From: Acidobacteriota bacterium
GTDB lineage: Bacteria > Acidobacteriota > UBA6911 > RPQK01 > CBDEGM01
Length of the DNA: 64,000 nt
Assembly (NCBI GenBank): GCA_965237715.1
Contig: CBDEGM010000003.1
Coordinates: forward strand, 1,746,375-1,810,374
Direction: 5' to 3'
Made by a program: the position numbers and the translations under genes
Shown here: positions 1-64,000 of the stretch, in pieces
How positions within the stretch are numbered: the stretch's first letter is position 1
Layout: each line of letters begins with the position of its first letter
The notes under the pieces: model-generated
Seen by the model: the letters and a program-made list of their open reading frames with translations, nothing else
The model's database searches: none
Told to the model about the DNA's origin: nothing

Positions 1-40
1 ACGATTGCCTTCCTCAACTGGAAAAGGAGGAGGTAAGCCT

Positions 41-101
41 CTTTGTGTCTTGGTGTCTTTGTGGTAAAAAATTCTCACCACAAAGACACAAACACACAAA
101 G
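41..101. promoter_or_regulatory. Long imperfect hairpin (24-bp arms CTTTGTGTCTTGGTGTCTTTGTGG / CCACAAAGACACAAACACACAAAG, 13-nt loop) just upstream of holA. A related half-site CCACAAGGCACAAAGACAC lies upstream of murJ (12270-12295)
   Basis: Read directly; 22 of 24 arm positions pair; RBS-like CTCTTCCTCAT follows. Confidence 0.35.
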
Positions 102-115
102 ACTCTCTTCCTCAT

Positions 116-1063
116 ATGAACTTTTCCAAGTTTCAGAAGTCGGCCCAGTCTCCACAACCGATTTACCTGCTTGCGAGTGAGCAGGAGTATCTGAAGAAGC
201 AAGTGCGCGATCACTGCGCAGCCCAGGTAGATGAAGAGACTCGAGTTTTCAACTGGTCCGCCTTTGATCTGCAGAAAGATTCTGTGGCGGAGCTCCTGGA
301 TACGGCGCGAACCCTCCCCTGGATGGCTCCCCGGCGCTGGATCTATGCCAAGAATGCGGATCTCAGCTGGGAGGCATTCTCAGAATACTTGAAGAATCCC
401 TGCCTCCACACGGTACTGATTCTTGAGGTTAAGAGAATCCCCTCGAAGTGGCCTGCACTTCCCGTCATCCAAGTGAGCGAGAGGCTTGACTGCTTACGCT
501 GGGTCAGACAGAGAGCAGCAAGTGAGGGTTATCAGATCGAGCCGGATGCGGCGCAGGCTCTGGTCGACCTGGTGGGAGAGGATCTCCAATCCCTGGATTC
601 GGAATTAGAAAAACAGTTTCTGTGGCAGCTGGAGGGCCGGGAGATCACGCTTGATTCGGTGATGGAAATGACCTTCCTGGTGCGGGGAGAGGAGATCTTT
701 GCTCTGATCGATGCGATCGCATCGAGGCAAGCGGGGGCGGCGCTGCATATTCTGAACCGACTTTGCAACACCGGCATGTCTTCTGCCCAGATTCTTTCCA
801 TGCTCTATTTGAATTTTCGGCGGCTGCTCGTTGCCCGGGAAATGCTGGATCGAGGAGTGTCTTTTCAGAGGGCCCTTTCGGAGCTCAAGATTTGGAGCTA
901 CAAGGGAAAAGAAAGTCAGGTCAGACAATACTCGACGCGCTTGCTCATCGAAACTCTCATTCGTCTGTGCGAAGCCGATCGCCTCTTGAAAACGACCCAA
1001 TCGGACTCTAGAGCTCATTTGGAACGGGTGGTCGTTGACACCTGTCGTGCCGGCTCTCTATAA
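116..1063 (+). CDS. holA: DNA polymerase III delta subunit
   Basis: 315-aa ORF with a typical HolA N-terminus and length; classic holA-rpsT neighbourhood. Confidence 0.75.
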   Translation: MNFSKFQKSAQSPQPIYLLASEQEYLKKQVRDHCAAQVDEETRVFNWSAFDLQKDSVAELLDTARTLPWMAPRRWIYAKNADLSWEAFSEYLKNPCLHTVLILEVKRIPSKWPALPVIQVSERLDCLRWVRQRAASEGYQIEPDAAQALVDLVGEDLQSLDSELEKQFLWQLEGREITLDSVMEMTFLVRGEEIFALIDAIASRQAGAALHILNRLCNTGMSSAQILSMLYLNFRRLLVAREMLDRGVSFQRALSELKIWSYKGKESQVRQYSTRLLIETLIRLCEADRLLKTTQSDSRAHLERVVVDTCRAGSL

Positions 1064-1100
1064 TAGCGTCTGTTTTGGCGCGGGAGGGCGCGAGACGAAC

Positions 1101-1382
1101 ATGGCCAATAGCAAGTCGGCAGAAAAGCGAGTGCGGCAGAATGAGAGACGGAGGATGATCAACCGGCGCAATCTGAGCCGGCTCAAGACCGAGATCAAGA
1201 AATTTCGGCGCCTCCTGCAGCAGGAAAATCTTGCCGGCGCTCAGAAAATGCTCTCCCAAGTCTACCGCGTAATTGACCGTTCCTCCCAGAAGGGTGTGAT
1301 TCATTCCAACACGGCGGACCGGTATAAGTCTAGACTGACCCGGCGTTTGAGCGTGCTTGCCGGGGGCGCCGTGCCCTCGTAA
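1101..1382 (+). CDS. rpsT: 30S ribosomal protein S20
   Basis: MANSKSAEKRVRQNERRR... is a canonical S20; ATG at 1101 (the ORF-track start at 1035 is an upstream extension). Confidence 0.9.
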   Translation: MANSKSAEKRVRQNERRRMINRRNLSRLKTEIKKFRRLLQQENLAGAQKMLSQVYRVIDRSSQKGVIHSNTADRYKSRLTRRLSVLAGGAVPS

Positions 1383-1403
1383 AGGAGCCAGCGAACCAGC
1401 CAT

Positions 1404-1740
1404 TTGAAGAAAATCGTCTTACCCGACCGGGGTGCGGAGATTCTTTTTTCCGGCCAGGATCAGAATATCCGCTTTTTGGAATCTCTGTTTCACATCAACA
1501 TCAGTGTCCGAGGCCCTCAGCTCTCTGGTTTTTGCCATCGGGCCCGCAGGTACGGGAAAAACCTATCTTGCCGTAGCCATGGGTATTTCTTTTCTGATGG
1601 CCAAAGTGGTGCAGCGAATCATTTTGGCAAATCTCCGGCCTCACTCAGGCTCGTCAACTTCTGGGTAACGTCGAGGGAATCGCCTTCTGCGAATTTGACC
1701 AGAGGGATGTGGTGCGCCACAGGCTGGTCAAGCTGATTAT
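1404..1740 (+). pseudogene. PhoH-like ATPase remnant split over two frames
   Basis: Frame 1 gives LESLFHINISVRGPQLSG; frame 2 gives FAIGPAGTGKTYLAVAMG (PhoH Walker A); no full-length ORF. Confidence 0.5.
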
Positions 1741-1830
1741 CCAGGCTTACCAAAAAGAAAGCTGACCGGCTCACCGGCTGAGAGAAAAAGCTGACCTGCT
1801 GACCTCCTGACCAGCTGACCGCTTTCATCG
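1741..1830. repeat. Cluster of short GCTGACC/GGTCAGC repeats; the same motif clusters at 11131-11185
   Basis: agctgacc x4 within 90 bp; REP-like. Confidence 0.35.
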
Positions 1831-1938
1831 TAAGGTCAGCTGTCTACGGTCACGACGCCTTCTCAGGCCGGCCCTTTTGCGTCCATAGATAAGAATGTAA
1901 GCTGGCTCTATGATCTGGAGCCTGAACAGGTCGAGGCC

Positions 1939-2853
1939 GTGAAACAAGACAGTGTTCAGATCATCGGGGTTCCGATGGATTTGGGAGCTGGACGCAGAGG
2001 CGTGGATATGGGACCCTCCGCTATACGCATTGGCGGGCTGCATCAAGAACTTCGCGAAATCGGCTTTCGGGTCAAGGACAGTGGGAACATTGAGGTCAAG
2101 ATTCAGGAAGAAGCTCACTTCGGCGAGAAGAGACAGATGTACCTTCGAGAAATCTCCCAGGTGTGCAGGCAGTTGGCCCACTATCTCATTCAGGCTCTGG
2201 AGGAAGAGAAGCTTCCCGTGATCCTGGGCGGTGATCACTCCCTTGCCGCCGGAAGTATTGCCGGAACTGCTTCATTTCATCGGAGACAAAAAAAGAAGAT
2301 CGGCTTGATCTGGATGGACGCTCACACGGACATGAACGTCCCGGAAACCAGCCCTTCCGGGAATGTTCATGGGATGCCTCTGGCGGCAGTCATGGGACTC
2401 GGTCCCGGCGAGCTGAGTGAAATCGAGGGCTTTTCGCCCAAAATAGAAGTGGAAAACGTCACGCTCATTGGGACCCGAAATATTGATCCCCGGGAAAGGC
2501 AGAGACTCAAGGAGAAACAGATGCGGGTCATCACCATGAAAGAGCTGGATATGCGAGGCATGAAATCGGTCATGGAAGAGGCCCTGCAGCAGGCGACGCA
2601 GGGAACGGAGGGATTTCACTGCAGCTTTGATCTGGATGCTGTTGATCCCCAGGTGGCACCGGGCGTGGGAACACCCGTTCGGGGGGGAATGACCTATCGA
2701 GAAGCCCACCTTGCCATGGAAATGGTCTGGGATAGCCGCAAACTCCTGTCCCTCGACTTTGTGGAGGTAAACCCCGTGCTGGACCGAGGTAACATTACGG
2801 GTTTATTGGCGGTCGAGCTGATCTGCTCGGCACTGGGAAAGAAGATCCTGTGA
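1939..2853 (+). CDS. Arginase-family ureohydrolase (arginase-like)
   Basis: GGDHSLA, DAHTDMN and SFDLDAVDP motifs for the binuclear Mn site; 304 aa; GTG start. Confidence 0.8.
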   Translation: MKQDSVQIIGVPMDLGAGRRGVDMGPSAIRIGGLHQELREIGFRVKDSGNIEVKIQEEAHFGEKRQMYLREISQVCRQLAHYLIQALEEEKLPVILGGDHSLAAGSIAGTASFHRRQKKKIGLIWMDAHTDMNVPETSPSGNVHGMPLAAVMGLGPGELSEIEGFSPKIEVENVTLIGTRNIDPRERQRLKEKQMRVITMKELDMRGMKSVMEEALQQATQGTEGFHCSFDLDAVDPQVAPGVGTPVRGGMTYREAHLAMEMVWDSRKLLSLDFVEVNPVLDRGNITGLLAVELICSALGKKIL

Positions 2854-2854
2854 A

Positions 2855-3913
2855 ATGATGCAACATGTCCTCACCCTTTGCGGGGGTCGATCGGCTGAGC
2901 ATGAGGTGTCTCTGCTCTCCGCATCTTCGATCATAAACAGACTCGATCGAACAAAGTATCGCACTTCGGTTGTCGGAATAAAAAGGGACGGATCTCTCTA
3001 CCCCCCACAAGCGATACGAGACAAGCTGGAGATTGATCCGGGCAGGGAAATCCAGTTTCCTTCGGGTGATCACTGGATGGGTTTGTTGATCCAACTGCAT
3101 CCGCCCGTCGATATCGTTTTCCCGGTTCTGCACGGCCCTTTCGGCGAAGATGGGACCGTGCAAGGAGCACTTGAGCTCTTGGATCTCCCCTACGTGGGAG
3201 CGGGAGTTTGGGGTTCCGCCGTGGGGATGGATAAGATCCACAGCAAGCGACTACTGGCAGGTTCCGGCCTGCCTGTGCTTCCACACCTGGCAGTAGCCAC
3301 GACACAGTGGCAGGAGGGAGCAGAGGGCATGCTGGCGCTCGCGGAGAGGAAATTGGATTATCCGATGTTTGTCAAGCCGGCCAACATGGGTTCCTCCGTG
3401 GGGATCAACAAGAGCAAGAACCGTCAGCAGCTGGCGGAGCATGTCCAGATTGCGTTTCAATACGACGGGTTTATCGTTATCGAACAGGGAATCGAGGCGC
3501 GTGAAATTGAAGTTGCTGTTTTGGGAAATCTAGAGGCGAGGGCTTCTGTTGCGGGTGAGATCATCCCCTCGCGAGAGTTTTACTCCTACGAGTCCAAGTA
3601 TGTGGATACAACGACCCAGTTGTTGATTCCAGCCCCGGTATCTGAAATGGAGATGGAGGAGGTTCGGGACCTTGCCTTGAAAGCTTACAAGGCCCTTCAG
3701 CTGGAAGGGATGGCGAGGGTAGACTTTCTGATGGACAGGAAGAATGGCCGGTTTTGGATCAGCGAGCCAAACACCATTCCAGGTTTTACTCAGATCAGTA
3801 TGTATCCGAAACTCTGGGAGGCCTCCGGGTTGCCCTATCAGAAGCTGTTGGATGAACTCATTGAGCTGGGCCTGGAGCGGTACCGGCGGCGGCGGTTTTC
3901 GACGGAGCGATGA
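2855..3913 (+). CDS. ddl: D-alanine--D-alanine ligase
   Basis: ATP-grasp Ddl pattern (GPFGEDGTVQG..LLD.PYVG; C-terminal EPNTIPGFT). Confidence 0.85.
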   Translation: MMQHVLTLCGGRSAEHEVSLLSASSIINRLDRTKYRTSVVGIKRDGSLYPPQAIRDKLEIDPGREIQFPSGDHWMGLLIQLHPPVDIVFPVLHGPFGEDGTVQGALELLDLPYVGAGVWGSAVGMDKIHSKRLLAGSGLPVLPHLAVATTQWQEGAEGMLALAERKLDYPMFVKPANMGSSVGINKSKNRQQLAEHVQIAFQYDGFIVIEQGIEAREIEVAVLGNLEARASVAGEIIPSREFYSYESKYVDTTTQLLIPAPVSEMEMEEVRDLALKAYKALQLEGMARVDFLMDRKNGRFWISEPNTIPGFTQISMYPKLWEASGLPYQKLLDELIELGLERYRRRRFSTER

Positions 3914-3922
3914 TGGGAACTA

Positions 3923-4138
3923 GCCTGCATTTTTCATCACCCCTCTACTGCATCGGTGTCGCCTTCACCTGAGCGAAGTGAAGAAATCATCCGTCCTAAC
4001 TGCGTTGCGCTCGTTCGGCCTTCTCGACGTACTGCAAGAGTACGTCTCCGGGGGCCTCGGTCGCGCGCCTTGTCAGGCCGGCCCTTCCGCCGCTTGACAC
4101 GAGTGTCTTCGTAACGAGCAGTGATGAGAAATGCAGGC
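3923..4138. repeat. 216-bp element bounded by 18-bp perfect inverted repeats GCCTGCATTTTTCATCAC, with internal hairpins (one with a GCAA tetraloop). Candidate small MITE or structured RNA
   Basis: IRs at 3923-3940 and 4121-4138; internal stems cttcac..gtgaag and gacgtact-gcaa-gagtacgtc. Confidence 0.35.
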
Positions 4139-4185
4139 CAGTACTCCCTGCCATAAATACGATGACGTATGCTTACGCGGGTAAT

Positions 4186-4257
4186 CCCGCGGATCACACA
4201 GATTATCCGCGGCTATCCGTGTCCATCCGTGAGATCCGCGTGCTGATCCGCGGGATC
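4186..4257 (+). promoter_or_regulatory. Four spaced copies of a GATCCGCGG / CCGCGGAT motif upstream of the DUF465 gene; candidate operator array
   Basis: Motifs at 4186, 4205, 4233 and 4245. Confidence 0.3.
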
Positions 4258-4355
4258 TTCTTGATTGGACGAACTCGATCTGCTAGATTGAGCGCCAGGA
4301 AATGCTTCCAGGCAAGCCAGCCAAGCTGAAGACCCAACTCAGAGGGGGGATCAAT

Positions 4356-4586
4356 ATGGAAGGTACGAGTGTCAAAGAGCGCTTGATTAGAAGCGATCAT
4401 GATTTCCGAAAGCTGGCGGAACAACACCGGGAATATGAACGCCAGTTGGACGAATTAGTTCATAGGCCCTACCTCAACGAACAGGACCGGCTGCAAGAGA
4501 CGATGATCAAGAAGAAAAAGCTGGCCATTAAGGATCAAATGCAGATCCTCATTGATCGGTATCAATCAGAGCAGTCGCTGCGCTGA
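4356..4586 (+). CDS. DUF465 (YdcH-like) small protein
   Basis: 76-aa coiled-coil protein; strong GAGGGGGG RBS before the ATG at 4356. Confidence 0.55.
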   Translation: MEGTSVKERLIRSDHDFRKLAEQHREYERQLDELVHRPYLNEQDRLQETMIKKKKLAIKDQMQILIDRYQSEQSLR

Positions 4587-4657
4587 ACCCGCTTTTGGAA
4601 GTTCGTTAGCTGGCCCGTTGGAGGGCGCGAGCTGCGTCTTTCAGCGGGTTTTTTTGT
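4587..4657 (+). terminator. Stem (aacccgct / agcgggtt) followed by TTTTTTT
   Basis: Hairpin and poly-T immediately downstream of the DUF465 gene. Confidence 0.4.
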
Positions 4658-4666
4658 TGCTGCACC

Positions 4667-5269
4667 ATGGTCAAAGATGCCTACTACTTTCTCATTCCAG
4701 CTATGGCCCTGGCGATCGGTGCATTCTACGCAGGAATGGAAGCACTCACCTGGCTCGGGTTTGCGTTAGCTGCTTTTCTCGCTCTTTTCTTCAGGGATCC
4801 GAACCGTGAGGTTCCCGCCGATCCCAATGTGGTGGTGAGTCCCGCTGATGGAAAGATCATCCGGTTGACCGCGGACGAAACCGGAACAACCTTGAGCATT
4901 TTTCTTTCCGTTTTTGATGTGCACGTGAATCGCGCGCCCGTCGGAGGTGTGATACTCAGGCAGGAGTATCAACCGGGCAGGTTCCTGCCCGCTTTTGACC
5001 AGCGGGCTTCGCTGGAAAATGAGCGAATGATTGTGACTATCGAAGGGAATCGTAAACTCACTTTTTCTCTGATCGCTGGAGTCGTGGCACGTCGTATCGT
5101 GGCCTGGAAAAGGGAAGGGGACCGAGTCTGCAAAGGTGATAGAATAGCTTTCATCCGATTCGGCAGTCGGGTCGACCTTTTCCTGCCTCCCGATTGTGAA
5201 GTAACTGTCAGGAAGGGCGATCGGGTTCGAGGGGGAAGCAGCGTGATCGGTTACTGGAGGGCTTCGTGA
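4667..5269 (+). CDS. psd: Phosphatidylserine decarboxylase proenzyme (short archaeal-type)
   Basis: 200 aa; FDVHVNRAPVGGVI and FGSRVDL motifs. Confidence 0.85.
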   Translation: MVKDAYYFLIPAMALAIGAFYAGMEALTWLGFALAAFLALFFRDPNREVPADPNVVVSPADGKIIRLTADETGTTLSIFLSVFDVHVNRAPVGGVILRQEYQPGRFLPAFDQRASLENERMIVTIEGNRKLTFSLIAGVVARRIVAWKREGDRVCKGDRIAFIRFGSRVDLFLPPDCEVTVRKGDRVRGGSSVIGYWRAS

Positions 5270-5289
5270 AGACGAGGAAAAGGCGAATC

Positions 5290-6069
5290 ATGGTCAAGGA
5301 GGCCGAACAGGTCTTCAGTCCTCGCAAAAAGCTGCGTCGGAGCATCTATCTGCTTCCGACCGTTTTTACGGTAGGAAACCTATTCGCCGGATTCTTTGCC
5401 CTGATCTCCACCTTGAACGAGGAATACCAGAGTGCGGCTGTGGCGATAGGGATTGCCGTTCTTTTGGATGGTCTGGATGGCCGCGTGGCGCGGCTGGCAA
5501 ACGCTACCAGCGACTTTGGCCTTCAACTGGATTCACTGGCGGATGTCGTCAGCTTCGGGATTGCCCCTTCAATCCTGATCTACTCTTGGGGCCTCGCGGA
5601 TCTTGGGGACTTTGCCCGCCTCTCCTCTTTTGTTTTTCTCATCTGCGGTGTCATGCGACTGGCGCGCTTTAACGCGCAGGTGCAGGAACTCAGGCAGTTT
5701 ATGGGGTTGCCAATTCCTGCCGGTGCCGGTTTTGTGGCCGCCACCGTACACTTCTTCGGGCAGCCTCCCGCGACTGGACTTTTCAAGTTCTATCTGGTGA
5801 TCATCACTTTTCTGATCGCGTTCCTGATGATTAGCACCATTCGTTATCCTTCTTTGAAGCAGCTCGACCTGGGGCGGGGAAAATCCCATCTGAACGTGCT
5901 GTTTCTCGCTCTGCTGATGGCAAGCTTGATCTGGTATTCCCAGACCGTTCTGATGGCGGTTGCCGCGGTTTACATTTCTACCGGCATTTTCATCCGCCTC
6001 TATCAATTTGTGAGATACCGCATTCGCAAGGCTGAAGAATTTCCCGCCCAGGAACCCTACCCAGAGTAG
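5290..6069 (+). CDS. pssA: CDP-diacylglycerol--serine O-phosphatidyltransferase
   Basis: CDP-alcohol phosphatidyltransferase motif DGLDGRVAR...DSLADVVSFG; start could alternatively be the GTG at 5266. Confidence 0.8.
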   Translation: MVKEAEQVFSPRKKLRRSIYLLPTVFTVGNLFAGFFALISTLNEEYQSAAVAIGIAVLLDGLDGRVARLANATSDFGLQLDSLADVVSFGIAPSILIYSWGLADLGDFARLSSFVFLICGVMRLARFNAQVQELRQFMGLPIPAGAGFVAATVHFFGQPPATGLFKFYLVIITFLIAFLMISTIRYPSLKQLDLGRGKSHLNVLFLALLMASLIWYSQTVLMAVAAVYISTGIFIRLYQFVRYRIRKAEEFPAQEPYPE

Positions 6070-6077
6070 ACCGACAG

Positions 6078-7436
6078 ATGCAGAAGCCCCATGTTTTAGC
6101 AGGATCGGTCCGGAAACTCCTCAGACGCCAGGCCCACGGCCACGTTGCAAAGGTTCTCGACAAGCTACGCCCTGGAGACGTCTCTTCCATCATGATGGAG
6201 CTCAATGAACGCGACCAGTCCTCTCTCTTTACCGTGCTGATGAAGCACAGTCGGCAACACGCCGCGGAAACCCTAAAGGACCTGGACCTGGAAGTGGGGC
6301 TGGAGCTGTTGAAGCGATTTCCCAGTCAGGAAATCACGCAGGTGCTCCGAGAACTGAAAACTGATGACGTGGTCGGCTTTATCTCTGCCTTGCCGGAGGA
6401 ACTGGCGCAAGAAGTCATGGAAGGAATGAGGGTTGAGGAATCGAACGAGATCCAGGAGCTGCTCCAACACGAGGAAGAGACGGCGGGTCGAATCATGACG
6501 CCGAACGTTTTTGCATTGCGGGAAGATCTTTCGGTGAGCGAAGCCGTACACACGATTCAGACGACCGAAGAACTGGAGATGGTTTTTTACCTGTATGTCG
6601 TGGATGAGCGGAATCACCTCGTGGGTGTCGTCTCACTCCGGCAACTGCTGATGACTCCTCCCGTAGCGCTTTTGAAAGAGGTCATGTCTACAGATTTGAT
6701 CTCTGTAGGAACCGATACCGATCAGGAAGAAGTGGCCCGCCAGATCGCTCTCTACGATCTGTTGGCGATCCCGGTTGTGAATCATGAGAACAAGCTGATG
6801 GGTGTAGTCACGGTGGATGACATTATCGACGTCATTAAGGAGGAGGCCACCGAGGATATTTTCTATCTGGCGGGTGTCGTGGACGATCACATTTACACAT
6901 CGCCCAGAGCCTCGATTGGAAAAAGGCTTCCCTGGCTGGTGATGAATCTGGCAACGGCTTTGATCGCTGCTACCGTGGTAGCCTTCTACGAACCCACCAT
7001 AGCGAGTTTCGCTTTCCTGGCAGTTTTTCTCCCCGTAGTAGCCGGGATGGGAGGAAACTGCGGCACATAAACTCTCACCGTCATGGTCCGAGGATTGGCG
7101 CTGGGCGAGATCAGTTGGGGAACGAGCCGTTCAACTATTTTCAAAGAGGTCGTCGTGGGGACCGCCAATGGCTTGGCCACGGGAGTTCTGGCGGGAGCGG
7201 TCGCATATCTGTGGAAAGGGAATTTCATTCTTGGATTGGTCCTTGGGGCCGCAATGATCATCAACATGTTTGTCGCCGGGATCGTGGGCACTCTGATACC
7301 TCTCTTCTTGAAGAGGATTAATGTCGACCCTGCCATCGCCTCGAGTATCTTTCTCACTACCTTCACAGACGTCATTGGTTTTCTTTCCTTTCTGGGATTG
7401 GCCACGCTGCTGCAGCAACACCTTCCGACAACATGA
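6078..7436 (+). pseudogene. mgtE: Magnesium transporter MgtE interrupted by an in-frame TAA (7068-7070) at the conserved GNxGTQ position
   Basis: ORFs 6078-7070 and 7083-7436 are in the same frame; the stop sits where MgtE has the conserved Gln (GNAGTQSLTV). Confidence 0.7.
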
Positions 7437-8077
7437 ATCTGCACCAGTCTGAGGCGCTGACCCTCAGGACGTACTCGTACGCAGAATCCGACAAGATTGT
7501 GGTTTTCCTGTCTCGACAATTTGGGAAAGTCCGGGGGATCGCCTACGGCGCTAAGAAACCGAAGAGCCGTTTTGGCGGCAGCTTGGAGCCGCTGACTCAA
7601 GTCCAGCTCACCTTCTCCCGAAAAGAAGGACAGGAGCTGGCCGTTATCCGCAATTGTGAAATCCTGCATGCCGTTCCGATCCATAGGCTCAAGTGGGAAG
7701 TCAACCTGCATCTGAGCTATTTTGCCGAGCTGTTAGTGGAGTTCGGAAAGGAGGGAGAGGAGAGCGAGCGGCTCTTTCGATTGACCAGAGCCGTCCTGGA
7801 AGCTGTTCGGGAGGTCAGTATTCAATGCGTGGCTCGCTATTTCGAATTGTGGCTCCTGAGGCTGGAAGGGGTTTTGCCCAGTCTGGAGGATCACCTTCCC
7901 CCGGATCTGGTCGCCAAGATCGAAGCCATGCTGAAGCTTCACCCAGCACGACTTGGGGATTTCGATTTCACAGCAGATGAGGCGAAAACGTTAGAAACCC
8001 TGTCAGGGGACTTGATAGAATACCACCTGGAAAAGCGGTTGAAAGCGCGGAAGTTGTTGAGGGAGCTGTTGCGTTGA
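7433..8077 (+). CDS. recO: DNA repair protein RecO
   Basis: N-terminal OB-fold pattern and length. Confidence 0.8.
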   Translation: MNLHQSEALTLRTYSYAESDKIVVFLSRQFGKVRGIAYGAKKPKSRFGGSLEPLTQVQLTFSRKEGQELAVIRNCEILHAVPIHRLKWEVNLHLSYFAELLVEFGKEGEESERLFRLTRAVLEAVREVSIQCVARYFELWLLRLEGVLPSLEDHLPPDLVAKIEAMLKLHPARLGDFDFTADEAKTLETLSGDLIEYHLEKRLKARKLLRELLR

Positions 8078-8150
8078 GGGTTATTAGATTTGGATTTCTA
8101 CACCCATCCTATTTGGGAGCGAAACACATAGCCATTTAACTTTTTTCGCC

Positions 8151-9032
8151 ATGAAGAGTGCGGAAAACACGCCACTCCCATTCCAGGAGGTCGTCCACCA
8201 GTTATTGGGCTACTGGATGGAGTGCGGCTGCGCTGTGCAACAGCCCTATGATGTGGAGATGGGCGCCGGGACCATGCATCCAGAAACCTTCTTTCGAGTT
8301 CTGGGGCCCGAGCCCTACCGAGTCACCTATGTGCAGCCCTCACGCCGTCCGACCGATGGACGTTACGGGGAAAACCCCAATCGCGTCTATCGTCATCACC
8401 AACTTCAGGTAATCTTGAAGCCCGCTCCCGATCTGATACAGGAGATGTATCTGGAGAGTCTTCTCAGGCTGGGCATTCCACTAAAAAAGCATGATTTGCG
8501 TTTCGAAGAAGACAACTGGGAGAGCCCCACCCTGGGTGCTTGGGGCATCGGTTGGCAAGTCTTGCTCGATGGCTTGGAGATTACTCAGTTTACCTACTTC
8601 CAGCAGGCGGGTGGGCGGGATCTGATGCCGATTTCGGGGGAGATTACTTATGGTCTCGAGCGCATCGCCGCCTTCATCAATGGGGTCGACAGCGTCTTCG
8701 ATCTGAAGTGGAACGCGGACCTTACCTACGGAGACGTGAGAAGGCGCGAAGAGGCCGAGTTTTCAAAGTACAACTTCGAGCTCGCTGACAAGGAAATGCT
8801 TTTCCAGCTCTTCCATCTTTACGAACAAGAGTGTCTTCGATGTCTGGAGAGTACCTGCCTGCTGCCGGCATATGACTATTGCCTGAAGTGCTCTCACACC
8901 TTTAATCTGCTCGAAAGTCGAGGGGCGATCAGTGTCACCGAGCGAGTGGGCCTTATTACCCGGATTCGGAGCCTCGCTGTCAGAATCGCCGACCAGTACC
9001 TGGAGCATGAAGAAGAACAAGTTCCTCTTTGA
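8151..9032 (+). CDS. glyQ: Glycine--tRNA ligase alpha subunit
   Basis: Highly conserved GlyQ motifs ([19 protein letters not shown]). Confidence 0.9.
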
Positions 9033-11067
9033 ACTGGGAACGGAAGAGATTCCTGCGAACATGATTTCTCCGGCCCTGGACGAAATGCGCCAGAGCTTCG
9101 AGGAGTTGTTCAAGGGGCATCAAATCCACTGCGATTCGATGAAATCCTACTGTACTGCGCGTCGGCTCGCGATCATTCTGGAGGGACTTCCCGAGCGTGA
9201 GCCGGAACGGGAAGAGGTCGTTTTGGGACCTCCTAAATCGAAGGCCCTGGACGCCCAGGGCCAACCCGCCAGGGCGGGCCAGGGTTTTGCCCGTAAGATG
9301 GGCGTCTCCTTTCAGGATCTGGTCATCGTGCCCACCGAGCGTGGTGAATATATGGCCTGTCGAAGGCGGCAGAAAAGCAGGCTCCTGTCGGACATCCTGC
9401 GGGAGGCTTTGCCTCAGATCATCTCTTCCATTTCCTGGTCCAAGAACATGTTCTGGAGGCAGAGCCGGTTCCGATTTGTTCGGCCCTTGCGATGGTATGT
9501 GACCCTCTGGAACGGGAAGACACTTCCTTTTGAGTTTGAAGGAGTACGAGCAGCTCAGTTCACGGTTGGGCATCGGTTCCTGGGAAAGAAAAAGATTCGA
9601 ATGGCCAGCGTGGATGGATACCTGAAGAAGTTAAGGGAGAACTACGTGCTGGCGGACGTGGAGGAGAGGCGGGCCAAGATCCTTGAAGAAATAAGAGAAC
9701 AGACCCCCAATGATCTGCACATCCTCCCGGACCCTGATCTACTGGAGGTCGTGGTTCATCTCAACGAGTATCCCACCGTTTTGCGCGGCTCGTTTGATGA
9801 AAAATTTCTGGAAATCCCCCAAGAAGTACTGGTAACGGTGATGCGGCATCACCAGAAATACTTCTCTATCCTGAACGAAAATAGGGAAATTCAGCCTTAT
9901 TTTCTGACGGTGGTCAACACCAGTCGAGATTCGGAGGGGATCATCCGGCGAGGTCATGAGAAAGTCCTTAAGGCGCGACTGGAGGATGCCGCCTTTTTTT
10001 GGGGCACGGATCAGAAAATAACCCTGAAGGATCGTGTGCAGCAGTTAGATCACATCGTGTTTCAAGAGAAGCTGGGAAGTTATCGAGATAAGACGGAGCG
10101 AGTTCGTGCCCTGTGCCGGCAGTTGGGAGGTGACCAGGATCTGGAGACGGCTGCGCAGCTCTCGAAGGCCGATCTCAACACAAAAATGGTTCGTGAGCTG
10201 CCCGAACTGCAAGGGGTCATGGGTGGCCTGTATGCGCGCGAAGAAGGCTATTCGGAACCGGTATGGAAGGCCATTTATGAGCATTACCGGCCGGTCTCTT
10301 TGGAGGATGACTCTCCTTCGACTCGAAATGGAGCTCTCCTGTCGATCAGCGACAAACTGGACACAGTGGGAGGTTGTTTGAGCGTTGGAATCGTCCCCAC
10401 GGGTTCCAGTGATCCGTTTGCCTTGCGCCGGCAGGCACAGGGCATAGTGAAAATTCTGTTTGATTGTCAGCTCGACTATCCGTTGCCTCGGCTGGTAGAG
10501 ATGGTTCAGTACGACTTCTCTTCCGAGAGGTCCGAGCAGGATCTGCGTCAGGAGATTTTGCAGTTTTTGCAGCGACGAGTGCGTTTCCTTCTCCAGGACA
10601 AAGGAATTCCTTACGATGTGCTCAACGCAGTACTGGCGGTCGGGATCGAAGCGGTGTATCCGGCCTATCAGAAAGCGCAGGCACTGGTCAATCTGAAGGG
10701 TGAGGCTGACTTTGAGGCAGTGGCCTCTGCCTACAAGAGAATCAAGAATATCCTTGCTCATCAGAACATCGAGGCCTCGTCTGTGGCGGAGTCCGACCTG
10801 GTAGAGCCTGCGGAGGTGAACCTCTATCAGGCATTTCGCGACCTGGAAACCAAAGTGGAAGCCGACTTGAAAGGGTCTGATTACTCCCGCGCGCTCAGGC
10901 GGATTGCAGGCCTGAGAGATCCTGTGGACCGATTCTTTGACGAGGTGCTAGTGCTCACCGACGATGAGAGACTGCGCAGAAATCGATTGCGGCTGCTGCA
11001 CGACCTGTCGCAGCTTTTCCTTGGCATCGCGGACATTTCAGAAATGGTGGGAAGTTCCGGCAATTGA
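9007..11067 (+). CDS. glyS: Glycine--tRNA ligase beta subunit
   Basis: [16 protein letters not shown] start overlapping the glyQ stop; 686 aa. Confidence 0.85.
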
Positions 11068-11130
11068 GCCTGGCCGACCGAGAAATTCGCGAATTTCGTG
11101 GTTCGAATGATGAATGACACCGCCCCCTGT

Positions 11131-11163
11131 GCTGATAGCTGACCAGCCTGGTCAGCTATCAGC
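11131..11163. terminator. 33-bp near-perfect palindrome GCTGATAGCTGACCAG-C-CTGGTCAGCTATCAGC between convergent glyS and lpxD (bidirectional terminator), followed by GGTCAGC repeats
   Basis: Read directly. Confidence 0.55.
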
Positions 11164-12199
11164 AGGTCAGCAGGTCAGCCAGTTTCTTGCGCAGCTCGCC
11201 GATTTCCTTCTCCATTCGCTTTATTTTTCTCACTAAATCAGGAAAATCCCGCATTAGAAGGTAGTTCTTTTTCCAAAGAGATACATCCATTTCCGGGCTT
11301 CCTGAAATCATCTTGCCTGCTTTTACCGAACGGGCAATTCCTGTCTGAGGGACGGCCACGACGTGATCTCCGATGGTCAGATTCTGAGATACGCCGACCT
11401 GCCCTCCCAGCATGACCTGATTGCCAATTCGCGTCGTGCCTGCGAGTCCGACCTGAGCTGCCAGTACCGTGTCTTCCCCCACCTGGCAGCCATGGCCGAT
11501 CTGCACCAGATTATCAATTTTTGTGCCTCGCCTCACACGTGTTTCTCCTACCGTGGCTCGATCCACACAGGCATGAGCCCCAATTTCTACGTCATCCTCC
11601 AGGACTGCAATTCCCGACTGGATGATCTTGTAGTAGCTTCCGTCGGCCTGGGGTGCAAATCCAAAACCGTCTGCGCCTACGACGGCTCCATTTTGCAGGA
11701 TGACCCGGTCGCCAATTCTGCAGTATTCCCTCACCACGCTGTTGGAATGGGCGGTGAAGTGGTCACCGATTACTGCATGGGGATAGATGGTGACGTTAGC
11801 GTACAGCGCAGCGTGGTTGCCGATTCGGACCTCTTCACCGATGACCACGTTGGCTCCAATGGAGTAGTGCTCACCGAGCACGGCGCTCTCCGCGAGGGTG
11901 GCCGTAGGGTGGATCCCCGCTATGGGTTCTGGACTCGAATAGAAGAGTTCGACTGCCCGGGCGAAGGCGAGATAAGGATTCTCGGACACCAGTGTGGGGA
12001 TCGAGCTTGCGGGAGCGTCTGGCCCCAGGATAATGGCGCCGGCCCCAGTTCTCTTGATCTTCGACAGGTACCTGGGATCGGAAACGAAGGTGAGCTCGTT
12101 TTGCCCCGCTTCTTCGATGCCGGAGACGCCGGTGATCTCCAGATCCTCCGCTCCTCGAAGCTTGCAGTTGAGTTTTCTGGCGACCTCTCCCAATTTCAT
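11159..12199 (-). CDS. lpxD: UDP-3-O-(3-hydroxyacyl)glucosamine N-acyltransferase
   Basis: LpxD N-terminus and hexapeptide repeats. Confidence 0.85.
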   Translation of the reverse strand: MKLGEVARKLNCKLRGAEDLEITGVSGIEEAGQNELTFVSDPRYLSKIKRTGAGAIILGPDAPASSIPTLVSENPYLAFARAVELFYSSPEPIAGIHPTATLAESAVLGEHYSIGANVVIGEEVRIGNHAALYANVTIYPHAVIGDHFTAHSNSVVREYCRIGDRVILQNGAVVGADGFGFAPQADGSYYKIIQSGIAVLEDDVEIGAHACVDRATVGETRVRRGTKIDNLVQIGHGCQVGEDTVLAAQVGLAGTTRIGNQVMLGGQVGVSQNLTIGDHVVAVPQTGIARSVKAGKMISGSPEMDVSLWKKNYLLMRDFPDLVRKIKRMEKEIGELRKKLADLLTC

Positions 12200-12306
12200 G
12201 AGTTCTCTGGCTCCCGAGTCAGGTAAAGATGATAACGTAACTTAATACTAACTTTCATAAATATGTGGAAGGCTCTTACCACAAGGCACAAAGACACGAA
12301 GAATCC

Positions 12307-13890
12307 ATGATTCGACGTGCTCAGTCAGCTCGTGCAGCGGGAGCGGTGAGTCTTGCCGTTTTCCTCAGCCGCATCCTGGGTGTGGTCCGGGAACAGGTTT
12401 TTGCCCGATTCTTCGGCGCAGGTATTTATAACGACGCCTGGCTGGTCGCTTTTCGCATCCCCAACCTCTTGAGAGACCTTTTCGCCGAAGGGGCCCTGAG
12501 CTCGGCCTTTGTTCCGACCTTTACCGGACATCTGCGTCAGAAAGGACTTTCGGAAGCATGGCTCCTGGCGAACCTGGTGTTCAGTGGACTCCTCATGGTC
12601 CTGGGCACCATTACCCTTATTCTCGTGACTTTCCCCACTTTCTTTGTGCTGCTCCTGGGAGCGGGTTTTGCAGAGGTTCCGGGAAAGATTGAAATCACGG
12701 CCAGCCTGACCCGCATTCTCTCGCCTTTCTTGATGTTGGTGGCGATGGCCTCCGTCGCCATGGGTGTCTTGAATGCGCTCAACCACTTTTTCATTCCGGC
12801 ACTGGCTCCGGCGCTGTTCAACGCCGCGCTGATCCTATCTGGTTTTTTTCTGGCGCCGCAGTTCAAAGAGTGGGGTATCGAACCTATTTTTGCCATGGCG
12901 GTGGGGGCATTGATAGGAGGTTTCTTGCAGTACGGAGTGCAGGTGCCCCTGTTGCGCCGGCACGGCTACCGCTTTCGTTTTCTGATCGACTTTCATCACG
13001 AAGGAGTGCGCAGAATGGCACGACTGATGGCACCCGCGGTGGTGGGAATCAGTGCTCTGCAGATCAACATTGTGGTTACCACGTTCATTGCTTCTTTTTT
13101 GCGAGACAACGGTCCCATCTCGTGGCTGAACTACGCCTTTCGCATTGTTTACCTTCCTATTGGCCTTTTTGGGGTTGCGGTGGGTACTGTCAACCTTCGC
13201 GAAGTGTCTATCTCTGCGGCAGAGCAGGAGTGGGAGGATTTGAAGGAAACTGTGGCTCATTCGGTCAAGCTGGTCTCCCTTTTGGCGGTACCGTCGATGG
13301 TTGGGCTGATCCTTCTGTCCAGGCCCATCGTGAAGGTGCTCTTTGAGCGGGGAGAGTTTACCCATGGGGACACCCTATCAACCGCAAATGCGCTGACTTT
13401 CTACTCTCTCGGACTTCTTGCCTACTGCCTGGTCAAGATCTACGGACCCACCTTCTATGCTCTGGATGACACCCGCACACCGGTCCGTATCAGCGTGACG
13501 GCGGTGGTCACCAACATCATCACGAACCTCATTCTTGTCTGGACGCTGCCCTCGGGTTACCAATACCTTGGCCTCGCATGCGGGACCGCCTTTTCAGTGA
13601 GCCTTAATGCCATCCTCCTGGCGCGGGGTTTTCGAAAAAAGGTCGGTTCTCTGGGGCACTACCACGTGTCCATGACGATTGTAAAGATGGTCACGTCGGC
13701 TGCCGTTATGGGGCTCCTGGTCTTTTTTCTCCACCACCTGTTGGAAGGCCGCTGGGAGGAGATGGGTTTTCCTGGGGAAGTCTCGGCTCTTTTGGTCTCG
13801 GTATGCGTCGGCATAGGAGTGTATTTTTGGTGCTGTCGGCTTTTTAGGATACAGGAAGTGAACTATCTGTTCGATCGTCTTCATCTCTAG
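12307..13890 (+). CDS. murJ: Lipid II flippase MurJ
   Basis: MurJ/MviN signature NDAWLVAFRIPNLLRDLFAEGALSSAFVP; ATG at 12307. Confidence 0.85.
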   Translation: MIRRAQSARAAGAVSLAVFLSRILGVVREQVFARFFGAGIYNDAWLVAFRIPNLLRDLFAEGALSSAFVPTFTGHLRQKGLSEAWLLANLVFSGLLMVLGTITLILVTFPTFFVLLLGAGFAEVPGKIEITASLTRILSPFLMLVAMASVAMGVLNALNHFFIPALAPALFNAALILSGFFLAPQFKEWGIEPIFAMAVGALIGGFLQYGVQVPLLRRHGYRFRFLIDFHHEGVRRMARLMAPAVVGISALQINIVVTTFIASFLRDNGPISWLNYAFRIVYLPIGLFGVAVGTVNLREVSISAAEQEWEDLKETVAHSVKLVSLLAVPSMVGLILLSRPIVKVLFERGEFTHGDTLSTANALTFYSLGLLAYCLVKIYGPTFYALDDTRTPVRISVTAVVTNIITNLILVWTLPSGYQYLGLACGTAFSVSLNAILLARGFRKKVGSLGHYHVSMTIVKMVTSAAVMGLLVFFLHHLLEGRWEEMGFPGEVSALLVSVCVGIGVYFWCCRLFRIQEVNYLFDRLHL

Positions 13891-13913
13891 TGGGTGGGAC
13901 AGGATACGAGTAG

Positions 13914-14810
13914 ATGCAAGAGCGTGCCTTTGGGAACTACCTGAGCTATCTTCGCGTTGAAAAGGGCTTGGCTGCCAATACAGTCGACGCGTATGAACGG
14001 GATACGCGGAGGTTTCTGTCATTCCTGCAACGCGAAGGCTGGATTCTGGAGAAGGTAGGCAAGGACGAACTACTGCATTATCTGCAACATCTTTACGAAG
14101 ACCTTTCCCCGCGGACGATTGTCCGAACCCTCGCCAGCTTGCGCTCATTCTACCGATTTCTTCTTCTGGACGGGTATTTGACAAAAGACCCATCGGAGAC
14201 CCTGGACTCTCCCAGGACCTGGCGGACCTTGCCTCAGTTTTTGACCCAGGAGGAAGTCGAGCAGCTGCTCGAGCAGCCGGATCCAAAAACCCCTCATGGC
14301 CTTCGGAATCGAGCCATGCTTGAGACCCTTTACGCGACGGGTCTGCGCGTGAGCGAACTGGTGCACCTCAGAAGTGATGAGGTCAGTCTGGAGGCCGGTT
14401 TCCTGAGAACGCTTGGCAAGGGAAACAGGGAACGGATTGTTCCCATCGGAGATTCCGCTGTAGGTCGGATCCGGCGCTACCTTGCGGAGGCCAGGTCGTG
14501 CTTCCTGCGCAGGCGCCCCCCAAGCCCTTTCCTCTTCCTCACCCAGAGAGGGGGAGCCATGAGCCGTCAGTATTTCTGGACGATCGTGAGTCAGTACGGC
14601 GAGAGGGCCGGGATTGAAAAGAAACTCAGCCCCCACGTCCTTCGACACAGCTTCGCCACACATCTGCTGGATCATGGAGCGGACCTGCGCGCAGTCCAGA
14701 TGATGCTTGGCCATGCCGACATATCGACTACTCAGATCTACACTCATGTGAGCCGAGAACGTCTCAAGAAGATCTATGACAAATACCACCCAAGGGCACT
14801 TGGGGAATGA
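13914..14810 (+). CDS. xerD: Tyrosine recombinase XerD-like (XerC/D family)
   Basis: Phage-integrase fold with the catalytic C-terminus HxLRHSFATHLL...Y. Confidence 0.75.
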   Translation: MQERAFGNYLSYLRVEKGLAANTVDAYERDTRRFLSFLQREGWILEKVGKDELLHYLQHLYEDLSPRTIVRTLASLRSFYRFLLLDGYLTKDPSETLDSPRTWRTLPQFLTQEEVEQLLEQPDPKTPHGLRNRAMLETLYATGLRVSELVHLRSDEVSLEAGFLRTLGKGNRERIVPIGDSAVGRIRRYLAEARSCFLRRRPPSPFLFLTQRGGAMSRQYFWTIVSQYGERAGIEKKLSPHVLRHSFATHLLDHGADLRAVQMMLGHADISTTQIYTHVSRERLKKIYDKYHPRALGE

Positions 14811-14868
14811 CGGGGACCGGCTGACCGGCCGAGAACGAACAACTGACAATGAGGCTTGCTCGAAAGGG

Positions 14869-15696
14869 GGTTCTGGTGCAGATAGGATTGTCGGAGCGAT
14901 AAGGCCAGGAGTGCGCCCCGGCGATGCGGCCTATGTTGCCATGACGTGACGCCAGATCACCACGGGATTCGGCTGCCATGGGATCGGAATTGAGAACTGG
15001 CGTTTGTGAATCTTCTGCGCCAGCTCGATGCCGATAATGACACGTCGCGCATTGTAGAACGTCTTGAATCCCAACATGGGGCGCAATCGCCCCTTCACCC
15101 GGCGGTGGTCCTGCTCCACAACGTTGTTCAGGTATTGACAGCAACGAATCTTCACCGGGTTCCGCCCCCGGAAGTTGAACTCCCCGTTCATTCCCATGTG
15201 CCGCAGGGCGCTATGGCTCGGCCGGTGGCCATCCAGAGTGATGCTGTGTGGCTCCCGATGATGCTTCAGCGCCTTGCGAAAGAAGGCCTTCGCCGCTGCG
15301 ATGCCACGTGCCCGACTGAGAAAGAACTCCACAGTGTTGCCCTGTCCGTCCACGGCGCGGTACAGATACATCAACTGGCCCCGAATCTTGATAAACGTTT
15401 CATCAACCCGCCAGCTCCCACCCACCGGTCGTTCGAATCGGCTCCAACGCCTTTCGCAGGTTTCGGCATAGCGAACGACCCACCGCAAGATCGTGGTATG
15501 CGAAATCGGTAAACCCCGCTCACCTAAAATCTCGACCAGGTCCCGGTAACTCAGTTTGAAGCGGAAATACCAGCGAAGGCAGAGAAGAATGATGTCGTCT
15601 TCGAACCAACGTCCGGCAAATAGAGGATTCCGTTCCGTTTTACGATGCGCCATATCTCATTATCGCCAATCCCCGTTGGCTGTCTGCACCAGAACC
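14869..15696 (-). mobile_element. IS6-family IS (828 bp), terminal IRs GGTTCTGGTGCAGA, no TSD
   Basis: IRs at 14869-14882 and 15683-15696 flank the transposase. Confidence 0.8.
14931..15653 (-). CDS. IS6-family (IS26-like) transposase
   Basis: 240 aa; RWYFRFKLSYRDLVEILGERG...WRVDETFIKIRG...YLYRAVD. Confidence 0.85.
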   Translation of the reverse strand: MAHRKTERNPLFAGRWFEDDIILLCLRWYFRFKLSYRDLVEILGERGLPISHTTILRWVVRYAETCERRWSRFERPVGGSWRVDETFIKIRGQLMYLYRAVDGQGNTVEFFLSRARGIAAAKAFFRKALKHHREPHSITLDGHRPSHSALRHMGMNGEFNFRGRNPVKIRCCQYLNNVVEQDHRRVKGRLRPMLGFKTFYNARRVIIGIELAQKIHKRQFSIPIPWQPNPVVIWRHVMAT

Positions 15697-16190
15697 GGCG
15701 GTTTGTTGGATCAGGCGTTAATCCACACCGGAACCGCCCCCACAGTCGTCGGCATCCCGTTGGAGATCAACGTCAGATAAAAGCTGCTTATCGTTTCTTT
15801 GGAAGTGGCGCCTCTGTCTTGTCTGAGGCGCATGGGAGAATAAAGCTATGGTGCGTAAACGAGACGGGTTGGTTCCCATTGGTGAAGTCATCGCCGATCT
15901 GCCCGAACCCGTCCAGGCGCTCCGCGAAGCACCCCGACCGGCGCAACACCACTTCACCCAAGCCGATCAGGTGCACCAGCTTGTTTCGGCCAGCGAAGCG
16001 GACCCCGACCGGGGCTTCATGGCGCGGCTGATGGCGCTGTGCAGTCTGCCCCGCACCAACCGGCAACCGACTTCTTTACAGGCGCGTCAACGGCCCCTAC
16101 CGCCCCTGCATGCAGGCCGGGCCGGAGACCAGACGATTAACTGGATCGCCTGGACTACTTTGACGGCAGCAGCCATACGACTGTAGTGTT

Positions 16191-18359
16191 ATGAGTACAG
16201 CTTCGCCGACCCCTTCTCCCGAAAGTGTGCTCCTGGTTCAATGCTGTCATCTTCCCCAGTTTTTCTACCTTGCTGAGAAGCTGCGACAGCGCAACCCTGA
16301 ATGGATCCTCTCAGCTCTCGTTACCGACCGGCCACAAGTCCGTTTCTACCTGGAACTGTTCCCACCCTTCGACCATCTTTTCTTCTTCGATAAGAAGTTG
16401 CCCGAGATGCCGGGTGCGTTCGATCAGATCCTGTTCCCACTTTTGAACCGCGGCTATTTGCGTATCAAGAGAGCCGCCCGCCAGCTTCCGGGGACCGCGT
16501 ATGAAATCGATTACCAAGGAGAACATCGAGCCTTGAAGCTGGGGACCTTGGTTCGGTCGTTTGCCGCGCCCCTTCACAGGCCTTCTGAAGAATTTGTCCA
16601 GTACCTGGAAGATTTTCCGCATAGACCTCTGGGAGAAAAAGTCCTCGTTGTCGAAACCTGTCATCGGTCGCTGGCCGACTCGAGTGAAGAGAAATGGGGC
16701 CGCCTGATTCCTGATCAGGCCGAGGTCACCAGGATCTCTGTTTCGACAGAAGGGCGAGGCTGGAGAGCTTTACGCCGACAGAGTTTCGACAGCGGAGTGG
16801 TCTTTTTCTCAGGTGAGAAAGGATTCGCTAATCTGAAGCTGCTTCCCTTCCTCCTAGGGATTCCCAAGATCCTAGTAGTTAACGAGCATGGCGACCACTT
16901 CTATGCCACCTCCCGCAGTCTTCTGCGATTTCTATGGGGGCGCGTCTGGCAGGGAGCCCCATTGCCCAAACCATCCCCTCGCATTCTGGTGATACAGACC
17001 GAAAGTCCGACCTACGTCAGGCGGGCGATCGAAGTTTTGAGAAAGCCGGAAATGTTCCCTCGTTCACGGATCTGCCTTCTGTGCCGGAAGGAAGACGCCG
17101 ACAGATTCCGGAATGTATCGGGCCTGGAAAGTGTTTTGACCTACTCCCGTCGGAAGGTTGGGAGCAACGTGGGATTGTGGAGGGATCTGAAGGGGTTCGA
17201 CGCGGTTGCGGCTGTCTTTTCGGGAAGGGGTGTTTTTCGGAAGCAGAAGCTGCTGTATTTTCTGCTCCCCATTCGCCATCATTTAGCTTTCAATGCCCGA
17301 TCGGATTGCTATCGCCTGACACCCCGGACCCTTTTCTGGACGCTTCGCAAGGATCCCTCCTTTTTCGCAGCCGAGAAGCAACCTGTCTCTCCCATTCTAT
17401 TTCTTCTCACGGACAAGGACTCCAGAGCCCGCAAGGCCATCGAGAGGCTGCAGGATCCCAAGGTGGTCTCGCCTCAACCCATCTGGGTCTTCTGCCGCGA
17501 GGACAAGCGCCCTTTGTACGAAGCCCTGCCCGGGGTAGAGGAGGTTCGGACCTATGCTCCGGGACGGACCCGGGAGAACCTGAAGGCGGTTCTGGCCCTG
17601 GCCCGCTCCCGAGTGGAAGTCGTCTCCTCGATCTTCTCTCCCCAGCCCGCTTTCCGGCTGCAGAAGCTGCTCTTTGTGCTCCTGCCGGCGAGACATCGGC
17701 TGGCCTTCAACCAGGAGGATCTCAACTGCTACTATCTGAAAGGCCGCCACGGTCGTCGAGGCCAACCTTCGGTCTGGGGAACGTTGTTCCGCGTGCTGCT
17801 CACGCGAAGTCGGCGGGCCTCCCGCCCCACGTTGTTTTTCCCCACTGCGGAAGATTCCAAAGCTGTAGAGGCCATCGAGAGGCTGCAGGATCCCAAGGTT
17901 GCCGCTAAATCGATTGTGGTCTTCTGCAGAGAGGACAAGCGACCTTTATACGAGGATCTTCCCACCGTCGAAGCAGTCTGGACATACGCTTCAGGTAGCA
18001 GTTTAAGGCATCTGAGGACGTGGGTGAGGCTGCTGCGAACCAGAGTGGATCTGGTTTGTGCCATCTTCACCGGTCGGCCGATCTTCCGCTTGCAGAAGTT
18101 CCTGTTTCTCACCTTACGTGCCCGGAATCGGCTGGTCTTCAACGAGGACCTCAACTGCTACATGCTAAGAGGCAACCTGGGCCGGTTCCTGCAACCCAAG
18201 GGAGGACATCGGGAGCTGGATCATTTGGCTCTGAAACTCGTTGTGCGGAAGGTCCTCAAAGGGTTTCTGTTTGTCCCCAGATTTTTGTACCTGATCCTCT
18301 GGGCAGCTGTTGTCACCATGAGAGCGAGGCACCGTATTTCCCAAGAAAGGAGACGCTAA
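16191..18359 (+). CDS. Hypothetical 722-aa protein built from four tandem 120-150-aa modules resembling the N-terminal Rossmann segment of GT9 heptosyltransferases (modules 2-4 end in the motif LQK(L/F)L..L..R.RL.FN..(L)NCY.L)
   Basis: Internal repeats read directly (e.g. KAIERLQDPKV..VFCREDKRPLYE..P.VE.V.TYA); the GT9 likeness is from the pattern ILVI..S..D....AIE.LR...P..RI..L. Confidence 0.45.
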   Translation: MSTASPTPSPESVLLVQCCHLPQFFYLAEKLRQRNPEWILSALVTDRPQVRFYLELFPPFDHLFFFDKKLPEMPGAFDQILFPLLNRGYLRIKRAARQLPGTAYEIDYQGEHRALKLGTLVRSFAAPLHRPSEEFVQYLEDFPHRPLGEKVLVVETCHRSLADSSEEKWGRLIPDQAEVTRISVSTEGRGWRALRRQSFDSGVVFFSGEKGFANLKLLPFLLGIPKILVVNEHGDHFYATSRSLLRFLWGRVWQGAPLPKPSPRILVIQTESPTYVRRAIEVLRKPEMFPRSRICLLCRKEDADRFRNVSGLESVLTYSRRKVGSNVGLWRDLKGFDAVAAVFSGRGVFRKQKLLYFLLPIRHHLAFNARSDCYRLTPRTLFWTLRKDPSFFAAEKQPVSPILFLLTDKDSRARKAIERLQDPKVVSPQPIWVFCREDKRPLYEALPGVEEVRTYAPGRTRENLKAVLALARSRVEVVSSIFSPQPAFRLQKLLFVLLPARHRLAFNQEDLNCYYLKGRHGRRGQPSVWGTLFRVLLTRSRRASRPTLFFPTAEDSKAVEAIERLQDPKVAAKSIVVFCREDKRPLYEDLPTVEAVWTYASGSSLRHLRTWVRLLRTRVDLVCAIFTGRPIFRLQKFLFLTLRARNRLVFNEDLNCYMLRGNLGRFLQPKGGHRELDHLALKLVVRKVLKGFLFVPRFLYLILWAAVVTMRARHRISQERRR

Positions 18360-18698
18360 CATCCTTCGCCAGATTGCTGATTGACGCTGGACCGAAATGG
18401 CTCCGGGGGCCGATGCGGGAGTCGAAGACTGGATCTCGGCGCATTCGTCCCGGGGCCTCTGTGGTAGAACTGCAGACCCCGGGGGCTAGTTGTCCGCCCG
18501 GGTGACTCCCGCCGCCGATCCATTTCTTGCGGATCATTGGTTGTCCTTTTTAGAAATCGAATTAGAATGGCCCGCCGAGATGGAAAATCGAATCCGCTAT
18601 CGGGTGTGGCGATGATATGCGGCACCCCTAACATTTTGCCCGAGCCCCCGGTATCGGTGCCACGCGGGGCCTTCACCATGGGCTACGAGCTGGCGGAT

Positions 18699-19058
18699 TC
18701 AGGGTCTCGGTCGGGGCCGAAAGTGCCAGTTCGCCGTGTCCTGGGGCCGGGGATAGTTTGACTCCGAAGCCCTCCCATCGTGGGAGATGATGAAGACTCG
18801 GATCTCGGTACCCTTGGAATCATCGAAATCGTCGATTGAGAATTCGAACAGATAGCCGCTGTTTTCGATCTCGGTGCTTCCGTACTGTGTTACGACGTCA
18901 CTTCTGTGTCGTCCGGTGCGACCCGCGTAGAAGAACTCGCCGTCTCGAAACACCACGATGGCCCGAGGCAGGACGAAGTTTTCCACATCGGCTCCCCAAC
19001 CTCCGATGAACATCCGGCTCTGGTCCGGACTCTGCCGAGAGACGACCCATCCGGTCAC
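18699..19058 (-). CDS. Hypothetical protein (119 aa) abutting an IS481-like end
   Basis: ORF only. Confidence 0.2.
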   Translation of the reverse strand: MTGWVVSRQSPDQSRMFIGGWGADVENFVLPRAIVVFRDGEFFYAGRTGRHRSDVVTQYGSTEIENSGYLFEFSIDDFDDSKGTEIRVFIISHDGRASESNYPRPQDTANWHFRPRPRP

Positions 19059-19261
19059 CCCCGGGTCCCGTAAGGTAAAAATATTCGGTCGGGCAGCGGA
19101 TCCTTAGGATAGAAGGGCTCATGGGCGTGCGAGCATCGGAATCTCAGGCGATTTCCGTTGAGAAACCAGCTTTTGGAAACGGGCTCCCGGTGTGAGGTCG
19201 TCGCTCCGGCACAGCGGTGCTGACTCGACCTTCTCCCCAGTCTTATGGAGTGTATCCGAAT

Positions 19262-19603
19262 TCAAGCAGCGTCTCGATAGTAGTATCGAAGCAAGCCAAC
19301 GAGCCTGGGACGGCAACTTAATTCGCCGTCCTTGCGACCCACTTCATCTCCCGCATCAATGATTCGGTTCGCGAGTCCCTGATGATTCCGTTCGTGGTGA
19401 AAGTGCTCTCCGAACTCTCTCAAGGCCCGACGCAATGACGCTTCACCAAAGAAGATCATACGGTTGAGACATTCAGATTTCAGGGAGCGCATGAAGCGTT
19501 CCAGATGAGCATTGAGATTAGGACTCTTGGGAGGTAAGACTACCGCCTCGATGGAGGCTGCCCCAAACTCAGTTGAAAGTGAAGGGCGGTTCAGGTTGAG
19601 CAC
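19262..19603 (-). pseudogene. C-terminal part of the IS481-like transposase (separated from its N-terminus by the IS256-like insertion)
   Basis: Identical to the last 113 aa of the 359-aa transposase. Confidence 0.7.
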
Positions 19604-20987
19604 GATCTTAAGCCACCTTTCGTTTGGCGTCCATAGAAACCTCGTCTCTGAGTTTGGCTTTCAGCATCCAGAGGTCCTGGTAGCCCTGGATGCGCCGGAA
19701 GTTCTTCTCCGTCTCCAGGAAGGCTGAGGCGGCCCAGCGCAGCACCATCTGGCTATCTTTCCAGCGGCTCACTCGGCGGGTCCGCATCCTCACGCCAGAG
19801 TGAGGGCTTTCAATCAGGTTGGTGCTGGCCAGACACAAGCGCAGGGAGGAAGACAACTCGAGTCGATTGATGGTGAAGGTCTCTTCCAGACCTTCTCGCA
19901 GGCTAGCTGCCGCATCGGGATGCAGCCCTTCGAGCCACTCCGCCTGCTTTCTGAGCCGAACCCTCCCTTCTTCCCAGGGCAGCCGATAAGCAGCCTGCAT
20001 CACTGACTTGACTTGCTCGGCCAGATCGTCCGGCAATCGATCGCACACGTTGCGAATCTTATGACGACGACATCTCTGCACCGGACTGCCCTTGCCAAAG
20101 ACCTTGTCAATGGCACATCGCAGGGCCCTGGAGCCGTCAATCACAAACAGATAGCGTCGCCCGGAATCCAGGCCTCGCTCCACCAGGTCTTCCAGCAAGG
20201 AGGTAGCGGTGGCGGCGTTTTCACTGGCCCCTTCCCGCAGCCCCAGCACGTGCTTTTGGCCCTCCGAGTCCACGCCGGCGGCACAGATCACGTGGTGCTC
20301 GCCAAAGACCAGGCCGTCGATGTAGATGATCAGAAACTCAACGTCATCAAAGTGTCGCTCGGCCAGCTGCTCCAGCTGCTGGCCGCTCTGCTCAATGAAC
20401 TGACGGCTCACGGACGATTTGCTGACTCCCACCGTGTCGGCCATCTGGGGGATCACGCGGCTGTAGTGGCGCGTGGAAACGTTGCACGTCAAGATCTCCA
20501 GCATGCGGCTGCCCAGCTCCCCGTTACGGTTGATCGCCTCATAGGCGGGGATCTCCACCTCCCCGCCTCGACCTTGGCCTTTCTTGCGCAGCCGTGGCTT
20601 TCGAACCCGCACTTGCCGCTCCGAAAGTCTGACTCGCCCTGGCTGAGTGCCGTACCAAACGACCTGCTTGCCTGGGCGCCCTTGTTGCTTTTCGCCGGCG
20701 ACACTTCGGGCAGAAAGCTGCAAGACCGCTTCCATGCTCGCTCGCCCCAGGATGTCGATCAACTCGTCAATGGCCATCCGGGGGGCTTCGATCAGCTCCA
20801 CCATCGGGAGCAACAGTTGCCCGTTCTGGGCCAGATAATCAGCCAGCCCCTGACTGTTCTTCCGGGTGACAATTCGATATGATTTCTTCATGGCTGTTCC
20901 TCCTTAAAAGGTTGTTGACCAACCCGATTCTAACGAGTCGGTCGGACGAACCGCCTCTCAACTTTCAACTAAACCCGGGACAGTCTC
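19554..20987 (-). mobile_element. IS256/ISLre2-like IS (1434 bp), roughly 38-bp IRs, 8-bp TSD CCTCGATG
   Basis: TSD at 19546-19553 and 20988-20995; the uninterrupted IS481-like sequence carries a single CCTCGATG. Confidence 0.8.
19608..20891 (-). CDS. Mutator-type (IS256/ISLre2 family) transposase
   Basis: 427 aa; DGSRALRCAIDKVFG...VQRCRRHKIRNV motif. Confidence 0.8.
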   Translation of the reverse strand: MKKSYRIVTRKNSQGLADYLAQNGQLLLPMVELIEAPRMAIDELIDILGRASMEAVLQLSARSVAGEKQQGRPGKQVVWYGTQPGRVRLSERQVRVRKPRLRKKGQGRGGEVEIPAYEAINRNGELGSRMLEILTCNVSTRHYSRVIPQMADTVGVSKSSVSRQFIEQSGQQLEQLAERHFDDVEFLIIYIDGLVFGEHHVICAAGVDSEGQKHVLGLREGASENAATATSLLEDLVERGLDSGRRYLFVIDGSRALRCAIDKVFGKGSPVQRCRRHKIRNVCDRLPDDLAEQVKSVMQAAYRLPWEEGRVRLRKQAEWLEGLHPDAAASLREGLEETFTINRLELSSSLRLCLASTNLIESPHSGVRMRTRRVSRWKDSQMVLRWAASAFLETEKNFRRIQGYQDLWMLKAKLRDEVSMDAKRKVA

Positions 20988-21782
20988 CCTCGATGTCGCT
21001 GGACTTCAAGATCTGACGCAACGGCAAGTGCTTCGTGTCACGGTCAAGGATGACGTGGGCCGAGCTGCGGAAAAAACCGTCGACACAGCCGGTCAGGTTC
21101 CTTCCGAGTTGCTGCATCCATTCGGAGTTGGGGTGAGGCGTCGCACCCGCGATTTCAATGCGCCGCGTCTTTAGATGCATCACCACAAGGACGTAGAACG
21201 TGACCAGTCCTGACCGAGTCCAGACCTCAACGGTCGTAAAGTCGGCGGCTGCGATCGAATCCCAGTGAGCAGCAAGGAAGGTACGCCAGGCCGTGCGGCT
21301 CTCGCGCTCTGGAGCTGGCTCGATGCCGTGGGCTTTGAGAATGTTGCCAACCGTGGTGTCAGAGATGTGGAAGCCCAGGTTGGCTAAAGCACCCTGGATA
21401 CGGTCATAGCCCCAGCTAGGATTCTCCTGAGCCATGCGCAGAGCCAAGTCCACAATCTGTGTCGAATGCGTGGCCGGCCAACGGATTGCCTCTTGTCTGA
21501 GTGATCCCACTTGCGAGCGATAAGCTCTCGATGCCAGCGCAGAAGCGTGTCGGGCCTGACGATCTTGGCCAGTTTGCCGAGGCTTTTTCGGCCCAGCACC
21601 TTGCCCTTGACGGCCAAGCGTCGACGCTGGCCGTCGTTGAGCAGAATGCGGCGCTTGCCGAGCTTTTCTCTGAGTACCTGATTCTCAGTCAAAAGATACT
21701 CGATCGCGTCCTGCTGGTCTCTGTTGATCCAACCGGCCAAGATCAGGAGCAGCAGCTGCCAGGGCCTGAGCACGAAGTTCAT
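20965..21782 (-). pseudogene. N-terminal two-thirds of the IS481-like transposase, with two frameshifts
   Basis: ORFs 20965-21510 and 21384-21782; the [22 protein letters not shown] segment marks the shifted frame. Confidence 0.6.
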
Positions 21783-21927
21783 GGTTGATTAGATGCTCAC
21801 GTCAAGTGCTCAGACGCAAAGGGGGAAAACATTGGGGCTCAACCAAGGCTGACTTCTGTTTGCCGTGACGGTTACAACTTGTTGCACAATAGAGACTTGT
21901 GGGTCGGCTGAATATTTTGACCTTACG

Positions 21928-22151
21928 CCCTCGCTGGATTGGCCTCTACACGAGCCAGGGGCAGGAAGGGAGGGCGCCCTCACGCGCTGAGCAAAGCGCA
22001 GGTGCGGCTAGCTCAGGCAGCGATGGCGCAGCGCGACACGAAGGTCAGCGAGCTATGCCTAGAGCTAGGCGTAACCAAGGCGACGATCTACCGCTACGTA
22101 GCGCCAGATGGTTCCTTGAGAAACCGAGGGCGACAGGTCCTGGCTCGCTAG
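21928..22151 (+). pseudogene. Serine recombinase (resolvase) C-terminal HTH fragment, 5'-truncated by the IS481-like copy
   Basis: GRKGGRPHALSKAQVRLAQAAMA...VTKATIYRYV. Confidence 0.55.
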
Positions 22152-22169
22152 GCGGTCCCAAGAGCGGCC

Positions 22170-22207
22170 CTTAACGTGTGATTTTGCTCCGTTACTGTCG
22201 GAACCCC
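22170..22207. repeat. Tn3-family 38-bp terminal inverted repeat (reverse complement GGGGTTCCGACAGTAACGGAGCAAAATCACACGTTAAG)
   Basis: Matches the Tn3-family IR consensus GGGG.......ACG.A..AAA.TCACGTTAAG; lies directly downstream of the resolvase fragment. Confidence 0.6.
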
Positions 22208-22208
22208 T

Positions 22209-23227
22209 ATGCGCCAAACTCGGTTTCTTCGTTGGATCCGGTGGACGACCGGAGCGCTGCTACTCCCTATCATCGCCATGCCGATCATGGCAGCAGCGCA
22301 GGGTCGGTAACTGCAGCTCGTGTCGACGGTGTGGCCGCCGTTCACCAACGCGCCAGAACAGCCGCGGTTTGCCCTCGATCTAGTCGGCGTGGCTCTCGAA
22401 CGCGTGGGGATCATCGCCGAAACGGTCATCGTGGACGAGTCCAGGCTGACGCCCTCACTGCTGAGCGGCGAGTTCGACGGAAGCGCGGCCTCTGGAAGGA
22501 CACGGAGCGCGAACGCGCGCTAATTTACTCGCAGCCGTATCTAGAGAACCGGTTGATCCTCGTCGGGCGGCAGGGCAGCGACGTGTCCGCGACCTCGCTG
22601 GCCGGCCTCGCCGGCAAGCGGATTGCCCTGGTCGCCGGATACGCGTATGGCGAGGCAGTCGAGACGACGGACGGGCCGATCTTCGTTGGTTCGAACAGCG
22701 AAGAGGACAGCGTCGCAAAACTCCTCGACGGTGAGGCGGACTATACGCTGATGGATGACCTAGTCATCCAGTACCTCATCAGCAACCACGGAGAAGAAGC
22801 TCGAACGCGGTTGGCGTTCGGCTCGACGCTGCTGCTCACACGCTCGCTGCACCTCGCCGACCGCCGGTCGCTTCCGGACGCCGAGTCGATCATCTCGCGG
22901 TTCAACGCCGAACTGCGCGGCATGATCGCCGACCGCAGCTACCATCGCCTGCTCCATCTTGACTGGCTTAGAGCGGACGGCGACGGCGACGGTCGCACGG
23001 AGCACGTGCCTCATGACGATCAAACCGGACCGCACCCGCCGGAGCATTCCTACGAGCTCTTCGCGATGGGCAGTCCGACCACGGAGCCAGGCAGGACGCG
23101 GCGCTTCTACTTTGGCGGCAACATCTATGAAGGCTGGTCCACCGTGCCCGACCAGTACAAGGCCCTGGACTTCCCCGGGCCCGACCCGAGACAACGTACG
23201 ATCAGAATCTTCACGTTCAGGTTTTAG
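22209..23227 (+). pseudogene. Family-3 solute-binding protein (amino-acid ABC transporter, periplasmic) with an in-frame stop after the signal peptide plus a frameshift
   Basis: Signal peptide MRQTRFLRWIRWTTGALLLPIIAMPIMAAAQGR then TAA; the SBP3 core is split between ORFs 22320-22523 and 22178-23227; GC about 67%. Confidence 0.5.
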
Positions 23228-23999
23228 CGGGAGCGAGTCCACCGCGCTCGTGTTACATGATCCCGTAGGGAATCTGCCCAGATCGCCGTCATGAGGCGAC
23301 GGCTGGCAGGAGCATTCGGGGTGGAGGCGCCGTCGAGGGCGGTGCAAGGCGGCTCGTGCTGAGGGCAGTGATGGTTCGGCGCGGTGGGAAACGCACGGGC
23401 GCGGATGGCGTGACGGCGTTAGCGGTCTCTGAACTGGGAGGCACCGTTGGACACCCGCATCGGACCACCAAAGGGGGTTCATATCACGAAATTGACCGGC
23501 GCCTACGAGGCTCTGAACAACTCCTACAACACGCTCGTGAAGGATTTGGAAGAGCTCATTCGTTAATCCATGCCGAGGCCGAGCAGAAGCGGAAGGCCGG
23601 GCACCGGTGGGACCGCGTTGAGAGCAGAATTGAGAGCCTTATCCAAGGCCGGGTGCGTAGCCGTAGCCATGACTTCGACCGGTAGTTCTCACGGCTGCAC
23701 ATCGAATGTTTTCACCGTTCATCTCCAGGATGTGGACGTGATGGGTCAAGCGATCCAGTAGGGCGCCGGTCAGGCGCTCGGAGCCGAGCACCTAGGTCCA
23801 TTCGTTGAAGGGCAGGTTGCTGGTAAGCATCGTTGCGCCGCGTTCATAGCAGGTAGGCGTCTTCCATGTTTTTCCACCAATTTCTTCCTTTCGTTGCGCT
23901 TACACGGCTTGTGGGCATCTGTTTTCGCTTGCAACGCCTACGGCTAGCTTGCTTAATGGGCAAGTTTTCTGAGCTGCCGACCAGGCCGAAACGGGCGAG

Positions 24000-25898
24000 C
24001 TACTCCTGGAGGCCCTCCGTGTCCGGCGGCAGACCGACGGCGTGTAGCGCTTGGTCAAGCGCTCGTTCCGCCTCGCTGCCCGGAGCGAGATCAAGTGCTG
24101 CCTGGCGGAGGACCGCTGCGGCGATCGGCAACGACGCAGCAGCAGGCATCAGATCCCTCATCGCATGGAAAAAGATCCGCTCCATCTCTTCCCGGTTGGC
24201 TCCCCCAATGCCTTCGACCGTCATGCCGTTAGTGCGATGCGTGCCGCCCTCGACGGCCAGATAGTACGCATGGCTTAGTATCAGCGAATTCCAATGGTGG
24301 CCGCCATATCCAAAATCATCGGTAGAGTCGATGTACTGGCCATCGACGAATACGAACCCGGAGTAGTCCCAGTTCTCGTCTTCGTCCAGAGTGAGGGCGA
24401 ACTCGTAGCGGTCGCGGTAGACATCCGGATAAAAGCCGTCACGGAGCGACTTGGGGTCGCTCAGGGAGCGAATGGGTCCGCGCTTCGTTTCGCCGCCCAC
24501 GAGATAGTCGGCTGTGGCGCCTTGATTTTCATAGAAGAATTCGAGGGATTCTCCGAAGATGTCGGAGTAAGCTTCGTGGATGGCGCCGTCTCCCGAGTAA
24601 GCGAGGAGGAACCGCCCGTCGACACACCAGGCCGGGACCAGGCCTTCTTCCGGCCCCTCCATTGCCGCCCCCAAGCCGGGGAACCGTGCGGTGGCGCACG
24701 TGTAGATTTCACCGTCGACGTCGGTGAAGCTTTCCGGACCGAGTCTCGTGTCCAGAGGGAAGGGGTTGGCAAGACCAAAGGGGCTTCCGGTGCGATTGCT
24801 CACGGAGAAGTGCGTCACACCGTGCATTAACTCGTGGCCAACGATATCGAGCACCATCAACGGGTCCTCGCTCGTTTCGTCGATAGCCCGGCCGAAAACG
24901 AATATGCCTCTGCCTTCCGGGCCAAACGGCGGGGGAGCAAAAAAGGCATTATCCGCGTCAATATTGACCATGGTGATCGTGCGTCCGTTCGCGCCGTCGA
25001 TGCCTTCCCAACCGTGTCTGCCGAAGAAATAATCGTACGTCCAGCCGCTGTAGACATGGGCGCCCACCACAGCCGGGTCATCCCATTCGTTATCCGCGTC
25101 GGCGGAGACGTCGTCCATTGTCCAGAGCGGTTCTCCGGGCGACATCTGATTGAAGAGATGACCGAAGAGTAGACGACTAGCACGCAGGAGGTTGAACCGG
25201 GCGTCCAGAGTGACGATTTCCCCCGGCCGCATCCGGTCGTATGCTCCGAAGCCGGCCCCCCCCTGCGTCGTACTCAGCTTCCTCCGCATACCCGTGGAGT
25301 CTGCGCCGGCCCCGACCGCCGACTGCGACTTGAGCGCATGGACGCGGTGCAGAAGTTTGCCGTTGGCGGCACCGACGAAATAGAAGTGTCCGTTACTCAT
25401 GGCGACTTGATAGGCCAGGACGTATGAGCCGTCAGGCCGCGGCAGTATACTCAGCGGCGGTTGCCGGTCGGCGACGAACTCTCCGCCGCGCATCACTTCG
25501 AGAAGCGCGGCGACCTCGGCCCCGGACAGCGCCGGCGTCGTATCCGCGGCGATCCCCTGGTGCAAGGTGCCGAACAGCGACACGGTGACGCCGCTACCGT
25601 CGAGCTGCCGGGATACGCCGCCGCCGTGCACGGGAATGCCTGCATGGTACTGCGCGAGATACTCGTGGGTGCGGCTTTCCAGGGAGGCGTCGCTCCGGCG
25701 CGACATGACGACGAGTTCACTGGTGCGCTCCATGCCGTAGACCGTCGCGTCCCACCGTTGCAACGTGTCGAGGCCTAGAGCTTGTCCGGCTGCGATGGAA
25801 ACGACATCGAGTTCCTGGGCCGTAGCGTCGTGCCCCGTTGCCATGAGTGCGAAACCGATGAGGCCCAGAGCGATAAAGATTCGTGGAGCGACTCTCAT
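24000..25898 (-). CDS. M4 (thermolysin-like) zinc metalloprotease with signal peptide
   Basis: HELMHGVTH zinc motif plus the downstream HEAYSDIFGE third-ligand motif; 632 aa. Confidence 0.7.
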   Translation of the reverse strand: MRVAPRIFIALGLIGFALMATGHDATAQELDVVSIAAGQALGLDTLQRWDATVYGMERTSELVVMSRRSDASLESRTHEYLAQYHAGIPVHGGGVSRQLDGSGVTVSLFGTLHQGIAADTTPALSGAEVAALLEVMRGGEFVADRQPPLSILPRPDGSYVLAYQVAMSNGHFYFVGAANGKLLHRVHALKSQSAVGAGADSTGMRRKLSTTQGGAGFGAYDRMRPGEIVTLDARFNLLRASRLLFGHLFNQMSPGEPLWTMDDVSADADNEWDDPAVVGAHVYSGWTYDYFFGRHGWEGIDGANGRTITMVNIDADNAFFAPPPFGPEGRGIFVFGRAIDETSEDPLMVLDIVGHELMHGVTHFSVSNRTGSPFGLANPFPLDTRLGPESFTDVDGEIYTCATARFPGLGAAMEGPEEGLVPAWCVDGRFLLAYSGDGAIHEAYSDIFGESLEFFYENQGATADYLVGGETKRGPIRSLSDPKSLRDGFYPDVYRDRYEFALTLDEDENWDYSGFVFVDGQYIDSTDDFGYGGHHWNSLILSHAYYLAVEGGTHRTNGMTVEGIGGANREEMERIFFHAMRDLMPAAASLPIAAAVLRQAALDLAPGSEAERALDQALHAVGLPPDTEGLQE

Positions 25899-25960
25899 TA
25901 TGTGTCGATCTCCTTTGGGTCAAGCGAACGAGTTTGCCGGTTCGCTATGTGGAGGCGCAT

Positions 25961-26797
25961 TCAGAACCGCAAGCGCAGGCCCCCGGCCGTATGCAGCCCA
26001 CCGGGCTTGATGTCCAGTGTTCCGTTGCCCGCGGACGGAAGTTCCAACGCCGCCCGGCTGTAACGGGTGAACCAGCCGATACCGACGTGGTCAGTGAAGT
26101 AATAGGTGACGTCGGCTCCCACGTTGAATCCGATAGTCGAGGCGGATTCCGTGCTGGCGGCCGCACTGGAGAACGTAGCCGTGTCGAAGGGGTATGCGTG
26201 GACGAAATTCACGTCGGTGACAAGTTGCTGCTTCACGTTGAAGAACGTGGGTCCGGCAAAGCCCATTACCGTGAGCGAGTTCGTGGCCGGCACCACCACG
26301 TACGCTTGCAGGTGGACGGCCATCTCGCTGCGGGTGAGAGGCGACGAAACGCCCGAGATTGAGCGGTTGCGGTTGAAGTAGAGCGGGTGCGGCAACTGCG
26401 CCGATACGCTGGCCGTTTTCTCGGTGTTGAACCACGATATACCGGCACCGAGCGCGAAGTACGGCGCGATGCGCACGCCGCCGCTCACATCAAAGAGCGC
26501 CCCGGTCCTGTAGCGGCAGTCGCTCTCAAAGCGGGCCTGCTCCTGGGCTGCAGCCGCTGACAGGACCTCGCGATACACACCTCCCGATTCCGGAAAGTCG
26601 ACGCTTTCGGAGAAGCTGCCGGTCAGTGCTTGCAGTCCTCCGTTGATGCTAATGAACGTCCGCGCGTTCCCTGCGGCCTGCTGTGCGTGGGAGGGCGCGA
26701 CGCCAGTTAGTGTCAGGACTGCGGCGGACAGCCAGAGGGCCAGTGCCGACGACGATCGCGTGTTCGAATGTGTGGTTATGAGGTTTCCTATGGTCAA
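25961..26797 (-). CDS. Outer-membrane beta-barrel protein (OmpA-like/porin family)
   Basis: Signal peptide, alternating amphipathic strands, C-terminal ...GLRLRF. Confidence 0.5.
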   Translation of the reverse strand: MTIGNLITTHSNTRSSSALALWLSAAVLTLTGVAPSHAQQAAGNARTFISINGGLQALTGSFSESVDFPESGGVYREVLSAAAAQEQARFESDCRYRTGALFDVSGGVRIAPYFALGAGISWFNTEKTASVSAQLPHPLYFNRNRSISGVSSPLTRSEMAVHLQAYVVVPATNSLTVMGFAGPTFFNVKQQLVTDVNFVHAYPFDTATFSSAAASTESASTIGFNVGADVTYYFTDHVGIGWFTRYSRAALELPSAGNGTLDIKPGGLHTAGGLRLRF

Positions 26798-26866
26798 GGA
26801 GACATATTACATCATCAAATTGGGATGTGTTGCAACTTTCAAAAAGCGGCAGGAGAGCGATGGGTT

Positions 26867-26903
26867 GGGGTCGACCAATCTCCGTCTCATGCAGCCACCT
26901 CGA
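26867..26903. repeat. About 35-bp sequence GGTCGACC...CTCCGTCTCATGCAGCCACCTCGA, also present at 35553-35590
   Basis: 24 consecutive identical bases plus a conserved GTCGACC. Confidence 0.4.
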
Positions 26904-27549
26904 ACAGCTGGTTACGGCAACGAGCTTCACCTTTTGACCTGCCCCCACCAACGAGACCACCCTCTAAGTTAGCCCCGGGACCATTTAAAGTCCACTCCAG
27001 GGAGCAGAGCCAGGGTCTGGGATCTCGGGAAGCTTACGCCCGGACCTAGCCAAGGCGGTGACCGTGCATCCAATCTGTCAGGAATAACTCTAGAACCCTG
27101 GACGGGATGTGTCCATCAATCCAAATGAGAACTCTATTCTGACGCCTTAGCGTCCCGGTCGATCGGCTTTTTACCGACTCGACTTCAGGTATGGACACGC
27201 AGCGTCCTCAACCTAGTGGTCGCCGCCATCGTGCTATGGAACACGGTTTACCTAGTGGGTAGTGCACGCTCGCTTTGTGGGACGCTGAAAACGCGGACGA
27301 CAGCCTGTTTGCCTCCACCTGTCGCCACTGGGCTCGGAGCCCATCAACCTGACTGGAGACTACAACTGGCGGCAGAACAAGCAAGTCAAACAGGGTGACT
27401 TCCGCCCCTTACCGCCGCTCAATTGGCCTTAGAGTACGATTCCGTTTCGTGAGGTGACGCCTACACGCTGGGGTCAGCGTTCCTGCGCAATGACGTACTA
27501 CCCGTCATGCCTCCATACGTTGGCGTTGATTGGTTTCTCTCGGTTTTTC

Positions 27550-27793
27550 TTAGCTTGGTTCCCGTGCATGTCGCTCTATCGCGATGTCGATTGTTCTGTT
27601 GATCGTCTGCGCCGGGATGACTACCCCGATTCCAGCGGGTATCCCTTCCCATTGTGCCGTTCCGCTGACCATTCCAAGTAAGGAGCTTTTGGTATATTTC
27701 TGGGTTCCGTCGAGTGCCGTTGGCGCTGGTTTCGTTACCACCGGACCTCCGCTATTGCCAAACCATGTTGCTCCGTCGATTAGGATTATTTCG
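27550..27793 (-). pseudogene. Trypsin-like (S1) serine protease C-terminal fragment, truncated by IS6 element 2
   Basis: GNSGGP active-site serine motif. Confidence 0.45.
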
Positions 27794-28605
27794 GGCACTG
27801 TCAGAGGAAAGTCGCAAGGACTGAGTTCTCCACCGACGACAGGGAATTAGGCCGCCCCGAGCTGACGCCACTCGGCGAGTGCGGCGGCGCGGTTGAGCTT
27901 GAAATTGTCTCGTGAGCAGAGGTGTCGTGCCTGGTTGAAGTGATTGTAAACGGAAGAATGAACGGTGGCGAATTTCTGGAGGCTTTGCATCCGCCTGAAA
28001 CGGAGCATGGCGTGTTCTCGTCGCCGGAACGGCAGGTGTGAATTCTCCGCACGATTGTTCAGCCAGCGGCCGGCTTGTTGCAGACCGGATCCGCCCAGTT
28101 CGCGCAACGCCGCTCGGTAAGACCTCAGCCGATCAGTGATGATCGCATCCGGCCTGCCGTAGCGCTTCATTAGTTTCCTGAGGAATTTCAAAGCGGCTTC
28201 GCGGTCTCTCTTCTTCGAGACAAAGGCCTCAAGCACCTCGCCTTCCTGGTCGACGGCTCGCCAAAGGTAATGGCCTTCGCCGTTGATCTTCACGAACATC
28301 TCATCGAGGTGCCACCGCCAACCCGAAAACGCGCGCATTCGATCCATCCGCTTCTTGCGGATCTCGGCGGCGAAGATCGGGCCGAACCGGTTCCACCAGA
28401 ACCGGATCGTCTCGTGGCTCACCTCGATCCCACGCTCGTGAAGAAGGTCCTCGACATTGCGTAGCGACAGTGGGAAGCGAACATACATCATCACTGCCAG
28501 GCGGATGATCTCGGGCGAGGTCTTGAAATAGCGAAAGGGGTTCTTCATCCGAAGACACTACAAGGCGCATCTCGCCGACTCAAGCCAGTTTCCTCTGACA
28601 ATGCC
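27794..28605 (-). mobile_element. IS6-family element 2 (812 bp), IRs GGCACTGTCAGAGGAAA / GGCATTGTCAGAGGAAA
   Basis: IRs read directly at both ends. Confidence 0.75.
27847..28548 (-). CDS. IS6-family transposase (distinct from 14931-15653)
   Basis: 233 aa; IS6 pattern SLRNVEDLLHERG...HLDEMFVKING. Confidence 0.85.
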   Translation of the reverse strand: MKNPFRYFKTSPEIIRLAVMMYVRFPLSLRNVEDLLHERGIEVSHETIRFWWNRFGPIFAAEIRKKRMDRMRAFSGWRWHLDEMFVKINGEGHYLWRAVDQEGEVLEAFVSKKRDREAALKFLRKLMKRYGRPDAIITDRLRSYRAALRELGGSGLQQAGRWLNNRAENSHLPFRRREHAMLRFRRMQSLQKFATVHSSVYNHFNQARHLCSRDNFKLNRAAALAEWRQLGAA

Positions 28606-28687
28606 GAGTTTGGCGAATGCATATGGTCCGAGGCGATCGTCGTGAGCATAAAGCCCCCTAAGCCTGCTGGATGCTTCGCGAAACGAT

Positions 28688-28813
28688 ACTGTCAAGTTAA
28701 CCGAAATGCACTCTTTTTCGATGCGAAATCAATTCTAGCCAGCATGGAAAATCAACGACTTAGCTAGTACGTCAATCAGGGTTAACCTCCAGAAAATCAG
28801 TTAACTTGACAGT
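28688..28813. mobile_element. MITE copy a (126 bp; TIR ACTGTCAAGTTAAC, variant-1 interior)
   Basis: Perfect 14-bp TIRs. Confidence 0.6.
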
Positions 28814-29337
28814 GCCGTATCGAGCAATACCTGGATTGCCGGCCGGTCCCCCGGCCGGTCGCCGACATGGTGTAGCCGAACGACTCCCTCCGGGTCGACG
28901 AGCACGTCGCCTCCCAGTTGGCTGACATCGCCACTCGGCATCCGGAGACGCCGCCCCCGTAACAGCAGCTTCATATAGGCCCACCAAGACGGCGGTCCGA
29001 AAATACTCCACCAGTGCCCCCGGTTCATGCCATAGGCCTGATACACCTCCAGCGCACTGTCGATCAGTATCGGCCACTCCAGACGCGTGTCCCGCACATA
29101 GGCCTCGGCGACCGGGCCGCTCTGGAAGGTGACGACGACGACCTGGACATCGAGTTTCTTCAACTCCTTCTTGTGCTGTCGCAACTGCGACAGGTGTTCC
29201 CGGCACGGCAGTCAGGCTAGGTGCCGGTGAAACACCAGCAGTAGCCAGTGTCCGGAGTAGTCCGCGAGCTGGTGCCAGCGGCCTGTGAACTCGGGTAAAC
29301 GGAACCCGACGGCAGGTTGTCCGCGTTTAGTTTCCAT
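28801..29337 (-). CDS. Thioredoxin-fold TlpA/ResA-like redoxin with an in-frame TGA (29212-29214) at the CxxC first-Cys position (U-L-P-C). Candidate selenoprotein, copy A; the last codons and stop lie inside the MITE TIR
   Basis: ORFs 29212-29412 and 28801-29184 are in the same frame, separated only by TGA; alignment to TlpA (F.LP...G..L.D..G..LLV.F....U.PCR.E.P.L; WPILID; YQAYGM; VLVDPEGVV..HVG); hairpin CUGUCGC-AGUU-GCGACAG 21 nt after the UGA. Confidence 0.6.
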
Positions 29338-29474
29338 CGCCTGTGAGGGTGTGGGCAAGGCGCGCAGCAGCTTCGGGACGGTCTGCTCGGCCGTAAACCG
29401 ATTCCGTGACATTCCTAGGACTCTCCCTGGGGCACAGAACCTGCACGATTCTACACCTTATTGACAGGTCCAGT

Positions 29475-30336
29475 CGCGTTGTTGCACAATTCCGGCCGGG
29501 TCACGGACCGATCCCAGTCCTGTTTGAATGCTATCGAATTCGCACTGACTCAGGCATGCCCCGGCTTGACATACGATTCAGCACCTCACATTTGATGATG
29601 GCCTCGACCCGTTGATTGTCGAATCGTCGGGCCGACAGCTTAGGCCCAAACAACGTCTTGAACCTCGACATCGCATTCTCTGCAAGGCTTTGCCTGGCGC
29701 AACCACTGGAGATGCGCCATTCATATCGACCGAGTCTCCTTATTTCTCGTAGATGGGCATCCCGCATTGCCCGCCAGGCAGGCGGGTCCACACTTTCACT
29801 CAGCCGCGCACTGCGTCGCGGAGGGATGGTGGCGACAGCCTCCCGCTCGAGTATCGATTGATAACAGGCCCTCGTGTCATAGGCCCCGTCGCCCGAGACT
29901 TGAACGATGCGACCCGGAATCTGATCCAGCAGGGCCGGCAACAGACGACAGTCGTGGACCCGGCTCGGTGTAACCTCCACCGCCACAATCTCTTTCGTCC
30001 TCTCATCGACACCCAGGTGCAGCTTGCGCCAGGCTCTGCGCCGACCATGTCGATGCTTTCGGACGTGCCATTCACCCGAGCCGTACACTCTCAGGCCCGT
30101 CGCATCCACAACCACGTGCCGAGGCCGACTGCTTGGGCTAACAGTCAAGAACGTCGCCAAGGAACTCTGTCGTCTACTGAGAGTGCTGTAGTCTGGAACT
30201 GGCAGATCGAGTCTGAGCAACTCCAGGAGCGAAGAAACGAAGCCCTGCGTCGACCGAAGGCTAAGATGAAACACCGACTTCAATATCAGCGCACACTGAA
30301 TGGCCGTGTCGGAGTAAACCTTCGGAGCGCCGGGGC
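29475..30336 (-). mobile_element. IS903-group (IS5 family) element, truncated at its transposase-N-terminal end by IS481-like copy 7
   Basis: IR CGCGTTGTTGCACAATTCCGG at 29475; sequence near-identical to the full copy 39048-40111. Confidence 0.75.
29531..30283 (-). pseudogene. IS903-group transposase lacking about 65 N-terminal aa
   Basis: 250 aa aligning to residues 66-315 of the 315-aa transposase. Confidence 0.7.
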
Positions 30337-31555
30337 CGTAAGGTAAAAATATTCGGTCGGGCAGCGGATCCTTAGGATAGAAGGGCTCATGGGCGTGCGA
30401 GCATCGGAATCTCAGGCGATTTCCGTTGAGAAACCAGCTTTTGGAAACGGGCTCCCGGTGTGAGGTCGTCGCTCCGGCACAGCGGTGCTGACTCGACCTT
30501 CTCCCCAGTCTTATGGAGTGTATCCGAATTCAAGCAGCGTCTCGATAGTAGTATCGAAGCAAGCCACCGAGCCTGGGACGGCAACTTAATTCGCCGTCCT
30601 TGCGACCAACTTCATCTCCCGCATCAATGATTCGGTTCGCGAGTCCCTGATGATTCCGTTCGTGGTGAAAGTGCTCTCCGAACTCTCTCAAGGCCCGACG
30701 CAATGACGCTTCACCAAAGAAGATCATACGGTTGAGACATTCAGATTTCAGGGAGCGCATGAAGCGTTCCAGATGAGCATTGAGATTAGGACTCTTGGGA
30801 GGTAAGACTACCGCCTCGATGTCGCTGGACTTCAAGATCTGACGCAACGGCAAGTGCTTCGTGTCACGGTCAAGGATGACGTGGGCCGAGCTGCGGAAAA
30901 AGCCGTCGACACAGCCGGTCAGGTTCCTTCCGAGTTGCTGCATCCATTCGGAGTTGGGGTGAGGCGTCGCACCCGCGATTTCAATGCGCCGCGTCTTTAG
31001 ATGCATCACCACAAGGACGTAGAACGTGACCAGTCCTGACCGAGTCCAGACCTCAACGGTCGTAAAGTCGGCGGCTGCGATCGAATCCCAGTGAGCAGCA
31101 AGGAAGGTACGCCAGGCCGTGCGGCTCTCGCGCTCTGGAGCTGGCTCGATGCCGTGGGCTTTGAGAATGTTGCCAACCGTGGTGTCAGAAATGTGGAAGC
31201 CCAGGTTGGCTAAAGCACCCTGGATACGGTCATAGCCCCAGCTAGGATTCTCCTGAGCCATGCGCAGAGCCAAGTCCACAATCTGTTGTCGAATGCGTGG
31301 CCGGCCAACGGATTGCCTCTTGTCTGAGTGATCCCACTTGCGAGCGATAAGCTCTCGATGCCAGCGCAGAAGCGTGTCGGGCCTGACGATCTTGGCCAGT
31401 TTGCCGAGGCTTTTTCGGCCCAGCACCTTGCCCTTGACGGCCAAGCGTCGACGCTGGCCGTCGTTGAGCAGAATGCGGCGCTTGCCGAGCTTTTCTCTGA
31501 GTACCTGATTCTCAGTCAAAAGATACTCGATCGCGTCCTGCTGGTCTCTGTTGAT
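30337..31555 (-). mobile_element. IS481-like copy 7 (minus), 5' end removed by MITE copy c
   Basis: Right-end IR at 30337; homology stops at 31555, where the MITE TIR begins. Confidence 0.75.
30530..31519 (-). CDS. IS481-like transposase (ORF starts about 25 aa into the protein)
   Basis: 329 aa identical to the 359-aa family. Confidence 0.7.
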   Translation of the reverse strand: MTENQVLREKLGKRRILLNDGQRRRLAVKGKVLGRKSLGKLAKIVRPDTLLRWHRELIARKWDHSDKRQSVGRPRIRQQIVDLALRMAQENPSWGYDRIQGALANLGFHISDTTVGNILKAHGIEPAPERESRTAWRTFLAAHWDSIAAADFTTVEVWTRSGLVTFYVLVVMHLKTRRIEIAGATPHPNSEWMQQLGRNLTGCVDGFFRSSAHVILDRDTKHLPLRQILKSSDIEAVVLPPKSPNLNAHLERFMRSLKSECLNRMIFFGEASLRRALREFGEHFHHERNHQGLANRIIDAGDEVGRKDGELSCRPRLGGLLRYYYRDAA

Positions 31556-31556
31556 G

Positions 31557-31684
31557 GTACTGTCAAGTTAAGTGGAATTCTCGGGTTTTGGAGGCGAAAT
31601 CGGTCGTCGGTCGAACGTAGAATCAACAATTTAGGGACTTGCCAAGGCGCTGATTAGGCACCAAACCGGTTAACTTGACAGTAC
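31557..31684. mobile_element. MITE copy c (128 bp, TA-flanked, variant-2 interior)
   Basis: TIRs GTACTGTCAAGTTAAG / GTTAACTTGACAGTAC. Confidence 0.6.
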
Positions 31685-31898
31685 CCTAAAAAGGGCTTGA
31701 GAGACGGGCGTGTGAAAACGGTACGCCAACGCCACGCAGAAGCGTCTCTGCCAACCGAAGCCCCTCACCAGAGCATCGGCAAGCGCCCGGGATTTGGGCG
31801 GAAAACGGGGACGAGATCCACAAAAAACGTAGCAATATCAGAGATATAAGGGCGTGGCGGTGGGCGCAGTCTGGAGCGAACCCGTCTCTGGCCCGATT

Positions 31899-32095
31899 TC
31901 CCTGTTTAACAGGGAAAAAACAGGGAATTTCGTGGATTCGGCCTCGAATAGGCGGGATCGAAGCCTCCTAACCCACTGATATCATGGGGTTTCAGTTTCG
32001 AATTCCCTACGCCACGGAACAGGGAATTTGTTTGGTCGAACAGGGAATTTTCTGGGGGGAACAGGGAAAACCAGTTCGTGGAACAGGGAAGACCA
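31899..32095. repeat. Iteron-like array: four GAACAGGGAA(t/a)TT direct repeats at 21/21/22-bp spacing (32018, 32039, 32060, 32082), plus two more copies and inverted copies (31899-31927, 32001-32009)
   Basis: Read directly; the array ends 5 bp before the group II intron 5' GTGCG. Confidence 0.6.
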
Positions 32096-32100
32096 GTGCT

Positions 32101-34165
32101 GTGCGCGCGCACCGGATGCGCTGCGAATCGCAGCATCGATCCGGACAACGGGGTTCCTGCCGGCGGATGGGGTTCGCGCCGAACTACGGTGTCTTTCGCG
32201 GGTCGAGCAGCCCTATCTCAGTGGATGTCGATGAGGTAGTGATATCGGCGCACGAGACAGCGGCTGTCGTCAAGGCTCATCAGGTTGCGGAGGAATGCGT
32301 TGCAACACTTAGCTCGAAGGGTCGCCAACATCAGTGTGCCGCAGCAAGCGGCGTGAGAGATGGGAGTAGGCCTCCCGCAACCGGCTTGCAGGAGCAGGTT
32401 GCAAACCACCGTAAGTGGCTGTGGTTAAAAGCCGCGGTCGTGAGCGTTACGGAAAAGGTGCTCTAGAAGCATCAGGTGTGGATCAGGAAGACGAACACAA
32501 GTGAACCACCGTTCAAGTGCCGAAAGGACGAGATGGTGTCGAAACCGGGGAGTTGGTGTTGCCCCGGGACGAATCTGGCGGAAACCTGTCTACTGGTCAG
32601 GTGGCACCCGGCATAGAGGTGGCGTGAGCTTGATCTGGGCTCTCATGTTGAACTGCGGGAACCTGGAGCAACGATGCTAAGAGAAAGGCACAAGCAGAGA
32701 ACCTGCGAGGCCGACAGTATCGAAGCGTTGCCCAGGGGCGGACAAGCTCGTAGTAGCGATGAGGCTGCCGTAATGGCAGCGGAGCGAAGGGGCTTGGTCA
32801 CTCGGCTACAGACAAGCGGCCAACTGCTAGGCAGGAGGAGCCCTTGAAAGTAGCAAAGCCATTTGAGGTTTCTAAGAAGCTGGCAGGGCAAGCATACTTG
32901 GAGGTGAAGTCCAAAGGAGGTGCCGCAGGAGTCGATGGCGAGTCGCTTGAACTCTTCGAGCACAACTTGAAGAACAACCTCTATCGAATCTGGAACCGGC
33001 TGTGCTCCGGGAGCTATTTTCCACCACCCGTGAAAGCCGTGCCAATCCCGAAGAAATCGGGGGGCACGCGTGTTCTCGGAGTGCCTGCGGTCTCTGATCG
33101 AATCGCACAGACAGTGGTGAAGCAAGCCCTGGAGCCGATACTGGAACCGGTGTTCGATGAGGATTCTTTCGGCTATCGACCGGGAAAGTCTGCCCATGAC
33201 GCGATTGCCATCACCCGGAAACGGTGTTGGCGATACGACTGGGTGGTGGAGTTCGATATCCGCGCCCTGTTCGACAACATTGACCACGAACTGCTCATGA
33301 AGGCGTTACGCCACCATTGTCAGTGTCGTTGGGTGTTGTTGTACGTGGAGCGCTGGTTGCAGGCTCCACTTGAGCAGCCCGGCGGCAGTCTACAGGCGCG
33401 CGACAAAGGCACACCGCAAGGTGGAGTTGTGAGCCCTATTCTGGCAAATCTGTTCTTGCACTACGCGTTTGACGCGTGGGTGAGACGCCAACTGCCGGGG
33501 GTTCCATTTTGTCGATACGCCGACGATGGGCTGCTGCACTGCAAGAGCCAGTCTCAGGCGGAATACGTGATGAGCCTTATCTCGGAACGCTTCCGTGAGT
33601 GTGGGTTGGAGATCCATCCCGACAAATCGTCGATCGTCTATTGCAAGGATGTGAATCGCCTGGAAGAGCATTCGCGAATCAGCTTTGATTTCCTTGGTTA
33701 CACTTTCCGTCCGCGACGGTGTGTGAACAAGAAAGGGCAGGTTCACCCGAACTTTCTTCCTGCGATCAGTATCTCCTCGAAGAAGGAGATCAATCGATGC
33801 ATGCGTAGCTGGCATGTCCAGCTCAAGAACGAGAAGACGTTGTTGGATCTGTCTCAGATGTTCAATCCGAAACTCCGTGGTTGGCAAGCCTGCTATGGTT
33901 GCTTCCACGCGTCGGCACTGCGTCAACTGTGGCGGAACTTCAACCGGTATCTTGTGCAGTGGGTGCGAAGGAAACTCAAAAGATTTTCTGGGCATCGGCA
34001 ACGGGCGAGGCGTTACCTCGACCAGATTGCCCGTGCCAATCCGCATCTATTTATTCATTGGCGTCTTGGAGTCTTTCCTTGTGGCTTGAGTGATAGGAGC
34101 CGGATGAGCTGAGAGGTTCACGTCCGGTTCTTGGAGGGGCTGGGGGTGAGACTCCCCCGGCCTAC
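32101..34165 (+). mobile_element. Group II intron (5' GUGCG; domain V at 34097-34130; ORF in domain IV)
   Basis: Domain V GAGCCGGAUGAGCUGAGAGGUUCACGUCCGGUUC with the AGC triad; the 3' boundary is approximate. Confidence 0.7.
32844..34112 (+). CDS. Group II intron reverse transcriptase/maturase
   Basis: RT domains 0-7 with YADD; maturase X domain; 422 aa. Confidence 0.9.
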   Translation: MKVAKPFEVSKKLAGQAYLEVKSKGGAAGVDGESLELFEHNLKNNLYRIWNRLCSGSYFPPPVKAVPIPKKSGGTRVLGVPAVSDRIAQTVVKQALEPILEPVFDEDSFGYRPGKSAHDAIAITRKRCWRYDWVVEFDIRALFDNIDHELLMKALRHHCQCRWVLLYVERWLQAPLEQPGGSLQARDKGTPQGGVVSPILANLFLHYAFDAWVRRQLPGVPFCRYADDGLLHCKSQSQAEYVMSLISERFRECGLEIHPDKSSIVYCKDVNRLEEHSRISFDFLGYTFRPRRCVNKKGQVHPNFLPAISISSKKEINRCMRSWHVQLKNEKTLLDLSQMFNPKLRGWQACYGCFHASALRQLWRNFNRYLVQWVRRKLKRFSGHRQRARRYLDQIARANPHLFIHWRLGVFPCGLSDRSRMS

Positions 34166-34736
34166 TCAACCATCTTCTTCAACCACAACAAGGAAACTAG
34201 TTCGCCACCTCTTCGGTACATTTGCCCCCTTGATCTCTATGATGGACCGGAACTCCCCGCCGATGCTAGCGTGCCCGCTTACGCCGATTCATGCACCAAT
34301 GCCCTTCAACTAGTGTAGCGATCGGGACCCTCATTTCACTTGCGAAAAGTTTCCCCATTTTTCAAAAAGTTCACCCGTTCCACTTGTTAATCTTCCTAAC
34401 TCAACCATGTCAATTGGTTAGCAGAATCTCACCTGAATTTTTGGGGAAACTCCTGCAAGTGGCATGTACTAAAAAATCGGGGGAAAAAAAGGGAGGAAGG
34501 GCAGAGAAATTTAGGCGGACAAGCGGCCCTGAAAATGCATTATGCCGCGCGGGAGCGCAATGTCCGGAGCGACAGCATTTTACAACAGAGCATGAGCTGG
34601 CTACAATAACGGTCCGCTGAGATGGAGGCGTAAGCTTCCCCAGAAAAGACCCCATCCAAAAGTAGAATTTTCTGGCCCAAGGACAGAAGATGGGACAGGT
34701 TTCGCAGCAGATCGGGGTGACCGAGCAGACCTACTT

Positions 34737-34788
34737 GGGGTCACCTCTGTCCAGTTGAGGCATGCCTCAACTGGACAGAGGTGACCCC
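34737..34788. repeat. 52-bp perfect palindrome (24-bp arms GGGGTCACCTCTGTCCAGTTGAGG around CATG)
   Basis: Read directly. Confidence 0.5.
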
Positions 34789-35075
34789 TTCATAGCCAAG
34801 GCAGCGGTTGGATTTCTCGCGCTGATGGTGTAGTCCGCGCCCGCTGGCGGATGAATGGTAAAATAGACCCATGGGGAAGAAGATGACAGAAACGACAACG
34901 ATCCGGGGCGCACTGAAAGAGGCCGGATGCGAGCCCACTTTTCGCAAGACAGCGTCAGGACGAATCTCAGGGAAGTCATCCCCGTCTCAAAGGGTCTCAA
35001 AAGGGTATTGATGCCCAGGCCGGGTTACAGTACATTGGCCCCGTGGCATTGGCCCCGTGCTGAAGGGAGTACTCT

Positions 35076-35519
35076 ATGACTGGAACCATCCGTCGCGTCG
35101 ACTATTTTTATCTGACAGTACCCAACAAATCGGGCGAAGAGGTCCGGATATTAAGCACCCTAAAAGAAGCGGGTATTAACCTGCTGGCATTTTCAGGATT
35201 TCCAAGCGGCCGTCGAAGTCAGATTGACTTCGTACCTGAAGACCCCGTTGCGTTTCGAAAAGTAGCCAGAAAATCTGGCTGGAAACTAAGTCCCCGCAAG
35301 TCGTGTTTTCTAATTGAAGGAAAAGACCAGGCCGGAGCGTTTTTCGATGTGGTGTCGCGCCTCGCTGACGCGAAGATCAATGTCACAGCGTCGGCCGCCG
35401 TTTGCACGGGAGAGGGACACTATGGGGCGCTTCTATGGGTCAAACCCCCGGATGTAGGAAAAGCTGTAAGAAAACTCGGCATCAAGAAGCAGGTTGCGGC
35501 TCCTGTGTCCAGTAAATGA
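35076..35519 (+). CDS. Hypothetical protein, possible tandem ACT-like domain protein
   Basis: 147 aa; two beta-alpha-beta-beta-alpha-beta-like halves; weak. Confidence 0.3.
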   Translation: MTGTIRRVDYFYLTVPNKSGEEVRILSTLKEAGINLLAFSGFPSGRRSQIDFVPEDPVAFRKVARKSGWKLSPRKSCFLIEGKDQAGAFFDVVSRLADAKINVTASAAVCTGEGHYGALLWVKPPDVGKAVRKLGIKKQVAAPVSSK

Positions 35520-35552
35520 ATGGGGGCAAGTCGGCCGCCGGGGAATTGTTGG

Positions 35553-35590
35553 TCGAGTCGACCGGGCTCCGTCTCATGCAGCCACCTCGA
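35553..35590. repeat. Second copy of the roughly 35-bp GTCGACC...CTCCGTCTCATGCAGCCACCTCGA repeat
   Basis: See 26867-26903. Confidence 0.4.
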
Positions 35591-35709
35591 TCTGTCTCAG
35601 CACTGTTACGATCTGCTCTGGCTTGTACCTCCGTATCGGCATCTGTCTTGTCCTCCTCCGTAAGATTCTCTCTCACTTCAGTTGGTACAAATCCCCCAGG
35701 CCGGGTCAC

Positions 35710-35760
35710 CATCGAAGACAAGCCCCCCCCGAAGCGATTCATGCAACAAGCCGTCTTGGA
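35710..35760. repeat. Degenerate IS903-group-like terminal IR remnant (CGAAGCGATTCATGCAACAAGCCG)
   Basis: Compare CGAAGCGATTTATGCAACAACGCG at 40091-40111. Confidence 0.4.
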
Positions 35761-35825
35761 ACCCCAAAGCATTGTGCCGAAGACGACCCCGAGCAAGATG
35801 GGGGGCAGGAAGCTGCCGCCGACAA

Positions 35826-36362
35826 ATGGAAACTAAACGCGGACAACCTGCCGTCGGGTTCCGTTTACCCGAGTTCACAGGCCGCTGGCACCAGCTCGCG
35901 GACTACTCCGGACACTGGCTACTGCTGGTGTTTCACCGGCACCTAGCCTGACTGCCGTGCCGGGAACACCTGTCGCAGTTGCGACAGCACAAGAAGGAGT
36001 TGAAGAAACTCGATGTCCAGGTCGTCGTCGTCACCTTCCAGAGCGGCCCGGTCGCCGAGGCCTATGTGCGGGACACGCGTCTGGAGTGGCCGATACTGAT
36101 CGACAGTGCGCTGGAGGTGTATCAGGCCTATGGCATGAACCGGGGGCACTGGTGGAGTATTTTCGGACCGCCGTCTTGGTGGGCCTATATGAAGCTGCTG
36201 TTACGGGGGCGGCGTCTCCGGATGCCGAGTGGCGATGTCAGCCAACTGGGAGGCGACGTGCTCGTCGACCCGGAGGGAGTCGTTCGGCTACACCATGTCG
36301 GCGACCGGCCAGGGGACCGGCCGGCAATCCAGGTATTGCTCGATACGGCACTGTCAAGTTAA
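35826..36362 (+). CDS. TlpA-like redoxin candidate selenoprotein, copy B (TGA at 35949-35951, UxxC)
   Basis: Identical architecture to copy A; ORFs 35682-35951 and 35979-36362 in the same frame; the stop codon sits inside the MITE TIR. Confidence 0.6.
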
Positions 36363-36443
36363 CTGATTTTCTGGAGGTTACCCTGATTGACGTACTAGCT
36401 AAGTCGTTGATTTTCCATGCTGGCTAGAATTGATTTCGCATCG
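36349..36443. mobile_element. MITE copy b (variant 1), truncated by an IS903-group insertion
   Basis: One TIR plus about 80 bp of interior; the reverse complement matches copy a. Confidence 0.5.
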
Positions 36444-36825
36444 ACGCGTTGTTGCACAATTCCGGTCGGGGTCACGGACCGATCCCAGTCCTGTTTGAAT
36501 GCTATCGAATTCGCACTGACTCAGGCATGCCCCGGCTTGACATACGATTCAGCACCTCACATTTGATGATGGCCTCGACCCGTTGATTGTCGAATCGTCG
36601 GGCCGACAGCTTAGGCCCAAACAACGTCTTGAACCTCGACATCGCATTCTCTGCAAGGCTTTGCCTGGTGCAACCACTGGAGATGCGCCATTCATATCGA
36701 CCGAGTCTCCTTATTTCTCGTAGATGGGCATCCCGCATTGCCCGCCAGGCAGGCGGGTCCACACTTTCACTCAGCCGTGCACTGCGTCGCGGAGGGATGG
36801 TGGCGACAGCCTCCCGCTCGAGTTC
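36444..36825 (-). mobile_element. IS903-group fragment (IR plus the transposase C-terminal 86 codons)
   Basis: Homology to 39048-39430 stops at 36825. Confidence 0.65.
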
Positions 36826-37017
36826 CCCTTTACCCCTCTTTTCAACCTGACGGGCAACCCGGCTGCGAGTGTTCCCTGCGGCTTCAGCGAGGACGGCTTG
36901 CCGATCGGTCTACAGATCGTGGGTCGACTGAGGGACGAAGAGACGATCATAGCGGCTTCGGCCGTCTTCGAAGAGGGAAGACCCTGGGCAGAGAAGCAGC
37001 CGGGACGGTTTCCTTGA
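36826..37017 (+). pseudogene. Amidase-signature family (GatA/amidase) C-terminal fragment
   Basis: PLFNLTGNPAASVPCGF..GLPIGLQIVG.. Confidence 0.5.
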
Positions 37018-37082
37018 TGGTGGCGATAGCACTCTGAGGGGTCCAATTCAGCGTTGGTGACCGTCTCCTGGTGAGCTGAGCA

Positions 37083-38843
37083 ATGGAACATCTAGGCAAG
37101 AAGAAGGCAAAGCCGTCCTGGCAGACGGCCAAGTACGCCTTCCACCATATCATCTGGCCTCGTCGCCGGCTCCTTTTTCTAGGTCTATTCCTGATCGTCA
37201 TCAATCGAGCAGCGGGCCTGGTCTTGCCAGGTGCCAGCAAGATCCTGTTGGACAACGTTATCCCCGAGAACGACGAACAGCTGCTGTACCTGCTCTTGTC
37301 GGGTGTGACCCTGGCCATCCTGGTTCAGTCTTCCACGGCATTCTTCCTGACTCGGTTGCTGAGCGTGGAGGCCCAGCATCTGATTTCTCTCCTCCGAGCA
37401 GAGGTACAACGCCATATCCTCTACCTCCCCGTTCGGTTCTTCGACAACACCAAGTCAGGAGAGCTGGTTTCCCGCATCATGATCGACGTCGAGGGGGTCC
37501 GAAACCTGGTGGGCACAGGTTTTGTGCAAATGTTCGGGGGCGTCCTGACGGCCATCGCATCACTGGTACTTTTGTTGAAGATCAACGCCATGATGACGCT
37601 TTACACCCTGCTGCCTCTCAGCCTTTTTGGCTTGGTCTCACTGAAGGCGTTTGGTTACATTCGTCCGATTTTTGGGGAGCGGGGGAAGATCAACGCGGAG
37701 GTCACCGGGCGCCTCACAGAGTCACTGGGCGGTATTCGGGTCATCAAAGGGTTCAACGCCGAGAAGCAGGAGGTCCGGGTCTTCGAGAGGGGAGTCGATC
37801 GGATTTTCAACAACGTCAAGAAGTCCCTGACCGCTACCAGCCTGGTTACCAGCTCCTCCACCTTGCTGCTGGGTCTAGCCAGTGTCGGCATCATGGGGCT
37901 TGGGGCGTCGATGATCATGAGCGGCGACTTGAGCGTGGGCGACCTGTTTGCCTTCACCCTCTATCTGGGATTCCTGATCGCTCCTATCGTCCAGATGGGC
38001 AACATCGGGAGTCAGATCACGGAAGCCTTTGCCGGCCTCGATCGCACTGAAGAGATTCTGAGCCTGAAGCCCGAGCACGCTGAGCCGTCAAGGACTATTA
38101 CGCTGGACGAGGTGCAAGGAGATATCCGCTTCGAGGACGTCGATTTCTCCTATGAAGAGGGGAATCCGGTCCTCACGGGTATCAGCTTCGAAGCCCCAGC
38201 CGGCAGCGTCACGGCCCTGGTGGGGAGTTCCGGATCGGGGAAGACCACGATTGCCGGCCTGGCGGCTTCCTTCCTGAAACCCAACGGGGGGAAGATTCTG
38301 ATTGACGGACAAGACCTTTCCAGGGTGACGCTTGACTCTTATCGATCCAGGCTAGGCGTCGTCCTTCAGGACGATTTTCTCTACGAGGGGACGATCCGGG
38401 AAAACATCCTGTTTGCCAGGTCGGAAGCAAGCACGACGGAGCTGAGTGAATCGGTGGCCGCTGCCCATGTCAGCGAGTTCACCGATCGCTTCGACGAAGG
38501 CCTGGACACCCTCATTGGCGAACGCGGTGTGAAGCTTTCGGGCGGACAGAAGCAGCGGGTGACCATCGCTCGCGCCCTGTTAGCCGATCCACGGATCTTG
38601 ATTCTGGATGAGGCCACCTCGAACCTGGACACCGAAAGCGAGCTCTATATCCAGCAGAGTCTGGATCAGCTCCTGAAAGGCCGAACCACTTTTGTCATCG
38701 CCCACAGGCTCAGCACGATTCGGCGCGCGGACCAGATCCTGGTGGTGGAGGACGGTGAAATCGTCGAACGAGGGCGCCATGACGAGCTGATCGAAGCGAA
38801 GGGTCGATACTACCAACTCTATACCTACCAGGCCCGCATCTAA
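37083..38843 (+). CDS. ABC exporter, fused permease and ATP-binding protein (MsbA-like)
   Basis: Six-TM N-terminal half; Walker A GSSGSGKTT, LSGGQKQR, Walker B ILILDEATS. Confidence 0.8.
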   Translation: MEHLGKKKAKPSWQTAKYAFHHIIWPRRRLLFLGLFLIVINRAAGLVLPGASKILLDNVIPENDEQLLYLLLSGVTLAILVQSSTAFFLTRLLSVEAQHLISLLRAEVQRHILYLPVRFFDNTKSGELVSRIMIDVEGVRNLVGTGFVQMFGGVLTAIASLVLLLKINAMMTLYTLLPLSLFGLVSLKAFGYIRPIFGERGKINAEVTGRLTESLGGIRVIKGFNAEKQEVRVFERGVDRIFNNVKKSLTATSLVTSSSTLLLGLASVGIMGLGASMIMSGDLSVGDLFAFTLYLGFLIAPIVQMGNIGSQITEAFAGLDRTEEILSLKPEHAEPSRTITLDEVQGDIRFEDVDFSYEEGNPVLTGISFEAPAGSVTALVGSSGSGKTTIAGLAASFLKPNGGKILIDGQDLSRVTLDSYRSRLGVVLQDDFLYEGTIRENILFARSEASTTELSESVAAAHVSEFTDRFDEGLDTLIGERGVKLSGGQKQRVTIARALLADPRILILDEATSNLDTESELYIQQSLDQLLKGRTTFVIAHRLSTIRRADQILVVEDGEIVERGRHDELIEAKGRYYQLYTYQARI

Positions 38844-38866
38844 GCCGAAACTTCATTCGCAGAAGT

Positions 38867-38938
38867 AGCTTTGGCCTCCAGGCCGAAGTCTTATTCTTCT
38901 GAGTCTTTGGCTCGGACGGAGGCCTGGAGGCCAAAGCT
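38867..38938. terminator. Long inverted repeat (18-bp arms AGCTTTGGCCTCCAGGCC / GGCCTGGAGGCCAAAGCT) downstream of the ABC exporter gene
   Basis: Read directly. Confidence 0.4.
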
Positions 38939-39047
38939 AGTGCGCCTGCGAAGGCGTTTGATCAGAAGGGTGCAAGTTCCCTTCCAGGCCAACGTTACCG
39001 GCCTGAAGTCGACAGTGGTAACTGCGTTTCCGTGAGGAAAGGTGGAG

Positions 39048-40111
39048 ACGCGTTGTTGCACAATTCCGGTCGGGTCACGGACCGATCCCAGTCCTGTTTG
39101 AATGCTATCGAATTCGCACTGACTCAGGCATGCCCCGGCTTGACATACGATTCAGCACCTCACATTTGATGATGGCCTCGACCCGTTGATTGTCGAATCG
39201 TCGGGCCGACAGCTTAGGCCCAAACAACGTCTTGAACCTCGACATCGCATTCTCTGCAAGGCTTTGCCTGGTGCAACCACTGGAGATGCGCCATTCATAT
39301 CGACCGAGTCTCCTTATTTCTCGTAGATGGGCATCCCGCATTGCCCGCCAGGCAGGCGGGTCCACACTTTCACTCAGCCGCGCACTGCGTCGCGGAGGGA
39401 TGGTGGCGACAGCCTCCCGCTCGAGTATCGATTGATAACAGGCCCTCGTGTCATAGGCCCCGTCGCCCGAGACTTGAACGATGCGGCCCGGAATCTGATC
39501 CAGCAGGGCCGGCAACAGACGACAGTCGTGGACCCGTCTCGGTGGAACCTCCACCGCCACAATCTCTTTCGTCCTCTCATCGACACCCAGGTGCAGCTTG
39601 CGCCAGGCTCTGCGCCGGCCATGTCGATGCTTTCGGACGTGCCCTTCACCCGAGCCGTACACTCTCAGGCCCGTCGCATCCACAACCACGTGCCGAGGCC
39701 GACTGCTTGGGCTAACAGTCAAGAACGTCGCCAAGGAACTCTGTCGTCTACTGAGAGTGCTGTAGTCTGGAACTGGCAGATCGAGTCTGAGCAACTCCAG
39801 GAGCGAAGAAACGAAGCCCTGCGTCGACCGAAGGCTAAGATGCAACACCGACTTCAATATCAGCGCACACTGAATGGCCGTGTCGGAGTAAACCTTCGGA
39901 GCGCTGGGGCCCTTGGGCGGGTCGGCGTTCCGCCAGGCGGCAACGGCGTCCTCATCGAACCAAAAGGTCAGACGCCCCCTGGCGATCAGCGCCCGATTGT
40001 AGTCTGACCAGTTGCGTACTCGGTACCGGAACGTGTATTGATTCGGCGTCATTCCTCATGCTGGCACCCTGGCCCATCGGAGACAAGCGGACGTGCCGAA
40101 GCGATTTATGC
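39048..40111 (-). mobile_element. IS903-group (IS5 family) IS, full copy of about 1064 bp, IRs CGCGTTGTTGCA(C/T)AA
   Basis: IRs at both ends. Confidence 0.8.
39105..40052 (-). CDS. IS903-group transposase (315 aa)
   Basis: IS903-like core (VVDATGLRVYGSGEGHVRKHRHGRRRAWRKLHL), DDE, C-terminal MPESVRIR. Confidence 0.85.
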   Translation of the reverse strand: MTPNQYTFRYRVRNWSDYNRALIARGRLTFWFDEDAVAAWRNADPPKGPSAPKVYSDTAIQCALILKSVLHLSLRSTQGFVSSLLELLRLDLPVPDYSTLSRRQSSLATFLTVSPSSRPRHVVVDATGLRVYGSGEGHVRKHRHGRRRAWRKLHLGVDERTKEIVAVEVPPRRVHDCRLLPALLDQIPGRIVQVSGDGAYDTRACYQSILEREAVATIPPRRSARLSESVDPPAWRAMRDAHLREIRRLGRYEWRISSGCTRQSLAENAMSRFKTLFGPKLSARRFDNQRVEAIIKCEVLNRMSSRGMPESVRIR

Positions 40112-40202
40112 AACAACGCGTTTCGTTGTAACAAAAGCCAGCTCCGCTGATGGTCAAGCCTCCGGAGCCTTAGTCCTAGTAACAATTCCAAAAGGTACGG
40201 GG

Positions 40203-43200
40203 TCAATCTCCGGAAAATGCTTCAAGCTGGCTTGAGTTCGGATGTATCCGATCCGTGTAGAGGTGCCGTTTAAAACGATTGTCGTCAAGGCGATAGATCG
40301 CAGTGTGACGCAAGCGGCCACCAAACCCAGAGCCCACTTGAATCCCGCCGTAGGCACTCTTCTCACCAGCGATCACCCAGATTGCTGAGAGATCTTGCCG
40401 GTTGAGCATCTGCAAAAATGCGTCGCGATCGACAAGAGCCCCTGCGGGGCCAGATTCAACGACGGACGGATCATAGAATGTGCCTTGTCCATCTGAGCCG
40501 ACAAAAATCAGCGATCTCCCACTCGACAGCCGAAGTCCCATTTTCTCGGCTAGCCAGGGAGCAGGTATTTTGAATATAATCGTCTGATCGATTGAGTAGT
40601 CATAGTCGCCGCTCTCGCATGCGTAGGAGGCGATCGTTGGGCGTGTTGGCACGGCGAAGGCCTGCTGATCGTCGTGCGAACTCCACCGTCCGAATTCGCT
40701 CATTTCTGGGTGCCAAGGATATTCTCCGAGGTGAAAATACCCAGAATAAAGTTCGATCTTTGGGAATGAGCTGGGATCTGTCAGAATTTTGTCCTGGAGA
40801 CTTTTGACCATCTTAGCTTGGTCTTTGCGGCGTACGACGATGCAGGTAAGCCGAAACCACGTTTCCCGCTGAATCTCCCTCTTCCCGGCCCGCACGCCAG
40901 CACCTTTCCATGTTGAAAATCCCGAGAGGGCAAGCCATCTTCGGCCCGTCTTTGGATTACACAAATCAATCAGAGCTTTATTGTTGATGATGTCGCTGTC
41001 ACTGTCCAGCCAAGCAAGACGCTCGTGGGGATCCACCGCGCGAAGCGTAGGATTGAAAGGCACCCACCACGTTTTGCGCCACTCGGCCCAACCCTTGTAA
41101 TAGGTCTGAGTAGTCAAGAAGGACGGATCGATATCGCATAGTCCGACTTCACGGGCTCCTCGATATAGGGGTGGTTCGTCATCGTCTTGTTTCCATGGAT
41201 TGTCTAAGAAGGCAAGATTGTCCGCCATGCGGGCTACAAGTTCTTGGAGTGCAAGCCATTGGTACTTCTTGCCGATGCGTTCGATCCTGTGGCCGTTTCG
41301 GTCGTAGCCGCAGAAGTGATTGTCGAAATCACCGAAGCGTTTCGATGTCCAACCCAGTTCATGGGCTCGCTTGCAGATCCATCGACGGCCCCAATGAACG
41401 TCGAAGTGTGCGGCTCGATCCGCAAAGAGTTTGTGCCGGAAAAAGTCCTTTGCTCGAACTCGGAAGTCTTCCCATTGGTCCGACGCCATCGTCTGCTGAA
41501 GAGCCCCCTCGGCGGCGGCCAACCGCTCCGCCTCCGGACTGGACTGATGGCCGTGAACATCCTTAATTCCCTCGGTGGTGCTAACATATTCCTTAAAGGC
41601 CACAAGTTGGTCTGCGGTTGCACTGGCGACAAATTCCTGTATCCAGGTTCTGCAAATGTCGAGCGAAGTCGGTAGCGGCATTGCTCCGATTTTTGCAGGA
41701 CTCCATTTGTTCACCTTGTGATCAACTACATATCGCGCAAAGTCGCCCTCATGGACGGTGGAGAATACAATCGCGTCGCCAACGGACCCGCGCCCATGAT
41801 CCTCGGTATAGCCCTTAATCAATTCGTCCGGTACCGGTTCGATAGGCCAAGGACTTTGATATGGCGGCCGTGCAAGCGCAAGGTCGATTGAGCTATCCAG
41901 TACGCCGCAGTACGCTGCGTACTCTACAATACATCGGGCATGGTCGCGCAGAAGCGCATTCGCCGGTGGTTTCCCGTTGGCAAAGACCGTGTCGAAAACC
42001 ACCTGGGCAAGTTTGCCGAGTCCCGCTTCCCGCGTTCCTTGAAGAGCGGCGCCATAGCAAGCAGCCAACAGACGCTCAAGAACATACGGATCATTCACAC
42101 TCACAAAGTCGCCCAGTAAACGAGCGGCGAGCAAAAGCCGCCGACTCAGCACGCTAGCAAGGGCCTTGGTAGCCTTATCCCTGACCTCCCGGTGCGATGT
42201 GGCAAGGAACCAAGTGAGCATTGTCGAAGCCAAGTACGCACGATCCCCGTCTATATGCTCAAGATCACTTTGAAGCGCCCAGGAAATCAGTGTCTTGACA
42301 GGCTCATCGAAGCCACGCTCTGCCAAATAGACCGACCAGCGCGCATCGCGCTCCGGCATCGTCATTCCCATGAGCCGCTTATGGACAAAGAGTGCATTGA
42401 ATTTGTTAGACGTCTCTGTGCTGATTGCGACAAGCAGGTCGGTCAACTCGTCCGCTTGAACCAAGCCTCGAACTAGTTCGAACGTGTGACTAGTAAAGTG
42501 AGACTGCTCACGCCAAAGGAGGCTATTCAGAAAAGCGTCCCGCACTGTATACGAAGCGTCAGATCCAACATCCAATATCTCAACGCGGGTCCGTTCCGGG
42601 AGTTGAATGGTCATCGCCTCGATGATTCCGGCGCGTTCATAATTCTCCGTCCCGAAAACACACTTATGGAGAGGCTGGTCGGCTTGAAAGGAACTAGCCA
42701 CATTGTGGGTATTGAGATGGTCATCGAGCAAGTGCGACGCTATAGCATGATCGCTGAAACGCTCGAACGTGAAGCGAACCATTTCAGCAAGCGATCCATC
42801 ATCTTGCCGCAAGGGTTCGACGGTGAGAAGACCTCCGTTTTCCAGCTGCGCTAGCAGACTCTTCTCAAGGCTTCCTCTCGAGTCGAGAACCGATTCAAAC
42901 AGAGTAACTACGTCGCTTTTCGCGGCATATCCTTTGCCGGCGCCCACGAGTAATTGCGCAAAGCTGGCGATAGCCTTTGATACGATTTCCAGATGAGGGT
43001 CGAGCCTCATTCCCCGGTTCAGCGACTGAGATACAGCCTCGTTGTAGAATTTAAAGATCGATGTGACGCCGCGCAAACCTCTAGGAAATTCGGTTTTTCC
43101 CTCCTTTTCCAAGGAGTCGCAGCACATTTTCAAGAAAAGCGGATTTTCAAACTCGGGAACGAGATTAGGTGCCCCAGGTCGGACCATTCCTCGTTTGTCG

Positions 43201-44702
43201 AGGTACACCTTCGCAGCTTCGCCCCCGTTCGCCGCAAAGCCTCTGTGATCGACACGGAGGAGCCGATCTTCATCTATGTCATCCGGGATCACATGCCGAA
43301 CATAGGTCGAGCGGCATGACACGATCACGCTGACTCGCGGGAAAGCCTCGAAAGTATTGAGAAAGGCTGCGAGACGCTGCGGCCAGACATTAACGCCGTT
43401 GCGTTCGTTCAAAGCATCGATGCACACAATTGCTCTCAAGCTCGCGGCCTGCGCTGCTGCGTCCAGACTCGCGAGGAAGTATTTGAACTGCACCGTTGGT
43501 GGATGATCGAGTTGATCGCGAATCTGCGGCCACAGTTCAGCGTCGATAAACGCTTCGCCGAGAAAGAGCAGCGCTGGCCCACCTTCGTGAAGTTGATGCT
43601 CCACGATGTCGGCAAGCAAATGGGACTTACCGATGCCGGCCGGGCCCTGAAGCAGAACTGCCTGCGCGTTGGTCAGCCGCCAACGGTTCGAAGCGAGGTC
43701 GCTCTTGATTTCATGCAGTACCTCCATCAGTTCATAGAGGGTATGTTGCACCAAGCGTTCGGACTTGATGCCCATACTGCCGGGCTTGGAAGGCGGAAGG
43801 TCGTAGGACCAACGAAGGGCCTTTCTAGCGAGGTCGAGACCGTCTGCAGCTGCGGCACTCCAATCGGTTACAGGATAGGGTTGGTCGGGGCCGATTGGAT
43901 CCCCGTCAAGCAAAGACGTCAGAGCACAAATTGCCTCATCCAGAGGATCGATATGGGTTTCGGCTTCCTCCGCACCTGTTCCGCGTATGGCTTTTACGGC
44001 GCCGCTTCCTTTTTCGTTGACGCGTATAAACCACCCATCGATCTGCCTCTGAAGCTCAGGATGGCGTGCGAAGGCGAGGAAGTCCTGTCTGATTGGGAGT
44101 TCAACGTTTGTTTCGGGAGTGTATCGGCTGCCCAGAGACGCCCTTGCCTTCCCAAATTGCTCCTTGAACCAAGTCGTTGTTAGGGCCGCGTGGCCGAACC
44201 AGTACAGGACTCGACCTGAGTGGGCGGGGTCTTCTCTGACCAGACGAAGGCTGAGTTCGCTCTTGCCCCACAACCTGATAGTCAGGTCACGCTTCTGCAA
44301 TGCGGCAAACTCTTCCCATTTCGTGCACCAAGCGTCCCACTTCTCTTGTGCGGTCTTGCCCTTGCCGGTTCGGGAATCGGGAAGATCGAACGGAAGGCAG
44401 ACGATGTAATTAACGAGATTCGGGTGCCTATTCAACGCCGTGCATATTGAAACGTCAAGCTGTGCTGTCAGGCTTGCATTCCAGCTAAAGAGGTACTTGG
44501 CTTGCCATCCGACTTCCGTCCCGTCTGCACGGCGGCGGTAGCATTCGACACCAGCGTCGCCGCCCCGGCCTTTCCGATAGAATTTTCCTTCCGTGGATGT
44601 TGGCTCCAAAGAGGCGAGTTGGCAACACATTTCCTCAAACCCGGCGTGACGGCTTCCGTCAACCGGGCGAATCTTCTCGAAATTGATGTCTGGTAGGCTC
44701 AT
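40203..44702 (-). CDS. Avs4-like antiviral STAND NTPase: N-terminal Mrr-type PD-(D/E)xK nuclease, P-loop STAND ATPase and a long helical C-terminal sensor (1499 aa)
   Basis: Mrr-cat-like GGDAGVEC..(13)..GWQAKY; Walker A GPAGIGKSHLL; Walker B IVCIDALNE; sensor-1 VSVIVSCRST; about 900 aa of C-terminal helical region. Confidence 0.55.
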   Translation of the reverse strand: MSLPDINFEKIRPVDGSRHAGFEEMCCQLASLEPTSTEGKFYRKGRGGDAGVECYRRRADGTEVGWQAKYLFSWNASLTAQLDVSICTALNRHPNLVNYIVCLPFDLPDSRTGKGKTAQEKWDAWCTKWEEFAALQKRDLTIRLWGKSELSLRLVREDPAHSGRVLYWFGHAALTTTWFKEQFGKARASLGSRYTPETNVELPIRQDFLAFARHPELQRQIDGWFIRVNEKGSGAVKAIRGTGAEEAETHIDPLDEAICALTSLLDGDPIGPDQPYPVTDWSAAAADGLDLARKALRWSYDLPPSKPGSMGIKSERLVQHTLYELMEVLHEIKSDLASNRWRLTNAQAVLLQGPAGIGKSHLLADIVEHQLHEGGPALLFLGEAFIDAELWPQIRDQLDHPPTVQFKYFLASLDAAAQAASLRAIVCIDALNERNGVNVWPQRLAAFLNTFEAFPRVSVIVSCRSTYVRHVIPDDIDEDRLLRVDHRGFAANGGEAAKVYLDKRGMVRPGAPNLVPEFENPLFLKMCCDSLEKEGKTEFPRGLRGVTSIFKFYNEAVSQSLNRGMRLDPHLEIVSKAIASFAQLLVGAGKGYAAKSDVVTLFESVLDSRGSLEKSLLAQLENGGLLTVEPLRQDDGSLAEMVRFTFERFSDHAIASHLLDDHLNTHNVASSFQADQPLHKCVFGTENYERAGIIEAMTIQLPERTRVEILDVGSDASYTVRDAFLNSLLWREQSHFTSHTFELVRGLVQADELTDLLVAISTETSNKFNALFVHKRLMGMTMPERDARWSVYLAERGFDEPVKTLISWALQSDLEHIDGDRAYLASTMLTWFLATSHREVRDKATKALASVLSRRLLLAARLLGDFVSVNDPYVLERLLAACYGAALQGTREAGLGKLAQVVFDTVFANGKPPANALLRDHARCIVEYAAYCGVLDSSIDLALARPPYQSPWPIEPVPDELIKGYTEDHGRGSVGDAIVFSTVHEGDFARYVVDHKVNKWSPAKIGAMPLPTSLDICRTWIQEFVASATADQLVAFKEYVSTTEGIKDVHGHQSSPEAERLAAAEGALQQTMASDQWEDFRVRAKDFFRHKLFADRAAHFDVHWGRRWICKRAHELGWTSKRFGDFDNHFCGYDRNGHRIERIGKKYQWLALQELVARMADNLAFLDNPWKQDDDEPPLYRGAREVGLCDIDPSFLTTQTYYKGWAEWRKTWWVPFNPTLRAVDPHERLAWLDSDSDIINNKALIDLCNPKTGRRWLALSGFSTWKGAGVRAGKREIQRETWFRLTCIVVRRKDQAKMVKSLQDKILTDPSSFPKIELYSGYFHLGEYPWHPEMSEFGRWSSHDDQQAFAVPTRPTIASYACESGDYDYSIDQTIIFKIPAPWLAEKMGLRLSSGRSLIFVGSDGQGTFYDPSVVESGPAGALVDRDAFLQMLNRQDLSAIWVIAGEKSAYGGIQVGSGFGGRLRHTAIYRLDDNRFKRHLYTDRIHPNSSQLEAFSGD

Positions 44703-45115
44703 TCAGGTGACGCCGCAGCCAGCGTTGGCTCGCTCAGTACTTTGGGTGACTCGGGTGGTTTGTCCGACATTTTTTGAGCGATCGTGGGGATATCCTGCTG
44801 GATTTTCTCCGTGCTCGGTGTCAACGCTTCCTGCAGCAGTGCATCAAGCAGGCGGCGGCGGGTGTCGTCGCCGCTGGCGAGGCTTGCCTCCAGCCGGTCG
44901 CATAGGATCATTAGCTCATCGACCTTGACGACGATGCGGTGCTGCTCCGGGAGGGGTGGGAGGGGGAATGGCGAGTTCGCAAAATATTCGATTGGCACCC
45001 GCTTCTGTCCAGCGGTGCCGGTCATTCTAGAAATGCCCGTCTCAATGAAGTGTGGGCACTTGAGGAAGACGATGATGTAATCCGGATTGACGATGAGCGG
45101 TCGAACAATGTGCAA
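44699..45115 (-). pseudogene. Type I restriction-modification HsdS C-terminal fragment; its stop overlaps the ATG of the Avs-like gene
   Basis: SPFPLPPLPEQHRIVVKVDELMILCDRLEASL; upstream part replaced by MITE copy d. Confidence 0.55.
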
Positions 45116-45123
45116 TTCGGTAC

Positions 45124-45245
45124 TGTCAAGTTAACCGATTTGGTGTCTAATCAGCGCCTCGGCCACTCCCTAAGTTGTTGATTCTACATTCGACCGCCGA
45201 CCGTTTCCGCCTCCAAAACCCGAGAACTCCACTTAACTTGACAGT
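45124..45245. mobile_element. MITE copy d (122 bp, variant 2)
   Basis: TA-CTGTCAAGTTAAC...GTTAACTTGACAG-TA. Confidence 0.6.
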
Positions 45246-45499
45246 ACCAGTTACCGGGTTCATCCTTGAAATTCGCTCCGATCGGATGAATCCAATAGTC
45301 GTACGTCTTACCCGAAGCGCCTTCCCACTTAATGATGTCAGCCATCGATTTTTCCCTCTGAACTCAACTACTACTAGTTGTCATTTTCCACCGAAGCTCC
45401 CGGCGCTCGGGGGCGAGGTGTCGCGGATCACCTTCACCGGCCCGCTCAGGCCGGAGCGGGCTTCGGCGATGGGAACCAAGCCGTCTTGTTGTTTACGCT

Positions 45500-45991
45500 T
45501 CATGCGACCCCCGCAATCCGTTGGAGCAGTCGATTCCCAATTTCCCGCAAGTAGGTCAGATACCTTTCGCGTAAGTCGTCAGAATCTTGGACGGCCTTCG
45601 TATCGAGCTTCCGACACTCAGCAGCTACCTGGTTGTGGTTGAATTCCATCGGTTCGGATGAGTGGGCAAATTTGTTTCGTATTCGCCGGACAGTATGCAG
45701 ATCTTTTCTAATTTTGCGATCATATAGGCCGAGCGCGAACGCAATATCGACCTTTGCCTTGAAAGTCGAAAGCGGTCCATAAGTCTTGAATATTTCGTCT
45801 ATTTCGTCCCGGCGATTCAACGCAACAAATCTTGTCATGATCGCATCACGTAGCCTGTCTTCGAAATACGCTGCGGCAAGAATAGCGGCAGCCCTGTCGC
45901 TCTCTTCGGCAAGTGCGATCTGGTAGTCATAGGCACGCTCGATGATTTGTCTGCGCGTTTTTTCTTCCTTACTCATTTTCCAGCGGCACAC
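45500..45991 (-). CDS. DUF4145-like (HEPN-superfamily) protein
   Basis: HTVRRIRNKFAH (Rx4-6H) in an all-helical 163-aa protein. Confidence 0.45.
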   Translation of the reverse strand: MCRWKMSKEEKTRRQIIERAYDYQIALAEESDRAAAILAAAYFEDRLRDAIMTRFVALNRRDEIDEIFKTYGPLSTFKAKVDIAFALGLYDRKIRKDLHTVRRIRNKFAHSSEPMEFNHNQVAAECRKLDTKAVQDSDDLRERYLTYLREIGNRLLQRIAGVA

Positions 45992-46230
45992 ACTCCATGT
46001 GGTGCAACGCCTGGAGGCGTGGCTTCGCGGAGCGCCTGGGCCGGGCCGCCCAAGCCGAACACGACTTCCCCGATCGGAACTAACTCGCCGTGTTGACGCT
46101 GCATGGCTTTATTCTCCCATGCGGCTCAGACAAGACAGGCGGCGGGAGAAGGGTTACAGGCCCAGGTGGCCGTCCTGGGAGCGCCCGCCCCCGTTTTAAC
46201 GGGTCTGGGACGGTCGTGCTGATAATGGCG

Positions 46231-47058
46231 TTAGATACCAGCATGCACGACTCCTTCCAATTGTTGCGCCATTAGGATCATCTTCGCGGGCGGGCCTTGG
46301 AAGACGATGCCCGCTTTCTCAAGTTTCATCTCGTCCAGGTAGCGCCATCCTTCAAACACGAGTTTGGTTCCCTCCCTTTTGAGAAATGCCTCGACGAAGC
46401 CCAGTGACTCGCCTTGCCGGGTGGCCTGAGCGAAGCGGCCCCACTCTGTGGACAGCAATTCTTCTGGATACCAGACCTCCGGGTTGCATGGAAATCCATT
46501 GATCATCTCCGCATGCGTCGGTTTGCAGATCCGAGTGATGTTCCTGGGACCCAACGCGGCATCCAATTTGACCACGACATCCCGCACCGTGGGGGATCCC
46601 TCGTGCAGCAGCTTAATTTGATACTGGTGGAAGGCTTCGTTATATTCCGCCTTCCGTTCGCTGTAATCGGGCGGCAGTTCCCGATGCCGACCGAGGTTTA
46701 GCGTCGCCTGCCCCGCCGCCTTACCGATGCGGTTTGCCGTCAAATCCCCCAACACTCCGTCCTGATAGGCGAGTTCGGCCTTGGTGCGGCTCTGATCATC
46801 CCACTTCATGAACAGCTCGCCGAGGTCGTGGCCCCAGGCCTCTTTTCGCGGAATGGCTCTCGGCCCCTTTTTGAGGTACACTTTCAGCAGCAGTTCCATG
46901 GTTTCATGCGCGGCGGTGTAGGCGGCGCTGATGAATCCCAGGTTGTACGGTGGGTACATATCCTGGAGATGTGATGCGGACAGTACTGCCGCCGCGTCTA
47001 GTTTGCTAGTGGCGTAAGCAAATGCTGCCGTATTACTAACTCCACCCGGATCACTCAT
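46231..47058 (-). CDS. Hypothetical 275-aa protein with a possible N-terminal HEPN-like motif (RKEAWGH)
   Basis: Rx5H motif in a helical N-terminal region; otherwise no recognisable family. Confidence 0.3.
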   Translation of the reverse strand: MSDPGGVSNTAAFAYATSKLDAAAVLSASHLQDMYPPYNLGFISAAYTAAHETMELLLKVYLKKGPRAIPRKEAWGHDLGELFMKWDDQSRTKAELAYQDGVLGDLTANRIGKAAGQATLNLGRHRELPPDYSERKAEYNEAFHQYQIKLLHEGSPTVRDVVVKLDAALGPRNITRICKPTHAEMINGFPCNPEVWYPEELLSTEWGRFAQATRQGESLGFVEAFLKREGTKLVFEGWRYLDEMKLEKAGIVFQGPPAKMILMAQQLEGVVHAGI

Positions 47059-47185
47059 TTCTCTGGCGACTCTCCCTCCATCGGTAGAATCTGCTGCTTC
47101 TCCGATGGATTGGATCTCACCCGCTGCGCCTTCTCGAAAGTCACGTCTTCGGCCAGGGGGTTGTCTACGCGCTTCCCGCCCAAGG

Positions 47186-47274
47186 GTACTGTCAAGTTAA
47201 CCGATTTGGTGTCTAATCAGCGCCTCGGCCACTCCCTAAGTTGTTGATTCTACATTCGACCGCCGACCGTTTCC
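47186..47274. mobile_element. MITE copy e (variant 2), 3'-truncated by insertion of IS481-like copy 1
   Basis: Identical to copy d up to ...CCGACCGTTTCC, then the IS IRL. Confidence 0.55.
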
Positions 47275-48691
47275 CGTAAGGTCAAAATATTCAGCCGACC
47301 CACAAGTCTCTATTGTGCAAAAAGTTGTAACCGTCACGGCAAACAGAAGTCAGCCTTGGTTGAGCCCCAATGTTTTCCCCCTTTGCGTCTGAGCACTTGA
47401 CGTGAGCATCTAATCAACCATGAACTTCGTGCTCAGGCCCTGGCAGCAGCTGCTCCTGATCTTGGCCGGTTGGATCAACAGAGACCAGCAGGACGCGATC
47501 GAGTATCTTTTGACTGAGAATCAGGTACTCAGAGAAAAGCTCGGCAAGGGCCGCATTCTGCTCAACGACGGCCAGCGTCGACGCTTGGCCGTCAAGGGCA
47601 AGGTGCTGGGCCGAAAAAGCCTCGGCAAACTGGCCAAGATCGTCAGGCCCGACACGCTTCTGCGCTGGCATCGAGAGCTTATCGCTCGCAAGTGGGATCA
47701 CTCAGACAAGAGGCAATCCGTTGGCCGGCCACGCATTCGACAACAGATTGTGGACTTGGCTCTGCGCATGGCTCAGGAGAATCCTAGCTGGGGCTATGAC
47801 CGTATCCAGGGTGCTTTAGCCAACCTGGGCTTCCACATTTCTGACACCACGGTTGGCAACATTCTCAAAGCCCACGGCATCGAGCCAGCTCCAGAGCGCG
47901 AGAGCCGCACGGCCTGGCGTACCTTCCTTGCTGCTCACTGGGATTCGATCGCAGCCGCCGACTTTACGACCGTTGAGGTCTGGACTCGGTCAGGACTGGT
48001 CACGTTCTACGTCCTTGTGGTGATGCATCTAAAGACGCGGCGCATTGAAATCGCGGGTGCGACGCCTCACCCCAACTCCGAATGGATGCAGCAAGCCGGA
48101 AGGAACCTGACCGGCTGTGTCGACGGCTTTTTCCGCAGCTCGGCCCACGTCATCCTTGACCGTGACACGAAGCACTTGCCGTTGCGTCAGATCTTGAAGT
48201 CCAGCGACATCGAGGCGGTAGTCTTACCTCCCAAGAGTCCTAATCTCAATGCTCATCTGGAACGCTTCATGCGCTCCCTGAAATCTGAATGTCTCAACCG
48301 TATGATCTTCTTTGGTGAAGCGTCATTGCGTCGGGCCTTGAGAGAGTTCGGAGAGCACTTTCACCACGAACGGAATCATCAGGGACTCGCGAACCGAATC
48401 ATTGATGCGGGAGATGAAGTTGGTCGCAAGGACGGCGAATTAAGTTGCCGTCCCAGGCTCGGTGGCTTGCTTCGATACTACTATCGAGACGCTGCTTGAA
48501 TTCGGATACACTCCATAAGACTGGGGAGAAGGTCGAGTCAGCACCGCTGTGCCGGAGCGACGACCTCACACCGGGAGCCCGTTTCCAAAAGCTGGTTTCT
48601 CAACGGAAATCGCCTGAGATTCCGATGCTCGCACCCCATGAGCCCTTCTATTCTAAGGATCCGCTGCCCGACCGAATATTTTTACCTTACG
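47275..48691 (+). mobile_element. IS481-like IS copy 1 (1417 bp), imperfect 25-bp IRs CGTAAGGT(C/A)AAAATATTC(A/G)G(C/T)CG
   Basis: Ends defined by comparing five full copies. Confidence 0.85.
47420..48499 (+). CDS. IS481-like rve-type DDE transposase (359 aa)
   Basis: HTH N-terminus, integrase core with ...SPNLNAHLERFMRSLKSE. Confidence 0.85.
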   Translation: MNFVLRPWQQLLLILAGWINRDQQDAIEYLLTENQVLREKLGKGRILLNDGQRRRLAVKGKVLGRKSLGKLAKIVRPDTLLRWHRELIARKWDHSDKRQSVGRPRIRQQIVDLALRMAQENPSWGYDRIQGALANLGFHISDTTVGNILKAHGIEPAPERESRTAWRTFLAAHWDSIAAADFTTVEVWTRSGLVTFYVLVVMHLKTRRIEIAGATPHPNSEWMQQAGRNLTGCVDGFFRSSAHVILDRDTKHLPLRQILKSSDIEAVVLPPKSPNLNAHLERFMRSLKSECLNRMIFFGEASLRRALREFGEHFHHERNHQGLANRIIDAGDEVGRKDGELSCRPRLGGLLRYYYRDAA

Positions 48692-48806
48692 ATGAGTGTT
48701 GAACTCATCAGCATCTTGACCGAAGTGTGGTCACGCTGTAGTGTCTGATGGGGTGTGCGTTGGCGCATGGTAGTAGAAACGATCTGAGTCCCAGGAGGAC
48801 TTAATC

Positions 48807-49040
48807 ATGGAACTTGCTTTGCGTGAGGCGAAAGCACGTCTTTCCGAGCTCGTCGTCGCCGCTCCGAACGGCGAACCGGCCGTCGAGTTCGTGCGCTGCC
48901 ATGGACGCGGTGGAATCGACTTCGGCAAGCTGGAGGCAATGCGTCGGCGCCTCGGGATCGAGGGAGACGGAGAGAGGTGGCCGAAGGAACTTAACGATCC
49001 TGCCCTCAGCCGCCGCGTGCTCGGACTCGACGACGAGTAG
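48807..49040 (+). CDS. Phd/YefM-type antitoxin
   Basis: MELALREAKARLSELV..GEP N-terminus typical of Phd/VapB antitoxins. Confidence 0.45.
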   Translation: MELALREAKARLSELVVAAPNGEPAVEFVRCHGRGGIDFGKLEAMRRRLGIEGDGERWPKELNDPALSRRVLGLDDE

Positions 49041-49061
49041 GTGGGCAAACCATGCGCATTC

Positions 49062-49088
49062 TTCTCGATACGTCCTATCTCTATGACC
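49062..49088 (+). pseudogene. vapC-like PIN toxin start (MRILLDTSYL) destroyed by IS6 element 3
   Basis: PIN N-terminal motif M.ILLDTS, then the IS6 IR. Confidence 0.4.
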
Positions 49089-49893
49089 GGCATTGTCACG
49101 TTAAGTGATCTAACCGCGACCTGGATTCTAGTGTAGCCTTTTGGGATGGACACCATCTCCTTCAAACGTCACCGCTTTCCACCGGAAATCATTCGACGCG
49201 CCGTTTGGCTCTATGCCAGGTTCACTCTGAGCTATCGGGATGTGGAGGATCTTCTTGCGGAGCGAGGTCTGGATATTTCCCACGAGAGCGTACGGCGCTG
49301 GTTCCTCAAGTTTGGTGCGCCGATTGCCCGAAACCTGCGCCACACGCGACCCATTCCCAACGGCTATTGGCATCTTGATGAGAGGGTCATCGTGATTCGC
49401 GGACAGCGTTATTGGTTATGGCGCGCGGTCGACAATGAAGGCGAGGTCCTGGATTTCCTCGTGCAATCGAAGCGGAACGCCCAAGCAGCGTTGAAGTTGA
49501 TGCGCAAGCTGCTGAAGAAACAAGGCTGGCCACCCACCCGGATTACAACCGATAAACTCAGGTCCTATCACGTCGCCATTCGAACCCTCGGCCTGACGGC
49601 TCAACACATCGACGATAGGCGTGCGAATCATCGTGCCGAGAATTCGCATCAGCCCGTCCGGCGTCGAGAACGAAAACAGCAGCGTTTCAAATCACCGGGT
49701 TCGGCCCAACGCTTTCTGAACATTCAATCCGCCGTTTACAACACCTTTTATGTCCAGCGGCATTTACGCAACAGATTCACGTTCAAACGATTTCGAAAAG
49801 ACGCATTCAATGTATGGGAAAGTGCGAGTGCGGCCGCCTGAAAGGGAATCCATGCGGGCCTTTGCGGCCCAACACGATTAACGTGACAATGCC
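49089..49893 (+). mobile_element. IS6-family element 3 (805 bp), IRs GGCATTGTCACGTTAA
   Basis: IRs at 49089 and 49878-49893. Confidence 0.75.
49146..49841 (+). CDS. IS6-family transposase (third distinct type)
   Basis: 231 aa; IS6 pattern. Confidence 0.85.
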   Translation: MDTISFKRHRFPPEIIRRAVWLYARFTLSYRDVEDLLAERGLDISHESVRRWFLKFGAPIARNLRHTRPIPNGYWHLDERVIVIRGQRYWLWRAVDNEGEVLDFLVQSKRNAQAALKLMRKLLKKQGWPPTRITTDKLRSYHVAIRTLGLTAQHIDDRRANHRAENSHQPVRRRERKQQRFKSPGSAQRFLNIQSAVYNTFYVQRHLRNRFTFKRFRKDAFNVWESASAAA

Positions 49894-49911
49894 CTCCCAG
49901 GTCCACCTAGA

Positions 49912-50667
49912 ATGCTCACGATTGTAGTCTCAGAAGAATGGGGCGTAGCGCGGGCCGCCGATATCGAAAAATTATTATCGGACGTCGCTTCACACATAAA
50001 TGGCCTGCTGAGAACGCCATGGGCCGGAGAGGTTCATGTAAGATCCGCGCCGCCTCGGGATCCAACTCCCAGGACTCTACTCCGTTCTTCGAAAACCGGC
50101 CCAATCGTTATTCAACTTAACTGCAAGGACCGTCGTTGGGCTCAGTATGCATACCAGTTTGCACATGAATTCTGTCATGTTCTATCCGGTTATGAGGTCT
50201 TAGAAGGCAATCCGAATAATTGGTTTCATGAGACGATCTGCGAACTTGCGTCGGTGTTCACACTTCGTCGAATGGCATCGCAGTGGCCCACGCATCCCCC
50301 CTACCCGGATGGGGCAGATTACTCGAAGCATTTGCTGGAATACGCTACGGAGCGGCAGAAGCGTGAAGAGGTCCAGTTGCCTATAGGCACCACTCCTCCC
50401 GATTGGCTATTGTCTCACGAATCTGGGTTACGTAAAGACCGATATCAAAGAGATAAGAACGATTTGGCGGCATACGCTCTTTTGCCAATTTTCGAGGAGT
50501 TGCCTGCTGGATGGAACGCCATCCGCAAATTCCCGAGTTCCTCGGGAGAACTCAAATATTACCTGTCTGACTGGGCATCGGCTGCCGCCCCGGATGACGT
50601 GCCGTTCGTGGTCCGTTTGGCAGATATGCTCGGACCTGCCATTGGCTCTGATACAGAATCCCGGTGA
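49912..50667 (+). CDS. Hypothetical HExxH-motif protein (possible small zinc metallopeptidase, ImmA/IrrE-like)
   Basis: YQFAHEFCHVL. Confidence 0.35.
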   Translation: MLTIVVSEEWGVARAADIEKLLSDVASHINGLLRTPWAGEVHVRSAPPRDPTPRTLLRSSKTGPIVIQLNCKDRRWAQYAYQFAHEFCHVLSGYEVLEGNPNNWFHETICELASVFTLRRMASQWPTHPPYPDGADYSKHLLEYATERQKREEVQLPIGTTPPDWLLSHESGLRKDRYQRDKNDLAAYALLPIFEELPAGWNAIRKFPSSSGELKYYLSDWASAAAPDDVPFVVRLADMLGPAIGSDTESR

Positions 50668-50705
50668 TCAGCGCCCAACACCTGGGCCGCCTTCTGATCA
50701 ACGCC

Positions 50706-51950
50706 GTCTGCTCCTGATCTTGGCCGGTTGGATCAACAGAGACCAGCAGGACGCGATCGAGTATCTTTTGACTGAGAATCAGGTACTCAGAGAAAAGCTC
50801 GGCAAGCGCCGCATTCTGCTCAACGGCGACCAGCGTCGACGCTTGGCCGTCAAGGGCAAGGTGCTGGGCCGAAAAAGCCTCGGCAAACTGGCCAAGATCG
50901 TCAGGCCCGACACGCTTCTGCGCTGGCATCGAGAGCTTATCGCTCGCAAGTGGGATCACTCAGACAAGAGGCAATCCGTTGGCCGGCCACGCATTCGACA
51001 CAGATTGTGGACTTGGCTCTGCGCATGGCTCAGGAGAATCCTAGCTGGGGCTTATGACCGTATCCAGGGTGCTTTAGCCAACCTGGGCTTCCACATCTCT
51101 GACACCACGGTTGGCAACATTCTCAAAGCCCACGGCATCGAGCCAGCTCCAGAGCGCGAGAGCCGCACGGCCTGGCGTACCTTCCTTGCTGCTCACTGGG
51201 ATTCGATCGCAGCCGCCGACTTTACGACCGTTGAGGTCTGGACTCGGTCAGGACTGGTCACGTTCTACGTCCTTGTGGTGATGCATCTAAAGACGCGGCG
51301 CATTGAAATCGCGGGTGCGACGCCTCACCCCAACTCCGAATGGATGCAGCAAGCCGGAAGGAACCTGACCGGCTGTGTCGACGGCTTTTTCCGCAGCTCG
51401 ACCCACGTCATCCTTGACCGTGACACGAAGCACTTGCCGTTGCGTCAGATCTTGAAGTCCAGCGACATCGGGGCGGTAGTCTTACCTCCCAAGAGTCCTA
51501 ATCTCAATGCTCATCTGGAACGCTTCATGCGCTCCCTGAAATCTGAATGTCTCAACCGTATGATCTTCTTTGGTGAAGCGTCATTGCGTCGGGCCTTGAG
51601 AGAGTTCGGAGAGCACTTTCACCACGAACGGAATCATCAGGGACTCGCGAACCGAATCATTGATGCGGGAGATGAAGTTGGTCGCAAGGACGGCGAATTA
51701 AGTTGCCGTCCCAGGCTCGGTGGCTTGCTTCGATACTACTATCGAGACGCTGCTTGAATTCGGATACACTCCATAAGACCGAGGAGAAGGTCGAGTCAGC
51801 ACCGCTGTGCCGGAGCGACGACCTCACACCGGGAGCCCGTTTCCAAAAGCTGGTTTCTCAACGGAACTCGCCTGAGATTCCGATGCTCGCACGCCCATGA
51901 GCCCTTCTATCCTAAGGATCCGCTGCCCGACCGAATATTTTTACCTTACG
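50706..51950 (+). mobile_element. IS481-like copy 2, lacking about 195 bp of its 5' end, with frameshifts in the transposase
   Basis: Homology starts inside the ORF; same [18 protein letters not shown] frame-shift signature as copy 6. Confidence 0.7.
50708..51757 (+). pseudogene. Degenerate IS481-like transposase
   Basis: Two compensating indels and E-to-G changes. Confidence 0.6.
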
Positions 51951-51951
51951 C

Positions 51952-53369
51952 CGTAAGGTCAAAATATTCAGCCGACCCACAAGTCTCTATTGTGCAACAA
52001 GTTGTAACCGTCACGGCAAACAGAAGTCAGCCTTGGTTGAGCCCCAATGTTTTCCCCCTTTGCGTCTGAGCACTTGACGTGAGCATCTAATCAACCATGA
52101 ACTTCGTGCTCAGGCCCTGGCAGCTGCTGCTCCTGATCTTGGCCGGTTGGATCAACAGAGACCAGCAGGACGCGATCGAGTATCTTTTGACTGAGAATCA
52201 GGTACTCAGAGAAAAGCTCGGCAAGGGCCGCATTCTGCTCAACGGCGACCAGCGTCGACGCTTGGCCGTCAAGGGCAAGGTGCTGGGCCGAAAAAGCCTC
52301 GGCAAACTGGCCAAGATCGTCAGGCCCGACACGCTTCTGCGCTGGCATCGAGAGCTTATCGCTCGCAAGTGGGATCACTCAGACAAGAGGCAATCCGTTG
52401 GCCGGCCACGCATTCGACAACAGATTGTGGACTTGGCTCTGCGCATGGCTCAGGAGAATCCTAGCTGGGGCTATGACCGTATCCAGGGTGCTTTAGCCAA
52501 CCTGGGCTTCCACATTTCTGACACCACGGTTGGCAACATTCTCAAAGCCCACGGCATCGAGCCAGCTCCAGAGCGCGAGAGCCGCACGGCCTGGCGTACC
52601 TTCCTTGCTGCTCACTGGGATTCGATCGCAGCCGCCGACTTTACGACCGTTGAGGTCTGGACTCGGTCAGGACTGGTCACGTTCTACGTCCTTGTGGTGA
52701 TGCGTCTAAAGACGCGGCGCATTGAAATCGCGGGTGCGACGCCTCACTCCAACTCCGAATGGATGCAGCAAGCCGGAAGGAACCTGACCGGCTGTGTCGA
52801 CGGCTTTTTCCGCAGCTCGGCCCACGTCATCCTTGACCGTGACACGAAGCACTTGCCGTTGCGTCAGATCTTGAAGTCCAGCGACATCGAGGCGGTAGTC
52901 TTACCTCCCAAGAGTCCTAATCTCAATGCTCATCTGGAACGCTTCATGCGCTCCCTGAAATCTGAATGTCTCAACCGTATGATCTTCTTTGGTGAAGCGT
53001 CATTGCGTCGGGCCTTGAGAGAGTCCGGAGAGCACTTTCACCACGAACGGAATCATCAGGGACTCGCGAACCGAATCATTGATGCGGGAGATGAAGTTGG
53101 TCGCAAGGACGGCGAATTAAGTTGCCGTCCCAGGCTCGGTGGCTTGCTTCGATACTACTATCGAGACGCTGCTTGAATTCGGATACACTCCATAAGACTG
53201 GGGAGAAGGTCGAGTCAGCACCGCTGTGCCGGAGCGACGACCTCACACCGGGAGCCCGTTTCCAAAAGCTGGTTTCTCAACGGAAATCGCCTGAGATTCC
53301 GATGCTCGCACGCCCATGAGCCCTTCTATCCTAAGGATCCGCTGCCCGACCGAATATTTTTACCTTACG
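51952..53369 (+). mobile_element. IS481-like copy 3, separated from copy 2 by a single base (head-to-tail tandem)
   Basis: ...ttaccttacg-c-cgtaaggtcaaaat... Confidence 0.85.
52097..53176 (+). CDS. IS481-like transposase
   Basis: 359 aa. Confidence 0.85.
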   Translation: MNFVLRPWQLLLLILAGWINRDQQDAIEYLLTENQVLREKLGKGRILLNGDQRRRLAVKGKVLGRKSLGKLAKIVRPDTLLRWHRELIARKWDHSDKRQSVGRPRIRQQIVDLALRMAQENPSWGYDRIQGALANLGFHISDTTVGNILKAHGIEPAPERESRTAWRTFLAAHWDSIAAADFTTVEVWTRSGLVTFYVLVVMRLKTRRIEIAGATPHSNSEWMQQAGRNLTGCVDGFFRSSAHVILDRDTKHLPLRQILKSSDIEAVVLPPKSPNLNAHLERFMRSLKSECLNRMIFFGEASLRRALRESGEHFHHERNHQGLANRIIDAGDEVGRKDGELSCRPRLGGLLRYYYRDAA

Positions 53370-53492
53370 GCGAGCGCGACGCGGTGTTCTCCCATGCCGA
53401 TCTGCAGCCGGCGGCGCTAGGGCGCGATCTGGGGTTGTGGGACGGTGTGACGCCGCCGGTCGCGCCGTGTACGCAATCCAGCAGATACAAAA

Positions 53493-55778
53493 CTAGGTCA
53501 GGTTCCCGACAATTTTGAGGGTTCGCTTGACGTAGTTCGAGAGTTCGATGTCATCGATCGACTCAGTCGCTGCGTTGGGATTCTCGCCATGGTGGTAGCG
53601 TTTAGTATATTCGTTCAAATCCTCAAGGTCCTCCGCGAGGGCCGAGAGCTGGTGCACCTTTCCTTCCGTCCTGATCCTGCCGATCATAGTGCCGAGGGTG
53701 TCACCGTCGGGGAACTGGCTCGGGTATAGATTTCGGCAGTAGCTTTCGAGCACGGGGCGAATTTTCTGAACGACATCGCGCGCATTGCCCCCCCTGTCGC
53801 TATAGTACCGCTGGAGCTTTTCCACGTCGAATCGGTAACGAGCCTTGACTGTCTCCTCTATATCCCATTCGGCAATCGTCGTATTAATTTCGCCGACGCG
53901 AACAAGCTGGACCGTCTTGCGGTCCGCCAGGGGGAGTTGATCCCAAACGAGTTTTAGGAAATACGGATCATGGGACAGAAGGACGACCTGCGCGCAGCGA
54001 TCGCCGCAGCGCTTAATCTCAATGGCAGTCTGTGTTCGGCGGAAGGCATCCTGACTGGTGAAAGGATCGTCCAGGACGACGGTCTTCTGGGCGCGGGATG
54101 GGTCCTGCTCAAGCTGTGCAAAGAAAAAGGCCAGTGCGAGCGTGCTGCGGTCGCCCGCACTGAGCGTGTTCTTGAAGCTAGGCTCAGATAGCAGTGTGTC
54201 CGGTTTGCCGAGGGCGACAGGCATTTCGTTAATCAGGATTTCATAGCTCGAACTTGGGATTCTACCTTTGTAGTCATGAGTCAGCCCTGAGATGCGGAAG
54301 CCCGTGTTGAACCGGTCGAGATAGCGATTGATGCTCCGCCCATACTGCGTGATAACGCTTTCGGTGTGCCCATCCAACTCTGCCTTGGCATCGGCCTTTT
54401 GGCCTTCGAGACCCCTTTTCTCGGCAAGTAAGTCTCGATAACTCTGGCAGGCCGCCCCAACAGCCTGAGTGTGGCGCGTCTTCTGCGCGTTGAGCCGGGT
54501 CAGTTCTGCCGCGACGGCCGCTACATCCGCAGCAGCAGCCTGTTCCTTCTTGGTCGCGATGAGTCCGTTTATCGTGGCGATGGATTGGTTGTAGGCTACG
54601 ATATTTCGCGTCAATATGGTAAAGGCTGATTCTGCCGTCACAAAATTATCGTCCGCGGCTAGCGTTTCGAGAGGAGCAGCTTTCTTGCGGTTCAGCAACG
54701 ATAGTGCGGCTGACCGCATATTCGCGAGGATGGCGGACAAATCAGTTTGCGAAGGAAGCCCCAGCGCTTCAAACGTGCAGTAGTCGTTCCAAAACGTGGC
54801 GACTTGGCCATTTTTTTCAAACGTGTTCCGGATTGTGGCAATGCCGGCATCGCCAAATACGTTATCGACCTGTTCGGCCAGCTTGGCAACCTCGTCTTTC
54901 AGGCTGTGGTAAGCCTCGCTGAAATAAGCCTTGTAGCTATCGATCAAGACAAGTCCGGTAAGATCCTGCCCGCAGAAAGGGCAGTCGTCATCGACGACAT
55001 AAGATAGGCCTTCCGAAAGCCACATCTCTCCGCGATCTTGCATATGGTGCGTGCGCATATGATCCGCGATCTGCCGTTCGGCATCGGCGGCGATGTCTTC
55101 GACCGTTTTGGCCAGTCCTTGTGAGAAATCGCGGGGCAGTTCTGGTAAAGAAACAGTGCTCAGGCCCTCGTGCCGGGCTATCTGGTCAGCTTTCTTTACG
55201 GCGTCTAAGTCGCCCTGCTTGGCGTTAATCCTGGCGTCAATATTGTTATCTGCTGCGAGTGTGAGAAATTCCTCGCTGGTCATGCCTTGTGGGATGTGGT
55301 TCTGGACAACTGCACGAGCCGCTTTGATCGCTCGGGATTTCTCACGGATCTGGGCATCAAGATCCTGAACACGTCGTGCAAGGACCACGCCACGGCTGCC
55401 GATTATCACCTGGTAGAGATTGCGCCGCTGCTGTGTATCGACAGCATTCCCAACATGGACGTTCTCGGCAATGTAAGTCTCATCAAAAACGGCAAGGGCG
55501 GCCATGGGCGCACTCCATGCGCCATTCTGAAAATTGGCCGGGCCGGTCTCAAGCAGGAACTCGACTTCAGGTTCATCGGGATAGCCTAAGGTCTTTCGCC
55601 CTAGGATGTAGGCGGGTTCACCCCACTGTAGGGAACGCAGGATCGCGCAGAGCGTCGTCTTGCCGCGGCCGTTCTCGGCAAAAACAAGAGTTCCCGCTTT
55701 AAACGTGACATCGTCGGCCGCAAAGCACTTTTGAAAGCGCCCTATATTCTTGATCGAGATGATCTTTTTCAGGGTCAT
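53493..55778 (-). CDS. RloC/PrrC-like AAA_13 ABC ATPase with a zinc-hook (CPFC) coiled-coil insert and a C-terminal HEPN-like region; candidate anticodon nuclease
   Basis: Walker A FAENGRGKTTL; CxxC hook DDDCPFCGQD in the coiled coil; signature LSAGDRS; Walker B VVLDDPFTSQD; H-loop LSHD; C-terminal GRIRTEGKVH; the true start is MTLKKIISIKNIGRF at 55778 (the ORF track extends it to 56111). Confidence 0.5.
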   Translation of the reverse strand: MTLKKIISIKNIGRFQKCFAADDVTFKAGTLVFAENGRGKTTLCAILRSLQWGEPAYILGRKTLGYPDEPEVEFLLETGPANFQNGAWSAPMAALAVFDETYIAENVHVGNAVDTQQRRNLYQVIIGSRGVVLARRVQDLDAQIREKSRAIKAARAVVQNHIPQGMTSEEFLTLAADNNIDARINAKQGDLDAVKKADQIARHEGLSTVSLPELPRDFSQGLAKTVEDIAADAERQIADHMRTHHMQDRGEMWLSEGLSYVVDDDCPFCGQDLTGLVLIDSYKAYFSEAYHSLKDEVAKLAEQVDNVFGDAGIATIRNTFEKNGQVATFWNDYCTFEALGLPSQTDLSAILANMRSAALSLLNRKKAAPLETLAADDNFVTAESAFTILTRNIVAYNQSIATINGLIATKKEQAAAADVAAVAAELTRLNAQKTRHTQAVGAACQSYRDLLAEKRGLEGQKADAKAELDGHTESVITQYGRSINRYLDRFNTGFRISGLTHDYKGRIPSSSYEILINEMPVALGKPDTLLSEPSFKNTLSAGDRSTLALAFFFAQLEQDPSRAQKTVVLDDPFTSQDAFRRTQTAIEIKRCGDRCAQVVLLSHDPYFLKLVWDQLPLADRKTVQLVRVGEINTTIAEWDIEETVKARYRFDVEKLQRYYSDRGGNARDVVQKIRPVLESYCRNLYPSQFPDGDTLGTMIGRIRTEGKVHQLSALAEDLEDLNEYTKRYHHGENPNAATESIDDIELSNYVKRTLKIVGNLT

Positions 55779-56048
55779 CCGCCTGCTTCCGTATACAGGG
55801 TAGCACGCAGAAACGTATAACCGTATACGGTAGAGTTCAGGCGCTTCCCGTCTCGACCAGCTCTGGTCGGAGCTTGTATTCCCCGTAGAGCACAACGTTG
55901 TCCCACTGCTGGAGTCTCCGCTTTGAGTACGGACTCCTCGAGGTGACGGAAAGACGAATCCGGTCCGGCGATAAACGAGGTGGACCCGCAGCTCGTAGGC
56001 GAGGCTCTGGAGGCTTCTGCCACTCTCGTTGCCCGACCTCGCGAATCC

Positions 56049-57466
56049 CGTAAGGTCAAAATATTCAGCCGACCCACAAGTCTCTATTGTGCAACAAGTT
56101 GTAACCGTCACGGAAAACAGAAGTCAGCCTTGGTTGAGCCCCAATGTTTTCCCCCTTTGCGTCTGAGCACTTGACGTGAGCATTTAATCAACCATGAACT
56201 TCGTGCTCAGGCCCTGGCAGCAGCAGCTCCTGATCTTGGCCGGTTGGATCAACAGAGACCAGCAGGACGCGATCGAGTATCTTTTGACTGAGAATCAGGT
56301 ACTCAGAGAAAAGCTCGGCAAGGGCCGCATTCTGCTCAACGACGGCCAGCGTCGACGCTTGGCCGTCAAGGGCAAGGTGCTGGGCCGAAAAAGCCTCGGC
56401 AAACTGGCCAAGATCGTCAGGCCCGACACGCTTCTGCGCTGGCATCGAGAGCTTATCGCTCGCAAGTGGGATCACTCAGACAAGAGGCAATCCGTTGGCC
56501 GGCCACGCATTCGACAACAGATTGTGGACTTGGCTCTGCGCATGGCTCAGGAGAATCCTAGCTTGGGCTATGACCGTATCCAGGGTGCTTTAGCCAACCT
56601 GGGCTTCCACATCTCTGACACCACGGTTGGCAACATTCTCAAAGCCCACGGCATCGAGCCAGCTCCAGAGCGCGAGAGCCGCACGGCCTGGCGCACCTTC
56701 CTTGCTGCTCACTGGGATTCGATCGCAGCCGCCGACTTTACGACCGTTGAGGTCTGGACTCGGTCAGGACTGGTCACGTTCTACGTCCTTGTGGTGATGC
56801 ATCTAAAGACGCGGCGCATTGAAATCGCGGGTGCGACGCCTCACCCCAACTCCGAATGGATGCAGCAAGCCGGAAGGAACCTGACCGGCTGTGTCGACGG
56901 CTTTTTCCGCAGCTCGGCCCACGTCATCCTTGACCGTGACACGAAGCACTTGCCGTTGCGTCAGATCTTGAAGTCCAGCGACATCGAGGCGGTAGTCTTA
57001 CCTCCCAAGAGTCCTAATCTCAATGCTCATCTGGAACGCTTCATGCGCTCCCTGAAATCTGAATGTCTCAACCGTATGATCTTCTTTGGTGAAGCGTCAT
57101 TGCGTCGGGCCTTGAGAGAGTTCGGAGAGCACTTTCACCACGAACGGAATCATCAGGGACTCGCGAACCGAATCATTGATGCGGGAGATGAAGTTGGTCG
57201 CAAGGACGGCGAATTAAGTTGCCGTCCCAGGCTCGGTGGCTTGCTTCGATACTACTATCGAGACGCTGCTTGAATTCGGATACACTCCATAAGACTGGGG
57301 AGAAGGTCGAGTCAGCACCGCTGTGCCGGAGCGACGACCTCACACCGGGAGCCCGTTTCCAAAAGCTGGTTTCTCAACGGAAATCGCCTGAGATTCCGAT
57401 GCTCGCACGCCCATGAGCCCTTCTATCCTAAGGATCCGCTGCCCGACCGAATATTTTTACCTTACG
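56049..57466 (+). mobile_element. IS481-like copy 4, inserted into an IS903-group copy
   Basis: Flanked on the right by the IS903-group transposase 3' region. Confidence 0.85.
56194..57273 (+). CDS. IS481-like transposase
   Basis: 359 aa. Confidence 0.85.
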   Translation: MNFVLRPWQQQLLILAGWINRDQQDAIEYLLTENQVLREKLGKGRILLNDGQRRRLAVKGKVLGRKSLGKLAKIVRPDTLLRWHRELIARKWDHSDKRQSVGRPRIRQQIVDLALRMAQENPSLGYDRIQGALANLGFHISDTTVGNILKAHGIEPAPERESRTAWRTFLAAHWDSIAAADFTTVEVWTRSGLVTFYVLVVMHLKTRRIEIAGATPHPNSEWMQQAGRNLTGCVDGFFRSSAHVILDRDTKHLPLRQILKSSDIEAVVLPPKSPNLNAHLERFMRSLKSECLNRMIFFGEASLRRALREFGEHFHHERNHQGLANRIIDAGDEVGRKDGELSCRPRLGGLLRYYYRDAA

Positions 57467-58074
57467 GCATCCCGCATTGCCCGCCAGGCAGGCGGGTCCA
57501 CACTTTCACTCAGCCGCGCACTGCGTCGCGGAGGGATGGTGGCGACAGCCTCCCGCTCGAGTATCGATTGATAACAGGCCCTCGTGTCATAGGCCCCGTC
57601 GCCCGAGACTTGAACGATGCGACCCGGAATCTGATCCAGCAGGGCCGGCAACAGACGACAGTCGTGGACCCGTCTCGGTGGAACCTCCACCGCCACAATC
57701 TCTTTCGTCCTCTCATCGACACCCAGGTGCAGCTTGCGCCAGGCTCTGCGCCGGCCATGTCGATGCTTTCGGACGTGCCATTCACCCGAGCCGTACACTC
57801 TCAGGCCCGTCGCATCCACAACCACGTGCCGAGGCCGACTGCTTGGGCTAACAGTCAAGAACGTCGCCAAGGAACTCTGTCGTCTACTGAGAGTGCTGTA
57901 GTCTGGAACTGGCAGATCGAGTCTGAGCAACTCCAGGAGCGAAGAAACGAAGCCCTGCGTCGACCGAAGGCTAAGATGAAACACCGACTTCAATATCAGC
58001 GCACACTGAATGGCCGTGTCGGAGTAAACCTTCGGAGCGCCGGGGCCCTTGGGCGGGTCGGCGTTCCGCCAGGC
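57467..58074 (-). mobile_element. IS903-group fragment (internal about 600 bp; both ends missing)
   Basis: Homology to 39480-39950. Confidence 0.65.
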
Positions 58075-58876
58075 ATCTCGCGGCAGGCGGACCTGGTGCG
58101 ATTGGTGCTGTCGCTCGCCGAACTCGGGTGAGGGCGGCGCGATCTGCTGCGACCCGCGCCAAGTGAGCGTGGCCGGCCGAGACGGCCGAGTTTCCAGACC
58201 ACGAGCCCGTCGCCCTTCCTCAGGGCGCGCACGCAGCTGTCGAGTCCTGGCCGATCGTCGCGTCCGCCGGACGCGAAGTCAGGGTACAGGTTGGCTGGGT
58301 CGTCGCTGCCAGCGGCCCCCACGCTACCCCTTCCCTCGCCGGGTCGGGCGGGAAGACGAAAGCGCGAGCCGCCCCGGGCACCGGTGTAACTTCGGAGACG
58401 GAGATATAGATCGGGCCGCTTCTCCAACGCGCATCCTCGTTGAAGGCCCTCGAGCCTCCTCAAAGCCCACTTCCTGGACGAACTCGTAGGCGCATTGAAC
58501 GAAGGCCTGGACATCCTCCGGTGTGCGCACGGCGCTGGCGACGATGGACTTATCCGCACAAGACAAGAATGTATCGGAGCCGAAAGTCGGCGCGGCCAGG
58601 AAGGTGAAGGGAATCAGGAAATAAGGCAGTCGATGCTTCATTGATGGGGGAAACTAACAAAATTGGAGGCCGTGTGGCAAGAGGCGCAGCTTCGAGGCTG
58701 AGACGAGTGGAGCTAACCTTGCCTCCTTCCGAAACCGAAAATCCTAACATTCACACTGGACTCGTTTCAGAGGGCAAGGGCAGATTGCTAGCTTGCCGGA
58801 TTGTCGGAACAATCCGGCTCCAGACATGTTCTCCTCCACCCAGTCACACGTGGGGTTCTCATACCCAGGGTGTAAT

Positions 58877-59788
58877 ATGGGAACCCTCATGCGTCTTGCA
58901 TCGTTCATTGCATCCGCCGTTGGTGGGATCCTGATGCTCTGTCCCATCTCCGACGTGGCGGCCCAGAGCGGGTCCGGAGGTCCACCGCGCTCCGGGTGGT
59001 ACGTCGGCGGTGGCATCGGAGCAAATTGGGCATCCGACTTGGACCAGGAGGGCTGGAACCGGGAGACGACCTGCTATCCGACAGCCGCTTGTTTCGATGC
59101 GAACCCTGTTCCCGAAATCTCCGGATACCGCTGGCGTTACGATATCGACGCTGCCTCCGGAGCCGTATTCGAGATCTCAGCCGGCCTTATTTTTGATCGC
59201 ATCCGCTTGGAGCTATCGCTCGCGCAGCGGAGGAATGGCCTTAACCAGATGTTCCGCAGCATCACCGATTACGATGGAATGCCCATGGAGGCACGGCGCG
59301 GCGGTTCGGTCGTATCCAATGGCCGGGCCTCGATCGACCATCTGATCGTGCGTACCCTTGCGTTCAATGCGTACTACGATTTTCCGGATGCGTCGTACCG
59401 CGGAATTTCTCCCTACCTGGGAGCTGGGCTGGGTCCCGCGTTCGTCGAGGTGTCCGGGGTGCATTTCTCCACCGATTACCAGGACACGTCGGGCAGCGCT
59501 CAGGCTTACGATCCTCCCCTGTCGTTCTACAACAGCCGCCAGGACGCGGACCTCTCCGATACGGTCTTGGCCGGACACCTCCACGCCGGGGCCGACTACG
59601 GCCTGAACGACAAGACATTGTTGGGACTGAAGCTGACCTACTCGATGATAAGCGACATCGAAGCCAGCGGCGGATACTCGCTTCACCCGTTTCACGAGCG
59701 GGACCCCGACTTACCCAACCACAACGCGTTCACCGGTTCGCGTTACTGGACCCTGACGCTTACCGTCAAACGCCTGTTCGGCAACTGA
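58877..59788 (+). CDS. Outer-membrane beta-barrel protein
   Basis: Signal peptide MGTLMRLASFIASAVGGILMLCPISDVAAQ; beta-strand pattern. Confidence 0.45.
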   Translation: MGTLMRLASFIASAVGGILMLCPISDVAAQSGSGGPPRSGWYVGGGIGANWASDLDQEGWNRETTCYPTAACFDANPVPEISGYRWRYDIDAASGAVFEISAGLIFDRIRLELSLAQRRNGLNQMFRSITDYDGMPMEARRGGSVVSNGRASIDHLIVRTLAFNAYYDFPDASYRGISPYLGAGLGPAFVEVSGVHFSTDYQDTSGSAQAYDPPLSFYNSRQDADLSDTVLAGHLHAGADYGLNDKTLLGLKLTYSMISDIEASGGYSLHPFHERDPDLPNHNAFTGSRYWTLTLTVKRLFGN

Positions 59789-59798
59789 GCCGGTCCAT

Positions 59799-60176
59799 TT
59801 GAGGATAGTCTTCGTGAGCACCGACTACGATGCGGTCGCAGAAGAGTATAAGCGTTCGAAGCTTGCCCCGTGGCGGACCTACCTAGAGCGGTATTCGCTG
59901 CTGAATCTGTTGGGTGAAGTGAGAGGAAAGTCGGTTCTAGACCTCGCCTGCGGGGAAGGCTTCTACTCGCGTCTCATCAGAGAGCGTGGCGCTGGCCGAG
60001 TAGTCGGTGTTGATTGGTCCAGCGGGATGATCGGCTTGGCTATTGCTGCCGAGAAAGAATCGCCTCTCGGCATCAAGTACCGGGTTGGCGATGCCATGGC
60101 ATACCAGACGGACGAACGGTTCGATATCGTTGCCGCAGCCTACCTTCTCGGTGCTTCATCAGGGAACTGTTGTTGA
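59799..60176 (+). pseudogene. Class I SAM-dependent methyltransferase, N-terminal part only
   Basis: Motif I VLDLACGEGFYS; ORF ends prematurely before the IS481-like copy. Confidence 0.4.
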
Positions 60177-60288
60177 TTGTCTCCCAGTGTCTCCTCAACT
60201 CATGATCCTACCTGGACTTCCTGGCGGTTGTCTGTCATCAAGACATGTATGAAGCGGAGCAAGGAGTCCAATCGCACTTGTCCCAACC

Positions 60289-61707
60289 CGTAAGGTCAAA
60301 ATATTCAGCCGACCCACAAGTCTCTATTGTGCAACAAGTTGTAACCGTCACGGCAAACAGAAGTCAGGCCTTGGTTGAGCCCCAATGTTTTCCCCCTTTG
60401 CGTCTGAGCACTTGACGTGAGCATCTAATCAACCATGAACTTCGTGCTCAGGCCCTGGCAGCTGCTGCTCCTGATCTTGGCCGGTTGGATCAACAGAGAC
60501 CAGCAGGACGCGATCGAGTATCTTTTGACTGAGAATCAGGTACTCAGAGAAAAGCTCGGCAAGGGCCGCATTCTGCTCAACGACGGCCAGCGTCGACGCT
60601 TGGCCGTCAAGGGCAAGGTGCTGGGCCGAAAAAGCCTCGGCAAACTGGCCAAGATCGTCAGGCCCGACACGCTTCTGCGCTGGCATCGAGAGCTTATCGC
60701 TCGCAAGTGGGATCACTCAGACAAGAGGCAATCCGTTGGCCGGCCACGCATTCGACAACAGATTGTGGACTTGGCTCTGCGCATGGCTCAGGAGAATCCT
60801 AGCTGGGGCTATGACCGTATCCAGGGTGCTTTAGCCAACCTGGGCTTCCACATCTCTGACACCACGGTTGGCAACATTCTCAAAGCCCACGGCATCGAGC
60901 CAGCTCCAGAGCGCGAGAGCCGCACGGCCTGGCGTACCTTCCTTGCTGCTCACTGGGATTCGATCGCAGCCGCCGACTTTACGACCGTTGAGGTCTGGAC
61001 TCGGTCAGGACTGGTCACGTTCTACGTCCTTGTGGTGATGCATCTAAAGACGCGGCGCATTGAAATCGCGGGTGCGACGCCTCACCCCAACTCCGAATGG
61101 ATGCAGCAAGGCGGAAGGAACCTGACCGGCTGTGTCGACGGCTTTTTCCGCAGCTCGGCCCACGTCATCCTTGACCGTGACACGAAGCACTTGCCGTTGC
61201 GTCAGATCTTGAAGTCCAGCGACATCGAGGCGGTAGTCTTACCTCCCAAGAGTCCTAATCTCAATGCTCATCTGGAACGCTTCATGCGCTCCCTGAAATC
61301 TGAATGTCTCAACCGTATGATCTTCTTTGGTGAAGCGTCATTGCGTCGGGCCTTGAGAGAGTTCGGAGAGCACTTTCACCACGAACGGAATCATCAGGGA
61401 CTCGCGAACCGAATCATTGATGCGGGAGATGAAGTTGGTCGCAAGGACGGCGAATTAAGTTGCCGTCCCAGGCTCGGTGGCTTGCTTCGATACTACTATC
61501 GAGACGCTGCTTGAATTCGGATACACTCCATAAGACTGGGGAGAAGGTCGAGTCAGCACCGCTGTGCCGGAGCGACGACCTCACACCGGGAGCCCGTTTC
61601 CAAAAGCTGGTTTCTCAACGGAAATCGCCTGAGATTCCGATGCTCGCACGCCCATGAGCCCTTCTATCCTAAGGATCCGCTGCCCGACCGAATATTTTTA
61701 CCTTACG
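60289..61707 (+). mobile_element. IS481-like copy 5 (1419 bp; 1-bp insertion in the leader)
   Basis: aagtcaggccttgg versus aagtcagccttgg. Confidence 0.85.
60435..61514 (+). CDS. IS481-like transposase
   Basis: 359 aa. Confidence 0.85.
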   Translation: MNFVLRPWQLLLLILAGWINRDQQDAIEYLLTENQVLREKLGKGRILLNDGQRRRLAVKGKVLGRKSLGKLAKIVRPDTLLRWHRELIARKWDHSDKRQSVGRPRIRQQIVDLALRMAQENPSWGYDRIQGALANLGFHISDTTVGNILKAHGIEPAPERESRTAWRTFLAAHWDSIAAADFTTVEVWTRSGLVTFYVLVVMHLKTRRIEIAGATPHPNSEWMQQGGRNLTGCVDGFFRSSAHVILDRDTKHLPLRQILKSSDIEAVVLPPKSPNLNAHLERFMRSLKSECLNRMIFFGEASLRRALREFGEHFHHERNHQGLANRIIDAGDEVGRKDGELSCRPRLGGLLRYYYRDAA

Positions 61708-62057
61708 CCGTCCTCCACAATCGAGTTCCGAATCTATGGCGAAGACGGGATCAACCCTTTGGGGGAGGGGCTTGCAAGAGTGGGAAACTTCAACCAGGTC
61801 GCTCGAACCATCCCAGAGTGGTTCGATGCGGATGGAATCAATACGGAGTTCCTCCAGGACTTTCGGGGAATCTTGCTGTTGCGATCCGAGGATGGCTCTT
61901 TGTTCGCTCCGATTGGGATACGATTTGGGAAGCGGGGAGAATCGCTCTCATCGGTTCCTGTGATCCGGGTCACAGCGGTTCCGGAGTAGCCCCGCAGTCC
62001 TGACGTCGGGAGTGGGCTCGTTTGCGGGGTAGATCAGGTGGAAAGCGAGGACTTAAA

Positions 62058-62087
62058 ATAGCACGATAACATACTTTATCGTGCTAT
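62058..62087. terminator. AT-rich palindrome ATAGCACGATAA-N6-TTATCGTGCTAT downstream of hicA
   Basis: 12-bp perfect arms. Confidence 0.35.
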
Positions 62088-62144
62088 ATATGAGGCGCTC
62101 AAATCTGTTTACATCTGGAAATCTCAGTTGAGGCCCGGAAGTCC

Positions 62145-62369
62145 TTATCGATATTCGAGAAACTTATCGACGGTAAGACCGATGTCCTTTGCGATCCGAC
62201 GCAACAGGAGTGGCGAAATGTCTCGGCCCGAGTGGAAGGGGACGGTTGTGCCTCTTCCATCAGGATGACGGAACTGTCTATGAGAACCACGCTGCCGGAC
62301 CTCGGCAAAGCCGAGATGCTTCAAAATCGCAGCCACCTCGCGCGGCTTGAGTACCGGCACCTTTGTCAT
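62145..62369 (-). CDS. hicA: HicA-family mRNA interferase toxin
   Basis: LGFAEVRQRGSHRQFRHPDGRGTTVPFH. Confidence 0.75.
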   Translation of the reverse strand: MTKVPVLKPREVAAILKHLGFAEVRQRGSHRQFRHPDGRGTTVPFHSGRDISPLLLRRIAKDIGLTVDKFLEYR

Positions 62370-62371
62370 AG

Positions 62372-62581
62372 TCAGGGGAGAGAGACTCGTTGAGTTCCGA
62401 CAAACTCTCCTTCAAGTGTCGGCTCGCCATCTTCCAAAAGCATGCCCATCACTTCGCGAAGGTTCTTATTGAGTTCATCGAGCGTGTCGGCTTGGGAGTG
62501 AGCTCCGGGGAATCCGGGAACGTAGCCTACATAGAGACCAGTCTCAGGATCTTGTTCGACAACCGCCGTATATTCTTTCAT
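62372..62581 (-). CDS. hicB: HicB-family antitoxin (UPF0150)
   Basis: YTAVVEQDPETGLYVGYVPGFPGAHSQADTLDE. Confidence 0.7.
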   Translation of the reverse strand: MKEYTAVVEQDPETGLYVGYVPGFPGAHSQADTLDELNKNLREVMGMLLEDGEPTLEGEFVGTQRVSLP

Positions 62582-62717
62582 AACTGATATATACCCTTTC
62601 TCTTTTGATCTGGTCCGACTGAGAGGCTAACACGGCCGATCCTCAGAGTGAAGCACGCGACCAGGGACTGGATCAAGCGGTGACCCAAGCTGTGGAGAAG
62701 CCGGGCTTGCCACTACT

Positions 62718-63788
62718 CGCATTGTTGCATAAATCGCTTCGGCACGTCCGCTTGTCTCCGATGGGCCAGGGTGCCAGCATGAGGAATGACGCCGAATCAA
62801 TACGCGTTCCGGTACCGAGTACGCAACTGGTCAGACTACAATCGGGCGCTGATCGCCAGGGGGCGTCTGACCTTTTGGTTCGATGAGGACGCCGTTGCCG
62901 CCTGGCGGAACGCCGACCCGCCCAAGGGCCCCGGCGCTCCGAAGGTTTACTCCGACACGGCCATTCAGTGTGCGCTGATATTGAAGTCGGTGTTGCATCT
63001 TAGCCTTCGGTCGACGCAGGGCTTCGTTTCTTCGCTCCTGGAGTTGCTCAGACTCGATCTGCCAGTTCCAGACTACAGCACTCTCAGTAGACGACAGAGT
63101 TCCTTGGCGACGTTCTTGACTGTTAGCCCAAGCAGTCGGCCTCGGCACGTGGTTGTGGATGCGACGGGCCTGAGAGTGTACGGCTCGGGTGAATGGCACG
63201 TCCGAAAGCATCGACATGGCCGGCGCAGAGCCTGGCGTAAGCCGCGCCTGGGTGTCGATGAGAGGACGAAAGAGATTGTGGCGGTGGAGGTTACACCGAG
63301 CCGGGTCCACGACTGTCGTCTGTTGCCGGCCCTGCTGGATCAGATTCCGGGTCGCATCGTTCAAGTCTCGGGCGACGGGGCCTATGACACGAGGGCCTGT
63401 TATCAATCGATACTCGAGCGGGAGGCTGTCGCCACCATCCCTCCGCGACGCAGTGCGCGGCTGAGTGAAAGTGTGGACCCGCCTGCCTGGCGGGCAATGC
63501 GGGATGCCCATCTACGAGAGATAAGGAGACTCGGTCGATATGAATGGCGCATCTCCAGTGGTTGCGCCAGGCAAAGCCTTGCAGAGAATGCGATGTCGAG
63601 GTTCAAGACGTTGTTTGGGCCTAAGCTGTCGGCCCGACGATTCGACAATCAACGGGTCGAGGCCATCATCAAATGTGAGGTGCTGAATCGTATGTCAAGC
63701 CGGGGCATGCCTGAGTCAGTGCGAATTCGATAGCATTCAAACAGGACTGGGATCGGTCCGTGACCCGACCGGAATTGTGCAACAACGC
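62718..63788 (+). mobile_element. IS903-group IS, full copy (plus orientation)
   Basis: IRs cattgttgcataaatcgcttcg / ggaattgtgcaacaacgc. Confidence 0.8.
62786..63733 (+). CDS. IS903-group transposase
   Basis: 315 aa. Confidence 0.85.
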   Translation: MTPNQYAFRYRVRNWSDYNRALIARGRLTFWFDEDAVAAWRNADPPKGPGAPKVYSDTAIQCALILKSVLHLSLRSTQGFVSSLLELLRLDLPVPDYSTLSRRQSSLATFLTVSPSSRPRHVVVDATGLRVYGSGEWHVRKHRHGRRRAWRKPRLGVDERTKEIVAVEVTPSRVHDCRLLPALLDQIPGRIVQVSGDGAYDTRACYQSILEREAVATIPPRRSARLSESVDPPAWRAMRDAHLREIRRLGRYEWRISSGCARQSLAENAMSRFKTLFGPKLSARRFDNQRVEAIIKCEVLNRMSSRGMPESVRIR

Positions 63789-64000
63789 TTTCCCCAGGAC
63801 TCTGGAACCACGACTTAGAGATCGTGGAAGGGGTGCTGGAAGCTCCTTGCGGTCAGATCCTATCCCAATTCTTTGCCGGCAGGCGAGGGAAGTAGTTATC
63901 CGGGCTCTGGCCTGCGTCGGTCTCAGTCGCGCGCCAGTCGGGTCCGCAGGCGTTAGCCTGCGGACCCGTGGGCTAAAGCCCACGGCTCTGTTAGCCGGCC

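Follow-up and report, generated by a model that had tools for sequence, protein, structure and literature searches.

We found that a gene within the 64,000-nucleotide stretch of Acidobacteriota DNA analysed here (the window) encodes what is, with a probability of about 0.8, a member of the RloC family, that is, a single-polypeptide, self-regulated anticodon nuclease serving as an abortive-infection or stress toxin. This reading is based on sequence comparison, structural models and analogy with known RloC proteins, and it is from that analogy that we infer tRNA cleavage by this protein. RloC orthologs were originally admitted to the family on the basis of ABC motifs, a CXXC motif and an ACNase triad (PMC2610378). 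All three were found in this protein, and the residues concerned were invariant in 76 genome homologs and in 74 independent representatives of 50%-identity clusters. The earlier note on this DNA had described an RloC-like layout, in which an ABC ATPase with a coiled coil and CxxC hook is followed by a HEPN-like C-terminal domain; this layout was borne out by the three features, by a full-length alignment with a protein matching a listed ortholog and by matches to HEPN structures. The features of the gene and its product are as follows, in window coordinates:

53493..55778, minus strand: complete RloC-family gene, 761 codons plus stop (ATG at 55778, stop codon at 53493-53495)
55425..55778, minus strand: ABC ATPase head, N-terminal lobe, residues 1-118, with Walker A FAENGRGKTTL at 55650-55682 (K40)
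54309..55424, minus strand: mostly helical insert, residues 119-490, a predicted coiled-coil arm (AlphaFold secondary structure)
54972..54983, minus strand: CPFC zinc-hook motif, C266-C269, within DDDCPFCGQD (54963-54992)
53883..54308, minus strand: ABC head, C-terminal lobe, residues 491-632, with LSAGD, VVLDDPFTSQD and H603
53496..53882, minus strand: HEPN-like domain, putative anticodon nuclease, residues 633-761
53745..53759, minus strand: R674-P-V-L-E678, Arg-x3-Glu of the ACNase triad, in predicted helix 666-684
53652..53672, minus strand: R703-x5-H709, helix 695-708, probably in a variable insert between HEPN helices 2 and 3
53589..53615, minus strand: N722-E-Y-T-K-R-Y-H729-H730, with H730 at the end of helix 712-726 or the start of the next loop

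The gene is chromosomal in this genome and lies within a longer open reading frame of 872 aa (53493..56111, minus strand). Its start codon was placed at M112 of this frame (window position 55778), in agreement with the proposal of the earlier note that the true start lies about 110 codons into the frame, and three observations back this placement. First, a Shine-Dalgarno-like stretch, GGAAGCAGGCGG, precedes M112. Second, the best 120 homologs are mostly ~760 aa long and align from residue 1 on. Third, a separate gene call on the source contig also yielded a protein of 761 aa. The 2286 bp contain neither a frameshift nor a premature stop, and the catalytic and structural motifs are all intact; every motif that had been quoted before (FAENGRGKTTL, DDDCPFCGQD, LSAGD, VVLDD, LSHD and RTEGKVH) was recovered on translation.

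The ABC motifs expected of an RloC protein, namely Walker A, the signature, Walker B with the D-loop, and the H-loop, are all present, with the signature LSAGD at 54150-54164, Walker B VVLDD at 54066-54080 and H603 of the LSHD H-loop at 53970-53972. Of the 74 representatives, 73 have K40, and all 74 have S540, D543, D570, D571 and H603. The coiled-coil insert with a CXXC motif that is typical of RloC is present as well; the packing of the arm and the binding of zinc are predicted from sequence and model, and AlphaFold confidence is low at residues 244-262, beside the zinc-hook apex. Both hook cysteines are kept in 78/78 homologs and in 74/74 representatives, and CPFCxQ also occurs in distant plasmid homologs and in the Rhodoferax RloC ortholog.

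Database searches were consistent with this assignment and gave matches well outside what chance would produce. Pfam AAA_13, a profile against which the earlier note had suggested a check, matched residues 26-751 with E=1.8e-30 and covered model positions 15-706 of 713. The PADLOC system PDC-S06 was matched with E=4e-73 (best HMM PDLC04895, residues 3-690); this candidate defence system consists of one gene and appears to span a broad AAA_13/RloC-like group, and its name is a computational label for which a literature search gave no described mechanism. BLASTP aligned residues 3-757 with residues 2-767 of a 770-aa plasmid protein of Rhodoferax ferrireducens T118 (E=6e-109, 33% identity), which, judged by organism and length and with a putative accession mapping, matches entry 39 (YP_515976, 770 aa) of the RloC ortholog table. 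In addition, many close homologs bear the JGI name 'wobble nucleotide-excising tRNase'. By the closest homologs alone, the host would probably be placed among the alphaproteobacteria. The HEPN profile of the 760-aa 'CPFCGQ ... YHHGEN' clade matched 1216 clusters at 50% identity, and its matches were confined to C-termini, in proteins of 750-790 aa or fragments thereof. A tblastn search of phage genomes gave no match, and IMG/VR yielded 7 loci only. PDB sequence searches with the whole protein and with a C-domain profile returned weak matches to Rad50 ABC motifs together with noise, and no RloC or PrrC structure.

The protein is colinear with GkaRloC, AbaRloC and C. jejuni RloC (PMC2610378) from the ABC head to the C-terminal ACNase domain, and its 761 aa compare with 683-897 aa for the listed RloC orthologs. 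Among the proteins compared, the nearest one that matches the RloC list shares ~33% identity with it. A signature particular to the subfamily, [LI]NxY[TCS]xxYHH[GA]EN, has H729 ahead of the catalytic histidine, where RloC frequently has a serine, and part of the clade, unlike RloC, possesses the extra R703-x5-H709 pair between HEPN helices 2 and 3. The earlier wording, 'RloC (the PrrC family)', holds for the RloC type but not for PrrC proper. PrrC of E. coli (prr/EcoprrI) likewise combines an ABC ATPase N-domain with a C-terminal HEPN-type ACNase and has an Arg-x3-Glu...His triad (R320, E324, H356), but its E-to-H spacing is x31 rather than x51, and it consists of ~396 aa and lacks the coiled-coil/zinc-hook insert, whereas the present protein has an insert of ~370 aa bearing CPFC. 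PrrC always lies inside a type Ic hsd locus, which silences it, whereas the window ORFs scanned, in a region where the original flanks of the gene have been lost, included no hsd gene. The PADLOC PrrC model touched residues 539-621 only (E=0.0023), which is the region of the ABC signature and Walker B, and H295, H315, R349 and N352, all essential in PrrC, are without conserved counterparts here.

The C-terminal region of ~130 aa that had been noticed before is real (residues 633-761) and is predicted to be HEPN-like; a model of the domain matched HEPN structures first. In this model four helices form an up-and-down bundle, and an insert separates helices 2 and 3, as in the HEPN fold. All 76 genome homologs and all 74 representatives have R674 and E678, as do distant homologs, and the counterparts of these two residues are R320/E324 in PrrC and R692/E696 in GkaRloC, as defined in PMC2610378. 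H730 is likewise kept in 76/76 genome homologs, 74/74 representatives and all distant homologs. The invariant histidine being H730, the triad is therefore R674-x3-E678-x51-H730, and this arrangement is also invariant in 8 distant plasmid homologs. The published RloC triad is Arg-x3-Glu-x36-52-His (PMC2610378), a range that includes the x51 between E678 and H730. In the predicted fold, E678 is located on helix 2 and H730 at the junction of helix 3 and the following loop, which is where the HEPN active site sits. The HEPN motif Ex3[KR] corresponds to E678-x3-R682, with R or K at position 682 in 65/76 and 69/74 homologs. Besides the triad, N722, H729 and E745 are near-invariant in the subfamily.

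Another histidine, H709, was at first favoured as the equivalent of PrrC H356, because the spacings (4, 25 and 6 vs. 4, 25 and 7) and the helix positions fitted PrrC when R674/E678/R703/H709 were compared with R320/E324/R349/H356. This candidate was dropped since H709 is variable: it is retained in 63/76 close homologs and in 27/74 broader representatives, and it is absent from the Arcobacter, Erwinia, Psychrobacter, Lactococcus and Rhodoferax homologs. The Rx5H string (GRIRTEGKVH) that the earlier note took for the HEPN motif is thus present in the protein, but it varies among clades and is not the catalytic motif. There is also no conserved arginine 4-6 residues ahead of H730; R or K occurs anywhere at positions 725-727 in only 52/78 homologs, and at 726/727 R or K is confined to part of the family. 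The place of the R703-x5-H709 helix is the one from which an 'alternative' catalytic histidine comes in HEPN domains of the AF0298 and AbiV types.

The immediate surroundings of the gene consist of insertion sequences (IS), as follows:

51950..53372, plus strand: IS481-like copy, downstream flank, ending 120 bp past the stop codon
53373..56046, minus strand: inter-IS segment of 2.67 kb, 98% identical to an IS-free metagenomic contig (L081, positions 222-2900)
56047..57469, plus strand: IS481-like copy, upstream flank, beginning 268 bp upstream of the start codon

Five copies of this 1.42-kb IS were mapped. Its transposase has 359 aa, and the best NCBIfam match is IS481 at 75 bits; because this score is below the cut-off of 224, 'IS481-like' is a best guess only. 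The copies on both sides of the gene, which the earlier note had also reported, share the same orientation, and any target-site duplications are masked because the copies are tandem. Homology to L081 ends exactly at the IS ends, and the flanks that this contig possesses beyond those points were sought in the window and are absent. The two direct IS copies have replaced the original flanks of rloC. A comparison of the 268 bp upstream of the gene with the interrupted IS5 element showed that they are not its tail. The adjoining resolvase is a remnant of 43 aa, and an Avs2 defence gene lies 9 kb from rloC in an IS-riddled region of defence and mobile genes.

This setting raises the possibility that the gene is an inert passenger here, intact in sequence and silenced or decaying after the IS-mediated loss of its flanks and promoter. 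The proximity of the IS copies, the missing L081 flanks and the resolvase remnant agree with such a scenario. A sigma-70-like site was looked for ahead of the start, within the retained 268 bp, and not found, and the IS insertion at that distance may have removed the native promoter. In addition, dN/dS relative to the 98% identical relative is 0.54, a value derived from 39 changes only and compatible with selection or with none. However, the reading frame and the motifs are intact, the Shine-Dalgarno-like sequence is kept, and the upstream 268 bp are 97% conserved (259/268) in comparison with the IS-free relative, to which the ORF is also 97% identical. IS ends often supply outward promoters, which further argues against a silent gene. 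RloC genes are also reportedly weakly expressed by design (PMC2610378). We regard an inert passenger as unlikely.

A second alternative retains the RloC architecture and assigns the HEPN RNase another target (mRNA, rRNA or other tRNAs, or a single cut) or a trigger other than DNA breaks. HEPN RNases vary widely in substrate, GkaRloC and AbaRloC prefer different tRNAs, and the identity of the subfamily to the protein matching the RloC list is low. The subfamily also lacks equivalents of PrrC H295/H315 and has N722, H729 and E745 as invariant residues of its own. On the other hand, the three residues that are essential by mutagenesis in both RloC and PrrC (PMC2610378) are invariant here, and the protein is colinear with RloC throughout, zinc hook included; we regard another target or trigger as quite improbable. 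If the subfamily had a modified active site, with H709 or H729 as a second general acid/base, this could underlie two successive wobble-excising cuts or some other specificity.

In other genomes, we searched 80 loci and found no conserved neighbour or partner, whether R-M, antitoxin or nuclease. The adjacent partner for which the earlier note had suggested looking, for example a type I R-M system, did not emerge: HsdM is found in 6/80 loci and a type IIG R-M in 4/80. The neighbours among the 80 loci and the plasmids include resolvase, integrase, ArdC-like, HsdM, type IIG R-M, RepA, TraG and ParA genes, and 39 plasmid records carry homologs. RloC orthologs are likewise solitary and rarely R-M-linked, and transposase, resolvase, integrase and ArdC genes abound in their flanks; the same solitary, laterally mobile character was found here across the 80 loci and 39 plasmid records. 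A resolvase lies within 10 kb in 12/80 loci and overlaps the rloC start in 4. On plasmids, pairs in which resolvase and rloC are translationally coupled could serve as a mobile cassette for addiction or defence. We consider very unlikely a joint reading that combines a modified active site in the subfamily with, as a separate matter, resolvase-rloC pairs as a mobile cassette.

The last alternative is that the protein is a Rad50/SMC-like DNA-binding ATPase that helps to maintain plasmids or mobile elements, for example together with adjacent resolvase or partition genes, or else a DNA-targeting defence protein of the Lamassu kind in which the helical C-terminal domain binds without catalysing. 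Foldseek searches with the full-length model matched SMC/Rad50 heads with their coiled coil, and Rad50/SbcC/SMC and Lamassu LmuB were the best full-length structural matches; in these proteins the ABC head is likewise split by a long coiled coil, Rad50 has a CxxC zinc hook like the CPFC here, and the PADLOC LmuB model gave E=3e-15. The gene also often lies beside resolvase, ParA, RepA or TrfA genes on plasmids, with a resolvase overlapping its start in several loci, and the canonical Rx4-6H is not conserved. However, sequence similarity to these proteins is limited to the ABC motifs, they are without a C-terminal HEPN domain, and they work with partner nucleases or kleisins (Mre11/SbcD, LmuA/LmuC), whereas Mre11/SbcD is absent from the window and from the recurrent neighbours of the 80 loci, no LmuA or LmuC gene was found in the window or the 80 loci, and most loci have no nearby resolvase. 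The strict invariance of R674, E678 and H730 in 150 homologs is hard to explain if the module is passive, which makes this alternative highly improbable. The matches were thus not confined to SbcC/Rad50 or SMC with no nuclease-like C-terminal domain, the outcome that the earlier note had named as speaking against RloC.

For the anticodon nuclease reading, a mechanism can be proposed by analogy with RloC of Geobacillus kaustophilus and Acinetobacter baylyi (PMC2610378, PMC3458546, PMC3874168). Protomers would dimerise via the zinc hook and the ATPase heads, and the resting dimer would hold the HEPN RNase silent. DNA ends or breaks, arising from phage infection or genotoxic stress, would boost ATP hydrolysis, and this hydrolysis would turn the RNase on. 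The RNase would then cleave tRNA anticodon loops and halt translation; in RloC, two successive cuts would excise the wobble nucleotide. Silencing from outside, for example by a type I R-M enzyme, would not be required. Self-regulation of this kind fits both the lack of a conserved partner and the way the gene travels alone on plasmids, integrative elements and resolvase modules. The antiviral role of RloC is itself largely a proposal in these RloC papers (PMC2610378, PMC3458546, PMC3874168).

No new question is opened by this gene, as RloC became known in 2008 and existing annotations already call close homologs wobble nucleotide-excising tRNases. It adds to the family an intact gene from an uncultured bacterium, the activity of whose product we infer. 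The residues to mutate would be R674, E678 and H730 rather than the histidine of the Rx5H string. For the family, the analysis illustrates that the 760-aa 'CPFCGQ ... YHHGEN' clade is large and uniform in architecture, has no obligatory partner and is carried on plasmids and on resolvase/integrase modules.

The ORF that encloses the rloC-like gene (53493..56111, minus strand) encodes 872 aa. Homologs are about 760 aa long, and their alignment with the window protein begins at the methionine of codon 112; an independent gene call on the source contig also returned 761 aa. Both observations back the earlier note, which had placed the true start about 110 codons into the ORF. A GGAAGCAGGCGG stretch precedes this start codon at 55778. 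All of the motifs quoted in that note were recovered in the translation.

Motifs of the window protein, from its translation
55650-55682, minus strand: Walker A FAENGRGKTTL, with K40
54963-54992, minus strand: zinc hook DDDCPFCGQD, with C266 and C269
54150-54164, minus strand: signature LSAGD, residues 539-543
54066-54080, minus strand: Walker B VVLDD, residues 567-571
53970-53972, minus strand: H603 of the H-loop LSHD
53652-53672, minus strand: 'Rx5H' string RTEGKVH, R703-H709

Pfam AAA_13 matched residues 26-751 (E=1.8e-30; model positions 15-706 of 713) and the PADLOC candidate defence system PDC-S06 gave E=4e-73, signals far exceeding chance. The full-length AlphaFold model (pLDDT 79) revealed an ABC head split by a helical insert of ~370 aa, and its best matches among solved structures were SMC and Rad50 heads with coiled coil and Lamassu LmuB, all of which lack the C-terminal domain of the window protein. 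The model of that domain matched Csm6 (9.4), Csx1-Crn2 (8.5), sacsin HEPN (8.5) and the SO_3166 HepN toxin (8.2), followed by more HEPN toxins, LsoA, RnlA, Las1 and MtlR. Because the modelled C-terminal domain matches HEPN structures, the outcome that would have refuted the RloC reading of the earlier note, namely Rad50 or SMC matches only and a C-terminal region unlike a nuclease, did not occur. The HEPN profile found 1216 cluster representatives, in which the domain was always the C-terminus of 750-790-aa proteins or fragments thereof.

The RloC nuclease motif was first defined as Arg-x3-Glu-x36-52-His, often with a Ser before the His; residues R692/E696/H737 of G. kaustophilus RloC and R320/E324/H356 of PrrC have been confirmed (PMC2610378). 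In the close family alignment, H709 and H730 both appeared invariant, and H709 was initially preferred as the catalytic histidine because its spacing resembles that of PrrC. Wider sampling led us to reject it. R674, E678 and H730 were each present in all 76 species-genome homologs (identity, 39-68%) and in all 74 full-length proteins that represent 50%-identity clusters (identity, 32-47%), whereas H709 was found in 63/76 and 27/74, respectively. In the second sample, C266, C269, S540, D543, D570, D571 and H603 were also conserved in 74/74. Among eight plasmid homologs (13-37% identity in the C-terminal region), only R674, E678 and H730 were invariant C-terminally. The predicted triad is therefore R674-x3-E678-x51-H730, with a spacing inside the published x36-52 range; the Rx5H string reported earlier exists at R703-H709, but not as a conserved catalytic motif. 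A canonical arginine 4-6 residues ahead of H730 is not conserved in the family, whose signature is [LI]NxY[TCS]xxYHH[GA]EN. In the model, helix 666-684 carries E678, and H730 comes after helix 712-726, where the loop to helix 743-757 starts; a superfamily survey locates the HEPN active site where these two residues fall. Helix 695-708, with R703 and H709, is best read as the variable element inserted between HEPN helices 2 and 3.

The supplementary table of the RloC paper lists 72 orthologs, admitted for their ABC ATPase, CXXC and ACNase (anticodon nuclease) triad motifs (PMC2610378), and the window protein possesses all three. Entry 39, from Rhodoferax ferrireducens T118, is 770 aa long and, judging from organism and length, is probably the 770-aa AAA_13 plasmid protein of that strain. 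The latter aligns end to end with the window protein (E=6e-109, 33% identity) and shares AENGRGK, CPFCGQ, LSxGD, LDDP, LSHD, R-x3-E and LNxYxxR[YF]HH, but lacks R703 and H709. Many close homologs already bear the JGI name 'wobble nucleotide-excising tRNase'. Together with the HEPN-like domain, these results illustrate that the RloC reading is right once the catalytic histidine is corrected. The layout is not that of PrrC proper, given the coiled-coil/hook insert and the missing hsd linkage; the PADLOC PrrC model matches only the ABC signature region.

The gene does lie between IS copies, as had been proposed. Five copies of one 1.42-kb IS, each on the plus strand, fall within 14 kb (47273-61710); its 359-aa transposase has an rve_3 domain, with IS481 as best NCBIfam match (75 bits vs a cut-off of 224).

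Flanking IS481-like copies
51950-53372, plus strand: ends 120 bp past the rloC-like stop codon
56047-57469, plus strand: begins 268 bp ahead of the rloC-like start codon

Between these two copies lie 2.67 kb (53373-56046) that match L081, an IS-free metagenomic contig whose rloC-like relative is 97% identical, at 98% identity over its positions 222-2900. This homology breaks off exactly at both IS ends, and none of the flanks of L081 was found anywhere in the window, so the original surroundings of the gene have been replaced, through either a rearrangement mediated by the IS or the capture of the gene between two of its copies. The target-site duplications that would tell these apart are masked by tandem IS copies. 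The window ORF is uninterrupted and shows 14 synonymous and 25 non-synonymous differences from L081 (dN/dS 0.54, on too few changes for judging selection in this lineage). Downstream in L081 is a convergent gene (3210-5120, minus strand), absent from the window, for an SMC/ABC-like ATPase of 636+ aa whose Walker B reads FVADD and whose H-loop reads LSHH; L081 1-111 is an IS5-family transposase fragment.

From 1 to 15 kb, the window holds ordinary genes of the chromosome (glyQS, ddl, psd, murJ and xerC/D-like), adjoined from ~19 kb on by an IS graveyard. At its edge, a 722-aa ORF (16191-18359, plus strand) had no Pfam, NCBIfam or PADLOC match.

Other features of the window
19608-20891, minus strand: Mutator-family transposase
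27847-28548 (minus strand), 49146-49841: two IS6 copies
116-1063, 39105-40052 (minus strand), 62786-63733: three full IS5 copies
29531-30283 and 57457-57993, both minus strand: two partial IS5 copies, one interrupted by the IS481-like copy at 57469
30530-31519, minus strand: further truncated IS481-like copy
32844-34112, plus strand: group II intron reverse transcriptase/maturase (Pfam RVT_1 E=2.4e-42, plus GIIM)
40203-44702, minus strand: full-length Avs2 (AVAST type 2 STAND NTPase), 1499 aa, 9 kb from the rloC-like gene; PADLOC PDLC02164 E=0, 1705 bits; NCBIfam Avs2 940.6 bits, slightly below the 1000-bit cut-off
45500-45991 and 46231-47058, minus strand: small genes upstream of Avs2; the product of the first (163 aa) weakly resembles MtlR/MltR (HEPN-related), and that of the second (275 aa) matches no family
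~50611-51950: second IS481-like copy, 5'-truncated, abutting the third head to tail and fused in frame to a 251-aa ORF (49912-50667)
58173-58301, minus strand: degraded 43-aa resolvase (serine-recombinase) remnant within ORF 57996-58559, in a 69% GC patch

The resolvase remnant is upstream of the rloC-like gene on the same strand, with IS insertions between them. Elsewhere, the genome scan found relatives in 439 species, and the adjacent partner that the earlier note had suggested seeking did not emerge, as no neighbour was conserved among 80 loci. The commonest neighbour family was a serine recombinase (12/80), which in four of the 12 loci overlaps the rloC-like start by 25-58 nt, and on Xanthomonas citri plasmids by 26 nt; this overlapping gene is intact, at 200 aa, in several relatives and in the X. 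citri plasmids. Next came integrases, ArdC-like genes, HsdM (6/80), type IIG R-M, RepA, TraG, ParA and metal-efflux genes. The tabulated flanks of RloC orthologs are alike: transposases, resolvases, integrases, ArdC and occasional R-M (PMC2610378). Homologs were present on 39 plasmid records and on only 7 IMG/VR contigs, and none was found in the phage genomes searched. Distant AAA_13 homologs lie beside a P-loop NTPase and a TIR-domain protein on a Cupriavidus oxalaticus plasmid (L088, 5531-7835) and beside ToxN/AbiQ and an HsdS gene on Lactococcus pSRQ900 (L086, 2943-3461), the pSRQ900 homolog being short (509 aa) and lacking the coiled-coil/hook insert.

The subfamily conserves the extra residues H729, N722 and E745, with R703 and H709 in part of the clade. 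That these modify the active site is improbable, and it is equally doubtful that, separately, the resolvase-rloC pairs constitute a mobile cassette.

The window gene is a further member of a known family, and its close homologs are already so annotated. The analysis shows how the protein is built, that residues of its ATPase motifs, hook and triad are invariant, that a HEPN fold is predicted and that the gene is distributed as a solitary, mobile one. Beyond this, a mechanism may be proposed by analogy with work on G. kaustophilus and A. baylyi RloC (PMC2610378, PMC3458546, PMC3874168). A dimer formed through the zinc hook and the ATPase heads would hold the RNase off; DNA ends would stimulate ATP hydrolysis, which would switch on the HEPN domain to cut tRNA anticodon loops, in RloC by excising the wobble nucleotide, and translation would stop during phage attack or genotoxic stress. 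The solitary mobile distribution fits the internal switch reported for RloC, which would enable the gene to move without an external silencer.
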